DNA from: Coriobacteriia bacterium
GTDB taxonomy: Bacteria; Actinomycetota; Coriobacteriia; Anaerosomatales; PALSA-660
Length of the DNA stretch: 50,987 nt
Assembly: GCA_023252055.1 (NCBI GenBank)
Contig: JAHEXP010000005.1
Location: 1 to 50,987, forward strand
Direction of reading: 5' to 3'
Shown here: piece after piece, positions 1 to 50,987 of the stretch
How the letters are laid out: each line of letters starts with the position of its first letter
How positions within the stretch are numbered: position 1 is the first letter of the stretch
The notes under the pieces: generated by a model
What the model saw: only the letters and a program-made list of their open reading frames with translations
What the model was told of the DNA's origin: nothing
Databases searched by the model: none
Translations under genes and position numbers: made by a program

Positions 1-985
1 GCCTCGACGTTGCCCGCTGCGTCCGTGGACCAGAACTCAAGCGTGTAGGAGCCGACCGTGTTGAGGCTGATGGTCGCGCCCTCGACCTGAGCGGCGCCGT
101 TGAGGATGTAGTACGTGTGGGCGACGCCGACGTTGTCAGTGGCGCTCAGCTTGATCACTGCGGAGCTGACGTAGCTGGCCTTGGCATCGGACGTGGTGAC
201 CGGGGCCTGGGCATCGGGGGCAGGCACGGGGGCGGTCACGGCGAACGTCGCGGTCTTCACGGCCTCGATGTTGCCTGCGGCGTCAGTGGACCAGAAGGTC
301 ACGGTGTGGCTGCCGATGGCGGTCACGGTCAGCGAGGTGCCCTCGACCTGAGTGCCACCGTCGAGACGGTAGTACGTGTGGGCGACGCCGACGTTGTCAG
401 TGGCGCTCAGCTTGATCACTGCGGAGCTGACGTAGCTGGCCTTGGCATCGGACGTGGTGACCGGGGCCTGGGTATCGGGGGCAGGCACGGGGGCGGTCAC
501 GGCGAACGTCGCGGTCTTGTGGGCCTCGACGTTGCCGGCCGCGTCGGTGGACCAGAACTCGAGCGTGTAGGAACCGACGGTGTTGAGGCTGATCGTGGTG
601 CCCTCGACCTGAGCGGCGCCATTGAGGATGTAGTAGGTGTGGGCGACGCCGACAGCGTCGGTGGCGCTCAGCTTGATGACGGCGGAACTGACGTAGCTCG
701 CCTTGGCATCGCTGGTGGTGACCGGAGCGGTCGTGTCCGGGATGGTGATGGTGAACGTCGCGGACTTCTTGACCTCGACGTTACCTGCGGCGTCGACCGA
801 CCAGAACTGGATCGTGTGCGAACCGGCGGTCGCGACGTTGATCGTCGTGCCGGAGGTCTGCGCGCCACCGTCGAGGGTGAAGTAGGTGGCGGTCACGCCG
901 ACAGCGTCGGTGGCCGACAGCTTGATGACGGCGGAACTGACGTAGCTCGCCTTGGCATCGCTGGTGGTGACCGGAGCTGTCGTGT
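1..985 (-). repeat. Tandem in-frame coding repeats of about 261 nt (87 aa) inside the surface protein gene.
   Basis: The unit motif gtgggcgacgccgac recurs at 117, 378 and 639. By eye, 117-257 and 378-518 are identical except for one position. 1-116 resembles 523-638. 674-730 is repeated at 923-979. Confidence 0.85.
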
Positions 986-1361
986 CCGCCGGCGGGGCGG
1001 CAACCGGGCTGATGCTCAGCGTACCGATGCCGTCACTCGTGGTAGGGCCGGACACCGCATACAACTTGTACGTCTTGCCTGCGGCGACCGTGATCGACCC
1101 GCTCGCGCCCGTGATCTGGGTGAGCTTCGTGGTTCCGTCGAACACGGCGATGTAGTCGGCGCCGGAGGCACTGACGTTGTACGTGACGTTTGTGCCGCTG
1201 GTGGACGCGATCGTCGCACTGATGGCGATGCTCGCTCCGCTGTGGCAACCGGTGCACGCACTCGTCTTGCTCGGCGTCGCCGACGCGCTCGTGGCGCCGG
1301 CAGCGAACAAACCCACCGCGGCGGCGACGAGTACTCCTGCGAGTACCTTCTTCCTGAACAT
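1..1361 (-). CDS. Secreted cell-surface protein, N-terminal part (the gene runs off the left window edge). It has a signal peptide, a small Cys-x2-Cys-His domain, and at least 4 tandem ~87-aa Ig-like repeats carrying an FWS(T/V)DAAGN(V/I)E motif.
   Basis: Absent from the ORF track because no stop lies in the window. The reverse-strand reading from ATG at 1361 (GGAGGTG 5-7 nt upstream) gives MFRKKVLAGVLVAAAVGLFAAGATSASA/TPSKTSACTGCHSG... The frame stays open to base 1 (...EFWSTDAAGNVEA). The + ORF 117..1568 is its antisense shadow. Confidence 0.8.
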   Translation of the reverse strand, partial: MFRKKVLAGVLVAAAVGLFAAGATSASATPSKTSACTGCHSGASIAISATIASTSGTNVTYNVSASGADYIAVFDGTTKLTQITGASGSITVAAGKTYKLYAVSGPTTSDGIGTLSISPVAAPPADTTAPVTTSDAKASYVSSAVIKLSATDAVGVTATYFTLDGGAQTSGTTINVATAGSHTIQFWSVDAAGNVEVKKSATFTITIPDTTAPVTTSDAKASYVSSAVIKLSATDAVGVAHTYYILNGAAQVEGTTISLNTVGSYTLEFWSTDAAGNVEAHKTATFAVTAPVPAPDTQAPVTTSDAKASYVSSAVIKLSATDNVGVAHTYYRLDGGTQVEGTSLTVTAIGSHTVTFWSTDAAGNIEAVKTATFAVTAPVPAPDAQAPVTTSDAKASYVSSAVIKLSATDNVGVAHTYYILNGAAQVEGATISLNTVGSYTLEFWSTDAAGNVE

Positions 1362-1583
1362 GCAGACACCTCCAGGTATCTTCGGTTCCGGCGGTCTCGT
1401 GCCGCCGCGTTCTTTGAAATCCGCATGGGGATGAGCAGCGTATGTGCCATCGGCCGCAACCTAAGACGTCCCTCATCGCCCAACGGCAGGGCTCCGACGA
1501 ACGGCATTCCGGCCCGCCAACGCAGGCATGGCCCCGACCGGGATGGTCGAGGCCATGCGAAGCGGTGAGTCGACACGGCGTGG

Positions 1584-2591
1584 CTAGCCGGCGGGAATCG
1601 CTCTCGAGCGTTTCGGCCACTGCCCCATGAACACGGCCCTCGTCACCCGCCAACGCTCGAGCACGGCGGACGCCAGGCCGGAGGCCGTGGCCACGAGTGC
1701 CCAGCTTGCCAGAGCGCCGGTCCACCCGGCGCCGACGACCAGGAACGGCAGCACGACCATCTGAGCCCCGTACACGCCGAGCGTGCGTCGGCCGAGCCAA
1801 GCCTGCGCGGAGATGACGGCGTCGGGAAGCATCCGGTACACGCCCGCGACCGCCGCAGTCAGCACAAGCGCAGCCACATAGCGCCCGGCCAACTCCGCGC
1901 TACCAAGCAGCGCGCACGCTGCGAGTGCGGTCGCCGACGCGACGCCGATGTAGACCAGCCGGCGCGTGTCGCGTCGATTGCGCGCCAGCACGTAACCCAG
2001 GATGAAGAACGGATAGAGCCAAGCGACCTTGTCGGTTCCCATGAACGTGATCCGCGGCAGTAGCCCGATGGCGCCCACGGCGAGAGCGACCGCCCCGGTC
2101 CATGCGTCCGATCGGCTGACGAGGCGGGCCAGTGTGAAGACGACGAACATCCAGAACAGCACCGCCAGGAACCACATCTGCATCCCGGCGTGCGGGTCGA
2201 GGAGAGCCTCCAGCACCCGGGCCGGGATCCCCGCGAAGGGCACGCGCCGCAGCGGCGCCTCCACTGCGATCCACGCCACGTACGGCACGTACAGGGTGAG
2301 TACCTTGCGCCACAGGAACCGCCCCGGATGTGAGCCTTCACGCCCCGCAAGGACCCACCCGCTCAGCAGCGCGAACATCGGCATGTTGAATGCGACGATG
2401 ACCGTCTCGAGCCACGGAGCGACATGCTGGAACTCCCGTCGCAGCCCGAGGATGTGCGTCGCGATGACGAGAAGGATCGCCAGGCACTTGAGCGCGTCGA
2501 CCGTCATCTCCCTGCCGGCGGCGGGGCACGAGGGCGCGGAAGCCTGAGGTGAGGAAGGCCCTGTCGTCTCGGAGGCGGCTGGTCCTGGCAT
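1584..2591 (-). CDS. Acyltransferase family 3 (OafA/YrhL-like) integral membrane protein. The start is uncertain; an internal ATG at 2507 is also possible.
   Basis: 335-aa ORF. It is multi-TM with an N-terminal KCLAILLVIATHILG and a FNMPMFALLSGW pattern typical of acyltransferase_3. Confidence 0.7.
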   Translation of the reverse strand: MPGPAASETTGPSSPQASAPSCPAAGREMTVDALKCLAILLVIATHILGLRREFQHVAPWLETVIVAFNMPMFALLSGWVLAGREGSHPGRFLWRKVLTLYVPYVAWIAVEAPLRRVPFAGIPARVLEALLDPHAGMQMWFLAVLFWMFVVFTLARLVSRSDAWTGAVALAVGAIGLLPRITFMGTDKVAWLYPFFILGYVLARNRRDTRRLVYIGVASATALAACALLGSAELAGRYVAALVLTAAVAGVYRMLPDAVISAQAWLGRRTLGVYGAQMVVLPFLVVGAGWTGALASWALVATASGLASAVLERWRVTRAVFMGQWPKRSRAIPAG

Positions 2592-2757
2592 CGGCCTTCT
2601 TCACGTCGGATCGGTCACATCGGGGCGGCAGCCGGACGGCGCCGCGTGCACATCATCGCCGCCTCCGCGTCCGACCTCAAGTGCCGGCGGCCCCGCGGGC
2701 CGGGGTAGACTGCGGAAAGGCCGCCGGAGGCCCGGCTGTGGACCGCGAGGAGCATGG

Positions 2758-3819
2758 ATGGCGAGCGCGCTGGACCCGAAGGCGACGAGAACACTGGACC
2801 CGAAGCGCTTGCGCGCGGGCCTTCTTCTCGCCGTCGGCATCGGCGTCACCGCGGGACTCGCCGTCGCCCTGATCACCGGCGGGCCGGCGGTCCTGGAAGG
2901 CATCCGACGCCTGCCCCTCGTCTGGCTTCTCGTCGCGCTCGCACTGTCCGTGGCGTCGTGGTTCGGCCAGGGCGTCGGATTCGCGGCGCTCACCGACGGC
3001 GGCGTCCGGGGCAACCTCCTGCGGATGACGAGCGCGTTCCTTGGTGGCGACTTCCCCGCCCTCGTGAGTCCCTTCGGGTCCGGCGGCATCCCGGGCGGCA
3101 TCTTCTGCCTTACGAAGGAAGGACTCACCACCGGGGAAGCGAGCGCCATCATCACCATCCACAGCCTGCTCACAGGTGGCTTCTTCGTGATCGTCGGCGC
3201 AGCCGCCGCGGTGCTGTTGCCGCTCCACAGCGCCGGATCGGCGGCTTTGGTGTGGACCGGGTTCGCCGCGATCCTGGTCGGCGCAGGCGCGGTGGTGTGG
3301 ATCGCGCTGCGCCCGGCGCGCGCCATTGCGTCGATACGGGGCATCGTCGCGAGCCCGGCGTTCGCGCGCCTTCTGGGACCCGAGCGGGCCGAGAAGGCGG
3401 CTGCAGCCGCGGAACGCGAGACCGAGCAGTTCGCGGCGAGCATGCGTGTACTGATGCGCGAACGTCCCGGAGCCCTGACGCTCTCGTTCGTCGGCTTGTT
3501 CGTTTCCCGGATATGCCTGGTGGCCGCGCTTCCGGTGATCATGTACGGACTGGGCTGGCGCGGGGACGTATGGCCGCTGATGGCCACGGCGGTGGGCGCG
3601 ATGGCGCTCGCGGTCGCCTCCCCCACCCCCGGGGGCAGCGGCGCGGTCGAGGCCGCTCTCACCGCACTGCTGGCCACCCAGACGGCGGCGCCTACCGCGG
3701 CGGCAGCGGCCCTGCTTTGGCGGGGGATCACCTACTACACGGAACTCGTCGCCGGCTGGCTGGCGCTGTCGCGCTACCTTGCGATGAAGCGGCCGCGAAC
3801 TCCGGCCGACCGTAGCTGA
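2758..3819 (+). CDS. Flippase-like membrane protein (lysyl-phosphatidylglycerol synthase TM-region / UPF0104 family).
   Basis: 353-aa polytopic ORF with the N-terminal basic segment then LPLVWLLVALALSVASW pattern of this family. It is convergent with a GT4 gene. Confidence 0.6.
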   Translation: MASALDPKATRTLDPKRLRAGLLLAVGIGVTAGLAVALITGGPAVLEGIRRLPLVWLLVALALSVASWFGQGVGFAALTDGGVRGNLLRMTSAFLGGDFPALVSPFGSGGIPGGIFCLTKEGLTTGEASAIITIHSLLTGGFFVIVGAAAAVLLPLHSAGSAALVWTGFAAILVGAGAVVWIALRPARAIASIRGIVASPAFARLLGPERAEKAAAAAERETEQFAASMRVLMRERPGALTLSFVGLFVSRICLVAALPVIMYGLGWRGDVWPLMATAVGAMALAVASPTPGGSGAVEAALTALLATQTAAPTAAAAALLWRGITYYTELVAGWLALSRYLAMKRPRTPADRS

Positions 3820-3844
3820 CCGGGGGCGACCGGCTCCACGCGCG

Positions 3845-5023
3845 TTACCGCCGGTGGGAGCGCTCGCTGAACGCCCACTGCAGGACGGGCCGCACACGCC
3901 GTGCCGAGCGCGCCCGATCGGACTCCGCGCGAGCGAGCACCGATGCGTAGGCGTCGAGCAGCAAGGCTCCGTGCCTCTCGGTGTCGAAGCGCGCAGCCAT
4001 GTCACAGGCGCGCTTGGCGTAGAAGGCCCGGAGGCTGGCGTCGTCGCGCAGTGCGGCGATCTTCGCCGTGAAGTCGCCGTCGTCCGCGGCGAGGTACGCA
4101 TCGCCGAAGAGCGGCCGGTAGGTAGGCAGGTCGCGTAGGAGCAGTGGCAACCCCGCGGAGGCGGCTTCCACGATCGCGAGCCCGAACGTCTCTTGGACCG
4201 ACGGGAAGAACAGGCAGTCCGCCGCGGCGAAGTAGCGCGGCATCTCCTCGTAGGGCATATCGCCGGCGAAGATGCAGTTCGACGGGGCCTCGGCCACCGT
4301 CCGCACCATGTCGCCGTAGTGCGCGGTCAGCCGCTTGAACGGCATGCCTCCGACCCAGACGAAGGTCACATCCGGCATCGAGCGCGCGGCGTCGACGAAG
4401 TCGTGGATCCCCTTGCGCGGCTGGATCTGCCCCGCGCAGATCGCCACGAACGCTTTGTCAGCGATCCCGAGACGCGAGCGGACCTCCTCGCGCCATCCGG
4501 GCTGAGGCCGGAACCTCGCCACATCGATGGCGTTCGGGACCAGGCGGACGGGTGCATCGAGCTGCATGCGCTCGAGCCCCTCCACGACCTCAGGCGACAC
4601 GGCGAGCACTTCGTCCGCGAGCGAGTAGAACGCGCGCATGTATGCCGCACCGATGGGAAGCCACAGCGGCGCCAACATGAAACTGCCGACGAGCGACTCC
4701 GGGACGACGTGTGCGGTCACCACGGCGCGCTCGCGCGTGCGCAACAGCAGGCGGAGCGAGCGCAGTCCCATCGTCTCGATGTGGACGATGTCGCAGCCGG
4801 CGCCCGCGTTCACGCGGACGTCGACGCCCGCGCGCTCCAGGGCGGTACGGGTCTGGAGGAACGCGGTGTGCACGCCATGGCCTTTGGAGCCGCCGACGGT
4901 CTCCGAAACCAGGTTCACGACCAAGGGTCGGGAACCGTCAGCGCGAGGGTCGTTCGTCAGCATCGGTCTCCGTGCCGCACTCGAGCGACCTGGGTCGCGG
5001 GCCGTGAATTCATCGGACACCAT
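3845..5023 (-). CDS. Glycosyltransferase family 4 (GT-B fold). The start may be the internal ATG at 4963, which has GGAG 4 nt upstream.
   Basis: 392-aa ORF. The N-terminal region VVNLVSETVGGSKGHGVHTAF and the C-terminal FFPSVQETFGLAIVEAASAGLP (E-x7-E region) are typical of GT4. Confidence 0.8.
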   Translation of the reverse strand: MVSDEFTARDPGRSSAARRPMLTNDPRADGSRPLVVNLVSETVGGSKGHGVHTAFLQTRTALERAGVDVRVNAGAGCDIVHIETMGLRSLRLLLRTRERAVVTAHVVPESLVGSFMLAPLWLPIGAAYMRAFYSLADEVLAVSPEVVEGLERMQLDAPVRLVPNAIDVARFRPQPGWREEVRSRLGIADKAFVAICAGQIQPRKGIHDFVDAARSMPDVTFVWVGGMPFKRLTAHYGDMVRTVAEAPSNCIFAGDMPYEEMPRYFAAADCLFFPSVQETFGLAIVEAASAGLPLLLRDLPTYRPLFGDAYLAADDGDFTAKIAALRDDASLRAFYAKRACDMAARFDTERHGALLLDAYASVLARAESDRARSARRVRPVLQWAFSERSHRR

Positions 5024-5114
5024 ACCCCGTATGCGGCGGATGATGACCTGGAGATGTGATGTAGTTGCCGTTGCGTCGCCTGATCGCAGCCGGCGGTCGG
5101 CGCGGTCGCCGAGG

Positions 5115-6280
5115 TCAGCCGCGCGCGCCGCCCTTCCAGACTTCGTGGATCAGACGCGCTCCCGGGCGGTATCCCAGATGCACATGTGAGGGTGCCTCCA
5201 GAACCACAAAGTCCGCACGCATGCCCCGCGAAAGTCGGCCGATGTCGGTGCGCCGCAACGCCGCGGCACCTCCAACGGTCGCCGCATGCAGGGCCTCGGC
5301 CGGCGTCATATGCATCTCGCGCACGGCGAGCGCGATCATGAGCGGCATCGACGTCACGAACGACGTCCCCGGGTTGCAGTCGGTCGCGAGCGCGACGGTC
5401 ACCCCTGCGTCGAGCAGCCTCCGCGCGTCGGGGTAGGGCGAGCGGGTCCCGAAGTCGGCGCCGGGAAGCAACGTCGCCACGGTGTCCGACCCTGCGAGTG
5501 CCGCCACGTCGGTATCCGTGAGATAGGTGCAATGGTCGACGCTCGCGGCGTCGAGCTCCACCGCGAGCTGCGCGCCCGGCCCGAATCCCAGCTGGTTGCC
5601 ATGCAGGCGCGGTACGAGACCGGCTCCCATCCCGGCCCGTAGGACAGCGCGCGCCTCCTCCGCGTCGAAAGCGCCCTCGTCGCAGAAGACGTCCACCCAC
5701 TTGGCGAGCGGAGCGCACGCGTCCAGCATCGCGCCGCGCACCAGATCGAGGTACCCCGCACGGTCGCCTGCGAATTCCGAGGGCACAGCGTGCGCCCCGA
5801 GGAAGGTCGTCTCATCGGTGAACTCGCGAGAGATGCGGAGGATCCGCGCTTCGTCCACCGCGCTCAGCCCGTAGCCGCTCTTCGCCTCGAACGTCGTGGT
5901 CCCCCAGGAGCGCATCTCTCCCGCCCGCGAGCCGGCGATCCGCCGCAGCTCCTCATCCGAGGCGGCACGTGTGGCCGCAACTGTTGTGGCGATCCCGCCA
6001 CCGGTGTAGCGCTCCCCCGCCATCCGGGCCGCGAACTCGGCGGCCCGGTCTCCCGCGAAGACGAGGTGCGTGTGGCTGTCGACGAACCCCGGCAGGACCG
6101 CACGGCCGGCGACGTCCACCCGGTCATCGGCCGCTGGCGCGGTAGCCGCCGCCCCGGCCCACGCCACCCGCCCGTTCTCGATGACGAGCACCGCCTCCCG
6201 AAGGATGCCGAGCGGCGAGCCGTCCCCGGCCTCCGGATCGCAGGTGACGAGCTCGCCGATGCCGGTCAGCAGCGTGGAGG

Positions 6281-6284
<4 letters not shown>
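5115..6284 (-). CDS. hutI: Imidazolonepropionase.
   Basis: 389-aa ORF with [14 protein letters not shown] and amidohydrolase metal motifs. Its start overlaps the hutU stop by 4 nt. Confidence 0.92.
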
Positions 6285-7966
<1,682 letters not shown>

Positions 7967-7999
7967 TATCGAAACGCCTCCTTCATGGGAGCGGTGGTC

Positions 8000-9541
8000 C
8001 TAGGCGAGTTCGCCGATGGCAGCGGCCGCGGCGGCCGCGATCTCGCCATCGACGACGAGCCGGTGGACGGCTTCGATCTCCGGCGAAAGGAAGCGATCGG
8101 GGCCGGGGCCCGCGACGTGAAGCCGCAGCAGGTCGCGGACGGCGCCGGTGGCGGCCGAGGGCTCCAGCGGCGTGCGCAGGTCGATCGCACGCGCGGCGGT
8201 CAGGATCTCGATCGCCAGCACGCGCGAGAGACCGTCGACCGACTTCCGGAGCTTGCGGGCCGCGCTCCAGCCCATCGAGACGTGGTCCTCCTGCATCGCC
8301 GACGACGGGATCGAGTCCACGCTGGCGGGTACGGCGAGGCGCTTCATGTCGCTCACGATCGAGGCCTGCGTGTACTGCGCGATCATGTGGCCGGAGTCGA
8401 CACCCGGGTCGCCCGCAAGGAACGCGGGCAGCCCATGAGAGCGAGCGGGATCCAGCATGCGATCGGTCCGGCGCTCGCTGATCGAAGCGAGGTCCGCGGC
8501 GACGATCGCGAGGAAATCGAGGACGTAGGCGACCGGCGCCCCGTGGAAGTTGCCGTTGGATTCCACGCGACCGTCGGCGAGCACGACGGGGTTGTCGACA
8601 GCCGATACGAGCTCCCGGCCCGCGACCGTTGCGGCGTGATCGATCGTGTCGCGGACTGCGCCCGCCACCTGCGGGGCACAGCGCAGCGAGTACGCGTCCT
8701 GCACCTTCACATCGTCGTGCCCCGCGTGGGACGCGACGATGCCGGAACCGGCGAGCAGGCGCGTGATGTTGGATGCGGAGGCCGCCTGTCCCGGATGCGG
8801 GCGCAGCGCCTGCAGGTCGGCGGCGAAGACCCGGTCGGTGCCGAGCAACGCCTCCACGCTCATCGCCGTTCCGATATCGGCCACGGTCACCAGCGCACGC
8901 AGGTCCTCGATCGCCAGCGACAGCATGCCGAGCATCCCGTCGGTGCCGTTGATGAGGGCGAGCCCCTCCTTCTCCTCGAGTTCGACCGGCGCGAGGCCCG
9001 CCGCGGCCAGCGCCTCGCCTGCAGGGCGGCGCACACCGTCGGGCGTGCGCACCTCGCCTTCGCCCATCAGTGCGAGCGCGCAGTGCGACAGCGGCGCAAG
9101 GTCTCCGGAGCACCCCAGCGAGCCCGATTCGGGCACACACGGCGTGATGCCGGCGTTCAGCATGGCGGCGTAGGCGAGCGCCGTGGAGAGACGGACGCCG
9201 GTGCGCCCGCTGCACAGTGTGTTGAGCCGGAGCAGCATGAGGGCGCGAACGACCTCCCGCTCCACCTCTGGGCCGGTGCCCGCAGCGTGCGAGCGGACGA
9301 GAGAGCGCTGGAGCCGGTGGCGCAGCGACGGCTCGATGTAGCGGGTTGCGAGCGAGCCGAAGCCGGTGCTGACGCCGTACACCGGGACACCCGACGTCGC
9401 GAGGCGTTCGATGTGTGCGCGTGCGGCCTCGACCGACGCCGCCGCCCCGTCCGAGATACGCACCTCGGCAGCGTGCCGCGCCACCGCCGCCACATCGTGG
9501 GTGGTCAGCGGCGCGCCGCCGATCGTCACGGGAACCGTCAT
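8000..9541 (-). CDS. hutH: Histidine ammonia-lyase.
   Basis: The ORF 8000..9676 was trimmed to Met46 (MTVPVTIGGAPLT, GGAAGG upstream). It has the MIO region GSLGCSGDLAPLSH and VYGVSTGFG. Confidence 0.9.
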   Translation of the reverse strand: MTVPVTIGGAPLTTHDVAAVARHAAEVRISDGAAASVEAARAHIERLATSGVPVYGVSTGFGSLATRYIEPSLRHRLQRSLVRSHAAGTGPEVEREVVRALMLLRLNTLCSGRTGVRLSTALAYAAMLNAGITPCVPESGSLGCSGDLAPLSHCALALMGEGEVRTPDGVRRPAGEALAAAGLAPVELEEKEGLALINGTDGMLGMLSLAIEDLRALVTVADIGTAMSVEALLGTDRVFAADLQALRPHPGQAASASNITRLLAGSGIVASHAGHDDVKVQDAYSLRCAPQVAGAVRDTIDHAATVAGRELVSAVDNPVVLADGRVESNGNFHGAPVAYVLDFLAIVAADLASISERRTDRMLDPARSHGLPAFLAGDPGVDSGHMIAQYTQASIVSDMKRLAVPASVDSIPSSAMQEDHVSMGWSAARKLRKSVDGLSRVLAIEILTAARAIDLRTPLEPSAATGAVRDLLRLHVAGPGPDRFLSPEIEAVHRLVVDGEIAAAAAAAIGELA

Positions 9542-9705
9542 GGAGCAACCGCCTTCCGGGCCCGGACGCCTCCTGGGCGCACCGCGGGGCCGATCGGTAC
9601 TAGAGTGTCTACGTAGCGCATACCGGTGGACTCGGTGCGCTACAGGCCAGTGTCGCAAGTTCGGCGCGCCCGTCAAGGCGGCGCGCCCGGCGCGAAGGAC
9701 ATGAG

Positions 9706-10631
9706 ATGGACGCCCCCACGCTTCCCGTCGACGGACTCTGGCCCCGGGCCGGGCAGTGGATCGTGCCCGCTGACCCGACCGGCGCCCCCGCCTGCGACCT
9801 TGCGTTGCTCGGCGTCCCCGCGCATCTGACCTCGATCTCCGCTACCGGTGCGGACGCGACGCCGGGCGCCGTGCGCGACGCACTCATGCGCTACTCCACG
9901 TGGGCGGGTAGCCACGATGTGAGCGTCGCCACCCTGAGCGCCCTGGACTTCGGGGACGTGACGGACCCTGACGGCCCGGAGGGCGAGGCGCGGGTGGCCG
10001 CTTCGGTCGCGCGCACAGCGGAGCGGAACTCCTGATCGCACTCGGCGGTGACAACTCCGTCACTAACTCCGTGATGCGCGGCCGCCTCCCCGATCTCGGC
10101 GCCTGCGGACTCATCACCATCGACGCGCACCACGACCTGCGCGACGGTTGCAGCAACGGCTCCCCGGTGCGCCGCCTGATCGAGGCCGGCCTTCCCGGCG
10201 CAAACGTGGTCCAGATCGGCATCGCCGACTTCTCGAACTCGGCCGCCTACGCCGCCCGAGCGCGCGACCTCGGCATTCACGTTGTGCACCGCTCGGAACT
10301 GCGTCGACGCCACCTGGAGGACGTCGCGATCGCGGCTCTCGAAGTGGCCGGTGCGGATGGACGCCCGATCTTCGTCGACATCGACGTCGACGTCTGCGAC
10401 CGCGCGGAGGTACCGGGCTGTCCGGCATCCGCTCCAGGCGGCATCAGCGCCGACGACCTGCGACACCTCGCCTTCCTGCTGGCGCGCGACCCCCGCGTGA
10501 GTGCCATCGACATCACCGAGGTGGACGCCGCCGCCGACGCTCCGGACGGGCGCACCGTCCGGCTCGCAGCGCTCCTCGTGCTGGAGGCCGCCGCAGGCCT
10601 CGCCATCCGCATGGCGGTCCATCAGGCCTGA
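9706..10631 (+). pseudogene. hutG: Formimidoylglutamase / arginase-fold hydrolase split by a single-nucleotide frameshift near 10020-10032.
   Basis: ORF 9706..10035 encodes the N-terminal part (DLALLGVPAHLTSISATGADATPGAVRDAL). The other frame, open from 9972, reads ...ELLIALGGDNSVTNSVMRG and continues into ORF 10071..10631 (IDAHHDLRD, DIDVDVCD). The total span of 926 nt is not a multiple of 3. Confidence 0.75.
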
Positions 10632-10704
10632 TCGGCCTCGCCGGATCGGTGCGGGGGTTCGGCACCGGCACACGTGCCCTGAGTGCCCCCCCTTGGCATG
10701 CCCT

Positions 10705-10739
10705 TTGCAAACTAATCGTTCGTATGCTAATCTTTCGTA
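10705..10739 (+). promoter_or_regulatory. Sigma70-like promoter with overlapping direct repeats; a putative MarR operator.
   Basis: TTGCAA (10705-10710), a 17-nt spacer, then TAATCT (10728-10733). The direct repeats are CTAATCGTTCGTA (10712-10724) and CTAATCTTTCGTA (10727-10739). This is an AT-rich island about 35 nt upstream of the MarR start. Confidence 0.45.
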
Positions 10740-10772
10740 CCGCAACTACTTCTCGTTCGCGAAGGAAGCCCC

Positions 10773-11312
10773 ATGAGAATGCATCCGCACGGCCCCGGCG
10801 GGCCGGACCATATCTTCGGCGGCCCGGACCACGGCCCTCTCCACGAGCCGCCGAACATCCCGGGCATCGACCCCTCGTCCCAGAGCGTGCTCAGCGCGTT
10901 CCGCATGGCGACGCACCTGAACCGGCAGCTGTTCATGCGGCTTGCGAGCGACAAGGGCGGCCACCCCGGCCGCACCGTCCTGCTCACGATGCTCGCCAAG
11001 CACGACGGCATCTCGCAGCGTGATCTGGCCGAGAAGATGCACCTCGCCCGGCCGACGATCACGATCATGCTCCAGAAGATGGAGCACGAGGGCCTGATCG
11101 AGCGCTGGGACGACCCCGACGACCAGCGCCTGACACGGATCCGTCTCACGGAGGCGGGCCGCGCGCAGAGCAGGGACATGGGCGACGTGTATGCGCGCTA
11201 CGTCAACGCGACGATCGGCGCCATGACCGAACCTGACCGTGCCGAATTCGCCCGCCTGCTCGGGCTGCTCAACGACAACATCGCCGCGACCCTGAAGGAG
11301 CTCGACGCATGA
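10773..11312 (+). CDS. MarR family transcriptional regulator.
   Basis: 179-aa ORF with GAAGGAAG upstream. The winged-HTH region is GISQRDLAEKMHLARPTITIMLQKMEHEGLIERWDDPDDQRLTRIRLTEAG. It overlaps the next gene by 4 nt. Confidence 0.85.
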   Translation: MRMHPHGPGGPDHIFGGPDHGPLHEPPNIPGIDPSSQSVLSAFRMATHLNRQLFMRLASDKGGHPGRTVLLTMLAKHDGISQRDLAEKMHLARPTITIMLQKMEHEGLIERWDDPDDQRLTRIRLTEAGRAQSRDMGDVYARYVNATIGAMTEPDRAEFARLLGLLNDNIAATLKELDA

Positions 11313-13039
11313 TCTACCTCGTACAGCGATACCTGAAGCCGTATTGGAAGCAGGTCACGCTCGTGATGGTCCTGCTGCTGGCGCAGGCGATCGCGAACCT
11401 TTACCTGCCGGAACTGAACGCCGACATCATCAACAACGGCGTGTCCAAGGGTGACGTCGCCTACATCATGCAGACCGGCGCGTGGATGCTCGCCGTCACG
11501 CTCGGACTCGGCGTCATCTCGATCCTCAGCGTCTACTACGGTTCCTACGCCTCGATGGCGTTCGGACGCGACGTGCGCGCCGGCATCTTCCGCCGCGTGG
11601 GCGAGTTCGCGCAGACCGAGGTCAACAAGTTCGGGACCCCGTCACTCATCACGCGCAACACCAACGACGTGCAGCAGGTCCAGATGGTCCTGCTCATGAC
11701 GCTCAACGTGATGGTCATCGCGCCGTTCACCGGCATCGGCGGCATCATCATGGCGCTGCGTCAGGACGTGCCGCTGTCGGGCATCCTGCTCGTCATCGTG
11801 CCGGTCATGGGTATCTTCCTCGGTCTGCTCGTTTCCCGCGCGCTGCCCCTGTTCCGCGCGATGCAGATCAAGGTCGACAACATCAACCGCATCATGCGCG
11901 AAACGCTCACGGGCGTTCGCGTCATCCGCGCGTTCGTTCGCGACGACTTCGAGCAGAAGAGGTTCGGCGCGGCCAACGAGGACCTGACGGAGACGGCCCG
12001 CAAGGTCTTCCGCCTCTTCGCGCTCATGTGGCCGGTGCTCATGGTGGTCATGAACCTGTCGAGCGTCGCCGTGCTGTGGTTCGGCGGGCACCGCGTCGCC
12101 ACCGGCGCCATGCCGATCGGCAACCTCGTCGCGTTCCTGAACTACATCATGCAGATCCTCATGTCGGTCATGATGGCGACCTTCATGTTCACTTTGCTCC
12201 CGCGCGCCGAGGTCTCGGCCAAGCGCATCAAGGACGTGCTGCTCACCGATCCGAGCGTGTGCGACCCGGCCGTTCCGGCCGTCGCCGCCGTGACACGCGG
12301 CTACCTGGAGTTCCGCAACGTCGAGTTCGGCTACCCCGGCGCTCAGGAGCCGGTACTCAAAGACATCTCGTTCTCGGCTGGTCCGGGTGAGATCACGGCG
12401 GTCATCGGTTCGACGGGCAGCGGCAAGTCCACGCTGGTCAACCTCATCCCGCGCTTCTACGACGTCACCGGCGGCACGGTGCTCGTCGACGGCTTGGACG
12501 TGCGTGACATGAAGCAGGAAGACCTGTGGGCCAAGATCGGGTTCATCCCCCAGAAGGCCTTCCTGTTCTCCGGGACCGTGGAGAGCAACCTGCGCTACGG
12601 CGACGAACACGCGACCGATGAGGACCTGTGGCACGCGCTGACGGTGGCGCAGGGCGCCGAGTTCGTGCGCGAGATGCCCGACGGCCTGAAGGCCACGATC
12701 GCCCAGGGCGGCTCGAGCGTTTCCGGCGGACAGCGCCAGCGCCTCGCGATCGCCCGCGCGCTCGTGAAGCGTCCCGAGGTCTACGTCTTCGACGACAGCT
12801 TCTCGGCACTCGACTTCAAGACCGATGCGAAGCTGCGCGCTGCGCTCGAGAGCGAGACACGCCAGTCCACTGTCATCATCGTGGCCCAGCGCGTGAGCAC
12901 CATCCTGCACGCCGACCGCATCGTGGTCCTCGACGAGGGCCGCATCGCCGGCATCGGCACCCACAAGGAGCTCATCGACACGTGTGAGACCTACCGCGAG
13001 ATCGTCTACTCGCAGCTGACCGAAGAGGAGATCGCCTAA
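11309..13039 (+). CDS. ABC exporter, fused permease/ATPase subunit 1 (multidrug/lipid exporter type).
   Basis: 576 aa with a 6-TM domain, Walker A GSTGSGKST, signature VSGGQRQR and Walker B VYVFDD. Confidence 0.9.
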   Translation: MIYLVQRYLKPYWKQVTLVMVLLLAQAIANLYLPELNADIINNGVSKGDVAYIMQTGAWMLAVTLGLGVISILSVYYGSYASMAFGRDVRAGIFRRVGEFAQTEVNKFGTPSLITRNTNDVQQVQMVLLMTLNVMVIAPFTGIGGIIMALRQDVPLSGILLVIVPVMGIFLGLLVSRALPLFRAMQIKVDNINRIMRETLTGVRVIRAFVRDDFEQKRFGAANEDLTETARKVFRLFALMWPVLMVVMNLSSVAVLWFGGHRVATGAMPIGNLVAFLNYIMQILMSVMMATFMFTLLPRAEVSAKRIKDVLLTDPSVCDPAVPAVAAVTRGYLEFRNVEFGYPGAQEPVLKDISFSAGPGEITAVIGSTGSGKSTLVNLIPRFYDVTGGTVLVDGLDVRDMKQEDLWAKIGFIPQKAFLFSGTVESNLRYGDEHATDEDLWHALTVAQGAEFVREMPDGLKATIAQGGSSVSGGQRQRLAIARALVKRPEVYVFDDSFSALDFKTDAKLRAALESETRQSTVIIVAQRVSTILHADRIVVLDEGRIAGIGTHKELIDTCETYREIVYSQLTEEEIA

Positions 13040-15055
13040 ATGGCTGAGCGTAAAGACACCACCGCACCGGCCCGCCCGCGCGGCGGAGGCCCCGGCGGCG
13101 GCATGATGGGTGGCCAGGGGATGATCGGCACCGGCGTGAAGGCGCGCAACTTCGGCGAGTCGGCGAAGCGTCTGTTCGCCCTGCTGCGGCCGCGGATGGG
13201 CATGATCCTCGTCGTCATAGCGCTGGCCATCGTGAGCGTCACGATGTCCACGGTGGGCCCCAAGATCCTCGGCGACGCCACCAACAAGCTATTCGGCGGC
13301 ATCATGTCGCAGGTCATCACGGCGCAGGTGAAGGCGAAGTTGCCCGCCAACGTGCCCCTGTCGTCCGTGAAGCTCGCCGACGTCATCGCCCAGATGCGGT
13401 CGCACGGGCAGGGCCAGCTGGCGGACATGATCTCGAAGATGGACGTGAAGCTTGGCGGCAGCGTCGATTTCGGCGCGATCGGCAGCATCCTGCTGTTCCT
13501 CACGTTCCTGTACCTGCTGTCCGCCCTCTTCGGCTACCTGCAGCAGTACTTCACCGTTGGGATCTCGCAGGGCATCGTGTTCGACTTGCGCACCGACGTC
13601 GACGCCAAGCTCACGCGCCTGCCCCTGAGCTACTTCGACAGCCACCCGCGCGGGGACATCCTGTCCCGCGTCACCAACGACATCGACAACATCGCGCAGA
13701 CCCTTCAGCAGGCGCTCACGCAGATCACCACGTCGTTGCTGTCGGTCGTGGGCGTGCTCATCATGATGACGATCATCAGCCCGCTGCTCGCGGCCATCTC
13801 GCTGCTCGTGGTGCCTCTGTCCGTCGTCGTGACGATGCAGATCGCCAAGCGCAGCCAGAAGCAGTTCGCCGCGCAGTGGCAGCACACCGGCACGCTGAAC
13901 GGCCACATCGAGGAGACCCACACCGGGCGCAACGTCGTGAAGGTCTTCGGACATGAGAAGGACGCCGAGGAGACGTTCGAGGCCGAGAACGAGAAGTTGT
14001 TCCAGGCGAGCTTCAAGGCGCAGTTCATCTCCGGCATCATCCAGCCCTCGATGAACTTCCTCGGCAACCTGAACTTCGTCGCGATCGCCGTCATCGGCGG
14101 CGTGAAGGTGGCTACGGGCACGATGACGCTCGGCGACGTCACCGCATTCATCCAGTACTCGCGCCAGTTCACATGGCCGATCACGCAACTCGCCAGCATC
14201 ATGAACGTCATGCAGTCAGCCGTCGCATCGGCGGAGCGCGTCTTCGAGCTGCTCGACGAGACTGAGCAGAAGGCCGACACAACGTCGCCGGTGCATCTGA
14301 CCGACGTCACCGGGCACATCACGCTGTCCGACGTGTCGTTCCGCTACCTGCCCGACGAGCCGCTGATCGAGGACCTCAGCCTCGATGTGAAGCCGGGGCA
14401 GACCGTGGCCATCGTCGGCCCCACCGGCGCCGGCAAGACCACACTCGTGAACTTGCTCATGCGCTTCTACGAGATCGACCGCGGGAGCATCGCCATCGAC
14501 GGAGTGGACACGCGGGATATGACCCGTGCGCACGTCCGCTCGCTGTTCGGCATGGTGCTGCAGGACGCGTGGCTGTTCAGCGGCACGGTGCGCGAGAACA
14601 TCGCATACGGTCGCGAGGGCGCCAGCGAGGCCGAAGTCATGTCCGCTGCCGAAGCGGCGCACGTGGACCACTTCATCAAGACGCTGACCGACGGTTACGA
14701 CACCGTGCTCGACGACGACGCAACCAACGTCAGCCAGGGTGAGAAGCAGCTGCTCACGATCGCGCGCGCGTTCCTCGCCGATCCGCAGATCCTGATCCTG
14801 GACGAAGCCACGAGTTCGGTCGACACGCGTACGGAAGTCCTCATCCAGAAGGCGATGGCCAAGCTGATGCAGAACCGCACGTCGTTCGTCATCGCGCACC
14901 GACTGTCCACGATCCGCGACGCGGATATCATCCTCGTGATGAACCACGGGCGTATCGTCGAGAAGGGCACGCACCAGGAACTCCTGGACGCCCGCGGCTT
15001 CTACTACGATCTCTACAACAGCCAGTTCGTCGAAGCGCTGGACGAGGCCAGCTAG
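13040..15055 (+). CDS. ABC exporter, fused permease/ATPase subunit 2 (heterodimer partner).
   Basis: 671 aa. Its ATG directly follows the upstream TAA. Walker A is GPTGAGKTT, signature VSQGEKQL and Walker B ILILDEATS. Confidence 0.9.
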   Translation: MAERKDTTAPARPRGGGPGGGMMGGQGMIGTGVKARNFGESAKRLFALLRPRMGMILVVIALAIVSVTMSTVGPKILGDATNKLFGGIMSQVITAQVKAKLPANVPLSSVKLADVIAQMRSHGQGQLADMISKMDVKLGGSVDFGAIGSILLFLTFLYLLSALFGYLQQYFTVGISQGIVFDLRTDVDAKLTRLPLSYFDSHPRGDILSRVTNDIDNIAQTLQQALTQITTSLLSVVGVLIMMTIISPLLAAISLLVVPLSVVVTMQIAKRSQKQFAAQWQHTGTLNGHIEETHTGRNVVKVFGHEKDAEETFEAENEKLFQASFKAQFISGIIQPSMNFLGNLNFVAIAVIGGVKVATGTMTLGDVTAFIQYSRQFTWPITQLASIMNVMQSAVASAERVFELLDETEQKADTTSPVHLTDVTGHITLSDVSFRYLPDEPLIEDLSLDVKPGQTVAIVGPTGAGKTTLVNLLMRFYEIDRGSIAIDGVDTRDMTRAHVRSLFGMVLQDAWLFSGTVRENIAYGREGASEAEVMSAAEAAHVDHFIKTLTDGYDTVLDDDATNVSQGEKQLLTIARAFLADPQILILDEATSSVDTRTEVLIQKAMAKLMQNRTSFVIAHRLSTIRDADIILVMNHGRIVEKGTHQELLDARGFYYDLYNSQFVEALDEAS

Positions 15056-15085
15056 CGCTCGTCGGCATCGGAAGCAGGCACACAG

Positions 15086-15367
15086 GTGAAACGCACCGCA
15101 GCCATCCTCGTCCTCGTGCTCACGCTCGGGCTGGGGGTGGCTGCGTGCGCGCCTGCGGGCCCGAGCGCCACTGAACTGAAGGCACAGTGCTTCTCCAACG
15201 AGCAGTTGATCGGCGCCAGCATGAAGCTCTTCTACGCCGACGCCGGCATCTACCCGCCGCTCTCCACGGTGACCGATAAGCTCCACCTGAAGTGCCCGAG
15301 CGGCGGCGCCTACACGTTCGACGCGGCCACCGGCGTCGTCACCTGCTCGGTGCACGGCCACCCGTAA
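15086..15367 (+). CDS. Small lipoprotein with a pseudopilin-like Cys-containing head domain.
   Basis: 93 aa with a GTG start. The signal peptide carries the lipobox VAAC. The C-terminal pattern is C-x2-N-x3-I...YADAGIYP...CPSGGAY...GVVTC. Confidence 0.5.
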   Translation: MKRTAAILVLVLTLGLGVAACAPAGPSATELKAQCFSNEQLIGASMKLFYADAGIYPPLSTVTDKLHLKCPSGGAYTFDAATGVVTCSVHGHP

Positions 15368-15419
15368 GAACCAGCGCTCCTCCCGCCACGACCGGCATCC
15401 CGCCCCGAAAGGCCTGTAG

Positions 15420-15926
15420 ATGACTGAACGCAGCGTGCTCGGCGCCCAGAACGTGAGCAGCATGTGCATGGTGTGCGGCCGCGACAACGCATCCAGCCTC
15501 AAGGCCCGCTTCTACGAACTCGAGGACGGCGAACTGCTCGGCGTCTTCGACCCGCTCGAGATGCATCAGAGCTACCCCGGGCGCGTGCACGGCGGCATCA
15601 TCACGGCGATGCTCGACGAGACCATAGGCCGCGCGGTGAACCTCGATGACCTCGACGCATGGGGCGTCACCGTGGAGATCACCGTGCGCTTCCGAAAGCC
15701 GGTCCCGGTGGGCGACGAGGTCCGCGTCCTGGCACGCATCACCAAGGACTCGCGGCGCCTGTTCGAAGGCTCGGGCGAGATCGTGCTCGCCGACGGCACC
15801 GTGGCCGCGGAGGCCACAGGCCGCTACATGAAGCTCGGCATCGACAAGATCGCCGACGGCGACTTCTCCACGCAGTGGTTCGTCGACGAGCGCGACCGGC
15901 CCTCGACGGTGTCGCTGCCGCGATAG
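15420..15926 (+). CDS. PaaI/4HBT-family hotdog-fold thioesterase.
   Basis: 168 aa with N-terminal CMVCG and the VHGGIITAMLDETIG core. Confidence 0.75.
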   Translation: MTERSVLGAQNVSSMCMVCGRDNASSLKARFYELEDGELLGVFDPLEMHQSYPGRVHGGIITAMLDETIGRAVNLDDLDAWGVTVEITVRFRKPVPVGDEVRVLARITKDSRRLFEGSGEIVLADGTVAAEATGRYMKLGIDKIADGDFSTQWFVDERDRPSTVSLPR

Positions 15927-15952
15927 CTCGGCTGCCGCCTCGATGCACGATT

Positions 15953-15990
15953 CGCAGAAGGTCCCGGGATCGCTCCCGAGACCTTCTGCG
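15953..15990. terminator. Bidirectional terminator-like hairpin between convergent genes.
   Basis: 17-bp stem with one mismatch (cgcagaaggtcccggga / tcccgagaccttctgcg) and loop tcgc. There is no clear U-tract. Confidence 0.5.
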
Positions 15991-16019
15991 ACTGCCGCAT
16001 GTGCTGCAGTACCGGACGC

Positions 16020-17609
16020 CTACTTCGACTTCACCTTGACCGTCTTCGATGTCGACGCCTTGTAGTAGCCAGTCCCCAGGAAGCGGACGCGGAAGTAGTA
16101 ATAGCCGCGCTTCGAGAGCTTGTACGTGTAGCTCGTCGCGCCGGATGCCGCCGTCGTGCGCGTGCTCAACAGGATCCAGCTCTTCGAACCGGGCCTCTTG
16201 ACCTCGTAGCGCACCTTCAGGGCGGCCGGCCCCGCGACACCTGCGTGGCGCAGCACGCTCGAGACCTTGATCGACTTCCCATGCTTCACGCTCGCGTGGT
16301 TGCCGCTGAGCGAGCACGTCGTCGGCGCCGGGTCCTTGGCGAAGGTCGCCGCGATCGTGTGGTCCGCTTGCACGTTCGCGAACGTGTAGGAGCTCGTCAC
16401 CGCCACGGCCACGCCATCGACGGCGAGCGTCTGGATGTGCGACCCGGCGTCAGGCGTGATCGTGAACGTGATGTCCTCCCCCGCTTCCACCACCTGGACC
16501 TCCGCCGGTGAGATCGCACCGGCTGAACCCGCGGTGGGAGCGATCGAGAAGGTGCCCGCTTCGTTCACCGCGAACGTGACCGAGATCGAATGCGCCTCGC
16601 GCACGTCCGCGAGGGTGTACGAACTCAGCGCTCCGACCGAGTCCCCGTCGACGAGCACGTCCGCCACGTGGTACCCGGGGTCGGCGGTGAAGGTGAAGGA
16701 GACATCGGATCCGAATGTCGCGTTCTGCGACCCGGCCGGGGACGCCAGACCATGCAGGCCCGCGCTCACGTCGATGGCGTACACGTTCGCGGCGAAGGTG
16801 ACCGCGATCGCGTGCGTCGCCCGGACGTTGGTGAACGTGTATGAGTCGGCAGCGACGACGGCACCGCCGTCCACCAGCACCGACGAGACGTGGTAGCCGG
16901 TGCTCGATGTGAAGTCGAAGGTCTGAGCGGCGCCGGCGACCACGTTCTTCACGCCCGCGGGCGAGATGGAGCCGTGTGCGCCCGCGCTGGCCGTGATCGC
17001 GTACGTGACGAGCACGTCGGCCGCGAACGTCGCCGATATGGTGTGGTCGGCGGTGACATTGTCGAACGTGTAGCTGGTGACCGCCCCCACAGGCACCGAG
17101 TCAACGGTGACGGCCGCGATGTGGTAGCCCGGGTCGGGCGTGATGGAGCACGTGAGGTCGGAGCCGTGCGCTACCGTCAGCGTCCCTGGCGAGATCATGC
17201 CGTTGGCGCCGGAGGTCACCACCACCAGATGTGAGACGACCGGGGTGCCGTCGGGGCTGACGACCGTCACCCCGAGCGGTCCGGGATAGCCGTTAACCGC
17301 ATATACCGTGTAGGTCGCACCGGTCGGCACCGAGAATTCGCCGGTGTCGCCGGGCTGCCCGGCGATCCGCGTCGATCCCCGGAAGACGGCCCACTCCTCG
17401 CCGCCGTTCGAGACGTTGTACACCGCCGTGGAGCCGTCGTTCGAAGCCAGCGTCACGACCGGGCTCACGCCCGGTCCGACATGGCACGACAGGGCGTCAC
17501 AACGGGTCGGCCATGAGAGACCCACCTTCGCGTATGCGTTCGTCGCGAGGCCCCCCGTGAGTGACAGGGCTGCGACCACTGCCGCCGCGATCAGGACTCT
17601 CCCCTTCAT
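16020..17609 (-). CDS. Secreted surface protein with a signal peptide, a Cys-x4-Cys-His N-domain, five InlB-B-type repeats and a C-terminal Ig-like module.
   Basis: 529 aa with GGAGGTG 7 nt upstream. The N-terminus is MKGRVLIAAAVVAALSLTGGLATNAYA. Five ~72-aa repeats follow the pattern G.ISP.G...V..G....F..T.D.GYH...V.VDG..V......YTF.NV...H.I..TFA. The C-terminal module is YEVKRPGSKSW...KRGYYYFRVRFLG. Confidence 0.85.
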   Translation of the reverse strand: MKGRVLIAAAVVAALSLTGGLATNAYAKVGLSWPTRCDALSCHVGPGVSPVVTLASNDGSTAVYNVSNGGEEWAVFRGSTRIAGQPGDTGEFSVPTGATYTVYAVNGYPGPLGVTVVSPDGTPVVSHLVVVTSGANGMISPGTLTVAHGSDLTCSITPDPGYHIAAVTVDSVPVGAVTSYTFDNVTADHTISATFAADVLVTYAITASAGAHGSISPAGVKNVVAGAAQTFDFTSSTGYHVSSVLVDGGAVVAADSYTFTNVRATHAIAVTFAANVYAIDVSAGLHGLASPAGSQNATFGSDVSFTFTADPGYHVADVLVDGDSVGALSSYTLADVREAHSISVTFAVNEAGTFSIAPTAGSAGAISPAEVQVVEAGEDITFTITPDAGSHIQTLAVDGVAVAVTSSYTFANVQADHTIAATFAKDPAPTTCSLSGNHASVKHGKSIKVSSVLRHAGVAGPAALKVRYEVKRPGSKSWILLSTRTTAASGATSYTYKLSKRGYYYFRVRFLGTGYYKASTSKTVKVKSK

Positions 17610-17763
17610 GCACGCTCACCTCCGCTGCAGGGCGCGACCTGACCCCCGGCCGGTCGCGCGGGCTTGTTCCGACCCTCGAGATGCGCGCGTCGTGCTCGCG
17701 CGAACCGGTTATCGGCATGCTGGAGACGCGCTTGACCGCCTTTCGACGGCTGGCGTCCGCTGT

Positions 17764-17808
17764 CGTACGGAGAGGGGCCCCGGGAATCCCGGGGCCCCTC
17801 TCCGTACG
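17764..17808 (-). terminator. Perfect 21-bp hairpin with a 3-nt loop, downstream of ORF 17830..18141.
   Basis: cgtacggagaggggccccggg aat cccggggcccctctccgtacg. It starts 21 nt after the stop of the upstream minus-strand ORF and has no U-tract. Confidence 0.55.
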
Positions 17809-17829
17809 CAGCAGTCGATGTGCCGCGCG

Positions 17830-18141
17830 CTACCTCACTCTCACGCTCACAACGCGAGAGGTCGATGCCAGGAAGTCGTCGGTCCCCATGTAGCGCACTC
17901 GGAAGCGGTACGTGCCGCGCCTGCTGAGGGTGACCCTGACGTTCGATGAGCCGCTGGTCGACACCAGCCTCGTGGCGAGTGGGCGCCAGGTGCTCGAACC
18001 GGGACGCTGGACCTCGTAGAAGACCTGCGAACCGAAGAAGAGCGCGGGGAGGCTGTTGCTCAGCACGCCGGAGAGCCGGACCGCGTGCCCCCGCCGGATG
18101 CTGTCGTCACTGGTCGATGCCCCACGCGTGGACGACGTCAT
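17830..18141 (-). CDS. Orphan 103-aa ORF consisting only of the C-terminal surface-protein module. It may be a gene remnant.
   Basis: YEVQRPGSSTW...SRRGTYRFRVRYMGT...STSRVVSVRV aligns with the C-terminus of 16020..17609. It has no signal peptide and no SD at a proper distance. Confidence 0.4.
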   Translation of the reverse strand: MTSSTRGASTSDDSIRRGHAVRLSGVLSNSLPALFFGSQVFYEVQRPGSSTWRPLATRLVSTSGSSNVRVTLSRRGTYRFRVRYMGTDDFLASTSRVVSVRVR

Positions 18142-18235
18142 GCGACGCTTGCACGAACCTTCCTACCCTATGACATCGACTACAGCGAGCCGCTCGTCGG
18201 GTCGTGAACGGTCGCCGCAAAGGTCGAGAGCTGCC

Positions 18236-18994
18236 CTATGCCTGTGAGAGGGATGCGGGCGGTTCGACGTCGTCGTAGATGCGTGCCGCACAGAGCTTGC
18301 CGCTGAGCCCGCGCTGGTATGCGGCGGCGCCAGCCTGAGGGGGCATCGCATCCTTGCCCCAGCGATCGGCCATGTACTCGTACACGACGGTCTCACCGTC
18401 GTCCGTGATCGTCCCAAGATGCAGGACGATGGGGCCCTGGCTCAGGACAGCCCGATACCACGATGTCCGCTCGGGCCCGCGGTAGACCCATCGTCCGCCA
18501 GCTGGTTCCCGAACCATGCCGTCCGCCTCGAAGACTCCGTCTGCGGCATCCGCATCCCCCCTGCCGAGCGCCTCGTGATAGGTGCCTACCGGCTCGGGAG
18601 GGCGCTCTGTCAGGGTGTACGGCATGAGCGGATGCCGTACAACGTGCCTACCGGTCAGTGGCCACGTACTGTGGTAGATGCGCAGGTTTCGAACGATGCC
18701 TCCGGCGACGTCGGCAACGAGCATCACCGGGACCTGGACGCGCGCGCCGCCCGAATCGAGTTCGAGCTCGAGCTCGTGGACGACCCGCCCAGGGGTCACC
18801 ACGGTGTGCACCTCCGACGAGGTCGCAGCATGCCGCGCAAGCCAGCCCCGTGTCTCGGCGAGGAACCCCTCAGGCTCCTGCCGTCCGCCGGCCGGGGTAT
18901 CGACGGTCGCCTGTGCGTCGAACATCTCCGCGATCCCGCCTTCGTCGGCGATGAGGCGCGGGTACAGCGATCGAAGTTTCTCCGCCACAGTCAT
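18236..18994 (-). CDS. NTF2-like / SnoaL-like (tandem) protein.
   Basis: The ORF was trimmed to Met21 (GGAGGA 4-5 nt upstream). The composition and pattern suggest two ketosteroid-isomerase-like halves. The family call is weak. Confidence 0.5.
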   Translation of the reverse strand: MTVAEKLRSLYPRLIADEGGIAEMFDAQATVDTPAGGRQEPEGFLAETRGWLARHAATSSEVHTVVTPGRVVHELELELDSGGARVQVPVMLVADVAGGIVRNLRIYHSTWPLTGRHVVRHPLMPYTLTERPPEPVGTYHEALGRGDADAADGVFEADGMVREPAGGRWVYRGPERTSWYRAVLSQGPIVLHLGTITDDGETVVYEYMADRWGKDAMPPQAGAAAYQRGLSGKLCAARIYDDVEPPASLSQA

Positions 18995-19152
18995 GGTTCC
19001 TCCCCAGCGTGTGCCGACGGCCGACGGCGGGCGACACATGCATCGCTCGGCCATCCCTCTATCTACCCGACGGCCGCAGCCGCACGCAGGGGGCCCTTGG
19101 CTGCGCTCGTATACTGGGAAGGCATGGCCACCTCGGCACGGGAGGGCTCGAC

Positions 19153-20100
19153 GTGAAGGCGCTTTGGCTGGAAGACCGGGAACTGTCCGTTCGCGACGTC
19201 CCGGCGCCGCTGTGCGAGGACGAGGCGCTCATCCGGGTGAGGGTGTCGGGGATCTGCGGCACCGATCTCGAACTCGTGCGCGGCTACTACCCGTTCACGG
19301 GCGTGATCGGCCACGAGTTCGTGGGGGACGTCGTCGCGTCCCCGGACGCGGATTGGCTCGGCGCCCGGGTGGTCGGCGACATCAACGCCTCGTGCGGCGC
19401 GTGCGAACAGTGCCTCGCCGGCCGGCCCACCCACTGCGAAGCGCGGACGGTGCTGGGGATCTCCGAGCGCGCGGGAGCGCACGCGGAGTACCTGACGCTC
19501 CCGGTGGCGAATCTGCATCGGGTGCCCGACTCCGTGTCCGACGAGGCCGCGGTGTTCACCGAACCGATCGCGGCGGCCGTGGAGATACTGGCCCAGGTGC
19601 CGATCGGCCCCGGCGATCGCGTGCTGCTCGTCGGCGCAGGCAGGCTCGGCCAACTGATCGCCCAGGTGCTCGCCACCACAGGCGCGGACCTCGCGGTCGT
19701 GGCGCGGCATGATCGCCAGAAGGCCCTCCTGCACGCGCGCGGCATCCGCACCCTCGAGCCGGATGGCGTGGAGCCACGGAGGTGGGACGTCGTCGTCGAG
19801 GCGACCGGCTCCCCTTCCGGCTTCGGTCTCGCTGCCGCGGCGCTACGGCCGCGCGGCACGCTCGTGCTGAAGTCGACCTACCGCGGCGACGTCACGCTCG
19901 CCCTGGCGCCCTTCGTCGTGGACGAGATAACGATAGTGGGCTCGCGCTGCGGGCCGTTCGAGCCCGCGCTGGCGCTGCTCGAGTCCGGCGCGGTGGATCC
20001 CGTGCCCCTCATCGAGGCCACGTTCCCGCTCGCCGACGCCGTCGAGGCCGTGCGGGTCGCCGGCGAGCCGGGAACGATGAAGGTGCTGCTCAGGCCCTAG
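19153..20100 (+). CDS. Zinc-dependent alcohol dehydrogenase (MDR superfamily).
   Basis: GTG at 19153 with GGGAGGG 6 nt upstream. Motifs are GICGTDLELVRG, GHEFVG, the structural-Zn region CGACEQC...C and the GAGRLG Rossmann motif. Confidence 0.8.
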   Translation: MKALWLEDRELSVRDVPAPLCEDEALIRVRVSGICGTDLELVRGYYPFTGVIGHEFVGDVVASPDADWLGARVVGDINASCGACEQCLAGRPTHCEARTVLGISERAGAHAEYLTLPVANLHRVPDSVSDEAAVFTEPIAAAVEILAQVPIGPGDRVLLVGAGRLGQLIAQVLATTGADLAVVARHDRQKALLHARGIRTLEPDGVEPRRWDVVVEATGSPSGFGLAAAALRPRGTLVLKSTYRGDVTLALAPFVVDEITIVGSRCGPFEPALALLESGAVDPVPLIEATFPLADAVEAVRVAGEPGTMKVLLRP

Positions 20101-20977
20101 GCCCCCGGATCAGCGTGGCCACGCCCACGCTGCGATCGAGCTCCACTCGCTTCTCCTCCGACATGAACCGGGACACGAACCGGACGAGGCGCGACAGCGC
20201 CGAGTCCCGACCGCGCTTGGGCCCTTCGCTGAAGAGGCCCGTCCACGCGGCCTCGATCCAGCCGAACGGCTCGAAGAACGCGCTCCCCTCTTCGGGCGTG
20301 AACAGCGCCGGGGAGCCGCCGCCCTTGAGCTCGTGCCCGGCCGTCCGCACGCGCTTCACGACGTTCGCGCCGGTCAGGTCGGTGAGCCAGCGGGCGAAGA
20401 CCGGCTGATCGGCGAGATCGCGAGCGAGCGCGGCCACGTTCTCCGGAGGCAGATACGACAGCAGACCCTCGGAGATCACGAGAACCTTGCGCGCCCGCCG
20501 CGCCACGTCGTCGAACAGCTCCCGGCGCGCCGCTGCGTCCGAAAGGTCGACCGCCACGCGCTCGAGCCTGCACCGTGGCGTCTCTTGCGTCAGCAGCGCC
20601 TCCTTGTACTCGACGATCCCGGGGAGGTCCGCCTCGACCCACAACAGATCCGCCGGAAGGGTGAGCCTGTACGGTCGCGCGTCGAGCCCGGCGGCCAGGT
20701 TGACCACCGCGTCGAAGCCTTCGTCGGTCACGGCGGATGTGATCAGGTCGTCGAACACGGCGGTCCGCATGACCACCGCGAAGCGCACCGCCTTCTGCTT
20801 CACGCGACGGGCGATCTCGGCTCCCCGCTCTCCTGCGAGCCGACGCGCCAGGGGGTCGCGGAACAACGCGTCCGGGCGCTCGGTTTCATCGGCCCGGTAG
20901 GCGGCGGTCCAGAGCGCGGTGTCCGAGACGGTGCGGATGAGGGGTTCTGCTTCCACGAGCGGCTCCTTCACATGCAT
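20090..20977 (-). CDS. Class I SAM-dependent methyltransferase (LCM / TIGR00027-like O-methyltransferase).
   Basis: 295 aa with TALWTAAYRA...DPLARRL...VVNLAAGLDARPYRL. Its 3' end overlaps the ADH gene by 11 nt. Confidence 0.8.
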   Translation of the reverse strand: MHVKEPLVEAEPLIRTVSDTALWTAAYRADETERPDALFRDPLARRLAGERGAEIARRVKQKAVRFAVVMRTAVFDDLITSAVTDEGFDAVVNLAAGLDARPYRLTLPADLLWVEADLPGIVEYKEALLTQETPRCRLERVAVDLSDAAARRELFDDVARRARKVLVISEGLLSYLPPENVAALARDLADQPVFARWLTDLTGANVVKRVRTAGHELKGGGSPALFTPEEGSAFFEPFGWIEAAWTGLFSEGPKRGRDSALSRLVRFVSRFMSEEKRVELDRSVGVATLIRGPRA

Positions 20978-21047
20978 GCGGGACCGTCGCCGGCTCGGGG
21001 AGAGAGTTCGGTGAAGGCCATGCGCCGATGTCAGCGCATAACCTCTA

Positions 21048-21056
21048 ATTATACCA
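21048..21056 (-). promoter_or_regulatory. Extended -10 promoter element (TGGTATAAT) upstream of the SAM methyltransferase gene.
   Basis: The reverse strand reads tttaTGGTATAATtagagg inside an AT-rich island, about 70 nt upstream of ATG 20977. Confidence 0.4.
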
Positions 21057-21139
21057 TAAACGGGCCGAAAATGCCAGCTCAGCCCTTCGCCGGATACGCA
21101 TGAAGTACCACGAAGACCGGGGATCCACCCACCGGCCGA

Positions 21140-22468
21140 TCACTTCACCAGTAGCGAAACGCTCCCTGAGTCCACAGTCGCATACGGGCCCCAGCCGAGG
21201 TACTTCGCGGTGAATCGGTACGTCCCCTTGAGGCCCGGCTTGAGCTGCATCGACCATGCACCGGCGACCAGCTTCCGCTCCGCGAGCGCCACGGCGTTCG
21301 TGGACCCGGGGCGCGTGACGTACACGCGAACCGTGCCGTACGAGACGGGCGCGCTGACCGTTCCGTCGATGGTCGCGGTCGCGGACCGGGCGAGCGTCGC
21401 CGCCGAGAGCGTGCAGGTACTGGACACCGGGGACGCGTCGAAGAACCGGACGTCGTCCACGACCGCCGCCGTGCCCGCCGAACCGTTGGCGTCCACGCCG
21501 CCCGCCAGCCGGACGCTTATGGTCGCCGAGGTCGTGTTCGCGGGGGCGGTGGCCGTGATCGACATCGCCGTGAGGGTGGAGGTCCCCACGTGCGAGGTCG
21601 CCCCACTGAGCGATGTGGTCTTCAGCGTGGCGCCGGCGGCGTTCACGAACGTGATGCGCGTCTCGAGCCCCCGCGGATCTGCGCTCGCGTTCGCCCACAA
21701 GGACAACCGGTAGGGGACTCCCGACTTCACAGCCTGGGTCTGGCGCATCTCGACGACGTCGCTGGACTTGCCTGAGTCGTTCAGGAGCCGGAGCGCGGAG
21801 TTGCCGGTCTTCGTCACGTCGACGGCACGGCTACAGACGATCGAGCCCCACTGCGTGTTGGGGAACTCCCACCACACCGGCACCGAGCGCGCCCACACGT
21901 CGAACGTGGGGTTCGCTGCCAGGTTCCACTGAGGTGCACCCGTTGAGATCTTGTCGTAGCGGTATGCGCGGTACCCCTGCGAGAGGACGGATGCGACGTC
22001 CTTGATGTTGCACTGGGTGCCGTTGCCGCCCTGCGTGCTCGACGTCTGTTCGTAGACCACGTACTTCGTGTGCGTCGCGTCCAGCCATCCGACGAAGATC
22101 GTCGCGTGCCCCCAGCTGCCGCTCTTCTTGGGTCTGATCATCGCGTCGCCTGGCTTCAGGTTCGCTACCTTGATCTTCGTGTCCACCCGCCACAGCGAGT
22201 CCGTCGCCCACGACGTGCCGGTCTTCCACGACATGGACGTGAAACCGGAGCAGTCGGCGCGGTACCCGCGGAAGTAGCCCGACCTCAACTGGCTGTAGGG
22301 CACCTTGATGTCGATCCACGTCTGCGCGCGCGCCAGCACGCTCGCGCGCGTGATCGCGAAGGCATCGGTGGTGACGAGGGCGAGCAGGATGGTCGCTAGC
22401 ACGAGGACGGCGCCCGACCGCAGAGGGAAGCGACGGTGACGTTCGCGGCGCGTGGTCTCGTTCATCAT
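21140..22468 (-). CDS. Secreted NlpC/P60-family cell-wall hydrolase with a CBM4/9-like jelly-roll domain and the shared C-terminal module.
   Basis: The ORF was trimmed to MMNETTRR (residue 250, GGAGG 7 nt upstream). It has a signal/TM segment, the catalytic region YRADCSGFTSMSW...GHATIFVGW, and the C-terminus TRPGS...KGTYRFTAKYLG. Confidence 0.8.
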   Translation of the reverse strand: MMNETTRRERHRRFPLRSGAVLVLATILLALVTTDAFAITRASVLARAQTWIDIKVPYSQLRSGYFRGYRADCSGFTSMSWKTGTSWATDSLWRVDTKIKVANLKPGDAMIRPKKSGSWGHATIFVGWLDATHTKYVVYEQTSSTQGGNGTQCNIKDVASVLSQGYRAYRYDKISTGAPQWNLAANPTFDVWARSVPVWWEFPNTQWGSIVCSRAVDVTKTGNSALRLLNDSGKSSDVVEMRQTQAVKSGVPYRLSLWANASADPRGLETRITFVNAAGATLKTTSLSGATSHVGTSTLTAMSITATAPANTTSATISVRLAGGVDANGSAGTAAVVDDVRFFDASPVSSTCTLSAATLARSATATIDGTVSAPVSYGTVRVYVTRPGSTNAVALAERKLVAGAWSMQLKPGLKGTYRFTAKYLGWGPYATVDSGSVSLLVK

Positions 22469-22590
22469 GCGGCTGCCTCCGGCGGAAGTGGACCCCCACG
22501 GACACACCGGGCCCTGCAGCCCGGCGTCGAGGCAAGGTATCGGCAGTTCGAGTCCCGCGCTGAAGCGGATCGGGCGGCCTTTACCGCCTG

Positions 22591-23235
22591 TCAGTCTACG
22601 CCCTCGGTGAGCCTCGCCGCCAACCGCTTGCACCTGTCGAGCTCCTCCCGGAGTATCGGCGAGTCCACCACCTCGGTCTCCTCGAACTCCAAGGAGAAGT
22701 CGCTGCAGAACCGCTTCGCCTTCTCGCGGTACGGTTCCAACTCGTCGGCGGGCATCCCCGTGTTGAAGAAGAGTCCCCGTTTGTAGTGGGTGAAGAGGCG
22801 CTTCGCCATCTCCATCGGGTCGCGGCCGTACTTGGCGGCGCGGTCCAGCTTCAGTTCCTTGATCACCATGTGCGCGCCCACCTCGGCCCACCCGGGGCTC
22901 ATGAACCACGTGCCGACCTCGTGCTCGATCTCTTTCGAGTAGCGCTCCGGGGTGAGCATGAACATGATGCAGTCGTCGTAGGGCGGCAACACCGTCGGGA
23001 CCTTGACGAGCTTGTCGATGTCCTTGAGCGACTGGCAGTACCCGTATCCGAGGAATACGGCGTCCACCTTGCCTTCCAGCGCGTCGATCTGCTCGACGAG
23101 CGCGTCGCGCATCTTCTCGGGGTAGATGTGGAGCGCCGCCTCCAGATACACGACCTCGGTGATGTCCGGGTCGCCCTCGATGAGACGGGCGATCTCGTGC
23201 TTGATCATGTCGCACGCGATGACAGCTATGCGCAT
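22591..23235 (-). CDS. DUF1638 domain protein, a family usually linked to corrinoid methyltransferase genes.
   Basis: Trimmed to MRIAVIACDMIKHEI... (Met35). The pattern matches DUF1638 (VFLGYGYC, WFMSPGWA). Confidence 0.75.
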   Translation of the reverse strand: MRIAVIACDMIKHEIARLIEGDPDITEVVYLEAALHIYPEKMRDALVEQIDALEGKVDAVFLGYGYCQSLKDIDKLVKVPTVLPPYDDCIMFMLTPERYSKEIEHEVGTWFMSPGWAEVGAHMVIKELKLDRAAKYGRDPMEMAKRLFTHYKRGLFFNTGMPADELEPYREKAKRFCSDFSLEFEETEVVDSPILREELDRCKRLAARLTEGVD

Positions 23236-23257
23236 CGTGTAGGGCCTCTCGTGTAGG

Positions 23258-24883
23258 TCAGGCGCTGGCGCTCGGGAACCGCATCGCCGAGACGAAGGTG
23301 TTCTGGAAGTCGGGGTGGCCGGCGAGATCGATCGCACTCACGTGGCGGGCGATCGATTCCGCGCGCCGCCGCGCGGCCGTGTCGAGCAAGGCCATCAACG
23401 CGCCGGTCATGGCGGTGTTGCCCGCGAATGAGACGCGGTCGAGCCACATCGGGGGGATCATCCCCATGCGCACGAGCGCCGCGGCCTTCACGTGGTAGCC
23501 GAATCCCCCGGCGATGACGAGCTCCGCGACGCTCTCGGGCGCCACACCCGCCGAGTCCAGCAGCATCTCGATCCCGGATGCGATCGCGGCGTTCGCCAGC
23601 TGGACCTGCCGGACGTCCTTCTGCGTGAGCAGTACGCCCGGAGCGATCTCGAACACACGCGTGCCCTGGGTGTCGGAGATCCGGGCGGCAAGCGGATGCG
23701 GCCCTTCGGCGCGCAGGCGGCCGGTGGGGTCGAGGACGCCTGCGTCGAGAAGGACGGCGACGAGGTCGAGCAACCCGCTCCCGCACAGGCCCCGGGCCTC
23801 CCCGCCCCCGATCGTCTCGTAGTGCAGCTCCCCGGCCTCGTCCATCGAGACGCGCTCGATGGCGCCCGCTTCCGCCCGCATGCCGTAGGCGATGCTGGCG
23901 CCTTCGAGCGCGGGGCCGGCTGCGGTGGAAGCAGCGACAAGCCCTTCGGGCGTGCGCAGGACCATCTCCCCGTTGGTGCCGAGGTCTATGAGCAGCGCGG
24001 ATGTCTCCTGTTCGGCCAACCCCGTCGCGAGCAGCCCCGCGGTGATATCGGCGCCGATGAACGCGGAGATGCCGGGGAGCACGTAGACCGCCGCCTCCGG
24101 CATGCCGGTGAGACCCACTTCTGCGGCCGGACGCTCCACAGGATCGACGAACGCCGGCTCGTAGGGGGCGACGCCGAGCGGAGCCGGGTCGATCCCCAGG
24201 AGTAGGTGGATCATCGTCGTGTTTCCCGCGAGCGCGACCTCGCGCAACGCGCGCATCGGCTGTCCGACGGTGCGCAGAACGTCAGCGATGAGACGCTCGA
24301 TCTCGGACGCGATCGGCTCGCGCATGGACTCGGTGCCGTGGGCCGCCACGTGCGTTATACGAGACATCACGTCATGGCCGAACGGATGCTGCGGGTTGAG
24401 CGCTGACGCCGAGCCGAGGCGCTTGCCGGTCTCGAGGTCGAAGATCGCGGCCACCACCGTCGTCGTGCCGATGTCCACGACCGCCCCGAGCAGCGGCCTG
24501 CCCCCGGTGATCCCGCGTGCCGCCGGCGACTCCAGCGCGATCTCGCGCTGTTCGCCGGTCTCAAGGATACGGAGGCCCGCCGAGGCGCCGTGCGCGTTCG
24601 CAAGCGGCCGCACCGTGACGTCGCCGGTGACGCGGGCCCGGCACGACAACCGAACGTCGCCAGCCAAGCGCTCCTCGCCGAGCATGGTCCGCTCGTCGCC
24701 CGTCGGCGGCTCCAGAGCACCCACGGCCACGACCGCGCAGCGGCCGCACGTGCCGAGGCCGCCGCACGGGTGCTCGAGGGCGACCCCCGCGCCCGCGGCG
24801 ATCTCCTTGAGGGTCGCGCCGGGCTCGGCGGAGACATGTACTCCGTCGGGCTCGAACGTGACGGTGATCGGCTGGTTCGGCAT
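23258..24883 (-). CDS. RACo-type reductive activator of corrinoid proteins ([2Fe-2S] ferredoxin domain plus ASKHA/DUF4445 ATPase).
   Basis: 541 aa with N-terminal CGGLGTCGRC...C (CX5CX2C) and GAVVDIGTTTV / IDLGTNGE ASKHA phosphate motifs. Confidence 0.85.
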   Translation of the reverse strand: MPNQPITVTFEPDGVHVSAEPGATLKEIAAGAGVALEHPCGGLGTCGRCAVVAVGALEPPTGDERTMLGEERLAGDVRLSCRARVTGDVTVRPLANAHGASAGLRILETGEQREIALESPAARGITGGRPLLGAVVDIGTTTVVAAIFDLETGKRLGSASALNPQHPFGHDVMSRITHVAAHGTESMREPIASEIERLIADVLRTVGQPMRALREVALAGNTTMIHLLLGIDPAPLGVAPYEPAFVDPVERPAAEVGLTGMPEAAVYVLPGISAFIGADITAGLLATGLAEQETSALLIDLGTNGEMVLRTPEGLVAASTAAGPALEGASIAYGMRAEAGAIERVSMDEAGELHYETIGGGEARGLCGSGLLDLVAVLLDAGVLDPTGRLRAEGPHPLAARISDTQGTRVFEIAPGVLLTQKDVRQVQLANAAIASGIEMLLDSAGVAPESVAELVIAGGFGYHVKAAALVRMGMIPPMWLDRVSFAGNTAMTGALMALLDTAARRRAESIARHVSAIDLAGHPDFQNTFVSAMRFPSASA

Positions 24884-24923
24884 CCGGTATCTCCGTGTGT
24901 CGGGTGGGTTGTCGCAGGCCGGG

Positions 24924-26897
24924 CTAGAGCAGCGGTGGGCCCGAGGCTGTGGCCACGACGGTCAGCTCAACGAACACGTCGTCGTCGCGCCGCTCCTGCT
25001 CCGCCACGACCTCGTCGAAGGAGAGCGAGACCGAGACGACCGTGGCGCCGGCGGCCGCTGCGGCAGCGCTTGCCGCCTCGCTCGCCAGCTCCTCGGCGCG
25101 CTTTCGCGCCGTCGCGTAGTCATCGTAGCGCTCACGCGTCGCCGGGGTGATGACCGCGAACTGCTCGCCCGCCTCCATCCGGACCCGCGCTTCGGCGCGC
25201 TCGATCACGCGCCCGGCGAGCGCCCCGAATGCGTTGGCGACCTCCGCATGCTCCGGGACCACGAGGTCGGCGGCGAGCAGCTCGCCCGCCGACGGGAACC
25301 AGGCCGCGGCCGGAGCGCCGACGGCGACCAAGGGGACGCCGAGTGCGAGTCGGGAGCGCAGCGCGCCCTCACGGCCCTCCGCGAGCAGGTGGTCGAGAAG
25401 CGCCGCCTCCGCAGCCGACGGTTCCACCCCCCGGCGGTCGCCCGCCAAGGCACGCGCGGCCACCTCGAGGGCGAGGCGGGACCCAACCTCACGTCGAACT
25501 GACGCACCGAGCGCCTCGGCGTCGGTCCGGGCCGACGCTGCCATCAAAGCGAGTCCGGCGACCGACGCTCGTCTTGAACCCAGGTCCAATTCGCCGGCCG
25601 CGACCAACACATCGGTCGGCGTGGGAGCGATCTCGGCCACGTGGCCCGATCGGACGAGGGCATCGACGTCCACGAACGGCCCCGCAACGCCGGCGGCGCC
25701 GTCCACGTGCAACGCGCGCCCGTCGATCGCATCGAACAGGGCCGCCAGAGACGGCGAAAGATCACCTTCCGGCCTCCGCACCAGGGTCAGGTAGACCGGG
25801 GGCTCGGCCGCTTCGCCAGACGCAGCCGCGTCGACGGCCGACTCGAGTTCCGCCGCGAGATCGGGGAAGCGCTGGGCGGCGGTGCAGAGCGGTACCGCTC
25901 GGTCCGGGCCGAGCGAGACGAGCCCGCCGCGTTGGACCCGGATACGGCTGTCACCACCGAGGCCGACGGTGCGAACGTCGAGCGCTTGCACGCGCGTGCG
26001 CCATCCTCCCACGAGCGCTCCGTCGGAGCTGACCGCGGGCATGCCGCCGGAAACGAGTGCGATGTCGGTGGTCGTCCCACCCATGTCGGCCACGAGCGCC
26101 GAAGTGAGACCGGAGAGGCGACACGCCCCGACGACGCTCGCCGCCGGGCCTGACAGCACCGTGTCGACCGGACGCAGCCGCGCCATCCTCTCCGCCGTCA
26201 ACGACCCGTCGCCCTTCACGACCATGAGGGGCGCGGCGATGTGGAAGGCGTCGAGCGTGCTACGGACGGCGTCGAGAAGGTCCCGCACAAGGGGAAGCAG
26301 ACGGGCGTTGAGCGCGGCGGTCGTTGCCCGCTCCACCATGCCGATGCGTTGCGACAGCTCGTGGCCGCAGACCACCGGGGCGCCGCAGGCCGCCGCGACC
26401 AGATCGCGGAGCGCTGTCTCGTGTTCCGAGTTGGCGACACTGAAGTACGTGGAGACGGCAACCGCGTCGACGGTCCGTCCCATTCTCGCGACCGCCGCGG
26501 CCGCGGCCTCCAGATCGAGCGGAGTCCGAACGGAACCGTCGGGGCCGTGCGCTCCCGCGATCACCGCCACGTCCATCGCCGGCAGTCCCGCCGGAAGTGC
26601 GAACGTCTCCGGGTCGGGCACTGCCACGATGAGCCCCACCCGCGCCCCCTTCCCTTCCACGACCGCATTCGTCGCGAGCGTGGTCGAGAGCGAGACCAGC
26701 TCGACGCCTCGGAACAGGCCGGCGTCGATGGCAGCGAGCGCGTCGCGGATCCCGACGGCGAGGTCTTCCCGCGTCGTCGGCCGTTTCGCCTTCGCGAGTA
26801 TGGCTCCGCAAGTCAGATCCACCGCAACGGCGTCCGTGAAGGTCCCGCCGGTATCGATCCCGATGCCGATGCGGGTTTCGTTGATGCTTCGGGGCAC
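24924..26897 (-). CDS. Stand-alone hydantoinase/oxoprolinase-family (HyuA-like, ASKHA fold) protein.
   Basis: 657 aa with a GTG start 4 nt after the upstream stop. It has N-terminal IGIDTGGTFTDAV and central ADMGGTTTDIAL. No HyuB partner is present in the window. Confidence 0.8.
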   Translation of the reverse strand: MPRSINETRIGIGIDTGGTFTDAVAVDLTCGAILAKAKRPTTREDLAVGIRDALAAIDAGLFRGVELVSLSTTLATNAVVEGKGARVGLIVAVPDPETFALPAGLPAMDVAVIAGAHGPDGSVRTPLDLEAAAAAVARMGRTVDAVAVSTYFSVANSEHETALRDLVAAACGAPVVCGHELSQRIGMVERATTAALNARLLPLVRDLLDAVRSTLDAFHIAAPLMVVKGDGSLTAERMARLRPVDTVLSGPAASVVGACRLSGLTSALVADMGGTTTDIALVSGGMPAVSSDGALVGGWRTRVQALDVRTVGLGGDSRIRVQRGGLVSLGPDRAVPLCTAAQRFPDLAAELESAVDAAASGEAAEPPVYLTLVRRPEGDLSPSLAALFDAIDGRALHVDGAAGVAGPFVDVDALVRSGHVAEIAPTPTDVLVAAGELDLGSRRASVAGLALMAASARTDAEALGASVRREVGSRLALEVAARALAGDRRGVEPSAAEAALLDHLLAEGREGALRSRLALGVPLVAVGAPAAAWFPSAGELLAADLVVPEHAEVANAFGALAGRVIERAEARVRMEAGEQFAVITPATRERYDDYATARKRAEELASEAASAAAAAAGATVVSVSLSFDEVVAEQERRDDDVFVELTVVATASGPPLL

Positions 26898-26901
26898 AGC
26901 G

Positions 26902-27972
26902 CTAGGCCACGTTATGGCCGTCGTAGCGCCCGTACTTCCGGGCCGCCATGATCAGCGCATCGACATTCTCGAACGGCGTGTTGATCGGAACCTCGCAGCC
27001 CGAGCCCAGGATGAAGCCGTGCGGGGAATCGAGCGTCTTGACGCAGATCCCCTTGGCCTCCTCGTCGATCTGCTCAGCGGTGTTCTTGAGCATGTTCGCG
27101 GGAACGACGTTGCCCAGCAGGACGACTCTGTCTCCGACCGCCTCCTTGGCCTCGGCCAGGTCGACCGCGTCCAAGCTCCAGAGGTCGAAGTCCGTGGCCA
27201 GCATCGCCTTCCAGTTGGGCTTCGTCTTGCCGCAGATGTGCAATGCGGCGAGCGGCGCGCCCTTGGCGTGCAGGTGATCGGAGACGCGCTTGAGGTACGG
27301 CGCGACGAATTCGGTGAAGTGGGCAGGGCTCACCAGCGACGCGGAGCCGATCGGCTCGACGATGATCGGCAGGCCCCCGCGCTCCATGATCGCGTCGATG
27401 AAGCGAAGGTTCGCCTCGGTCGTCAACTCGAGCAGCTCGTGGACCTTGGCCTTGTCCTTGTAGAGCTCCCGTGTCATGAGGTCCAGCGGGCGCAGCGCCG
27501 CCGCAGTGGTGAAGGGGCCGCCCAGAACCACCGAGACGACGACCTCGCTCCCCACCTCCTTGACGCAGTGCTCGAGCGCCGTGAGGTAGACGGGCAGCCG
27601 GCCGTCCTTCTCGGGATCGGGCATGTTGATCCGCGAGAAGTCATAGCCGTCCTGGAGGAGAAACTCGTCGATCTGCGGTGCGTCCTCATCGAAGAACTTC
27701 ATCTTCGTGCCCATCGCCTCAGCGAGCGTGGAGGTCGTGGAGAAGATGGTGACGAGGTCGTTGCCGTAGCGGCGCCACGTGGCCACGTGGGCGCGGCCCA
27801 TGACGTCGCCGTCGCGGTTATAGACGCCGACGGGAACGCCCAGGACCCGAGCAGCATGGTTCAGGATCAGCGGGAAGCACGCGACGCGCTGCGGGTGCTC
27901 GCCCTTGAGGTAGGAAACGACGCGCTCCAGCGAGGACTGGGTGTCCGCAGGAACGTTGACGAGAGTCTCCAT
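26902..27972 (-). CDS. URO-D superfamily MtaA/CmuA-type zinc methyltransferase (copy B).
   Basis: 356 aa with GGAAAGG upstream. It carries LHICGKT (H-x-C) and GSGCEVP. Confidence 0.85.
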   Translation of the reverse strand: METLVNVPADTQSSLERVVSYLKGEHPQRVACFPLILNHAARVLGVPVGVYNRDGDVMGRAHVATWRRYGNDLVTIFSTTSTLAEAMGTKMKFFDEDAPQIDEFLLQDGYDFSRINMPDPEKDGRLPVYLTALEHCVKEVGSEVVVSVVLGGPFTTAAALRPLDLMTRELYKDKAKVHELLELTTEANLRFIDAIMERGGLPIIVEPIGSASLVSPAHFTEFVAPYLKRVSDHLHAKGAPLAALHICGKTKPNWKAMLATDFDLWSLDAVDLAEAKEAVGDRVVLLGNVVPANMLKNTAEQIDEEAKGICVKTLDSPHGFILGSGCEVPINTPFENVDALIMAARKYGRYDGHNVA

Positions 27973-28001
27973 CAGGTGTGACCTTTCCGTATGGGAGCGG
28001 G

Positions 28002-28661
28002 CTAGGCAGCGGCCGTCGCGAAGAGTTCGGTGGCCACGCGCACAGCGCTGGAGGCGTTGTCGGCATAGCCGTCTGCGCCGATCTTTTCCGCGAACGAACG
28101 CGAGATCGGGCCGCCGCCGATCATGACCTTGAACCTGTCGCGGATGCCCTCCTCATCTAGCATCTGGATGATCGCCGCCATGCCGTCCATCGTCGTGGTC
28201 ATGAGCGTCGAGAGGCAGATGAGCTGGGAGTTGGTCTCCTTCGCCTTCTCGATGAAGTCCGCGAGCGGGACGTCGCGCCCGAGGTCATGGACCTCGAAAC
28301 CGGCGACGTCGAGCATGATCTTCACGAGGTTCTTGCCGATGTCGTGGGTGTCACCCTTCACGACCCCGATGACGCATCCGATCTTCACACCCTGGTCCGC
28401 CACCTTGAGATGCGGCCTGAGGACGTCCAGCGCGGCATACATCGCGTCCGAACAGATGAGCAGCTCGGGGACGAAGTACTCCTCCTCGTCGTAGAGGCGC
28501 CCGGCCTCGTTCATCCCCACGACGAGGCCCTTGGTGATCGCTTCGTACGCGTCCATGCCGGCGTCCACCGCCTCGTGAGCGGCGGCTACTGCAAGGTCCT
28601 CGTCGAGATCGAGGACACCTCTGGCAAGGTCGGCGAGTATCTCTTCTGTGGAGCGCGGCAT
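28002..28661 (-). CDS. Corrinoid (B12-binding) methyl-carrier protein, MtaC/MtbC/MttC-like.
   Basis: The start was placed at the second ATG (AGAAAGG 9 nt upstream). The DxHxxG motif is GDTHDIGKN, followed by a GG.. Rossmann-like B12 domain. Confidence 0.9.
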   Translation of the reverse strand: MPRSTEEILADLARGVLDLDEDLAVAAAHEAVDAGMDAYEAITKGLVVGMNEAGRLYDEEEYFVPELLICSDAMYAALDVLRPHLKVADQGVKIGCVIGVVKGDTHDIGKNLVKIMLDVAGFEVHDLGRDVPLADFIEKAKETNSQLICLSTLMTTTMDGMAAIIQMLDEEGIRDRFKVMIGGGPISRSFAEKIGADGYADNASSAVRVATELFATAAA

Positions 28662-28716
28662 GTCCGGTGCCTTTCTCATTGGGGTCAGCCGGCCGCATCG
28701 CGTGCGGTCGGGACTT

Positions 28717-29787
28717 CTACCGTCCTACAGCGACCGAGCGGAGCTCTCGCTCCGCGCCTTCCCAGTCTTGGGCGGTCGCCACCACGTCGGCGACCGCGCG
28801 GATGTTGGCCAGCGGGGTGCGCGGACCGATGCCGCACGCGGGGGCGATGATGTCGACGCCCTCGAGCACGCGGTTGACCGCGACGCGGCGCAACGTTTCC
28901 GCCTTCCCATACTCCAGAAGGTACGTGCTCACGTTGCCCATCGACGCGTGGTCGGGCGCAAGTGCACGCAACGTTCGGAACGACACGTTGCTGTCGATGC
29001 TGATGACCGGCGCGCTCACTTCACCCAGCACGCCGCCGAGCGCCTTCACGTCCCCGCAGATGTGGACGATCGAGTGCACGTCGCGCGCGGCGAAGTGGTC
29101 GACGATCCGGTTGATGTAGGGCAGTGCGAATTCGCGGAACGCCTTCGCTCCGATGATCTCGCCGGTCCCACTCGGGTCCGCGATGCAGACCGTGTCGGCG
29201 CCGGCCCCGACGAGCGCATCACCGAACGCGATCGCGGCGTCTGCCGAGAGCTCGAGGAGCGCGTGGGCGGCGGACGGGTCGCGCCGCATGGCGCGGTAGA
29301 AGATGAGCGGATCGACGAGCGAGGTCGCGAGCGATATCGGACCTGTGACGCACGCGATCATCGGCAGATCGGGGCGCTCGGCCACGAGCAGCCGGGTCGC
29401 CTCGGCCGCGGTGGCGGCCCTGTCACCGCGGACGTCGAACGCGGCGAGGTCGTCGATGGCGGACAACCCCGCGATCGCATACTCGGTCACGCGCGGCTCG
29501 GTCTCGGCGGAGCCCAGGTCGACGGTCGCGCCCATGCCCTCTGCTTCGATCGTCATACAGAAGGGCGCGCCGAGGTTCTCCACGCCCGCGAGGTCGACCA
29601 TGCCCAGTACGAGGCGGGCCATGCTCTCGGGATCGCTGTGTGCGGCCGGCCATGAGTCTCCAACGGAGCTCATGACCTCGGTCACCGCCATGTTCATCAT
29701 GCCGCCGGGGCAGATGAACGGAGGCCGATCGACCGCATCGCGGCCGAGAACATCGCGCAGCCGCTGCTTGGGAGTCCGGATACCCAA
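28717..29787 (-). CDS. URO-D superfamily MtaA/CmuA-type zinc methyltransferase (copy A).
   Basis: The ORF 28717..29883 was trimmed to an in-frame TTG at 29787, because a promoter-like element lies inside the longer ORF. It has an N-terminal TPKQRLRDVLG..VDRPP typical of MtaA, VHICGD and IIAPACGIG. The start is uncertain. Confidence 0.75.
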   Translation of the reverse strand: MGIRTPKQRLRDVLGRDAVDRPPFICPGGMMNMAVTEVMSSVGDSWPAAHSDPESMARLVLGMVDLAGVENLGAPFCMTIEAEGMGATVDLGSAETEPRVTEYAIAGLSAIDDLAAFDVRGDRAATAAEATRLLVAERPDLPMIACVTGPISLATSLVDPLIFYRAMRRDPSAAHALLELSADAAIAFGDALVGAGADTVCIADPSGTGEIIGAKAFREFALPYINRIVDHFAARDVHSIVHICGDVKALGGVLGEVSAPVISIDSNVSFRTLRALAPDHASMGNVSTYLLEYGKAETLRRVAVNRVLEGVDIIAPACGIGPRTPLANIRAVADVVATAQDWEGAERELRSVAVGR

Positions 29788-29838
29788 CGTGATCCGTTCG
29801 GTCGCTTCAGCACGTCTTATGCAAACCAGAGTGCAAGC

Positions 29839-29867
29839 ATTATGCCATCGGGTCGCACTATTGGGAA
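29839..29867 (-). promoter_or_regulatory. Sigma70-like promoter of the corrinoid methyltransferase operon.
   Basis: The reverse strand reads TTCCCA (29867-29862), a 17-nt spacer, then TGGCATAAT (29847-29839, extended -10). Confidence 0.4.
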
Positions 29868-29919
29868 CCAAGGAGCCGGGCATGGTTCACGGGCGCCGGC
29901 CCCGTCCCACGCGGCGGTC

Positions 29920-30552
29920 TCAGACCGACGCTTCGAACCAAGCGAGCGCCAGGTCGGCGGCCCGCGCCAGAGTGCCCGGCTCCTCGAACAGGTGCGTGGC
30001 CCCCGGGACGATCTCGAGCCGCTTCTCGCGGGCGGGGATCAGCGCCAGGGCCTCCTCGTTGAGTCCGATCACCTGGTAGTCGAGTCCGCCGACGATGAGC
30101 AGGATGGGCGCCTCAAGGTCGCGGAGCGCCTCCCCTGCAAGGTCGGGCCTGCCGCCGCGCGAGACGACCGCCGCGACCGTTGCCGGCATCCGCGTCGCCG
30201 CCACGATCGCAGCGGCGGCCCCGGTGCTCGCTCCGAAGTAGCCGACCGTCAGGTGTGCCAGTTCCGGTCGCGAGAGCACTTCGCGGGTCGCCGCCTCGAG
30301 CCGTTGGGCCAGAAGGCCGATGTCGAACCGGTTCGAGTAGGTCTCGTCCTCGCCCGGTGTCAGCAGGTCGAAGAGCAGAGTGCCGAACGAACCGGAGCGG
30401 CGCAGCACCGAGGCGACGTAGCGGTTTCGGCCGCTCAGGCGACTGGAGCCGGATCCGTGCGCGAACACCACGACGCCGCGGGCGCCATGGGGAACTTCCA
30501 GGTCGCCGATCAGCGTGACCGGGCCCGCCGGGATGCGGATCTCGCTGTCCAT
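29920..30552 (-). CDS. Dienelactone hydrolase-family alpha/beta hydrolase.
   Basis: The ORF 29920..31464 was trimmed to MDSEIRIPAG (GGAGGA 5 nt upstream). It is 210 aa with VVFAHGSGSS and [12 protein letters not shown] (nucleophile elbow). Confidence 0.8.
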   Translation of the reverse strand: MDSEIRIPAGPVTLIGDLEVPHGARGVVVFAHGSGSSRLSGRNRYVASVLRRSGSFGTLLFDLLTPGEDETYSNRFDIGLLAQRLEAATREVLSRPELAHLTVGYFGASTGAAAAIVAATRMPATVAAVVSRGGRPDLAGEALRDLEAPILLIVGGLDYQVIGLNEEALALIPAREKRLEIVPGATHLFEEPGTLARAADLALAWFEASV

Positions 30553-30669
30553 GCTCGTCCTCCGGTCTCGACCTGGGGGCGCGCGATATCGGAGCGAACG
30601 CCACCGTCGGTGGGTACATTCCCCGCAGTGGGCGGGGCTGCGCCGCTCCCGACAGGAAGGACGCGTCAC

Positions 30670-30918
30670 ATGGACTTCATCACGTGGATCCTGATCGGCC
30701 TTGTCGCGGGCATCATCGCCAAGATGATCATGCACGACCGGTTCGGCTGGATCATGACGATCGTCCTCGGCATCGTCGGAGCGTTCGTCGGCGGCTGGCT
30801 GTCCGGCCTGCTCGGCGGTCCGGCGGTCACCGGTTTCAACCTCATGTCGGTCCTGGTCGCAGCCGTCGGCGCGATCGTGGTCCTGTTCGTCTACGGGCTC
30901 ATCGCTCGCCGTGGCTAG
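30670..30918 (+). CDS. GlsB/YeaQ/YmgE-family small membrane stress protein.
   Basis: 82 aa: MDFITWILIGLVAGIIAKMI...GWLSGLLGG, with GGAAGGA upstream. Confidence 0.85.
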   Translation: MDFITWILIGLVAGIIAKMIMHDRFGWIMTIVLGIVGAFVGGWLSGLLGGPAVTGFNLMSVLVAAVGAIVVLFVYGLIARRG

Positions 30919-30948
30919 CCGACCGATGATCGGCACCGGGGTACGCCC

Positions 30949-32355
30949 ATGAGGGGGTCGCTGCCTCCGGGGACGGTGCATGCACCGGAGATCCGCGAAG
31001 GCTTGGACTGGGTCGGCACCGCGCCGGTCCGGCTGGCCGACCTGCGTGGGCGCATCGTCGTGCTCGACTTCTGGACCTACGGTTGAATCAACTGCATGCA
31101 CGTGCTCCCGCGTGTACGGGAGCTTGAGGAGAGGTTCGCCGACTCCGTCACCGTGATCGGCGTCCACGCCGGCAAGTTCGCGACCGAGCGCCACACCGAG
31201 CGCATCGCCGAGGCCTGCGACCGATTGGGCGTCGTGCACGCCGTGGTCAACGACCGGCAGTTCCGCGTCTGGCGAGACTACGCGGTCCAGGCCTGGCCGA
31301 CAGTCGCGGTGATCGACCCGGAGGGGTATGTCGCCGTCGTGGAACCTGGCGAGTTCGACGTCGAGGAGATGGCGGGCGAGATCGAGCGGATCGCTGCCCG
31401 GGCCCGGTCTCGCGGCACACTCATGCCCGGTCCGGACCCGGTGGCCTCGACCCTTGAGCGCCACACGGGGCCTTTGCGTTTCCCCACTCGCGCCGTGGTC
31501 GAAGGGCGGTCACTCTGGATCGCTGATACCGGACACGGCCGTGTCCTGGAGTGTGCGTGGGACGCTTCGCAGCATGCGGCCTCGATCGTGTCCGAGTACG
31601 CGGGTTTCGTCGAACCGCGTGGTCTCGCCGCGCTCGATGGCCGGATGTACGTGGCCGACCGGGGCGGACACCAGGTGTGGCGCCTGGAAGGCGGCGAGCG
31701 CGTGAACGTGGCGGGAACCGGGCGCATCGGCGACTACGCCATAGCGGCCGGCCCCGCCCTGAGCGCGGACCTGCGCTCGCCATGGGGCCTGTCTCCGCGC
31801 GGCGGCATGCTCGCGATCGCGATGGCGGGCACCCACCAGCTCTGGACGCTGGACACTGCGGACGGCGATCTCCGGCTTCTCGCGGGCGCCGGCGGCGAGA
31901 ACATCGCCGATGGGCCGCTGGAGCGCGCGGCGCTCGCGCAGCCTACCGGCCTGGCTTTGCTGCCGCTCGGCTCGCTGGCGCTGGCTGACTGCGAGACCTC
32001 CGCGGTCAGGATCGCAGACGACGCCGAAGTGATGACGCTCGTCGGAACAGGCCTCTTCGAGTTCGGGGACCGCGACGGCGTCGGGGACGAGGTCCTCCTC
32101 CAGCACTGCGAGGACGTGGCCTCCCATGGCGCCGCTCTGGCGGTCGCCGACACCTACAACGACCGCATCAAGCGCGTCGACCCGCTCACCCGCGGGTGCG
32201 GTCCGTGGCCCGGGGAGGCCGGCGAGTCGGGCGCGGTCCGCGAGCCGGGCGGCGTCTGGAGCGACGGCTCGACACTGCTCGTGGCCGACACCGGCCACCA
32301 CCGCATCGTGACCGTCGCGGGCGACGGCGCGCTCACCGAGGTACGCTTGTCCTGA
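30949..32355 (+). CDS. Thioredoxin-like domain plus NHL-repeat beta-propeller protein (NHLRC2-like). An in-frame TGA at 31084-31086 takes the place of the first Cys of CxxC, making it a candidate selenoprotein.
   Basis: ATG 30949 opens 45 codons (…LRGRIVVLDFWTYG), then TGA, then INCMHVLP... in the same frame as track ORF 31096..32355. The family consensus is FWTYCCINC.H. The NHL part carries IADTGHGRV, HQLWTL, LFEFGDRDG, LLQH and VADTYNDRIKRVD. Confidence 0.65.
31104..31123 (+). other. Candidate bacterial SECIS-like hairpin downstream of the in-frame UGA.
   Basis: A 7-bp stem GCUCCCG/CGGGAGC with loop CGUGUA (contains GU). The stem starts 17 nt after the UGA. Confidence 0.3.
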
Positions 32356-32391
32356 CCCTGCTCACCCAGAACCCACCCGAAAGGCGTCGTC

Positions 32392-33090
32392 ATGCCACTC
32401 GTGAAGATCGTCCCGATCCCGGTCCGCATGGGTCCGATGAGCGTTATGGCGTACCTGCTCGTCGGCGAACGCGTGGTCGTGGTGGACACGGGAGTGGGCG
32501 GACAAGCGCCGCGGATCCTCGAAGCGCTCGCGGACGAAGGCCGCACTGCGTCGGACATCTCGCTCATCCTCCTCACGCACGGTCATGGCGACCACGCAGG
32601 CAGCGCCGAGGCGCTGCGGATCGCGAGCGGAGCGCCTATCGCGCTCGGTGCCGGCGACGAGGAGAAGTGCGCGGCCGGGCGCGACACCGAGATGCATGGG
32701 CGCGGCCGCTCCGGGGCGGCGATGCTCACGATCATCCGCGCCCGGCAGGCGCTCGGTGCACCGACGGCCGGCCCCGCGCCCGACATCATCATCGATGCCG
32801 CCCGCTCGCTGCGTGAGTTCGGCGTGGATGCGGACGTGGTCCCGATGCCCGGCCACACCCGTGGCTCCCTGGCGGTCTTCACCGCGGACGGCGACGCGCT
32901 CGTGGGAGACCTTCTGGGTGGCGGTGGCCGCAGTCGCACGGCCCCGGAGCCTGGCGTGTTCGTCAGCGACGAGGGCGCGATGGACGCGAGCATCCGCGAA
33001 GTCGTCCGCCGCAGGCCGGTCCGCACCTTCACCGGCCACGATCTGGAGCCGTTCACGTTCGAGCAGCTCACGGAGGCGTTCGGCGCCTGA
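32392..33090 (+). CDS. MBL-fold metallo-hydrolase.
   Basis: 232 aa with the LTHGHGDHAG motif. Confidence 0.85.
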   Translation: MPLVKIVPIPVRMGPMSVMAYLLVGERVVVVDTGVGGQAPRILEALADEGRTASDISLILLTHGHGDHAGSAEALRIASGAPIALGAGDEEKCAAGRDTEMHGRGRSGAAMLTIIRARQALGAPTAGPAPDIIIDAARSLREFGVDADVVPMPGHTRGSLAVFTADGDALVGDLLGGGGRSRTAPEPGVFVSDEGAMDASIREVVRRRPVRTFTGHDLEPFTFEQLTEAFGA

Positions 33091-33122
33091 CCCGGCACCG
33101 CTTGGCCCTGACCAGCGAGGCC

Positions 33123-34739
33123 TCAGCGCCCGATGAGCCGCTTCACGGCGCGCTTTGCCCCGCGCACGATCCGGTCGCGGCGCTGCCGCATCATGTGGAC
33201 GCGCTCGGTCAGCCTGCCGTCCACGACGCGCAACGACAGGTTGCCCTTCTTCGTGGTGACGAGCAGCCCCGATCTCGCGCCCCCCGCAGGCCCGGACGCG
33301 TGAACGATCCGCGGCCGCGCTAAGGGCGGCGCGCACTCCGCGATGCGGCGATCGCGGGACGTGGCGCCGGCAGACACCCGGAGGTGCAGGCTGTAGGTTC
33401 CGACCTCGAGTACGCCGATGAGCCCAGCGCCTGACACATCGTCATCCACGAGCGCGATGGACTGCCCCTCCTCCACCACGACCGTGTGAGCGAGCGGGAC
33501 GATTACCTCGTCTTCGCCCTGTGCCGACCGCAGCACGAGAGACACGCGGTCGATCAAATGGCTGATCGGGCCCAACCCGCACCCTGCCACGATGTGGAAC
33601 CCGCTGCCCGTGATCTGCAGCGGCTCTGCCCGGCACCACGCCCGGACCTGCGTCTCCACGTTGAAGAGATCGTCGGGAAGGTTGCGGGTCCCGTCTCCCA
33701 TCCACGGCACGGCCAGCATCAGGAGCCCGTCACGTGCGACCGCCGCGGGAGGACACGCGGCTGCGACCAGGTCCAGATAGTCGGAGAACTCCTCGGATCG
33801 GCGCTCGGAGACCAGGCGCATGAGCACCCGGGCGTCAGGCGGGAGCGAGGCATCGATGCGTTCGGTGTAGTGGGCGTCCGTGATCTCGACGAACCGCGCG
33901 AACGCGGCGCGGCGCGCGACATCGTCGGCCTCGTTCCGGTATCCCTCGAACGCCGAACCCACGAACTCCGACCAGAAGTGGCGCCGCATGAGACGATCGC
34001 GCTCCGGCCCGGCGTCCGTCTTGGACGCCACGAGATCGAACATGGCGTCCGCGACCGGCATCCGGTCGGCGAGCGCCACCGCCCTCGTGGTGATGTTCGA
34101 CCGGTCCTCGCGGTATCCCCAGAACACGTAGTCCTTGTCTGCGAGAACCGAGATGCCGGAGCCGTCGAGGTACGCGGACGCCACGAAGGGCTGGTCCTCG
34201 CCCCACGGCATGCCCGTGGGGAATCCGAGTCCGAGCCGGTGGACGAGTTCGGTCCGAAACAGCTTCATCGGGTTGAGCGACCCGTAGATGGGCGATCGGA
34301 AGACATCGGTCCGCTGCGCCGTGCGCGCGAAGACGCGCCGGGGCGTTCGGCGCCCCCCGACCCCTTTGATCCGGCCGGCCACCACATCGGTGCCGTTCGC
34401 ATCGGCCACGCCGACCATGGTGGCGAGCGCATCGTCGGACAGCGTGTCGTCGGCGTCCAGGAAGAACACGTACCGCCCTGTGGCCTCCCGAAGAGCCCGG
34501 TTCCTCGGCGCTGCCGGGCCGCCGGAGTTCGTCTGGGACATCACTTCGACCCGGCGCTGCTGCGCTGCGACCTGTGCGAGGTACTCGGATGTGCCGTCGG
34601 TGGACCCGTCGTCCACGACGAGCACCTGCATCCGTCTCAGGCCGAGTGTCTGGCGCAGCACTGAGCCGAGCGCCTGCTCGAGATAGGGCATGCCGTTGTG
34701 GACGGCGATGATCACGCTGACGTCCGCTGGCCGACCCAT
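33123..34739 (-). CDS. Glycosyltransferase family 2 with a ~300-aa C-terminal extension of unknown function.
   Basis: VSVIIAVHNGMPYLEQAL...VVDDGSTDGT...FLDADD. The track start is a TTG at 34760, but GGGAGGGG sits inside it. The real start is probably GTG 34745 or 34742, or ATG 34739. Confidence 0.8.
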   Translation of the reverse strand: MGRPADVSVIIAVHNGMPYLEQALGSVLRQTLGLRRMQVLVVDDGSTDGTSEYLAQVAAQQRRVEVMSQTNSGGPAAPRNRALREATGRYVFFLDADDTLSDDALATMVGVADANGTDVVAGRIKGVGGRRTPRRVFARTAQRTDVFRSPIYGSLNPMKLFRTELVHRLGLGFPTGMPWGEDQPFVASAYLDGSGISVLADKDYVFWGYREDRSNITTRAVALADRMPVADAMFDLVASKTDAGPERDRLMRRHFWSEFVGSAFEGYRNEADDVARRAAFARFVEITDAHYTERIDASLPPDARVLMRLVSERRSEEFSDYLDLVAAACPPAAVARDGLLMLAVPWMGDGTRNLPDDLFNVETQVRAWCRAEPLQITGSGFHIVAGCGLGPISHLIDRVSLVLRSAQGEDEVIVPLAHTVVVEEGQSIALVDDDVSGAGLIGVLEVGTYSLHLRVSAGATSRDRRIAECAPPLARPRIVHASGPAGGARSGLLVTTKKGNLSLRVVDGRLTERVHMMRQRRDRIVRGAKRAVKRLIGR

Positions 34740-34781
34740 CACCACCAGTACCCCTCCCAAGGCGACTGGACGGGCTTCGGC

Positions 34782-35855
34782 TCAGTCCCGACGGCTCAGG
34801 TGCCGCCAGGCGAGTGAAGCATCCCCCCACGGCACGTCCGCGGCCGCGCCGCGCATGCCCAACCACCGCATGGTACCGCCTACGGCCCGGTGCTCCGACC
34901 GCAGCCGTTGGAGCTCCTGCGGGAACAGGATGACGGACGGCCCCGCACGGCCGCAGCGGGTGATGCCGTCGAATCTCTTCGAGAGCACGTCTCGCAGGAG
35001 GGCGGCCATGTCCACGCCGACCCGCCTCCCCACGTGCAACTGGGGCACCGGGCGAAGGTTCAGCTCGATCACGATCGGGGCGCCGCCACCCGCAGGCTCG
35101 AAGAAGTCGATGCTCGCGAATCCGTGCAGGCCGAACGCCAGACCAGCGAGGCGCGCCACCTCCAACAGCCCCGGTCCCACCGGCCTCAGGCGGTTGATCG
35201 TGGAGGGACCGAACGGCCCCGCGGTACGAAGTTTGTCGGCGGCGAAGGCCCCCACGACCTCCCCGCGCTCGAAGAGGCATGGCATCAAAGCGACGAGCCC
35301 GCTCACCCGCTCTTCAATGAGCGCCGGAAGTCCCACGGCACGGACGGCGGCAGCGGCCTCGGCGGTCGTCTCCGCCGAGCGCACCGCGTTCCCGCCGAAC
35401 CCGTGGCGCCCCTTCACGATCACCGGCGACCCGAACGAGTCGAACACCGCCGGCACCTCGTCGACACGCCCTACCACGACCGATCGCGGCACACGCAGTC
35501 CCGCTGCGGCCGCGGCCGCCGGGAAGGTGGTCTTGTCGAGAAGGACGCCCAGGACGTCGGGCCGTGCGGGAAGCACCGATGTCGCACGGGGATCGCCCGT
35601 CGCGCACAGGGCGCTCAGCAGCGGTTCGTCACACGCGAGCGCGCGATCGTATCGGGGAGCCATCTCCATCAGGCGTTCAGCGACGTCCTCCGCCGTCCCG
35701 GCCACCGCGATATGCGCTCGCACGCGAGAGGACGCGGCGGCCATCGTGCCCCCGCGATCGAGTAGGTCCACAGAGATGCCGGCGGCGCTCAGCGTTGACG
35801 GGAGGCGGGCGACCCCCATCCAATTGCGCGAAGACGCGATCAGAACACTCGGCAC
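34782..35855 (-). CDS. ATP-grasp domain protein.
   Basis: 357 aa with a GTG start and GGGGAGGGG 5 nt upstream. Motifs are SPVIVKGRHGFGGNAV, LIEERVSG and FASIDFF...IVIELNLRP. Confidence 0.7.
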   Translation of the reverse strand: MPSVLIASSRNWMGVARLPSTLSAAGISVDLLDRGGTMAAASSRVRAHIAVAGTAEDVAERLMEMAPRYDRALACDEPLLSALCATGDPRATSVLPARPDVLGVLLDKTTFPAAAAAAGLRVPRSVVVGRVDEVPAVFDSFGSPVIVKGRHGFGGNAVRSAETTAEAAAAVRAVGLPALIEERVSGLVALMPCLFERGEVVGAFAADKLRTAGPFGPSTINRLRPVGPGLLEVARLAGLAFGLHGFASIDFFEPAGGGAPIVIELNLRPVPQLHVGRRVGVDMAALLRDVLSKRFDGITRCGRAGPSVILFPQELQRLRSEHRAVGGTMRWLGMRGAAADVPWGDASLAWRHLSRRD

Positions 35856-35896
35856 CGCACCCCTCCCCCGTGCCTACCGCCGCCCCTGTGCCTGAG

Positions 35897-37555
35897 CTAC
35901 TCCGCCCCCGCACCGCCTTCGGGCGCATCCACGTCCTGAGGCTCGGGCGGAACCGGCGCGACACTCACCCTGTCGCGTCCTGCCGCCTTCGATGCGTAGA
36001 CCGCGCGGTCGGCCGCCGCGACCAAGGCATCCATCGTTGCGCCGTTCTCGGGGAATGTCGCGACGCCGAGCGAGATGGTCGTGTCGATGCGGCCGTCCCC
36101 GATCCCCTTCATCACGTCGTGCATGCGAAGGCGCCAGCGCTCCGCCCGCGCCCGCGCACTCTGTGCCCGCGCGTTGGGCAGGACCACCACGAACTCGTCT
36201 CCGCCGTATCGGCAGGTGATGTCGCAGCGCCGCGTGCCCTCGAGAAGCTCGGCGGCGATCGCGCGCAACATCTCGTCCCCGGCACCGTGGCCGTATGTGT
36301 CGTTGACCTCTTTGAAGTGGTCGACATCGAACATGACGAGGCTGACCGGATACCCGTCGCGCTCGGCGCGGCCAAGCTCACGTTCCAGCTGCTCGGCCAA
36401 GTGACGCCGGTTGTGGAGGCCGGTGAGCGGGTCGCGCGTCGCCTGCTCTCTCAGCTCCTCCTGCAGCGCCTCGATCTGCACCATGCGCCCGCGAAGGTCC
36501 TCGTACGCATGGTGAAGGGCCTGCTCCGCCTCCACCTGGTGCGTGATGTCGTTGAGGATGAAGAGGTCGCGCGTCTGGTCCGGGGTGCTGCCCGCCAGGC
36601 GCGAACGCTCCACGCCCAGGTACATCCCTGTCGGTGAAGCGATCGTGGACCGCCGCTCCTCATACACCGCCCTAACCGCGTCCTTCGCCGCGTCCGACCA
36701 GCCTTCGAAGAGCTCCTCTCCGGGCGAGCCCGGCACGGGCGCCTTCGACAGGCCGAGCATCCGTGCGGCCGCCGGGTTGATCTCCAGTACGCGCGCCGTG
36801 CCGTCTAGGACGATGAGTCCCACGGTCATCTCGTCCACGAGCACCTCGCGCGGGACCAGGACGAGGTCGAGCAACTTCAGGTGGAGAACGGTGAACGTGA
36901 TGATGGCGGCGGTGATGCTGAGGGTGAGGGCCGGATCGAATCCCGCGAACCGTTCCGGGGCGACGCTGTACGCGAGTTCGGCGATCCAAGGGAAGGCAGC
37001 CGCGACTACCAGGGCCGCGCTCTGCGACCGGTACAGGCCTCGCGCCGCCAGGGCAGCGTCCACGATCAGCAGTGTCGCCACCAGAACCGCCACGAGCGAG
37101 TACAGCGTGACGAGCCAATAGATCGGCCCATGCTGGTAGATGATGATCGTCGGCCGGCCGGGCAGGGTGCTGAATCCGGGCCACACCAGATGGTGGTACC
37201 TGTTCGTGAACGCCGCGATCGTGCTGATCGCGGGGATGACGAACAACAGTACGGCGCTGCGGCGCATCGGTTTGCGCGTGCGGCCGGAGAACGCGAGGGC
37301 GAACAGCAGGAAGAGAACCGGTACCGTCGTAGCGCCGATGTAGGAGAACTGGCCGGCGGTCACGTGCGCGGCCATCGTCAACGAGGAGTAGTCGAACGCC
37401 TCAGCGAGCGCCCACACCAAGGCGGCGAGGTTCCACAGGTAGAGCCATCGGCCTCCGGGCGCGTTCCTGACCCGGTACACGAACCAGGCCGCGACGCCAG
37501 AGACCGCTGCTGCGGCCAGATAGAGGAACGTGAATCCCGAGACCTCGAATGCCAC
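35897..37555 (-). CDS. Membrane sensor diguanylate cyclase (7TM sensor region, PAS, GGDEF).
   Basis: GTG at 37555 with GGGAGGGG 7 nt upstream. There are about 7 TM helices, a PAS segment, the GGDEF site RYGGDEFVVVL, and an RxxD (RRCD) I-site 5 residues upstream of it. Confidence 0.85.
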   Translation of the reverse strand: MAFEVSGFTFLYLAAAAVSGVAAWFVYRVRNAPGGRWLYLWNLAALVWALAEAFDYSSLTMAAHVTAGQFSYIGATTVPVLFLLFALAFSGRTRKPMRRSAVLLFVIPAISTIAAFTNRYHHLVWPGFSTLPGRPTIIIYQHGPIYWLVTLYSLVAVLVATLLIVDAALAARGLYRSQSAALVVAAAFPWIAELAYSVAPERFAGFDPALTLSITAAIITFTVLHLKLLDLVLVPREVLVDEMTVGLIVLDGTARVLEINPAAARMLGLSKAPVPGSPGEELFEGWSDAAKDAVRAVYEERRSTIASPTGMYLGVERSRLAGSTPDQTRDLFILNDITHQVEAEQALHHAYEDLRGRMVQIEALQEELREQATRDPLTGLHNRRHLAEQLERELGRAERDGYPVSLVMFDVDHFKEVNDTYGHGAGDEMLRAIAAELLEGTRRCDITCRYGGDEFVVVLPNARAQSARARAERWRLRMHDVMKGIGDGRIDTTISLGVATFPENGATMDALVAAADRAVYASKAAGRDRVSVAPVPPEPQDVDAPEGGAGAE

Positions 37556-37724
37556 GGTTCGTCCCCTCCCGATCCGCGGGGTCCGATGGATGTGCGCACA
37601 GACTAGCAATGTGTGCGCCGATGCGGAAGCCATGCCGTTCATCGGCGTGCGTCCGGTCCCTTTGCGGGGATGAAGGCTTCAGTGCTCGCAATGGGGCGAG
37701 CGACCTACGGGGGTTCGAGGACAG

Positions 37725-38732
37725 ATGCAGCGTTCGGCGGCGTTCCTCGCGGCGAGTCTCGCCTGTGTACTGCTCACGTGCGCGACCGGCTGCTCTCGGG
37801 CGGCCTCGCAACCGATCGTTCGGGCGCTGCGGGCGCCGGCGCCGCTCGAGGCGACCGTCGAGGAGACGTCGGCGGTGCCCCAAGGCAGCAGCGTCACGAC
37901 GTTCGCTGTCATCGGCGACTACGGCATGGACGACTCACACGAGCGCGCCGTCGCCGCGATGGTCGCCTCGTGGCGCCCCGCGTTCGTCATCGCGACCGGC
38001 GACGACTACTACGCGCACGCAGGCGGGAAAGGCAGCACCCGGTACGACGAATCCACCGGCGCGTACTACGCCGCGTGGCTCAGGGACATCACGACGACCG
38101 GGCACCGCGCGCCCACCGGCCTCGCGGCGGTGAACGCTTTCTTCCCCGCGCTCGGCAACCACGACTACAGCGACGCGACCCCGTCGCCGCGGACATACCT
38201 GCGGTACTTCACACTCCCGGGTGAGGGCTTCCACAGCACGTCCGGCAACGAGCGCTATTACGATTTCGTGGAGGGCCCGGTCCACTTCTTCGTGCTGAAC
38301 TCGAACAGGGTGGAACCCTCGGGGACGAGCGCCACTTCGGTCCAGGCGCGCTGGTTGAAAGCGGCCCTGGCGGCGTCGACGTCGCCTTGGAACGTGGTCT
38401 ACGACCACCACCCGCCGTACTCCTCCGACAGCAAGCACGGCTCGAGCACGTACATGCGGTGGCCGTTCGCGGCTTGGGGGGCCGACGTCGTCATCTCCGG
38501 CCACGCGCATGTATACGAGCGCGTCGTGCGCGGCGGCATCGTGTACTTCGTCAATGGCCTGGGCGGTGCGCCCCGCTACGCGTTCACCACCCCGGTGCGC
38601 GGCAGCAAGGTCCGTTACCGCGCCAACTGGGGAGCTCAACTCGCCACCGCCACGTCCTCCACCCTCGACTTCGAGTTCAGGAGCGTCGGCGGCCGCAACG
38701 TCGACCGATATCACCTGGTTTCGGACGAATAG
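37725..38732 (+). CDS. Secreted or lipoprotein calcineurin-like metallophosphoesterase.
   Basis: 335 aa with a signal peptide that includes Cys residues. Motifs are IGDYG, ATGDDYY, LGNHDY and GHAHVYER. Confidence 0.85.
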   Translation: MQRSAAFLAASLACVLLTCATGCSRAASQPIVRALRAPAPLEATVEETSAVPQGSSVTTFAVIGDYGMDDSHERAVAAMVASWRPAFVIATGDDYYAHAGGKGSTRYDESTGAYYAAWLRDITTTGHRAPTGLAAVNAFFPALGNHDYSDATPSPRTYLRYFTLPGEGFHSTSGNERYYDFVEGPVHFFVLNSNRVEPSGTSATSVQARWLKAALAASTSPWNVVYDHHPPYSSDSKHGSSTYMRWPFAAWGADVVISGHAHVYERVVRGGIVYFVNGLGGAPRYAFTTPVRGSKVRYRANWGAQLATATSSTLDFEFRSVGGRNVDRYHLVSDE

Positions 38733-38757
38733 ACCTCCGAGAGAGCCAGGGGCGCGG

Positions 38758-39045
38758 CTACTTCATGTTCTCGTCCCACGCCTGCTTTGCGCGAACGACC
38801 CATCCCTCCCACGCGTTCTCGAGATCCTTGCTGGCACTGTCCCAACGGTCGTCGGCGGTGTCCCATGCCTGCGCGGCTTGGATCTTCAGGTCATCGAACT
38901 GCCTACGAAGATCGGCCAAGGTCTCCATGTACTCCGCGTGGGCCTGCCCCGGTGCTGCTTCGCTCCGGGCCTTCATCGCCTCGAGATTGGCCTTCCACTC
39001 GTCCAGCAGGGCGCCGTAGCGCGCCTTCGTCTCGTGCCGATCCAT
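38758..39045 (-). CDS. Small coiled-coil protein of unknown function.
   Basis: The ORF was trimmed to MDRHETKARYGALLDEWKANLEAMKA... (95 aa). It has a heptad-like charged pattern and no recognisable family. Confidence 0.4.
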   Translation of the reverse strand: MDRHETKARYGALLDEWKANLEAMKARSEAAPGQAHAEYMETLADLRRQFDDLKIQAAQAWDTADDRWDSASKDLENAWEGWVVRAKQAWDENMK

Positions 39046-39276
39046 CTCGAACCTCGTTTCCGTGGGACCGATGATCACTTCGCCGGAACGGGGCCGACTC
39101 GCCGCCGGCACCCAGCAGGCTTCTTCCCGTCAGGTCACCGCGACGGACATCCGCTCGTCGCCTCTCGTGTAACGGCTCCGCATCGCGGCCGGGGCGGCGG
39201 GCCACGACGAAACGCCGCCGTTGTAGACTGTGGCGAATGGTCGAAGGGCCCCGTTACCCGCCTTGGAGGACGATCC

Positions 39277-39999
39277 GTGCGATCCATCACCGACTGGCGA
39301 TCGCGCCCGACAGCCGAGAACCTGCTTCTTCTCGCCGTCGCCGTCTGCCTCGCCATAGCCGCCGTACGCGCCGTGTTCGTACTGGTCGCCGTCCCCACGG
39401 CGGTCTATGCAGACTCCCAGGCGATCGCTGCCGCCCAGGCGGCGGGCTCGACGGTTCCCACGCAGACGGTCCTCACGAGGATCGGTGAGAGCGCCGCTTG
39501 GCAGTCCTGGTGGGGCGGGCGCGTCGTGCCCTTCCGCGATGGCGGCGATTACATCGGCGTGATGTGGCACAGCCAGCCCACCCGGACCGTTGGCGCCGTC
39601 ATCGGCGTTCTCATCGAACGCGACCGCGCCAAGGGCGTGAAGATCGATCGCGTGGTCGTCCCGATGGACGAGGAGGCCCTGTTCGGTCAGCCCCCCGGCG
39701 CACTCTTCACGCGTCCCGACGGCACCACGTTCCGATCCCAGTGGGCGCACATCGATCGATACGCCCGGTCGTTCACGGACGTTCCGGTAGAGCGCCGCGC
39801 CTACGCGCCGTTCCTCGACTCCGCGAAGGCCGCTGCGCTCGCTGCCAAGACACACCTCACGTTGCGTGCGCACGACTTCTTCATGGCGGATCCCGTACCG
39901 GGCAGCTCCGGCACGTGGGTGCTGTACTCACGCCAGGGTGCCAGCCGCGAGTACCTGCTCGTCCCGCAAGAGTTGATGACGGCGGGAGGCGCGTCGTGA
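39277..39999 (+). CDS. Single-pass membrane-anchored hypothetical protein.
   Basis: GTG at 39277 with GGAGGA 6 nt upstream. It has an N-terminal TM helix LLLLAVAVCLAIAAVRAVFVLVAV. The long upstream part of the track ORF is antisense to neighbouring genes. Confidence 0.5.
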   Translation: MRSITDWRSRPTAENLLLLAVAVCLAIAAVRAVFVLVAVPTAVYADSQAIAAAQAAGSTVPTQTVLTRIGESAAWQSWWGGRVVPFRDGGDYIGVMWHSQPTRTVGAVIGVLIERDRAKGVKIDRVVVPMDEEALFGQPPGALFTRPDGTTFRSQWAHIDRYARSFTDVPVERRAYAPFLDSAKAAALAAKTHLTLRAHDFFMADPVPGSSGTWVLYSRQGASREYLLVPQELMTAGGAS

Positions 40000-41513
40000 G
40001 CGGCATCCCCAGCGAACTCGCAGGACTCGCGTTCTTCGTCGTGACCGGCTGGGTCGCGCTGTGGCCGGCGCGCCGCACCATGGGACCTGTGGCGTACCAC
40101 CTCGCGGCGCTGCCCACAGGCCTGCTCGCAGCCGCAGTCGCCTCGTCGGTCGGCGCGCTCACGAACCGCCCGCTCGACCTCGTGAGCGCGGCCGGCGGCG
40201 CCATCGTGCTCGCGGTCGTGGTCCAACTCCTCCTGCGGTACCTCGGCACGCCCGCGGTCGGTATGAAGGAGGTCCGGCCCGTCAGTTTCGCGCTCGCGGC
40301 CGCTTCCGGTGGAGTGCTCGCATCGGTCTTCGGCGTGCTGCGCCTCACCGTGACGAACAACGACTCGGTGATGTCGTACTGGCCGCTCGGCGTCGAGCTC
40401 GCTCGCAAGGGCGTCCTCACGCCGGGCCTGATCGCGACGCGGAGCGTCCTCATCCCGTCGATGAACGCCATCTACTACTCGTTCGGCAGCGAGTGGGCCT
40501 ACGTCGTATATCCGATGCTGGCGGCGACGCTCCTAGCCTGGCTTGCGATGACACTGCTCGCCGGCCCGCTCTCGTCGCTGAAGCCGCACACGGCGTGGAC
40601 GATCGTGGGGGTCGCGGTGGCGGCGCTCGTTCTCGAACCGTCCTTCCTGTTCCACTCGGTGTTCGTTCACTCGCACATGATCAGCGCGATCTACCTTCTG
40701 ATGTCGCTGACCTGCGTGTGGCTGGCGGCGCGTCCCGCCCATGGCGGCGAGACGGCTGAAGTCGATCGGACGTACCTGGTGCTTGCCGGCGTTTTCGCCA
40801 CGGGCCTGATGCTCGCGCGCCCGGACGGCCTCGCCTACCTCTTCGTCCCCTCGGCTGCGGCGATGGCTCTTATAGCCCGGCCGAAGGTCGAACTGAAGGC
40901 GGTCGCGGCGTACTTCGCACCGGTGTACTTCATGCTGGTCGCGACATACGGTGTGGCGTACCTGGAGCTGGGGATGTGGCTGTCGGGCAAGCTGAGCGGC
41001 AAGCGGACGCTCGCGGTCCTGCTCGTCGTGCTCGCCTCGGCCGCCGGCCCGTGGGTGGTGGCGTGGCTCGACAAGCGCCTGCCCTTCCGCATCACGGGCG
41101 AGCGGTTCCAGAGCATCTTCGTGGCCGCGACCGCTGCGCTCATGGTGGCGGCACTGCTGATCAAGCACACCAACGCGCGCGAGGCGCTCGCCAACGCGTG
41201 GCTCAACATCTTCGCGGGCCACGGAGGCTACAACTACCTGTGGTGGGGCGTGCTGGCGCTGCTGCTGCTCTCGCTTCTCACGCACGATGCGCTGCGGCGG
41301 GACTCGTGGACGCGCTCACCGTTCCTGTCGATCGTGCTGTTCTACGTGATCGCGCTCGTCGTGCACGGCATCTCGCACGCCGGGCGCGTCGGCGCCGGCG
41401 ACAGTCTCAACAGGGTGGTGTTCCACACGCTGCCGGTGATCGTCTGGTACCTGGCGGCGGTCGCAGGGCGGATCTTCGGGGACCAGGAGAAGGCGCTGCC
41501 CGCCGTCCAGTGA
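39996..41513 (+). CDS. Polytopic integral membrane protein (at least 10 TM). It may be a glycan polymerase/transferase-like protein, but the family was not recognised.
   Basis: GTG at 39996 overlaps the upstream stop (GTGA), with GGGAGG 6 nt upstream. It is 505 aa and highly hydrophobic. Confidence 0.55.
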   Translation: MSGIPSELAGLAFFVVTGWVALWPARRTMGPVAYHLAALPTGLLAAAVASSVGALTNRPLDLVSAAGGAIVLAVVVQLLLRYLGTPAVGMKEVRPVSFALAAASGGVLASVFGVLRLTVTNNDSVMSYWPLGVELARKGVLTPGLIATRSVLIPSMNAIYYSFGSEWAYVVYPMLAATLLAWLAMTLLAGPLSSLKPHTAWTIVGVAVAALVLEPSFLFHSVFVHSHMISAIYLLMSLTCVWLAARPAHGGETAEVDRTYLVLAGVFATGLMLARPDGLAYLFVPSAAAMALIARPKVELKAVAAYFAPVYFMLVATYGVAYLELGMWLSGKLSGKRTLAVLLVVLASAAGPWVVAWLDKRLPFRITGERFQSIFVAATAALMVAALLIKHTNAREALANAWLNIFAGHGGYNYLWWGVLALLLLSLLTHDALRRDSWTRSPFLSIVLFYVIALVVHGISHAGRVGAGDSLNRVVFHTLPVIVWYLAAVAGRIFGDQEKALPAVQ

Positions 41514-41573
41514 CGTTGCGACCGCGGCCGCACCCGTTCGGGGCCCGCGCGCCAGGCCTGACGCGGTACCGCC

Positions 41574-43985
41574 CTACGCCCCTATGCGGCGGAACATCTC
41601 CTCGAACTGCGAGCGGGAGTCCTGCCGCACCGCGGGCAAGCGATCAAGGATCGCTGCCGCATGGGCGTCGCGTTCGCCGATGAGACGCTCCACGACAGCA
41701 CGCAGCGCCTCGGGATCATGCTCGGAGTAGTCGAAGACGAACTCCTCGAGTCCGAACTGCTTCATCACCTCGAGGTACTTGTGGCTCCAACCGACCACCG
41801 CCACGGGCACGCCGATCGACAGCGCCCCGACCATCGCGTGGAACCGCGACACCGCCACGACCGAGCACGCTTCGATGACCGTGCGCAGGGACGCAGCGTT
41901 CATATCGCCGGTCACGTGCATCACGTCCGCGCCTGCCTCGCCCAACCGCTCATGGATCTGGGCGATCACCGGAAGGTCGTTGTTGCGCAGTTTCGTGGAG
42001 CGGGCGCGCGTCGCGTTCGGGAACAAGAGCACGCTGTGCCCATCTTCGACGAGCCCTGCCGCGAGCCGCGCCATGAATCCGACGTAGTCCCACCCCTCCG
42101 AGACCGCCTTGCTCGCGAGCACGGCGCTCGGACACAGGCCGACCACGGCACGCCCGGCGGCCCGCATCTCCAGTGAGCGGGCCGCGAGACGGTCCGCCTC
42201 CTCCCCGCCCTCTCTCGAGAGCGAGTCCCGCGCCTCGAACAGGAACGCGACGTCCGCCCCGGCGAGCATGCGATCGGCGGGGAACGCGATCGTCTCGAGA
42301 TGCTCGACGGTCGTCTCCCCGCGCGGCACCACGAGTGCGCACTTCGGCAGCAGCCACTTCGCGAGGAACCGGTTGAGCGGGTGCTTGAACGGCCCTACCG
42401 CCTGCGCGAGTTTGAACACGGGCGTCCGCAGCAACATCGCGGGCAGGATCGTGAGCACGTTGAACGGCAGGTACTTGTCGCGGCCGTCGATGAACGAGAC
42501 GCCGGCGAGGTCGATGAGCGCGCGGCTCTCGGCCAGCTCCCGCACGGAGCGCGGGAAGATGCGCGGGACCTTGCCCAGGCGCGCGAACGGCGCCGCGAGC
42601 AGCGAGAGCGGGAACAGCACGCCGACGAGGTACGCCGGCGTCGAGGAACGAACCGTCACCGCCTTGTCGCGGATCAGCTCCGAGTCCATTTCCGGCTGGT
42701 ACGAGAAGACGGTGAAACGCGCATCCGGGAACTTGTCGCGGATCCTCCCGATGGAGGTCTCGAGCATCGCCTCAGCGCCGCGGTTGCCGTATACGGTCGC
42801 GGCGATGAGCGAGAAGCGCGGCGAACCCTCTGGCGCGCCGGGGACGAGCGGGCCGGTGGGCAGAGACTCGAGGCCCTTGAGGTAGTAGAGGCGCGCCTTC
42901 AGGAGGCGGCGGTTCGCAGCGAGCACACGGGCGCTTCCCTCGGTGTCCTGACTCGCAAGGTGGTTCCGCAGCGTCATGCGCGCGGCAGCACGTTCGTGCG
43001 TCCTAACGCCGGTCCGCACCTTGTCCGGGACGCGCATGCCGAGCGGTGCGCCGGCCTGCGAGCGCGCGGTGACGTTGAAGTGGAACGGCGCGGTGCGGCG
43101 CTGACCGTCGAGGACCTCTCGCAGCGGCACCGGGCTCGCCACGAGCACGCCGGAGGCAACCGCGGCACTCAGCGCTTCCTCGCCGCGCTCCGTCTTCACC
43201 AGCAGCGCGGTGTGTTTCACCGGATCGTTCTTGTACTTCTGGGACCACAGGTCGCCGGCACTGATGTCCGCCGAGTATCCGAAGTGGTCGCCGCAGAACA
43301 TGCACTTCTTCGGAGTCCCGAAATAGAGGTTGTGGTAGAGCAGGTAGTGGTTCGACGGCTTGTCGACGACCGCGCCGTTGTCGTAGGTGGCCGTGAGCCG
43401 CCCACGCCAATGCCCGCTTCGGAACCGGAACGTCTCGAGCTTCCCGCCGCCCACGCTGGCCGCGAGCCGGTCGGTCATCGCGTCGACGAACTGGGTCTCG
43501 CTCGTGTGCCCGCAGAACAGCGCGATCGCGAGCTCGACCTTCTCGCTCATCGACGGATCGTGCCGCACGAGGGCGATCTCGCACGGGAGTGCGACGACCG
43601 CCAGCTTGCCCTCGAACTCGCGGATGAGCGGGGCAGCCTCGCGACCGAACTCGCCCAGCACGTACGTGCTGCCGCGTGCCGCGAGCACCTCGTCCCGGGT
43701 GCGCGCGATGCGGTAGCGGGCGCGCACCCGACCGTCCTCCACCGACGTCGCGCAGACGAGCGCGCCGTCGACCCGGCCGGACTCGAGCGCCGCGATGAGC
43801 AGACCTGACACGGCGCCACCCGAAGCGGCGCCCGACCGCACCGCCTCATCGGCTGCGTGGGCGATGTGGCTCTCGCGCACCTCTCCCACGAGCGAAGCGA
43901 TCTCCGCGCCGGTCCAGCGGTGCGCGGTGATCCGGTCGACGATCTTACCCAGCTTCACCGGGGGTCGCCTCCCCATCGGAACCAT
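41574..43985 (-). CDS. Fusion protein: an FrhB/FdhB-like (coenzyme F420 hydrogenase beta-type) domain plus a polysaccharide pyruvyl transferase domain.
   Basis: The N-terminal half has SGAASGGAVSGLLIAAL..GRVDGALV...ALPCEI...LFCGH. The C-terminal half has YGNRGAEAMLETSI and a pyruvyl-transferase-like pattern. The start is uncertain (44045, 43985, 43976 or 43958) and overlaps the upstream gene end. Confidence 0.7.
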   Translation of the reverse strand: MVPMGRRPPVKLGKIVDRITAHRWTGAEIASLVGEVRESHIAHAADEAVRSGAASGGAVSGLLIAALESGRVDGALVCATSVEDGRVRARYRIARTRDEVLAARGSTYVLGEFGREAAPLIREFEGKLAVVALPCEIALVRHDPSMSEKVELAIALFCGHTSETQFVDAMTDRLAASVGGGKLETFRFRSGHWRGRLTATYDNGAVVDKPSNHYLLYHNLYFGTPKKCMFCGDHFGYSADISAGDLWSQKYKNDPVKHTALLVKTERGEEALSAAVASGVLVASPVPLREVLDGQRRTAPFHFNVTARSQAGAPLGMRVPDKVRTGVRTHERAAARMTLRNHLASQDTEGSARVLAANRRLLKARLYYLKGLESLPTGPLVPGAPEGSPRFSLIAATVYGNRGAEAMLETSIGRIRDKFPDARFTVFSYQPEMDSELIRDKAVTVRSSTPAYLVGVLFPLSLLAAPFARLGKVPRIFPRSVRELAESRALIDLAGVSFIDGRDKYLPFNVLTILPAMLLRTPVFKLAQAVGPFKHPLNRFLAKWLLPKCALVVPRGETTVEHLETIAFPADRMLAGADVAFLFEARDSLSREGGEEADRLAARSLEMRAAGRAVVGLCPSAVLASKAVSEGWDYVGFMARLAAGLVEDGHSVLLFPNATRARSTKLRNNDLPVIAQIHERLGEAGADVMHVTGDMNAASLRTVIEACSVVAVSRFHAMVGALSIGVPVAVVGWSHKYLEVMKQFGLEEFVFDYSEHDPEALRAVVERLIGERDAHAAAILDRLPAVRQDSRSQFEEMFRRIGA

Positions 43986-45021
43986 CCGGACCGGCGGCGC
44001 CGTCGGAGGCGCCCGCCTCTTCGGTCGCGCCAACGCCGCGCGCACCGCTCATGATGTCGGCCAGACCGACTCCGGTGCTGCGCAGCAGGTACAGCGTGGA
44101 CGGCACTCCCACGACGAGCAGCCAGATGAGCATGACCGCCCGCTCGATGACCGACGCCGCAAACCCGGCGTCGACGGACAGCCCGGATATCGCGGAGCCG
44201 AAGCTCGCACCGACCTCACGCAGGCCCACGCCACCCGGGATCACCGAGATGCGCGTGAACAGGATCCCGAGGGCGGTGACGGTGACCACCTGCCCGTAGG
44301 AAGGACTCATACCGAGCGCCTGGAACGACCAGTACGAACGCAACGTCCACAGGGTGACGAGCGAGAAGTTGATCACGAGCTCGATGGCGAGAAGCCGCCC
44401 ATCGGAGAAGATCTGGCCCATGCCGTCGACGATGCGCATAAGGATGCGGATGACGCGGGAGTCGTGGGACTCGAAACGGCCCGCGGTCCGCATCCGCCCC
44501 CAGATGATGAGCCCCGCCACGCCGGCGGTGGGGCCGAGCAGGAACAGCCAGCCCCAGGCGCGATGTGCCGCCGGGCCGAGCACGAGGCAGGTCCCCGCCA
44601 TGACCAGGGCCACCCACAGGTGGATCACGCTGGAGGCGGCGATGAGGGCGGTGAAGGCGGAGAGCGGGAGCTTGTACCGGGTCCGCATCACGATGCCGTT
44701 GAGCACGGTGCCCGCCTTCATCGGCAGGTAGTTGAGCGTGTTGACCGCGAGCCCGAGCATGAGCGCCCCGCTCATCGGCACCTTGCTGCCGAAGTGCCGG
44801 GCGAGTACCTGCAGCTCGATGCCGTTGAGGATGAACGTCGCGAACGAGCTCAGCGTGATGAACAGGAAAAGCGCGGGCGTGAGCTTGAACGCGGCCTCGA
44901 GGTCGTGCCCGCGGCTGACGACGATCCAAGCCACGAACCCCACAGCGCCCAGCAGGAGCACCCACTGGATCAACCCCGCGCGACTCCGCAGGGACCGCAC
45001 GAACCAGTTGCCTGAAGCCAC
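43945..45021 (-). CDS. Flippase-like membrane protein (UPF0104 / LPG-synthase TM region family).
   Basis: 358 aa. The GTG start directly abuts the GT2 stop. It has the basic N-terminus then polytopic pattern of the family. Confidence 0.65.
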   Translation of the reverse strand: MASGNWFVRSLRSRAGLIQWVLLLGAVGFVAWIVVSRGHDLEAAFKLTPALFLFITLSSFATFILNGIELQVLARHFGSKVPMSGALMLGLAVNTLNYLPMKAGTVLNGIVMRTRYKLPLSAFTALIAASSVIHLWVALVMAGTCLVLGPAAHRAWGWLFLLGPTAGVAGLIIWGRMRTAGRFESHDSRVIRILMRIVDGMGQIFSDGRLLAIELVINFSLVTLWTLRSYWSFQALGMSPSYGQVVTVTALGILFTRISVIPGGVGLREVGASFGSAISGLSVDAGFAASVIERAVMLIWLLVVGVPSTLYLLRSTGVGLADIMSGARGVGATEEAGASDGAAGPDGSDGEATPGEAG

Positions 45022-45993
45022 TTAGGAGTCCTTCTCGATGCGCCCGGTCTCGGTCTCGAGCTCCAGGCGGCGCGTGCGCCACTGGACGTCCTCGAGGATC
45101 TTGCGGTTGTTCCCGATAAGTTCAGCCAGCAGCCCGAACAGAGCGACCTGTACGCCGGTGAGGATGAGGATGGCGGCCAGCACGAGCGACTGCAGGTGCC
45201 CGGTCCCCTGCCCGATGGTCAGGTAGTAGAGGTAGCGGACGCCGACCAGCACACCGGCCGCTCCGAGCGTGACCCCCGGCACCATGAAGAACTTCATCGG
45301 CTTGTACGTCATGAACACGCGGGCGATCGTCACGAGCGATCGGCGCACGTACGACGCGATGCTCTTCACGAGGCGCGAGGGCCGCAGGTCCTCGTTCACG
45401 CGGATGTCGACGCTCTGGATCGCCATGCCGGCGCGGCCGGCCTGGATGATCGTCTCGATCGTGTAGGTGTACTCGGTGTTCACGTTCAAGCGCAGCGCAC
45501 AGGCGCGCGACATCGCCCGGAAGCCGCTGGGCGCGTCGGGCACCTCGGTGTTGCTCGCGACCCGGACCGCCCAGCTCCCCAGCTTCTGGAGCGCCTTCTT
45601 GATCGGCGAGAAGTGCGGGATGTCGGCGATCGGACGCGCACCGATGACATAGTCCGCGCGGCCCTCAAGGATCGGGTCGACGAGCTTGGGGATGTCGTCG
45701 GCGCAGTACTGGTTGTCCGCATCGGTGTTGACGATGATGTCGGCGCCGAGGCGCAACGACGCGTCCAGGCCCGCCATGAACACCTTGGCCAGACCGCTGT
45801 TGCGCTTCATCCGCACCACATGGTCCACCCCGAGCTCGCGGGCGACCTCGACGGTGCGGTCGGTGCTGCCGTCGTCGATGATCAGCCATTCGACGACGTC
45901 CACGCCCGGAACGGTCCGCGGCAGCACCGGCAGCGAGACCGGCAGCGAGGCCTCCTCGTTGAAGCACGGGATCTGGATGATGAGCTTGATCAC
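45022..45993 (-). CDS. GT2 polyprenyl-phosphate glycosyltransferase (DPM1/GtrB/ArnC-like) with two C-terminal TM helices.
   Basis: 323 aa with IIQIPCFNEE, IIDDGSTDRT, NTDADNQY, and a C-terminal hydrophobic pair. Confidence 0.85.
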   Translation of the reverse strand: MIKLIIQIPCFNEEASLPVSLPVLPRTVPGVDVVEWLIIDDGSTDRTVEVARELGVDHVVRMKRNSGLAKVFMAGLDASLRLGADIIVNTDADNQYCADDIPKLVDPILEGRADYVIGARPIADIPHFSPIKKALQKLGSWAVRVASNTEVPDAPSGFRAMSRACALRLNVNTEYTYTIETIIQAGRAGMAIQSVDIRVNEDLRPSRLVKSIASYVRRSLVTIARVFMTYKPMKFFMVPGVTLGAAGVLVGVRYLYYLTIGQGTGHLQSLVLAAILILTGVQVALFGLLAELIGNNRKILEDVQWRTRRLELETETGRIEKDS

Positions 45994-46018
45994 GAACGCC
46001 TACCCCTCGTCGGTATCG

Positions 46019-47296
46019 CTATCGGCGCCCGACGCCGACGTATTCGCCGCCGCCCGCCCGGACCGCGGCAGGATCCACGCAGTTGCGGCCGTCGAAGACG
46101 AGCTTGGGCTCGGCCATCGTGGCCGTCATCGTCTTCCAGTCCGCGTCGCAGATCTCGTCCCACTCGGTGGCGACGATGACGGCGCACGCATCGCGCACCG
46201 CCTCCTCGACGCTGCCCACCTGCGTGTACTGGTCGGACTCGAAGTCCATCACACCCACGGGGTCGTAGGCCGGCACGATCGCGCCTTCGACGAGCAGCAT
46301 GCGGATGATGTCGCCGGCAGGAGCCTCGCGCGTGTCGTCGGTGTGCGGCTTGAAGGTCAGGCCGAGCACGGCGACGCGCACGCCATGGAGGTCTCCGAGG
46401 CGATGACGGATCGCGGTGACCGGGACGCGGCGCTGGAACGCGTTGACGTCGATGACCGCCTTGAGCAGCGGCGAGTGGTGGCCGTTGACGCTGTAGAGGT
46501 AGTCGAGCGCGCGGGTGTCCTTCGGGAAGCAGGAGCCGCCGTAGCCGATGCCGGCGTTGAGGAACGAACCGCCGATCCGCTTGTCGAGGCCGACGCCCTT
46601 CATGACCGTCGTCACGTCGGCGTCCACGGTGTTGCACAGATTGGCGATCTCGTTCGCGAACGAGATCTTCATGGCGAGGAAGGCGTTCGAGGCGTACTTG
46701 ATGAGTTCCGCGCTCGGGATGTCGCAACGCAGGATCGGTGCGAGGATGTCCTCGTAGAGTTCCGCGACCTTGTCGATCGTCTCGGGGTTGCCGCCCAGCA
46801 CCATGCGGTCGGTCTCGTACCAATCCTTGACCGCGTTGCCTTCCCGCAGGAACTCGGGGTTCGACACGTAGCCGATGCCGTGCGCCTCCAGGCGCTTCGC
46901 GAGTGCGGTGCCGGTGCCGGGAGGCACGGTGCTCTTCATGATCACGATGGTGCCTGCCGGAACGGTCGAGACGATCTGCTCGACGACCGCGCTGATGAAG
47001 CGGAGGTCCGAGGACCCGGTCGAGGTCGACGGTGTGCCCACGGCGACATAGACGTACTCGCCGAAATCGGTGACGTTCGAGGGGTGCTCGAAGATGAGAC
47101 GCCCGGCCTCGATCGACCCGGTGATGATCTCGTCGAGTCCGGGCTCGTGGAAGGGCGTGACCCCGCCGCGCAGGGAGACGAGCTTCTTCTCATCGACATC
47201 GAGGACGGTGACGGTGTGGCCGGACTTCGACAGGCATGCGCCTGCCACCAGTCCGACGTAGCCGGCTCCGAATACCGTTACGCGACGTGGCCGCAT
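46019..47296 (-). CDS. ugd: UDP-glucose 6-dehydrogenase family nucleotide-sugar dehydrogenase.
   Basis: VTVFGAGYVGLVAGACL, GGSCFPKD, and C-terminal UDPG_MGDP_dh pattern. ATG 47296 is preferred over GTG 47305 (GAAAGG spacing). Confidence 0.85.
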   Translation of the reverse strand: MRPRRVTVFGAGYVGLVAGACLSKSGHTVTVLDVDEKKLVSLRGGVTPFHEPGLDEIITGSIEAGRLIFEHPSNVTDFGEYVYVAVGTPSTSTGSSDLRFISAVVEQIVSTVPAGTIVIMKSTVPPGTGTALAKRLEAHGIGYVSNPEFLREGNAVKDWYETDRMVLGGNPETIDKVAELYEDILAPILRCDIPSAELIKYASNAFLAMKISFANEIANLCNTVDADVTTVMKGVGLDKRIGGSFLNAGIGYGGSCFPKDTRALDYLYSVNGHHSPLLKAVIDVNAFQRRVPVTAIRHRLGDLHGVRVAVLGLTFKPHTDDTREAPAGDIIRMLLVEGAIVPAYDPVGVMDFESDQYTQVGSVEEAVRDACAVIVATEWDEICDADWKTMTATMAEPKLVFDGRNCVDPAAVRAGGGEYVGVGRR

Positions 47297-47587
47297 GCGG
47301 GGCACCTTTCAATGCGAGATCGACACCGGACGGACGCGCGCGATCCCGGTGTGTGATCGACTCGGGAAACTACTGGATTCTACAACATCGGGCCGGTGCC
47401 GCCCCGCGTTCGCGGCGTACCCGAAGCCCTCCGCGCGAAGCGAGCACAGGGCCGCTGAGCAGGAACGGCCGCCCATCGCCGGGCGCCCCCTGCCCCCGGT
47501 GGCGATCCCCATTGTCGCCCTCGGCGTCGCCCCGCCCCCTGTTCGTCACCGGGCCGTCACCCGTTGACGACACCGGCGCGCCACAGG

Positions 47588-47815
47588 TCAGGGCCGCAGC
47601 CCGCCCCTGAGACAGGTGAAGCCGTCCGGCACCCATCGGCGCCCGCGGCAGTTGAAGCAGTTCGGTGCATCGCGCTCGATGTAGCACTCGTCGTCCTCGT
47701 CCAAGGAGAACGAGGGGCATCCCGCTGCCACGGCGGAAGCCGCAGCGACGTCCGGCTCGACATCCACGCTCCCGACGAAGACCGGTCCGGCGTCAGTGTC
47801 ACGTAGCGGGGTCAC
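47588..47815 (-). CDS. Cys-rich 75-aa protein (possible zinc-ribbon), translationally coupled to the upstream gene.
   Basis: The GTG start is 3 nt after the upstream stop. It has five Cys, including a CFNC pair (CPSF...ECYIERDAPNCFNCRGRRWVPDGFTC). Confidence 0.4.
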   Translation of the reverse strand: MTPLRDTDAGPVFVGSVDVEPDVAAASAVAAGCPSFSLDEDDECYIERDAPNCFNCRGRRWVPDGFTCLRGGLRP

Positions 47816-47818
47816 GGC

Positions 47819-48559
47819 CTAGAACGACCTGAGCGACTTGCGGTCCACGGGGCACCAAGCGGCCGCGCCCGCTGCGTCGAGTGGCCTGACGAGCAATACC
47901 GCCGCACCGTCTTTGAGAACGAGTTTGGCCGAGTCCGCCACGAGCACCCGCTCGTCGTCTCCGAGTGTCTCCCCCTCGAGGGTGCGCACCGCCCCGACGC
48001 CCTCGCGCTTGATGTCCGCAACCGTCGCCACATCGTTCTCGTCGCCGCGGAGGCGGAACTTGCCCTTGTACCGGCCGTCACTGCCCGTGAGCCGCAATCC
48101 CGCGCCCGCCAAAGCGCCGATCACGCCGATGCCTGTCCCCCCGTGTTCGGAGAGGTGCACGCCGAACTCCTCGGCACGCGCGTACGCTTCATCCTTGGTC
48201 AGCACGCGCTGTTTGGCCTCGAGCCCGAAAGCCATCAGCCGTTCCGCGTCCGCCAAACTGGAGAGGACCACGACGGCGAGCCCCGGATCGGCGGCCTCGA
48301 CGCTCTCCGCTGTCAGCACGTCTGCGCAGATCCGGGTGACCTCGTCGAGCGCATCCTCGGAGATCTCCGCCTCGAAGCACATGGAGCTGTTGTGCGACGT
48401 GTACGCGATGTCCGGGTGGACGAGGAGCTGGTGCCGCGTGACGCGTCCGACGGTCGCCAGCCCTCGATCAACCAGAGCCTGGCCGAGCATCTCGGCGATC
48501 TCGCCGGTGCCCTTGCTCTGAGCGTCATCCGTGTCGTCGATCGAGATCAGGATCTTCAC
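47819..48559 (-). CDS. Hypothetical protein with an N-terminal ISIDDTDD motif that resembles the TiaS N-terminal kinase-like domain.
   Basis: The ORF was trimmed to GTG 48559 (GGAAGG 7 nt upstream), giving 246 aa. Motifs are VKILISIDDTDDAQSKGTGE..., HQLLVHPDIAYTSHNS and GTGIGVIGALAGAG. The family assignment is from memory only. Confidence 0.45.
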   Translation of the reverse strand: MKILISIDDTDDAQSKGTGEIAEMLGQALVDRGLATVGRVTRHQLLVHPDIAYTSHNSSMCFEAEISEDALDEVTRICADVLTAESVEAADPGLAVVVLSSLADAERLMAFGLEAKQRVLTKDEAYARAEEFGVHLSEHGGTGIGVIGALAGAGLRLTGSDGRYKGKFRLRGDENDVATVADIKREGVGAVRTLEGETLGDDERVLVADSAKLVLKDGAAVLLVRPLDAAGAAAWCPVDRKSLRSF

Positions 48560-48791
48560 AAGGTTGCCTTCCGCACATCGCTGCGACCGTTCGGGCGTCG
48601 CAGCGATGGTAGCGCACTCCGCCGGCGGCGGGAGTGCACGCGGCGACGGGGGGGGTCGGGTCACCGGCCTCATCGGTCGCGGGCGATTGCGAGCGGTAAC
48701 GGCTGCTGCTACCGTTCGAGTCGCCCCTGCTCCACCGGCAGAGGCTTCCGGGGGGACGAGAGGGGTGAGCCCGGTGGAGGGTGTTTCGAAC

Positions 48792-50840
48792 ATGGTCGCC
48801 GGGGGGCGTCGCCCGTTCAAGCGCGCCGTGCCATGGGTCCTGGCGATGGCGCTGGTCATCGTTTCCGCTCTCGTCCTGATAGGGCGATGGGACTTTCTCG
48901 CCTACCACTCGGTGATCGAGATCATCGCCTCGGCCGTCGGATTCGCGATCTTCGCCATCTCGTGGCACACGCGCCGCCTGGTGGACGACGACTTCCTGAC
49001 AGTGCTGGGGATCGCTCAGTTCTTCGTGGCCTCGCTGATCTCCCTCCACGTCCTCACCTACAACGGCATGGCCGTATTCTCCACAGCTACGCCGACCACG
49101 GCTTCGCAGTTCTGGATACTGCTTCGCGGCTTGCAAGCCGCGGGGCTCGTCGCAGCGCCTGCCTTCATCGGCCGGCGGATCGCACGGCCCTACCTCGCCT
49201 TCGCCGCATTCGGGATCCCGGCGGTCTTCGGCACCTACGCGATATTCGCCGGGATCTTCCCCGTCACCTTCACCCCGGGAAGCGGGCTGACTCCGTTCAA
49301 GATCTACGCCGAATGGTCCATCGTGGCGGGGATGCTCGCGGGCATGTGGCTGGTGTGGCGCAAGCGCGAGCGGCTCGAGCGGCGCGTGGTCGTGGACCTC
49401 GTTTCCGCCATCGCGTGCATGATCGCCGCAGAGCTCGTCTTCATGTCGTACACCACGCTGACCGACCTCCAGAGCATCGTCGGGCACATCCTCCACATCA
49501 CTTCCGTGTACTTCATCTATCGGGCGCTGGTCGCGCGTTCGTTGGAGGACCCGTTCTCTGTGCTGTTCCGGCGCCTCGCTCAGCGCGAGGAGGCGCTACG
49601 CGAGGAGAACCGGCTCTCCGAGGGGCTCAACCGCATCGTCAGCCTGATCGGGTCGTCGCTGGACGCGGGCGACATCCTCTCGCAGGCGCTCGTGGGAGCC
49701 GCCGAGTTGGTGGGGGCCGATGGAGCTGGCATTGCGACCCGCGACAGCGCGGACACGTTCTGTGTCGTCCACGCCTACGGCTCCGGGTTCGAGGCGACGC
49801 GCGGCGAGTCCTTGGATCGCGCCCGTGTGCCGCACATCTTCCTTGCCGCAGAGAGCCGCGAACCGGTCGTCATCGCGGACGCGGACGAGACCGACGTCGG
49901 GCGCCCCAGCGCTGAAGCGTTCGGGACCCGCTCGCTCATGGCGATCCCCCTCATCTCGCGGGGCAAGGCGACGGGCGCGATGACCCTGCACTGGCGCGAG
50001 CGCCCTGCTTCCATAGACTCGCCAAGGCTCTTGCTGTTCGCGCGGAAGTTCGCATCCGCGCTGTCGCTCGCGCTCGACAACGCCCATCTCTACGAGGGCG
50101 AGCACCGTGTCGCCGAGACGCTGCAGAACGCGATGGCAGCGTCCATCAAGAGCACCCCACGGATGGAACTCGGCAGCGTGTACCGCTCCGCGCCGGGGGT
50201 TGGAAAGATCGGCGGAGACTTCTTCGACGTCTTCGAGCTGCCGACCGGGCAGATCGCTTTCGTGCTCGGAGACGTGTGCGGTAAAGGCATCGAGGCTGCG
50301 GCCACGAGCACGCTCACCCGCTCGACGCTGCGCGCCCTCGCATACCGCACTCCCAAAGACCCTGCCCGCGTTCTCGAGGACGCCAGCGAGGCGCTCCGCC
50401 ACCAGCTCGGATCCGCGGAGTTCGTCACCGCGGCCTTCGGCGTGATCGACCCGTCCGACGGCAGCGTCGCCATCGCGCTCGCGGGCCACCCTGAACCCGT
50501 GGTATGTGGCCGGCCGGATCTCGTCCCGGACGCGGGCAGCCGTAACCCGCCGCTCTCCGTGGCCGCGGCCGTAGGAGGAGCGTGGACGTTCGCTCTTGCC
50601 CCCGACGACGTTCTCGTCCTGTACTCAGACGGTATCTGCGAAGCGCGTCGCGACCGAGAGCTGTTCGGCATCGAGCGCGTCCGCGCCGCGTTGAGCTCGT
50701 GCGCGGGTCTGACGTGCCAAGAGGTCGCCGATTCCCTGCTCGCCGCTGTCACGGCCTTTTCGGGCGGCGACCTGCACGACGATGTGGCGGTGCTGGCCCT
50801 GCGGGCCCGCCCTGCAGCGCCCGGGCACGCCGACGGCTGA
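48792..50840 (+). CDS. Sensor protein phosphatase with a MASE3-like membrane domain, a GAF domain and a PP2C/SpoIIE (RsbU-like) domain.
   Basis: The start was placed at ATG 48792 because the longer ORF would overlap the divergent gene. Motifs are YHSVIEIIASAVGFAIFAISW (MASE3-like), a GAF segment, and GGDFFDVF...GDVCGKG...YSDGI (PP2C). Confidence 0.8.
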   Translation: MVAGGRRPFKRAVPWVLAMALVIVSALVLIGRWDFLAYHSVIEIIASAVGFAIFAISWHTRRLVDDDFLTVLGIAQFFVASLISLHVLTYNGMAVFSTATPTTASQFWILLRGLQAAGLVAAPAFIGRRIARPYLAFAAFGIPAVFGTYAIFAGIFPVTFTPGSGLTPFKIYAEWSIVAGMLAGMWLVWRKRERLERRVVVDLVSAIACMIAAELVFMSYTTLTDLQSIVGHILHITSVYFIYRALVARSLEDPFSVLFRRLAQREEALREENRLSEGLNRIVSLIGSSLDAGDILSQALVGAAELVGADGAGIATRDSADTFCVVHAYGSGFEATRGESLDRARVPHIFLAAESREPVVIADADETDVGRPSAEAFGTRSLMAIPLISRGKATGAMTLHWRERPASIDSPRLLLFARKFASALSLALDNAHLYEGEHRVAETLQNAMAASIKSTPRMELGSVYRSAPGVGKIGGDFFDVFELPTGQIAFVLGDVCGKGIEAAATSTLTRSTLRALAYRTPKDPARVLEDASEALRHQLGSAEFVTAAFGVIDPSDGSVAIALAGHPEPVVCGRPDLVPDAGSRNPPLSVAAAVGGAWTFALAPDDVLVLYSDGICEARRDRELFGIERVRAALSSCAGLTCQEVADSLLAAVTAFSGGDLHDDVAVLALRARPAAPGHADG

Positions 50841-50877
50841 TAGAACCCCTCTCCGAGCGCCCGACCCCGTCGAACAC

Positions 50878-50912
50878 GAACGCCCGCCTCCCATCACGGG
50901 AAGCGGGCGTTC
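50878..50912. terminator. Terminator-like hairpin between the phosphatase gene and the convergent tRNA.
   Basis: GAACGCCCGC / GCGGGCGTTC form a 10-bp stem, plus an inner TCCC/GGGA pairing. There is no clear U-tract. Confidence 0.5.
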
Positions 50913-50925
50913 GGCATGTGCGTTC

Positions 50926-50987
50926 TGGCGGAGAGGGAGGGATTCGAACCCTCGTAGGAGGGGATACCTCCTAAACAGTTTTCGAGA
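50926..50987 (-). tRNA. tRNA-Ser (anticodon CGA), 3' portion only; it is truncated by the window edge.
   Basis: The reverse strand reads ...t CTCGAAA actgt, then a long variable arm (ggagg tatcc cctcc), the T-arm GAGGG TTCGAAT CCCTC, the acceptor strand CCTCTCC, a discriminator G and an encoded CCA. Confidence 0.85.

Follow-up and report, generated by a model that had tools for sequence, protein, structure and literature searches.

A corrinoid operon that encodes two zinc methyltransferases and no recognisable partner for a specific methyl donor or for folate raises the question of where its methyl groups come from and where they go. Such an operon is found on the minus strand of the window (the whole 51-kb stretch of DNA that was analysed), where six genes lie between positions 29867 and 22591 behind one sigma70-like promoter. 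Their order is MT-A, corrinoid protein, MT-B, HyuA-like ASKHA ATPase, RACo and DUF1638, and the gaps between successive genes, as computed from the ORF coordinates, are 37, 29, 4, 40 and 22 nt. The putative promoter (29839..29867, minus strand) consists of TTCCCA, a 17-nt spacer and a TG-extended CATAAT, and it is the sole sigma70-like site within 22200-30100, a region in which 0.5 such sites are expected by chance according to shuffles. All of these elements, including gaps of 4-40 nt, had been described in the first-pass annotation, and its family calls (two URO-D proteins, B12-binding, HyuA-like, RACo and DUF1638) were upheld by Pfam and NCBIfam profile searches. The six-gene operon is confirmed as genuine, and the co-occurrence of the six families is far beyond chance, since all six also cluster together in at least 26 further loci. 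A Pfam scan of all GC3-supported ORFs of the window revealed no pterin-binding, MtrH, MttB, MtaB or MtmB proteins, in line with the earlier statement that a substrate-specific or folate-side partner is missing. A very high-GC Gram-positive host, as had been suggested, is plausible in view of the GC content of 65-73% and the nearest named homologues, which belong to MAGs of Actinomycetota and Coriobacteriia.

The mechanical ORF of MT-A extends from 28717 to 29883, where it reaches an ATG, and the sigma70-like site falls within it. The most likely start is therefore the TTG at 29787, which would give a protein of 356 aa (28717..29787, minus strand); this start agrees with the lengths of the orthologues and with a stop codon at the same position in the Acidobacteriota locus L002. 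MT-A matches Pfam URO-D (E-value of 2e-71), NCBIfam PRK06252 (341 bits, cutoff 244) and M. mazei MtaA (PDB 4ay7; E-value of 1.4e-42), but stays under the NCBIfam equivalog cutoffs for MtaA (215 against 400) and MtbA (192 against 600). Its His-Cys-Cys triad (VHICGD...PACG) is unchanged in all orthologues aligned. MT-B (26902..27972, minus strand, 356 aa) also matches URO-D (E-value of 2e-70), and is under every MtaA, MtbA and CmuA cutoff. Residues H245, C247 and C326 are invariant in its orthologues, which are 59-84% identical across phyla. Between phyla MT-B is 62-73% identical, whereas RACo is 34-45% identical in the same clusters, a contrast that would be expected if the substrate of MT-B is small and invariant. 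Outside the MT-B subgroup, Methanococcales URO-D proteins are among the nearest relatives. One of them, P0527 of M. maripaludis, is 35% identical to MT-B (E-value of 2e-77) and shares its HICGKT and GCE motifs; the P0527 gene is located directly 3' of a corrinoid protein gene, which fits the pair induced by selenium starvation that is described in PMC11097638.

That both methyltransferases are of the zinc H-x-C...C type was borne out by alignment, as the HICG...C motif coincides with the His, Cys and Cys of M. mazei MtaA and is invariant in 17-20 orthologues per enzyme. The first-pass annotation had let this type act on thiols or phenolates. The zinc type stands, but this substrate range is too broad: within the UroD superfamily, enzymes in which the triad is intact are S/Se-methyltransferases, whereas one cysteine or both are missing from the O-demethylases (PMC10418091). 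In a small neighbour-joining tree, built without the reference sequences of Kountz & Balskus (bioRxiv 2023, PMC10418091), whose Newick labels are anonymised, the URO-D proteins form two clades, one around MT-B and one around MT-A, with M. mazei MtaA on the MT-A side. MT-B shares its clade with the first, and MT-A clusters with MtaA and the second, URO-D gene of the mlp gene clusters (MGCs) of T. toyohensis and S. silvacetica. This split mirrors the published topology, in which Mlp2 is sister to SCMTs plus Mlp3. Judged from this tree, MT-B, a divergent MtaA-like protein, thus appears to fall in the Mlp2-type clade, and MT-A on the MtaA/Mlp3 side.

The methyl carrier would be the corrinoid protein of 225 aa (28002..28679, minus strand), which has Pfam domains B12-binding_2 and B12-binding, carries the DxHxxG motif as GDTHDIG, and scores 214.8 bits for NCBIfam TIGR02370, whose cutoff is 215.3. 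With the M. maripaludis protein encoded beside P0527 it shares 56% identity. The RACo/RACE-type reductive activase (23258..24883, minus strand) combines an N-terminal [2Fe-2S] ferredoxin domain (Fer2; CX5CX2C...C) with an ASKHA ATPase (Raco_middle and RACo_C_ter), and matches C. hydrogenoformans RACo (PDB 3zyy) with an E-value of 9e-90. The HyuA-like ASKHA ATPase of the hydantoinase/oxoprolinase family (24924..26897, minus strand) shows both phosphate motifs (IDTGGTFTD and ADMGGTTTD), Hydant_A_N, Hydantoinase_A over the N-terminal half of the model only and a weak MutL/GlmL match; its C-terminal 323 aa gave no Pfam matches. The DUF1638 protein (PF07796, E-value of 1.6e-29; 22591..23235, minus strand) comprises 214 aa from an ATG at 23235, a start that agrees with the orthologue consensus MRIGVIACDM. 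Its orthologues are 53-90% identical with four invariant cysteines, and a PDB fold search with its confident AF2 model (pLDDT 91.5) gave no relative. Elsewhere, the split corrinoid methionine synthase of Phaeobacter inhibens genetically needs a DUF1638 gene and a RamA-like protein (PMC5764234), and in R. pomeroyi both are up-regulated together with MtgC (PMC12478193).

The cluster belongs to a tight subgroup of at least 30 loci in several phyla, whose hosts include many autotrophs (Gallionella, Nitrospinota, anammox bacteria), and its distribution is patchy inside genera; in the Geobacterales, for example, only some species matched. A HyuA-like gene is present in 30 of the 31 MT-B subgroup loci of sufficient length (MT-B identity of at least 59%), DUF1638 is carried consistently, and about 19 loci include a gene for a CobW-type metallochaperone GTPase. 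Orthologous clusters are found in Geomesophilobacter sediminis Red875, Jettenia ecosi J2 (L055) and Desulfuromonas sp. TF (GCA_000472285.1), the latter with the order CoP-MTB-CobW-MTA-RACo-Hyu-DUF1638 and with 65%, 57% and 73% identity for MT-B, MT-A and the corrinoid protein, respectively. Since these assemblies are listed by Kountz & Balskus, the layout, which had first been regarded as unusual, has a published precedent in their 'type I MGC'. The orthologous locus of Thermanaeromonas toyohensis, which they list as well, has a corrinoid protein, two URO-D genes and no RACE, in exact agreement with their table.

The neighbourhoods of the subgroup were also inspected. SelD, SelA and SelB are encoded directly upstream of the Acidobacteriota cluster L002 and a NifS-like gene downstream, a SelD-like gene lies 3 kb upstream in Gallionella (L012), SelB lies 4 kb upstream in Geobacter (L067), and the Nitrospinales clusters contain a CYCXC (seleno)protein. 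The selenium link through gene neighbourhood, seen in three lineages, is modest, since a Pfam census of the flanks of 25 extended clusters, 142 ORFs in all, turned up no family at more than four clusters. Another neighbour was an ArsM-like SAM methyltransferase (257 bits for PRK11873, cutoff 263), which immediately follows DUF1638 in Gallionellaceae and also occurs near the cluster in L011 and L002. In addition, a CDF efflux gene was seen upstream in anammox loci, P-type ATPases flank L070 and L071, and a rhodanese is close to the cluster in L070.

For MGCs, it has been hypothesised that methyl-selenides or methyl-sulfides are demethylated onto the corrinoid protein, the methyl group then passing to a thiol, and Sec machinery was found in 87% of MGC genomes (PMC10418091). 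Deletion of sdmC, the Mlp2 gene of M. voltae, abolishes the use of dimethylselenide (PMC10418091). With methylcobalamin as the methyl donor, selenide is methylated by ClMlp2 (Km of about 80 uM), which is weakly active with sulfide as well; this assay, the family's only biochemical datum, is from a preprint and concerns the reverse reaction, which was slow (0.78 per min) and used free methylcobalamin (PMC10418091). According to the accounts of Niess & Klein 2004 in PMC10418091 and PMC11097638, the corrinoid/'uroporphyrinogen decarboxylase' loci of M. maripaludis are induced by selenium starvation. The earlier view that donor and acceptor are undeducible is weakened by the sdmABC genetics, this induction and the ClMlp2 assay, which favour a methyl-selenide or methyl-sulfide; for the present subgroup, such a donor is a candidate.

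We favour, with moderate confidence, the view that the operon is a self-contained corrinoid relay of the type I MGC kind, acting on methylated chalcogens rather than on methoxy-aromatics, amines or methanol. MT-B would bind a small methyl-selenide or methyl-sulfide (methylselenol or dimethylselenide, alternatively methanethiol or dimethylsulfide) at its His-Cys-Cys zinc site and methylate Co(I) of the corrinoid protein, with release of selenide or sulfide. MT-A, which is nearer to MtaA and MtbA, would then take the methyl group off CH3-Co(III) and deliver it to a thiol, which could be sulfide, homocysteine or a low-molecular-weight thiol; coenzyme M is not to be assumed in a bacterium. RACo would use ATP and its [2Fe-2S] cluster to bring oxidised Co(II) back to Co(I), and the HyuA-like ATPase and DUF1638 may serve maintenance of the corrinoid protein, such as cofactor loading, repair or electron supply. 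The assignment of one methyltransferase to the donor side and the other to the acceptor side is an extrapolation from relatives with 35-45% identity; these are also the nearest studied ones, and no tight clustering with a characterised MT1/MT2 pair was seen. The most likely physiological role would be to regain usable selenium from methylated selenium.

The main alternative role would be methyl-sulfur or methionine salvage. The operon could be an anaerobic, sulfur-only relay, with selenium uninvolved, from a methylthio donor (methanethiol, dimethylsulfide, methylmercaptopropionate or an MTA-derived thioether) to homocysteine or sulfide, which we deem possible but rather unlikely. In MtaA, MtbA and MtsA, thiols are handled by this His-Cys-Cys chemistry, exactly such a function has been proposed for about 10% of type I MGCs (PMC10418091), and the weak activity of ClMlp2 with sulfide and the L070 rhodanese would suit it. 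Moreover, no selenium genes were found in the window or near the clusters of the closest relatives, L070 and L071; these absences, and that of tRNA-Sec from the window, count against the favoured reading, as does the lack of sulfur-salvage genes in the same places. However, sulfur-type MGCs are recognised by an Mlp3 that falls in a separate 'non-selenium' clade and by nearby MarHDK-like or methionine genes, and Desulfuromonas sp. TF, which has the orthologous extended cluster, was scored Sel-positive with an Mlp3 outside that clade (PMC10418091). MarHDK, Met and Mtn genes were not found among the 142 flanking ORFs, and the functional context, where present, is selenium. Corrinoid-dependent methylation or demethylation of arsenic, mercury or tellurium for detoxification is suggested by the ArsM-like, CDF and P-type ATPase neighbours and by CobW, but is very improbable: CobW could equally well be a chaperone that supplies zinc to the two methyltransferases, ArsM-like neighbours are limited to three lineages and include members of selenoprotein families, neither the window nor the flank census contained ars or mer genes, and a dedicated corrinoid-protein system of this type for As or Hg would be without precedent.

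It is just as hard to believe that the operon is an alternative corrinoid methionine synthase, in which one URO-D enzyme would methylate homocysteine and the other load the corrinoid from some C1 donor. In its favour, the URO-D enzymes are distant relatives of the MetE-type methionine synthases, both being zinc barrels, the conservation of MT-B is very high and autotrophs carry the cluster. The DUF1638 and RamA-like helpers of the P. inhibens split MetH also speak for this idea, but the patchy distribution within genera is unlike that of an essential enzyme, a folate- or pterin-binding module is absent, and the flank census revealed no adjacent met genes. A classical catabolic demethylase for methoxy-aromatics, halomethanes or methanol, with its folate-side enzyme encoded elsewhere, would share the MT1/corrinoid protein/MT2/activase logic and, in OdmB, VdmB and CdmB, URO-D-family MT1 enzymes, and the analysis covered the 51-kb window of a larger genome. 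Yet this, too, is highly unlikely. Both enzymes retain the full triad and cluster with MtaA and Mlp proteins, catabolic demethylation is unexpected in the many hosts that are autotrophs, and the census showed no conserved transporter or regulator beside the cluster.

How the putative chalcogen relay relates to known systems can be seen from its parts. The split methionine synthase and MtgC systems of Rhodobacterales (PMC5764234, PMC12478193) share the ferredoxin-DUF4445 RACo/RamA-like activase and DUF1638, a helper pair that keeps a stand-alone corrinoid protein active, but their methyltransferases are of the pterin-binding, homocysteine S-methyltransferase and MttB types rather than URO-D, and no HyuA-like gene is reported. 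With the O-demethylases and CdmBCA (OdmABCD, Vdm, Dhaf4610-12; PMC13222342), the operon has in common an MT1 of the URO-D family, a corrinoid protein, an MT2 and an ATP-dependent activase. However, in those systems the last step falls to a pterin-binding MT2 that forms methyl-H4folate, and their MT1 is without the full Cys2His zinc site (PMC10418091), and MT-B resembles CdmB (PDB 9rui) marginally (E-value of 3.7e-5, or 5.6e-10 with a profile) and over the C-terminal 150 residues only. Methanosarcina MtaA, MtbA and MtsA, which catalyse methyl-Co(III) to thiolate chemistry, share the URO-D TIM-barrel and a zinc site that aligns residue by residue, but they are only 27-28% identical, the MtaA and MtbA equivalog cutoffs are missed widely, and the hosts here are not methanogens.

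Closer are SdmABC of M. voltae and the M. maripaludis loci, which also combine a corrinoid protein with MtaA-like methyltransferases and no MttB/MtaB-type partner. These accounts concern an archaeal system with coenzyme M as the presumed acceptor and with demonstrated selenium regulation, whereas the operon is bacterial and known here from its genes; the M. maripaludis locus (L072) has beside it none of the RACo, HyuA-like and DUF1638 genes that the window has. The closest match are the type I MGCs, with Clostridium ljungdahlii CLJU_RS09360-09380 as reference: two MtaA-like His-Cys-Cys zinc proteins of different clades, one corrinoid protein and a bacterial Ram/RACE activase on a single strand, with no H4folate methylase nearby. 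Unlike the reference, the window has no Mlp1 gene and the order MTA-CoP-MTB-Hyu-RACo-DUF1638, and the 2,018 bp from MT-B to RACo, which include the HyuA-like gene, marginally exceed the 2-kb rule of Kountz & Balskus. Identity to the Firmicutes MGC members examined is only 38-45%, and the host belongs to the Actinomycetota, whereas 73% of the genera with MGCs in that study are Firmicutes. What the present cluster adds to the published MGC picture is a tight, multi-phylum subgroup with a HyuA-like ATPase, DUF1638 and often CobW as conserved extras, which the text of that paper does not mention.

Judged by orthology to published examples, the operon on the minus strand between 29867 and 22591 belongs to the type I mlp gene cluster (MGC) family. 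The 'mlp gene clusters' were set out by Kountz & Balskus (2023; PMC10418091) on the basis of four criteria, which include transcription of all genes in one direction, gaps not exceeding 2 kb and the absence of a H4folate methylase within 20 kb. A type I MGC combines one Mlp2 protein with one Mlp3 protein (PMC10418091).

The GC content of the window is 65-73% throughout, and mechanical ORF lists were crowded with spurious frames. Genes were picked by a filter on the third-position GC (GC3) of the ORFs, which left a single clear run of six minus-strand genes, from 29883 to 22591; on the plus strand, only one short and doubtful ORF within the cluster (25641-26153) has GC3 support. The first gene encodes the methyltransferase MT-A (ORF 28717-29883, -; Pfam URO-D, E 2e-71). 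It is followed by the gene for a corrinoid protein (28002-28679, -) with B12-binding_2 and B12-binding domains and the motif GDTHDIG, the score of which on TIGR02370 (214.8 bits) lies 0.5 bit below the cutoff of 215.3. The second methyltransferase, MT-B (26902-27972, -; URO-D, E 2e-70), precedes a HyuA-like protein (24924-26897, -) that matches Hydant_A_N and the N-terminal half of Hydantoinase_A and carries both ASKHA phosphate motifs; no Pfam match was found for its C-terminal half. The reductive activase RACo (23258-24883, -) matches Fer2, Raco_middle and RACo_C_ter, and aligns with PDB 3zyy over residues 128-537 (E 9e-90). All three RACo/RACE domain types are thus represented, namely the N-terminal [2Fe-2S] ferredoxin, the middle domain and the C-terminal ASKHA ATPase. 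Since RACo scores 360 on NCBIfam AcsV against a cutoff of 800, it is not the CoFeSP-specific activase. The last gene, for a DUF1638 protein (22591-23235, -), has its true start at the ATG at 23235.

The intergenic gaps measure, in order of transcription, 37, 29, 4, 40 and 22 nt. The sigma70-like sequence TTCCCA-17-TG-CATAAT at 29867-29839 (-) is the sole such site in 22200-30100. Because it falls inside the long MT-A ORF, the ATG at 29883 was rejected as start codon, and translation probably begins at the TTG at 29787, giving a protein of 356 residues that is consistent with the orthologues. The six genes, sigma70-like site, gaps and motifs described in the first-pass annotation were borne out in every particular. 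A search of the whole window against Rfam at gathering thresholds returned no riboswitch or other RNA family, and no conserved element was apparent when the DNA upstream of MT-A was aligned for the window and four close relatives, the coordinates of the latter being approximate.

The best match to a solved structure was, for both methyltransferases, MtaA of Methanosarcina mazei (PDB 4ay7; E 1.4e-42 for MT-A and 1.2e-22 for MT-B). The zinc ligands of MtaA, which are the His and Cys of LHICGN and the Cys of PGCG, align to VHICGD/PACG in MT-A and to LHICGK/SGCE in MT-B, and these His-Cys-Cys columns are invariant in every MT-A and MT-B orthologue examined. From these alignments, the His-Cys-Cys zinc coordination sphere is predicted to be kept in both proteins. 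MT-A and MT-B share only 21% identity, and each shares 27-28% with MtaA. Both fall under the equivalog cutoffs for MtaA and MtbA, with MT-A scoring 215 against 400 on NF040654 and 192 against 600 on NF041608, and MT-B scoring 122 and 99.5, respectively. The broader subfamily PRK06252 ('methylcobalamin:coenzyme M methyltransferase') is passed by MT-A (341 bits against 244), whereas MT-B passes no model and lies under every MtaA/CmuA cutoff.

The gene content and layout of the operon agree with the MGC definition in almost every respect. Two URO-D proteins, a B12-binding protein and RACo are encoded, and all six genes are read in one direction with gaps of 4-40 nt. The exception concerns distance, as the end of MT-B (26902) and the start of RACo (24883) are separated by 2,018 bp, 18 bp above the 2-kb limit; this stretch is filled by the HyuA-like gene. 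In the commoner gene order, exemplified by the related loci L001 and L073, RACo directly follows MT-A and the distance lies within the limit. A Pfam scan of every GC3-supported ORF of the 51-kb window, covering flanks of 22.6 kb and 21.1 kb and leaving four ORFs without a match, detected no Pterin_bind, MtrH, MttB, MtaB or MtmB-like protein. The lack of such partners noted in the first-pass annotation therefore holds for all GC3-supported ORFs of the window. Its reading of the individual parts was likewise correct; the operon does not, however, represent a new kind of system, the family having been catalogued in 2023 (PMC10418091).

The two methyltransferases could also be assigned to types. 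In the published trees, Mlp2 is sister to a clade comprising the methanogen CoM methyltransferases, Mlp1 and Mlp3 (PMC10418091). In our neighbour-joining (NJ) tree, the clusters of Thermanaeromonas toyohensis and Sporomusa silvacetica each had their first URO-D gene placed with MT-B and their second with MT-A; M. mazei MtaA fell on the MT-A side. This grouping reproduces the published topology, and MT-B is therefore classed as an Mlp2-type and MT-A as an Mlp3-type protein, clade membership being judged by orthology to listed clusters and not by the authors' reference sequences, since the Newick leaves are mostly anonymised (e.g. 'Mlp3 54'). The T. toyohensis cluster is listed as type I and has exactly two Mlps, one in each of the MT-A and MT-B clades; its locus holds a corrinoid protein gene and two URO-D genes and no activase, in agreement with the authors' table note. 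The same table includes Desulfuromonas sp. TF (GCA_000472285.1), in which the gene order is corrinoid protein, MT-B, CobW, MT-A, RACo, HyuA-like and DUF1638. This strain was scored as Sel-positive, with an Mlp3 outside the 'non-selenium' clade (PMC10418091). Further table-listed assemblies with orthologous clusters are those of G. sediminis Red875, Jettenia ecosi J2 (L055), Brocadia species and S. silvacetica.

Homologues of MT-B with 59-84% identity were found in Actinomycetota/Coriobacteriia MAGs, Gallionellaceae/Nitrosomonadales, Nitrospinota, Acidobacteriota, Geobacterales, many Desulfobacterota and Syntrophorhabdales, and homologues with 43-52% identity in anammox Planctomycetota and some Firmicutes. 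When the six window proteins were compared by tblastn with 65 genome loci, the same gene set was present almost everywhere. The usual order is that of Desulfuromonas sp. TF, with or without an extra gene between MT-B and MT-A, and the order of the window, with MT-A first and the HyuA-like gene ahead of RACo, recurs in its closest relatives (L004, L005, L014, L070 and L071). Among the loci with an MT-B at least 59% identical and a contig long enough, the HyuA-like gene was present in 30 and absent in one, and DUF1638 adjoins it in nearly all loci of this subgroup. The one locus that lacks it, in a Deltaproteobacteria MAG (L025), reads corrinoid protein, MT-B, CobW and MT-A, followed by 8 kb of sequence with no RACo, HyuA-like or DUF1638 gene nearby. 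The anammox and Firmicutes versions end after corrinoid protein, MT-B, MT-A and RACo. A gene for a cation-diffusion facilitator of the zinc-transporter type lies near this minimal cluster in seven anammox loci (L045, L047, L055, L056, L058, L060 and L066), at 1-4 kb upstream in Brocadiaceae. A more distant MT-B homologue (37%) from Candidatus Clostridium eludens (L064) was set aside, being a lone URO-D gene without a cluster.

Identity between phyla is uneven, at 62-73% for MT-B, 64-75% for the corrinoid protein, 49-60% for MT-A, 43-50% for the HyuA-like protein and 34-45% for RACo. Among the 1.84 billion representatives of a library clustered at 50% identity, just two stand for the MT-B subgroup, and the next match is at 41%. 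These figures indicate that MT-B has stayed so similar through constraint on the enzyme and not through recent transfer of the whole cluster.

The extended cluster, that is the version with HyuA-like and DUF1638 genes, is also present in MAGs labelled as Gallionella, Nitrosomonadales, Nitrospinota/Nitrospinales and Acidobacteriota (L006-L012, L013-L017, L024 and L002). Gallionella, Nitrosomonadales, Nitrospinota and Acidobacteriota are usually microaerophilic or aerobic. Type I clusters, in turn, have been said to occur only in obligate anaerobes (PMC10418091). Either this statement is too narrow or the MAGs are unusual.

Among the accessory genes, DUF1638 has been linked to corrinoid proteins before. 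In Phaeobacter inhibens, the split corrinoid methionine synthase has a genetic requirement for DUF1638 and a ferredoxin-DUF4445 (RamA-like) protein, the authors offering no functional proposal for DUF1638 (PMC5764234), and DUF1638 is up-regulated together with MtgC in Ruegeria pomeroyi (PMC12478193). Residues C8, C67, C89, C177, H36 and H150 of DUF1638 are invariant across 28 orthologues, which suggests a metal or iron-sulfur site. The AF2 model of the protein is confident (pLDDT 91.5); a Foldseek comparison of this model with the PDB found nothing above chance level (TM at most 0.35) and no fold relative, and a sequence search against the PDB gave no match. As for the HyuA-like protein, the literature searched for a part of hydantoinase-family proteins in corrinoid activation yielded only a figure legend, where such a gene is shown within the glycine-betaine methyltransferase clusters of a number of anaerobes. 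Hydantoinase, DUF1638 and CobW are not mentioned in the MGC preprint (PMC10418091). A CobW/COG0523 GTPase gene lies between MT-B and MT-A in about 19 loci (e.g. L001 11052-11987, L021 11045-11989 and L073 10062-10997); the insertion belongs to the Desulfobacterota, Geobacterales and Syntrophorhabdales versions and is absent from that of the window, and in Gallionellaceae a small membrane protein gene occupies the slot instead. We propose that the HyuA-like ATPase and DUF1638 would maintain the corrinoid protein, and that CobW, where present, would serve the two zinc sites.

Within the window, the six genes form an island of C1 chemistry amid unrelated functions. Their neighbours, as identified with Pfam, include hut genes, a MarR regulator with two ABC exporters, surface proteins, a zinc alcohol dehydrogenase, an LCM-family methyltransferase, a secreted NlpC/P60-like protein, an NHL/thioredoxin protein, a metallo-beta-lactamase-fold protein, glycosyltransferases, a GGDEF protein and an exopolysaccharide locus. 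The histidine-utilisation genes (5115-10631) comprise an amidohydrolase (5115-6284), urocanase (6281-7966), a HutH-like aromatic amino acid lyase (8000-9676) and an arginase-family fragment (10071-10631). The likely exopolysaccharide locus (41574-47305) encodes an 823-residue fusion of FrhB-like and polysaccharide pyruvyl transferase parts, an LPG_synthase_TM protein, a GT2 glycosyltransferase and a UDP-glucose/GDP-mannose dehydrogenase. On the strand of the operon, the end of a dienelactone-hydrolase-family gene (29920-30549, -) precedes the start of MT-A by about 130 nt. With the promoter-like site falling between them, this gene probably forms a transcription unit of its own. Also on this strand, and starting about 170 nt past DUF1638 with no terminator-like site found in between, is the gene for a secreted protein (21140-22450, -) with a signal peptide, an NlpC/P60-like Cys/His region recognised by eye and a weak CBM_4_9 match.

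For the MGC family, the hypothesised function is the demethylation of methyl selenides or methyl sulfides. The case for this chemistry made in PMC10418091 draws on the unbroken His-Cys-Cys site, on selenium genes in or near many clusters, on selenocysteine (Sec) machinery in 87% of the carrier genomes and on the methylation of selenide by ClMlp2 from methylcobalamin in an assay. It also invokes the sdmABC genetics of Methanococcus voltae (Niess & Klein 2004, as cited in PMC10418091 and PMC11097638); the defining traits of an Sdm-type methyl-selenide utilisation system are induction by selenium starvation and a need for it in growth with dimethylselenide as selenium source. The equivalent loci of M. 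maripaludis are strongly induced by selenium starvation (PMC11097638). Some loci of the extended subgroup have selenium-related neighbours. In an acidobacterial locus (L002), genes for an ArsM/AhpD-type selenoprotein, SelD, SelA and SelB lie directly upstream and a NifS-like gene lies downstream, and a SelD-like gene is found 3 kb upstream in Gallionella (L012) and SelB 4 kb upstream in Geobacter (L067). In Nitrospinales, a gene for a CYCXC '(seleno)protein' (NF041379, Pfam PCYCGC) is placed between MT-A and RACo (L016 4876-5325, L017 12379-12813 and L020 5595-6038). Genes for ArsM-like SAM methyltransferases follow DUF1638 in Gallionellaceae; ArsM-family genes at or near the cluster (PRK11873, 257 bits against 263) are those at L007 17497-18330, L009 11619-12452, L010 17320-18150, L011 5765-6484 and L002 2605-3216, of which the L002 copy matches an ArsM/AhpD selenoprotein model and is interrupted by what is probably a UGA.

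The main rival is a version of the same relay that handles sulfur only. Selenium-type neighbours were found neither in the window, which also holds no tRNAs, nor in its nearest relatives (L070 and L071), and no in-frame TGA for Sec at Cys positions was seen in the six gene families across 65 loci, every stop being either at the end of a gene or within a mis-extended alignment. In an unbiased survey of the 142 ORFs that flank 25 extended clusters, no Pfam family occurred in more than four clusters, and hence no conserved transporter or regulator from which the substrate could be read. On balance, the selenium reading is the best supported; for the extended subgroup, its basis is mainly the homology to Methanococcus and Clostridium systems, together with three lineage-specific adjacencies. 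It would also be conceivable that the extended subgroup, with its MT-B of at least 59% identity, its constant HyuA-like and DUF1638 genes and its usual CobW, is a functionally distinct machine and not merely another type I MGC. We consider this improbable. In one form of this idea, the two ATP/GTP-driven helpers and the four-cysteine DUF1638 may constitute a new corrinoid/zinc maintenance module, which, if real, could enable a Co(I)-dependent relay to operate in microaerobic lineages such as Gallionella, Nitrospinota and Acidobacteriota; in another, there may be a dedicated donor so far unconsidered, for example a methylated metalloid.

If the selenium/sulfur hypothesis is right, such clusters would allow bacteria to draw on volatile methylated compounds for selenium, or for sulfur and methyl groups, which would represent a largely unmeasured step in the selenium and sulfur cycles of groundwater, sediments and guts. 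Given the genetic requirement for DUF1638 in a corrinoid methionine synthase, the compact six-gene operon is convenient for finding the role of this protein, and it offers an experimental entry to the function of DUF1638 and the HyuA-like protein as well as to methyl-selenium cycling.

The MGC family, its lack of a folate-side enzyme and the selenium/sulfur hypothesis are already in the literature, and nothing of this is overturned here. The window adds an example of the Actinomycetota type, its host being probably a member of that phylum. Further additions are a tightly conserved subgroup spanning Proteobacteria, Nitrospinota, Acidobacteriota, Desulfobacterota and Actinomycetota, three conserved accessory genes undescribed for MGCs (HyuA-like ATPase, DUF1638 and CobW), the presence in lineages not usually held to be strict anaerobes, and the putative placement of MT-B in the donor-side and MT-A in the acceptor-side clade. 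Among known systems, the Sdm system is linked to the operon here by sequence similarity. The nearest representatives outside the MT-B subgroup include Methanococcales proteins, and M. maripaludis P0527, the gene of which directly follows one for a corrinoid protein, is 35% identical to MT-B over its full length, the corrinoid proteins being 56% identical. The P0527 pair fits the description of the selenium-starvation-induced MMJJ_16960 pair, the match being by description and not by locus tag. An MT1 of the OdmB/VdmB/CdmB type was also considered for MT-B, and was rejected in view of the intact triad and a marginal match to the chloromethane MT1 CdmB (PDB 9rui) in the C-terminal part. In these O-demethylase MT1 proteins the zinc Cys ligands are partly or wholly replaced (PMC10418091), whereas the methyltransferases described here keep the full Cys2His triad.

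What the first reader, a model, noticed from the sequence alone, without database searches (positions are those of the whole stretch)
30949..32355. In-frame TGA replaces the first Cys of the CxxC redox motif in a thioredoxin-NHL protein: candidate selenoprotein (U-I-N-C)
Seen in sequence:
- ATG 30949 opens a frame encoding MRGSLPPGTVHAPEIREGLDWVGTAPVRLADLRGRIVVLDFWTYG.
- TGA follows at 31084-31086, and the same frame continues INCMHVLPRVRELEERF... into the 419-aa track ORF.
- The 45 upstream codons look like the genuine first beta-strand region of the thioredoxin fold, with no other disruption.
- A hairpin (GCUCCCG-CGUGUA-CGGGAGC) lies 17 nt downstream of the UGA, with GU in its loop.

Established knowledge:
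- The NHLRC2-type family carries FWTY-C-C-I-N-C at this position.
- Bacterial selenoproteins typically replace the N-terminal Cys of a CxxC with Sec, and place a SECIS hairpin directly after the UGA.

Inference: this is a UxxC selenoprotein rather than an N-terminally truncated gene. TGA is a normal stop elsewhere in the window (for example hutI), so genome-wide recoding is unlikely.
Basis: partly seen in the sequence, partly recalled or inferred. Interest (0 to 1): 0.75.

Follow-up and report, generated by a model that had tools for sequence, protein, structure and literature searches.

The report
Selenocysteine form of an NHLRC2/SOQ1-type redox protein
The in-frame TGA is almost certainly a real selenocysteine codon in a bacterial relative of human NHLRC2 and plant SOQ1, and the same codon recurs in 73 of 80 related genomes from three phyla, where gene callers record the gene as a truncated protein.

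Summary
ATG 30949 opens 45 codons, TGA sits at 31084-31086, and the frame runs on to 32355. The TGA aligns with the first Cys of the C-I-N-C redox motif of full-length homologues. Among the 80 most similar loci from named genomes, 73 carry TGA at this codon (Coriobacteriia/Actinomycetota, Gemmatimonadota, several Chloroflexota classes) and 7 carry TGC/TGT. The upstream 45 codons evolve as translated sequence.

A hairpin meeting the published bacterial SECIS criteria follows the UGA. It covaries across lineages and is absent from Cys forms. On the window alone it is not statistically exceptional.

The protein is a thioredoxin-like domain plus NHL beta-propeller. A model of the closest Cys orthologue superposes on SOQ1 and NHLRC2 at TM about 0.9. 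The Sec column corresponds to SOQ1 C431 and NHLRC2 C90.

I could not test for selA/B/C/D in the same genome, because none lie in the window or in any fetched locus. A 2026 inventory of 119 prokaryotic selenoprotein families lists no NHL/NHLRC2/SOQ1-type entry, and no curated NCBIfam model covers the architecture.

Verdict: a genuine selenoprotein gene, a new member of the known UxxC thioredoxin-fold selenoprotein kind, of moderate interest.

The parts
30949..32355 (+). Complete selenoprotein CDS: 468 residues with Sec at position 46, plus the TGA stop. Thioredoxin-like domain followed by an NHL beta-propeller.
   Evidence: Pfam Thioredoxin_8/AhpC-TSA/Redoxin over residues 24-138, spanning the TGA, plus NHL repeats; PDB sequence matches to SOQ1 at 5.5e-70 and NHLRC2 at 6.2e-58.
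30949..31083 (+). N-terminal 45 codons upstream of the UGA, which gene callers omit. They encode the first strands of the thioredoxin fold, up to beta-strand VVLDFW.
   Evidence: GC1/2/3 is 0.71/0.53/0.87, the same as the rest of the gene. Synonymous/non-synonymous codon changes among close relatives are 216/198 in frame against 24/381 and 20/377 in the shifted frames. The equivalent residues in the model of orthologue P0042 have pLDDT 95-98.
31084..31086 (+). Sec-UGA codon: the first position of the U-I-N-C redox motif, equivalent to SOQ1 C431 and NHLRC2 C90.
   Evidence: Aligns with Cys in all full-length homologues. TGA at the same codon in 73/80 genome loci, and TGC/TGT in 7.
31093..31095 (+). 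TGC codon for the second (resolving) Cys of the U-x-x-C motif.
   Evidence: Columns 10 and 11 (T and G of this codon) are invariant in all 72 aligned Sec-form sequences.
31104..31123 (+). Bacterial SECIS-type hairpin: 7-bp stem 31104-31110 / 31117-31123 and 6-nt apical loop CGUGUA 31111-31116. The MFE structure adds weak lower pairs over about 31090-31136.
   Evidence: Loop 6 nt, stem 7 bp, G at loop position 2 followed by U, 24 nt from the UGA, -12.6 kcal/mol for the hairpin alone and -16.9 for the 54-nt segment; this meets all four criteria in PMC13188914 Fig. 2. Covariation is shown.
31018..31362 (+). Thioredoxin-like (Redoxin/AhpC-TSA/Thioredoxin_8) domain, residues about 24-138.
   Evidence: The invariant W116-P117 (cis-Pro loop position) is seen.
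31459..32352 (+). NHL-repeat beta-propeller, residues about 171-468. No further C-terminal domain.
   Evidence: Pfam NHL. PDB alignment of query 171-455 to the NHLRC2 propeller 6g7w. The model of orthologue P0042 shows propeller-type beta-strand repeats through to its C-terminus.
32353..32355 (+). Ordinary TGA stop of the same gene.
   Evidence: Homologues end at the equivalent position.

Best explanation
Positions 30949-32355 are one gene for a 468-residue cytoplasmic selenoprotein of the NHLRC2/SOQ1 type: an N-terminal thioredoxin-like domain packed against an NHL beta-propeller. The UGA at 31084 is read as selenocysteine. The hairpin 18-37 nt downstream acts as a bacterial SECIS that recruits SelB carrying Sec-tRNA(Sec) to the ribosome (inferred, by analogy with characterised bacterial selenoprotein mRNAs). 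Sec46 sits at the N-cap of helix alpha-1, in the cleft facing the propeller, and is the attacking nucleophile of a U-I-N-C motif. It would form a selenenylsulfide with Cys49 during a thiol-disulfide or sulfoxide-type reduction of a substrate held by the propeller (inferred from SOQ1/NHLRC2 structure and SOQ1 biochemistry). Shown here: gene continuity, Sec/Cys column identity, cross-phylum conservation of the TGA, a lineage-tracking hairpin, and fold. Inferred: actual Se insertion, and the substrate and reaction.
For: (1) The TGA column is the first Cys of C-I-N-C in all full-length homologues.
(2) 73/80 related genome loci have TGA there and 7 have TGY. Taxa with TGA include Coriobacteriia/Actinomycetota, Gemmatimonadota, Dehalococcoidia, Chloroflexia, Thermomicrobia (including the isolate Thermomicrobium sp. 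CFH 73360), Anaerolineae and Ardenticatenia.
(3) The closest ~60 database homologues are called as ~419-aa proteins starting at the Met straight after the motif.
(4) The upstream 45 codons have coding GC3 and a synonymous-change excess only in this frame.
(5) For the hairpin, 86.5% of cells pair against 39-59% when slid, the covariation score is 0.247 against at most 0.156, and 0/500 shuffles reach it. Pair 24-37 shows CG 27, UA 19, GC 9, UG 7, linking the Leu wobble base to the first base of the E/K/Q/R codon.
(6) 60/74 Sec forms and 1/10 Cys forms meet strict bSECIS criteria. 69/72 Sec forms have a G in the first two loop nucleotides. Mean z against synonymous recodings is -1.12 for Sec forms and +0.39 for Cys forms. 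The three closest Cys relatives keep only 2-3 of 7 stem pairs.
(7) TGA is a normal stop in 13/35 window genes.
(8) The AF2 model of the closest Cys orthologue has pLDDT 95.4, with Cys46 at the N-cap of helix 47-62. TM is 0.90 to SOQ1 and 0.91 to NHLRC2.
(9) SOQ1 C431/C434 are redox-active and essential.
(10) Sec decoding and tRNA-Sec are documented in Actinobacteria and Chloroflexi.
Against: No selA, selB, selD or tRNA-Sec was found in the window or in any of the 80 loci, so Sec-decoding capacity of this organism is unproven. The window's hairpin alone is not significant. RNAalifold predicted no consensus structure on the pooled alignment, probably because the hairpin register shifts by 1-3 nt between lineages. 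14/74 Sec forms fail the strict criteria, through bulged stems or A/U-only loop starts. Rfam gave no hit. No experimental evidence of Se incorporation exists for any member.
Confidence: 0.86

Rival explanations
1. The TGA is a lesion, either a nonsense mutation in a decaying gene or an assembly or sequencing error for TGC/TGT.
For: The contig does contain at least one apparent lesion: the hutG-like gene is split by a frameshift at about 10,000-10,035. Read pileups were not available.
Against: The same TGA sits at the same codon in 73 independently assembled genomes from three phyla, with no other disruption and purifying selection on both sides. A co-varying hairpin is present only in TGA forms.
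Confidence: 0.02
2. The real product is the 419-residue protein that gene callers report, starting at ATG 31096. The upstream 45 codons are a separate small ORF or untranslated leader.
For: Gene callers and NCBI annotations report ~419-446-aa products named 'alkyl hydroperoxide reductase' or 'hypothetical protein'. An ATG lies 9 nt after the TGA.
Against: That Met is a conserved residue of the active-site helix in SOQ1 (C-I-N-C-M-H-V-L-P) and in several Cys-form homologues. Many TGA-form lineages have L, I, V or Q there and so offer no start. No Shine-Dalgarno sequence precedes 31096. A protein starting there would lack beta-1 and the whole redox motif of the Trx fold. The upstream codons show frame-specific purifying selection.
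Confidence: 0.03
3. The UGA plus hairpin is recoded, but to cysteine (a selC*-type tRNA-Cys(UCA) with a SelB paralogue) or by near-cognate read-through, not to selenocysteine.
For: A tRNA-Sec-mimicking tRNA-Cys with a UCA anticodon and a dedicated SelB* exists in some bacteria and inserts Cys at UGA in E. coli tests (PMC5389517). Nothing in my data distinguishes Sec from Cys insertion chemically.
Against: That system is reported only in Firmicutes, Thermodesulfobacteria, Nitrospirae and Proteobacteria, and always alongside a complete Sec system. Maintaining a UGA plus hairpin merely to insert Cys, when TGC does the same job (as in the 7 nested Cys forms), is unparsimonious across three phyla.
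Confidence: 0.04
4. The family is a genuine selenoprotein, but this particular organism has lost the Sec machinery, so its copy is a non-functional relic.
For: No sel genes lie on this 51-kb contig. Sec/Cys switching and selenoprotein loss are common in bacteria (PMC1794560).
Against: The window copy is intact, has full coding signatures, and keeps a perfect 7-bp hairpin. It is 70-75% identical to L001-L004, which keep the same features. A relic would be expected to accumulate further lesions or convert to Cys.
Confidence: 0.05

Closest known systems
Arabidopsis SOQ1 lumenal Trx-like/NHL module (PDB 7djj/7djk)
   Same: Best sequence match in the PDB (E 5.5e-70 over residues 12-415). TM 0.90 over both domains for the orthologue model. 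Same DFWTY-x-C-I-N-C-M-H-V-L-P active-site helix. The window's Sec aligns with C431 of the redox-active, functionally essential C431-C434 pair.
   Different: SOQ1 has Cys, not Sec. It is membrane-anchored and lumenal, with an N-terminal HAD domain, a TM helix and a C-terminal DsbD-n-like domain (CTD) that receives electrons from the Trx-like domain and carries the reported Msr activity. The window protein has neither extension and no signal peptide.
Human NHLRC2 (PDB 6gc1), the FINCA-disease protein
   Same: E 6.2e-58. TM 0.91, rmsd 2.3 A. [quoted passage not shown] Prokaryotic orthologues are recognised, and no conserved bacterial gene neighbours were found (PMC6107167), which matches.
   Different: NHLRC2 has Cys at the equivalent position (C90) and an extra, non-conserved C-terminal beta-stranded domain. 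It was inactive in the insulin-reduction assay, and its biochemical function is undetermined.
Bacterial thioredoxin-fold UxxC selenoproteins (Sec-thioredoxin, Prx-like thiol:disulfide oxidoreductase, thiol-disulfide isomerase-like, 'Redoxin family protein PF08534') listed in PMC13188914 Table 1
   Same: Sec replaces the N-terminal Cys of a CxxC at the N-cap of alpha-1 of a Trx fold, with a bSECIS hairpin immediately downstream in the coding region and Cys-containing homologues in other organisms. The window protein passes the Pfam Redoxin cutoff (33.8 against 26.6 bits).
   Different: None of the 119 listed families is described with an NHL propeller or as NHLRC2/SOQ1-like. No NCBIfam model reaches its cutoff (best is ResA, 47 against 170 bits). 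Whether the generic 'Redoxin family protein' entry (HEU0032618.1) is in fact this family could not be checked.
Mycobacterium tuberculosis DipZ C-terminal Trx-like domain (PDB 2hyx/5cyy)
   Same: The Trx-like domain is related (E 6.5e-22 over residues 12-163), with an S-C-I-N-C motif.
   Different: DipZ is a membrane DsbD-type electron transporter. It has no NHL propeller and no Sec.

Membership tests
Bacterial selenoprotein gene (Sec-UGA decoded via SelB/SECIS) | In-frame UGA aligned with Cys in non-selenoprotein homologues (Sec/Cys pair) | tested here: met
   all full-length homologues have Cys in the UGA column; 7 genome loci have TGC/TGT.
Bacterial selenoprotein gene (Sec-UGA decoded via SelB/SECIS) | UGA-containing orthologues in other organisms, with conserved sequence on both sides | tested here: met
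   73/80 loci across three phyla; frame-specific purifying selection upstream.
Bacterial selenoprotein gene (Sec-UGA decoded via SelB/SECIS) | bSECIS hairpin: 3-9 nt apical loop, 4-16 bp stem, G in the first two loop positions, 16-37 nt from the UGA, MFE <= -7.5 kcal/mol (PMC13188914 Fig. 2) | tested here: met
   Window: loop CGUGUA (6 nt), 7 bp, G at loop position 2, spacing 24 nt, -12.6 kcal/mol. 60/74 Sec forms and 1/10 Cys forms meet the criteria. Covariation. Caveat: not significant on the window alone, and RNAalifold predicted no pooled consensus.
Bacterial selenoprotein gene (Sec-UGA decoded via SelB/SECIS) | selA, selB, selC (tRNA-Sec) and selD in the same genome | not testable with these tools
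   None in the 51-kb window or in the 80 loci. The literature documents the trait in Actinobacteria and Chloroflexi; nothing was found for Gemmatimonadota.
Bacterial selenoprotein gene (Sec-UGA decoded via SelB/SECIS) | Selenium demonstrably incorporated (75Se labelling or mass spectrometry) | not testable with these tools
   Experimental. No report was found for any member.
NHLRC2/SOQ1-type Trx-like/NHL protein | Trx-like domain with the C(C/G)-[IV]-N-C motif at the N-terminus of alpha-1, and a cis-Pro loop | tested here: met
   The motif G-U-I-N-C aligns with C-C-I-N-C of SOQ1. Cys46 is at the N-cap of helix 47-62 in the orthologue model. W116-P117 are invariant.
NHLRC2/SOQ1-type Trx-like/NHL protein | NHL beta-propeller packed against the Trx-like domain to form a cleft that holds the motif | tested here: met
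   Pfam NHL. TM 0.90-0.91 over both domains to 7djk and 6gc1. Tested on the 60%-identical orthologue P0042, not on the window protein itself.
NHLRC2/SOQ1-type Trx-like/NHL protein | Additional C-terminal beta-stranded domain (CTD) | tested here: not met
   The protein ends after the propeller at 468 aa. PMC6107167 describes this domain as non-conserved and absent from most bacterial homologues, so it does not define the core family. In SOQ1, however, it carries the reported Msr activity.
'Redoxin family protein' UxxC selenoprotein of PMC13188914 Table 1 (PF08534) | PF08534 domain with a UxxC motif | tested here: inconclusive
   The PF08534 match is above cutoff and a UxxC motif is present. The representative HEU0032618.1 could not be retrieved, and the cited source papers mention neither 'redoxin' nor NHL.

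The most novel reading that the evidence does not exclude
This is an undescribed and old selenoprotein family: the Sec-containing form of the NHLRC2/SOQ1 orthologue group. Sec would be the predominant, possibly ancestral, state across a subfamily spanning Actinomycetota, Gemmatimonadota and Chloroflexota, and public databases record it systematically as truncated 'alkyl hydroperoxide reductase' or 'hypothetical' proteins. If so, nature has marked the residue equivalent to NHLRC2 C90 / SOQ1 C431 as the catalytic redox nucleophile. The compact two-domain bacterial enzyme would then be a tractable model for finding the still unknown reaction of a human disease protein.
Probability: 0.55. Interest if true: 0.6.

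Novelty: new member of a known kind. Interest (0 to 1): 0.52.

Why it matters
First, annotation. Gene callers truncate the gene at the Sec codon, dropping the first 49 residues and the active site. Most of the closest database homologues are recorded that way, as are about 10% of the top 50%-identity representatives with this architecture.

Second, function. Sec/Cys pairs are a recognised marker of catalytic redox cysteines. Here the pair falls on the residue equivalent to NHLRC2 C90 and SOQ1 C431. This is independent evolutionary support that the family is a redox enzyme acting through that residue. NHLRC2 is essential in mammals and mutated in FINCA disease, yet it failed the classical insulin-reduction assay and has no assigned reaction (PMC6107167).

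Third, selenium biology. The family adds a widely distributed selenoprotein in soil, groundwater and thermophilic phyla (Gemmatimonadota, Chloroflexota, Coriobacteriia-like Actinomycetota) that do not appear in the selenoproteome papers I checked.

Tried and rejected
- Rfam gathering scan of the window: no hit.
- ARAGORN on the window and 60 loci: no tRNA-Sec.
- E. coli SelA/SelB/SelD tblastn against the window and 80 loci: no hit.
- Pfam annotation of about 30 window genes: no sel genes.
- RNAalifold on the pooled 72-sequence alignment: no pairs predicted. I attribute this to 1-3 nt register shifts of the hairpin in Thermomicrobia and Chloroflexia, seen, but I did not re-run it on subgroups.
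- Synonymous-recoding and dinucleotide-shuffle tests on the window's hairpin alone: not significant. The SECIS argument rests on comparison only.
- Neighbourhood clustering: no neighbour shared by more than 13 of 79 loci, and the two largest 'neighbour' clusters were antisense shadow ORFs.
I used orthologue P0042 instead.
- Exact look-up of U-containing full-length sequences, to see whether NCBI already annotates them as selenoproteins: the tool rejects 'U'.
- Haft & Tolstoy 2025 (PMC12013261): not held.
- My recollection that PMC5424206 describes UGA-to-Cys recoding was wrong. The relevant paper is PMC5389517.
- The in-frame junctions 34781/34782 and 32355/32356, where adjacent segments are separated by TGA, are ordinary neighbouring genes and not further Sec candidates.
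- The truncated arginase-family ORF is a frameshift, not a recoding site.
Full report
OBSERVATION. ATG 30949 opens 45 codons ending ...LDFWTYG. TGA lies at 31084-31086, and the same frame continues INCMHVLPRVRELEERF... for 422 more codons to a TGA stop at 32353-32355. Pfam places one thioredoxin-like domain (Thioredoxin_8, AhpC-TSA, Redoxin) across residues 24-138, spanning the TGA, followed by NHL repeats. The window is 68.6% G+C. Its genes end in TGA (13), TAG (17) and TAA (5), hutI among the TGA group, so TGA is not reassigned genome-wide.

THE TGA COLUMN. The closest ~60 homologues in the protein database (55-74% identity) are almost all ~419 aa and cover only ~90% of the query. More distant ones (47-60%) are 470-490 aa and cover 99%. 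In the alignment, every full-length protein reads LDFWT-x-G-C-I-N-C, with Cys in the TGA column. Every short one begins at the Met immediately after the motif. That Met is also present in SOQ1 (C-C-I-N-C-M-H-V-L-P) and in several Cys-form homologues, so it is part of the active-site helix and not a true start.

DNA-LEVEL TEST. A scan of one genome per species returned the 80 most similar loci. I extracted the codon in the motif column. The window plus 71 loci had TGA, 7 had TGC/TGT, and the two loci my pattern missed also had TGA. The final tally is 73/80.

The TGA forms come from Coriobacteriia and other Actinomycetota MAGs (up to 75% identity to the window), Gemmatimonadota, Dehalococcoidia, Chloroflexia, Thermomicrobia (including the isolate Thermomicrobium sp. 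CFH 73360), Anaerolineae and Ardenticatenia. In all of them about 35 upstream residues are conserved in frame.

In the window, the upstream 45 codons have GC1/2/3 of 0.71/0.53/0.87, against 0.75/0.52/0.87 downstream. Among close relatives, synonymous and non-synonymous codon changes number 216 and 198 in frame, but 24/381 and 20/377 in the shifted frames. A lesion, an assembly error, or a gene starting at the internal Met cannot produce this pattern.

THE HAIRPIN. The window's element is GCUCCCG-CGUGUA-CGGGAGC at 31104-31123. The published bacterial SECIS consensus asks for four things: a 3-9 nt loop on a 4-16 bp stem, a G in the first two loop positions (usually followed by G or U), 16-37 nt from the UGA, and MFE <= -7.5 kcal/mol (PMC13188914). 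The window has a 6-nt loop with G at position 2 followed by U, a 7-bp stem, 24-nt spacing and -12.6 kcal/mol.

Taken alone this is weak evidence in GC-rich DNA:
- Strand folding gives z = -1.06.
- 2.1% of arbitrary positions and 24 of 1173 TGA triplets in the window do as well.
- The native sequence is no more stable than synonymous recodings of the same peptide (p = 0.33).

The comparative evidence is strong:
- On the ungapped 72-sequence alignment, the stem (columns 22-28 with 33-39) pairs in 86.5% of cells, against 39-59% when the 3' partners are slid. The covariation score is 0.247, against at most 0.156 for any slide, and 0/500 shuffles reach it.
- Pair 24-37 joins the Leu wobble base to the first base of the E/K/Q/R codon. 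It shows C-G 27, U-A 19, G-C 9 and U-G 7, a coupling that protein coding does not predict.
- 60/74 Sec forms and 1/10 Cys forms pass strict criteria.
- Mean z against synonymous recodings is -1.12 for Sec forms and +0.39 for Cys forms.
- The three closest Cys-form relatives, fetched separately, keep only 2-3 of the 7 stem pairs.

Part of the constraint is written at the amino-acid level. Sec forms read LP[QR][LV]R[EK]L, and Cys forms differ at exactly these residues. RNAalifold found no pooled consensus. The hairpin is shifted by 1-3 nt in Thermomicrobia and Chloroflexia, which probably explains this, but I did not re-test subgroups.

WHAT THE PROTEIN IS. The best solved relatives are Arabidopsis SOQ1 (E 5.5e-70) and human NHLRC2 (E 6.2e-58), then the Trx-like domain of M. 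tuberculosis DipZ. The model has pLDDT 95.4 and pTM 0.93. Strand 36-42 (VVILDFW) leads into Cys46, the Sec column, at the N-cap of helix 47-62, and residues 11-45 score 95-98. The model superposes on SOQ1 7djk (TM 0.90) and NHLRC2 6gc1 (TM 0.91, rmsd 2.3 A) over both domains.

[quoted passage not shown] The protein is inactive in the insulin assay and has no assigned reaction (PMC6107167). In SOQ1 the redox pair is C431-C434. Single C431S or C434S mutations abolish function (bioRxiv 10.1101/2021.03.16.435614). The lumenal domains show methionine-sulfoxide reductase activity, with the Trx-like domain donating electrons to a C-terminal domain (bioRxiv 10.1101/2024.11.01.621559).

The window's Sec therefore corresponds to SOQ1 C431 and NHLRC2 C90. 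The window protein lacks the C-terminal domain and has no signal peptide. It is best read as a cytoplasmic two-domain enzyme in which Sec46 attacks the substrate and Cys49 resolves. The substrate and the exact reaction are inference.

CONTEXT. No sel gene or tRNA-Sec lies in the window or within 10 kb of the gene in any locus. The window equals the longest contig recorded for its protein, so same-genome Sec machinery cannot be tested here. Published surveys document Sec decoding and tRNA-Sec in Actinobacteria and Chloroflexi (PMC1794560 and PMC5389517). I found nothing for Gemmatimonadota.

The gene has no broadly conserved neighbour, in agreement with PMC6107167. In part of the Actinomycetota clade, in both Sec and Cys forms, a PF00174 molybdoenzyme gene with a lipoprotein signal follows it and in three cases overlaps it by 4 nt. 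That partner is absent from the window.

A rough NJ tree tracks taxonomy and nests Cys forms at five or six separate places inside Sec-dominated clades. The tree has no support values, and the sampling is biased towards the query.

In the wider family Cys predominates. Among the best 150 representatives at 50% identity, roughly 11 of about 105 proteins with this architecture start at the Sec column.

RIVALS. Lesion or error, and a true start at the internal Met, are effectively excluded by the evidence above. UGA-to-Cys recoding by a selC*-type tRNA-Cys(UCA) with SelB* exists, but it is reported only in Firmicutes, Thermodesulfobacteria, Nitrospirae and Proteobacteria, and always alongside a full Sec system. 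A relic copy in a genome that has lost Sec decoding cannot be excluded, but it is disfavoured by the intact gene and perfect hairpin.

NOVELTY. The 2026 inventory of 119 prokaryotic selenoprotein families has no NHL, NHLRC2 or SOQ1 entry. No NCBIfam model reaches its cutoff. NCBI-sourced members are deposited truncated. No paper in the library links NHLRC2, SOQ1 or NHL repeats with selenocysteine, and neither do the source papers I could open. I therefore rate it a new member of a known kind, with about 55% probability that it is truly undescribed.

Noticed in passing
L083:4419-5129, L084:4419-5129, L085:1870-2577; also L005-L008 about 1.4-1.5 kb downstream of the UGA: A 235-236-aa PF00174 Oxidored_molyb (MsrP/YedY/sulfite-oxidase-type) gene with a lipoprotein-like signal peptide directly follows the Trx-NHL gene in part of the Actinomycetota clade, in both Sec and Cys forms. 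In the three Cys-form loci it overlaps the gene by 4 nt. It is absent from the window and from the Gemmatimonadota and Chloroflexota loci. This is suggestive, given the Msr activity reported for SOQ1.
   Followed up: partly
window 9706-10631 (+): The hutG-like arginase-family gene beside hutH/hutU/hutI is split by a frameshift. The N-terminal part is in ORF 9706-10035, and the C-terminal part (Pfam Arginase profile positions 82-277) is in another frame, about 10017-10631. It is either a pseudogene or an assembly indel.
   Followed up: partly
window 22591-29886 (-): A corrinoid-dependent methyltransferase cluster: two URO-D/MtaA-like genes, a B12-binding corrinoid protein, a RACo-type reductive activator with a 2Fe-2S domain, a hydantoinase-like gene and DUF1638. 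This is an anaerobe-type methyl-transfer or O-demethylation system, lying immediately upstream of the selenoprotein region.
   Followed up: no
L018, L022, L028, L031, L041, L043, L046, L055-L057, L060, L066-L068, L070, L075, L079, L080 (motif column): Dehalococcoidia, Thermomicrobia and Ardenticatenia Sec forms read Y-C-U-x-N-C, with an extra Cys directly before the Sec as in the CCINC of NHLRC2/SOQ1. Actinomycetota, Gemmatimonadota and Chloroflexia forms read Y-G-U-x-N-C.
   Followed up: no
A2 columns 22-40; for example L031, L043, L057, L068 (Thermomicrobia) and L024, L032, L047 (Chloroflexia); L067, L070: The SECIS-like hairpin shifts register by 1-3 nt and changes loop size (GUU, UAGUUCA, GGUCC) between lineages while staying 24-27 nt from the UGA. 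[quoted passage not shown]
   Followed up: partly
one search hit list (P0032, P0089, P0090, P0100, P0115, P0120): The truncated gene products are named inconsistently in source databases: 'alkyl hydroperoxide reductase', 'sugar lactone lactonase YvrE', 'DNA-binding beta-propeller fold protein YncE', 'NHL repeat', 'hypothetical protein'. Loss of the Sec-containing N-terminus is driving the mis-annotation.
   Followed up: no
one search hits P0121-P0143 and others: The profile search is topped by giant proteins of 2,000-7,500 residues with 10-40 matched stretches, all within the NHL-propeller part of the profile. These are multi-propeller proteins unrelated to the Trx-NHL architecture.
   Followed up: no
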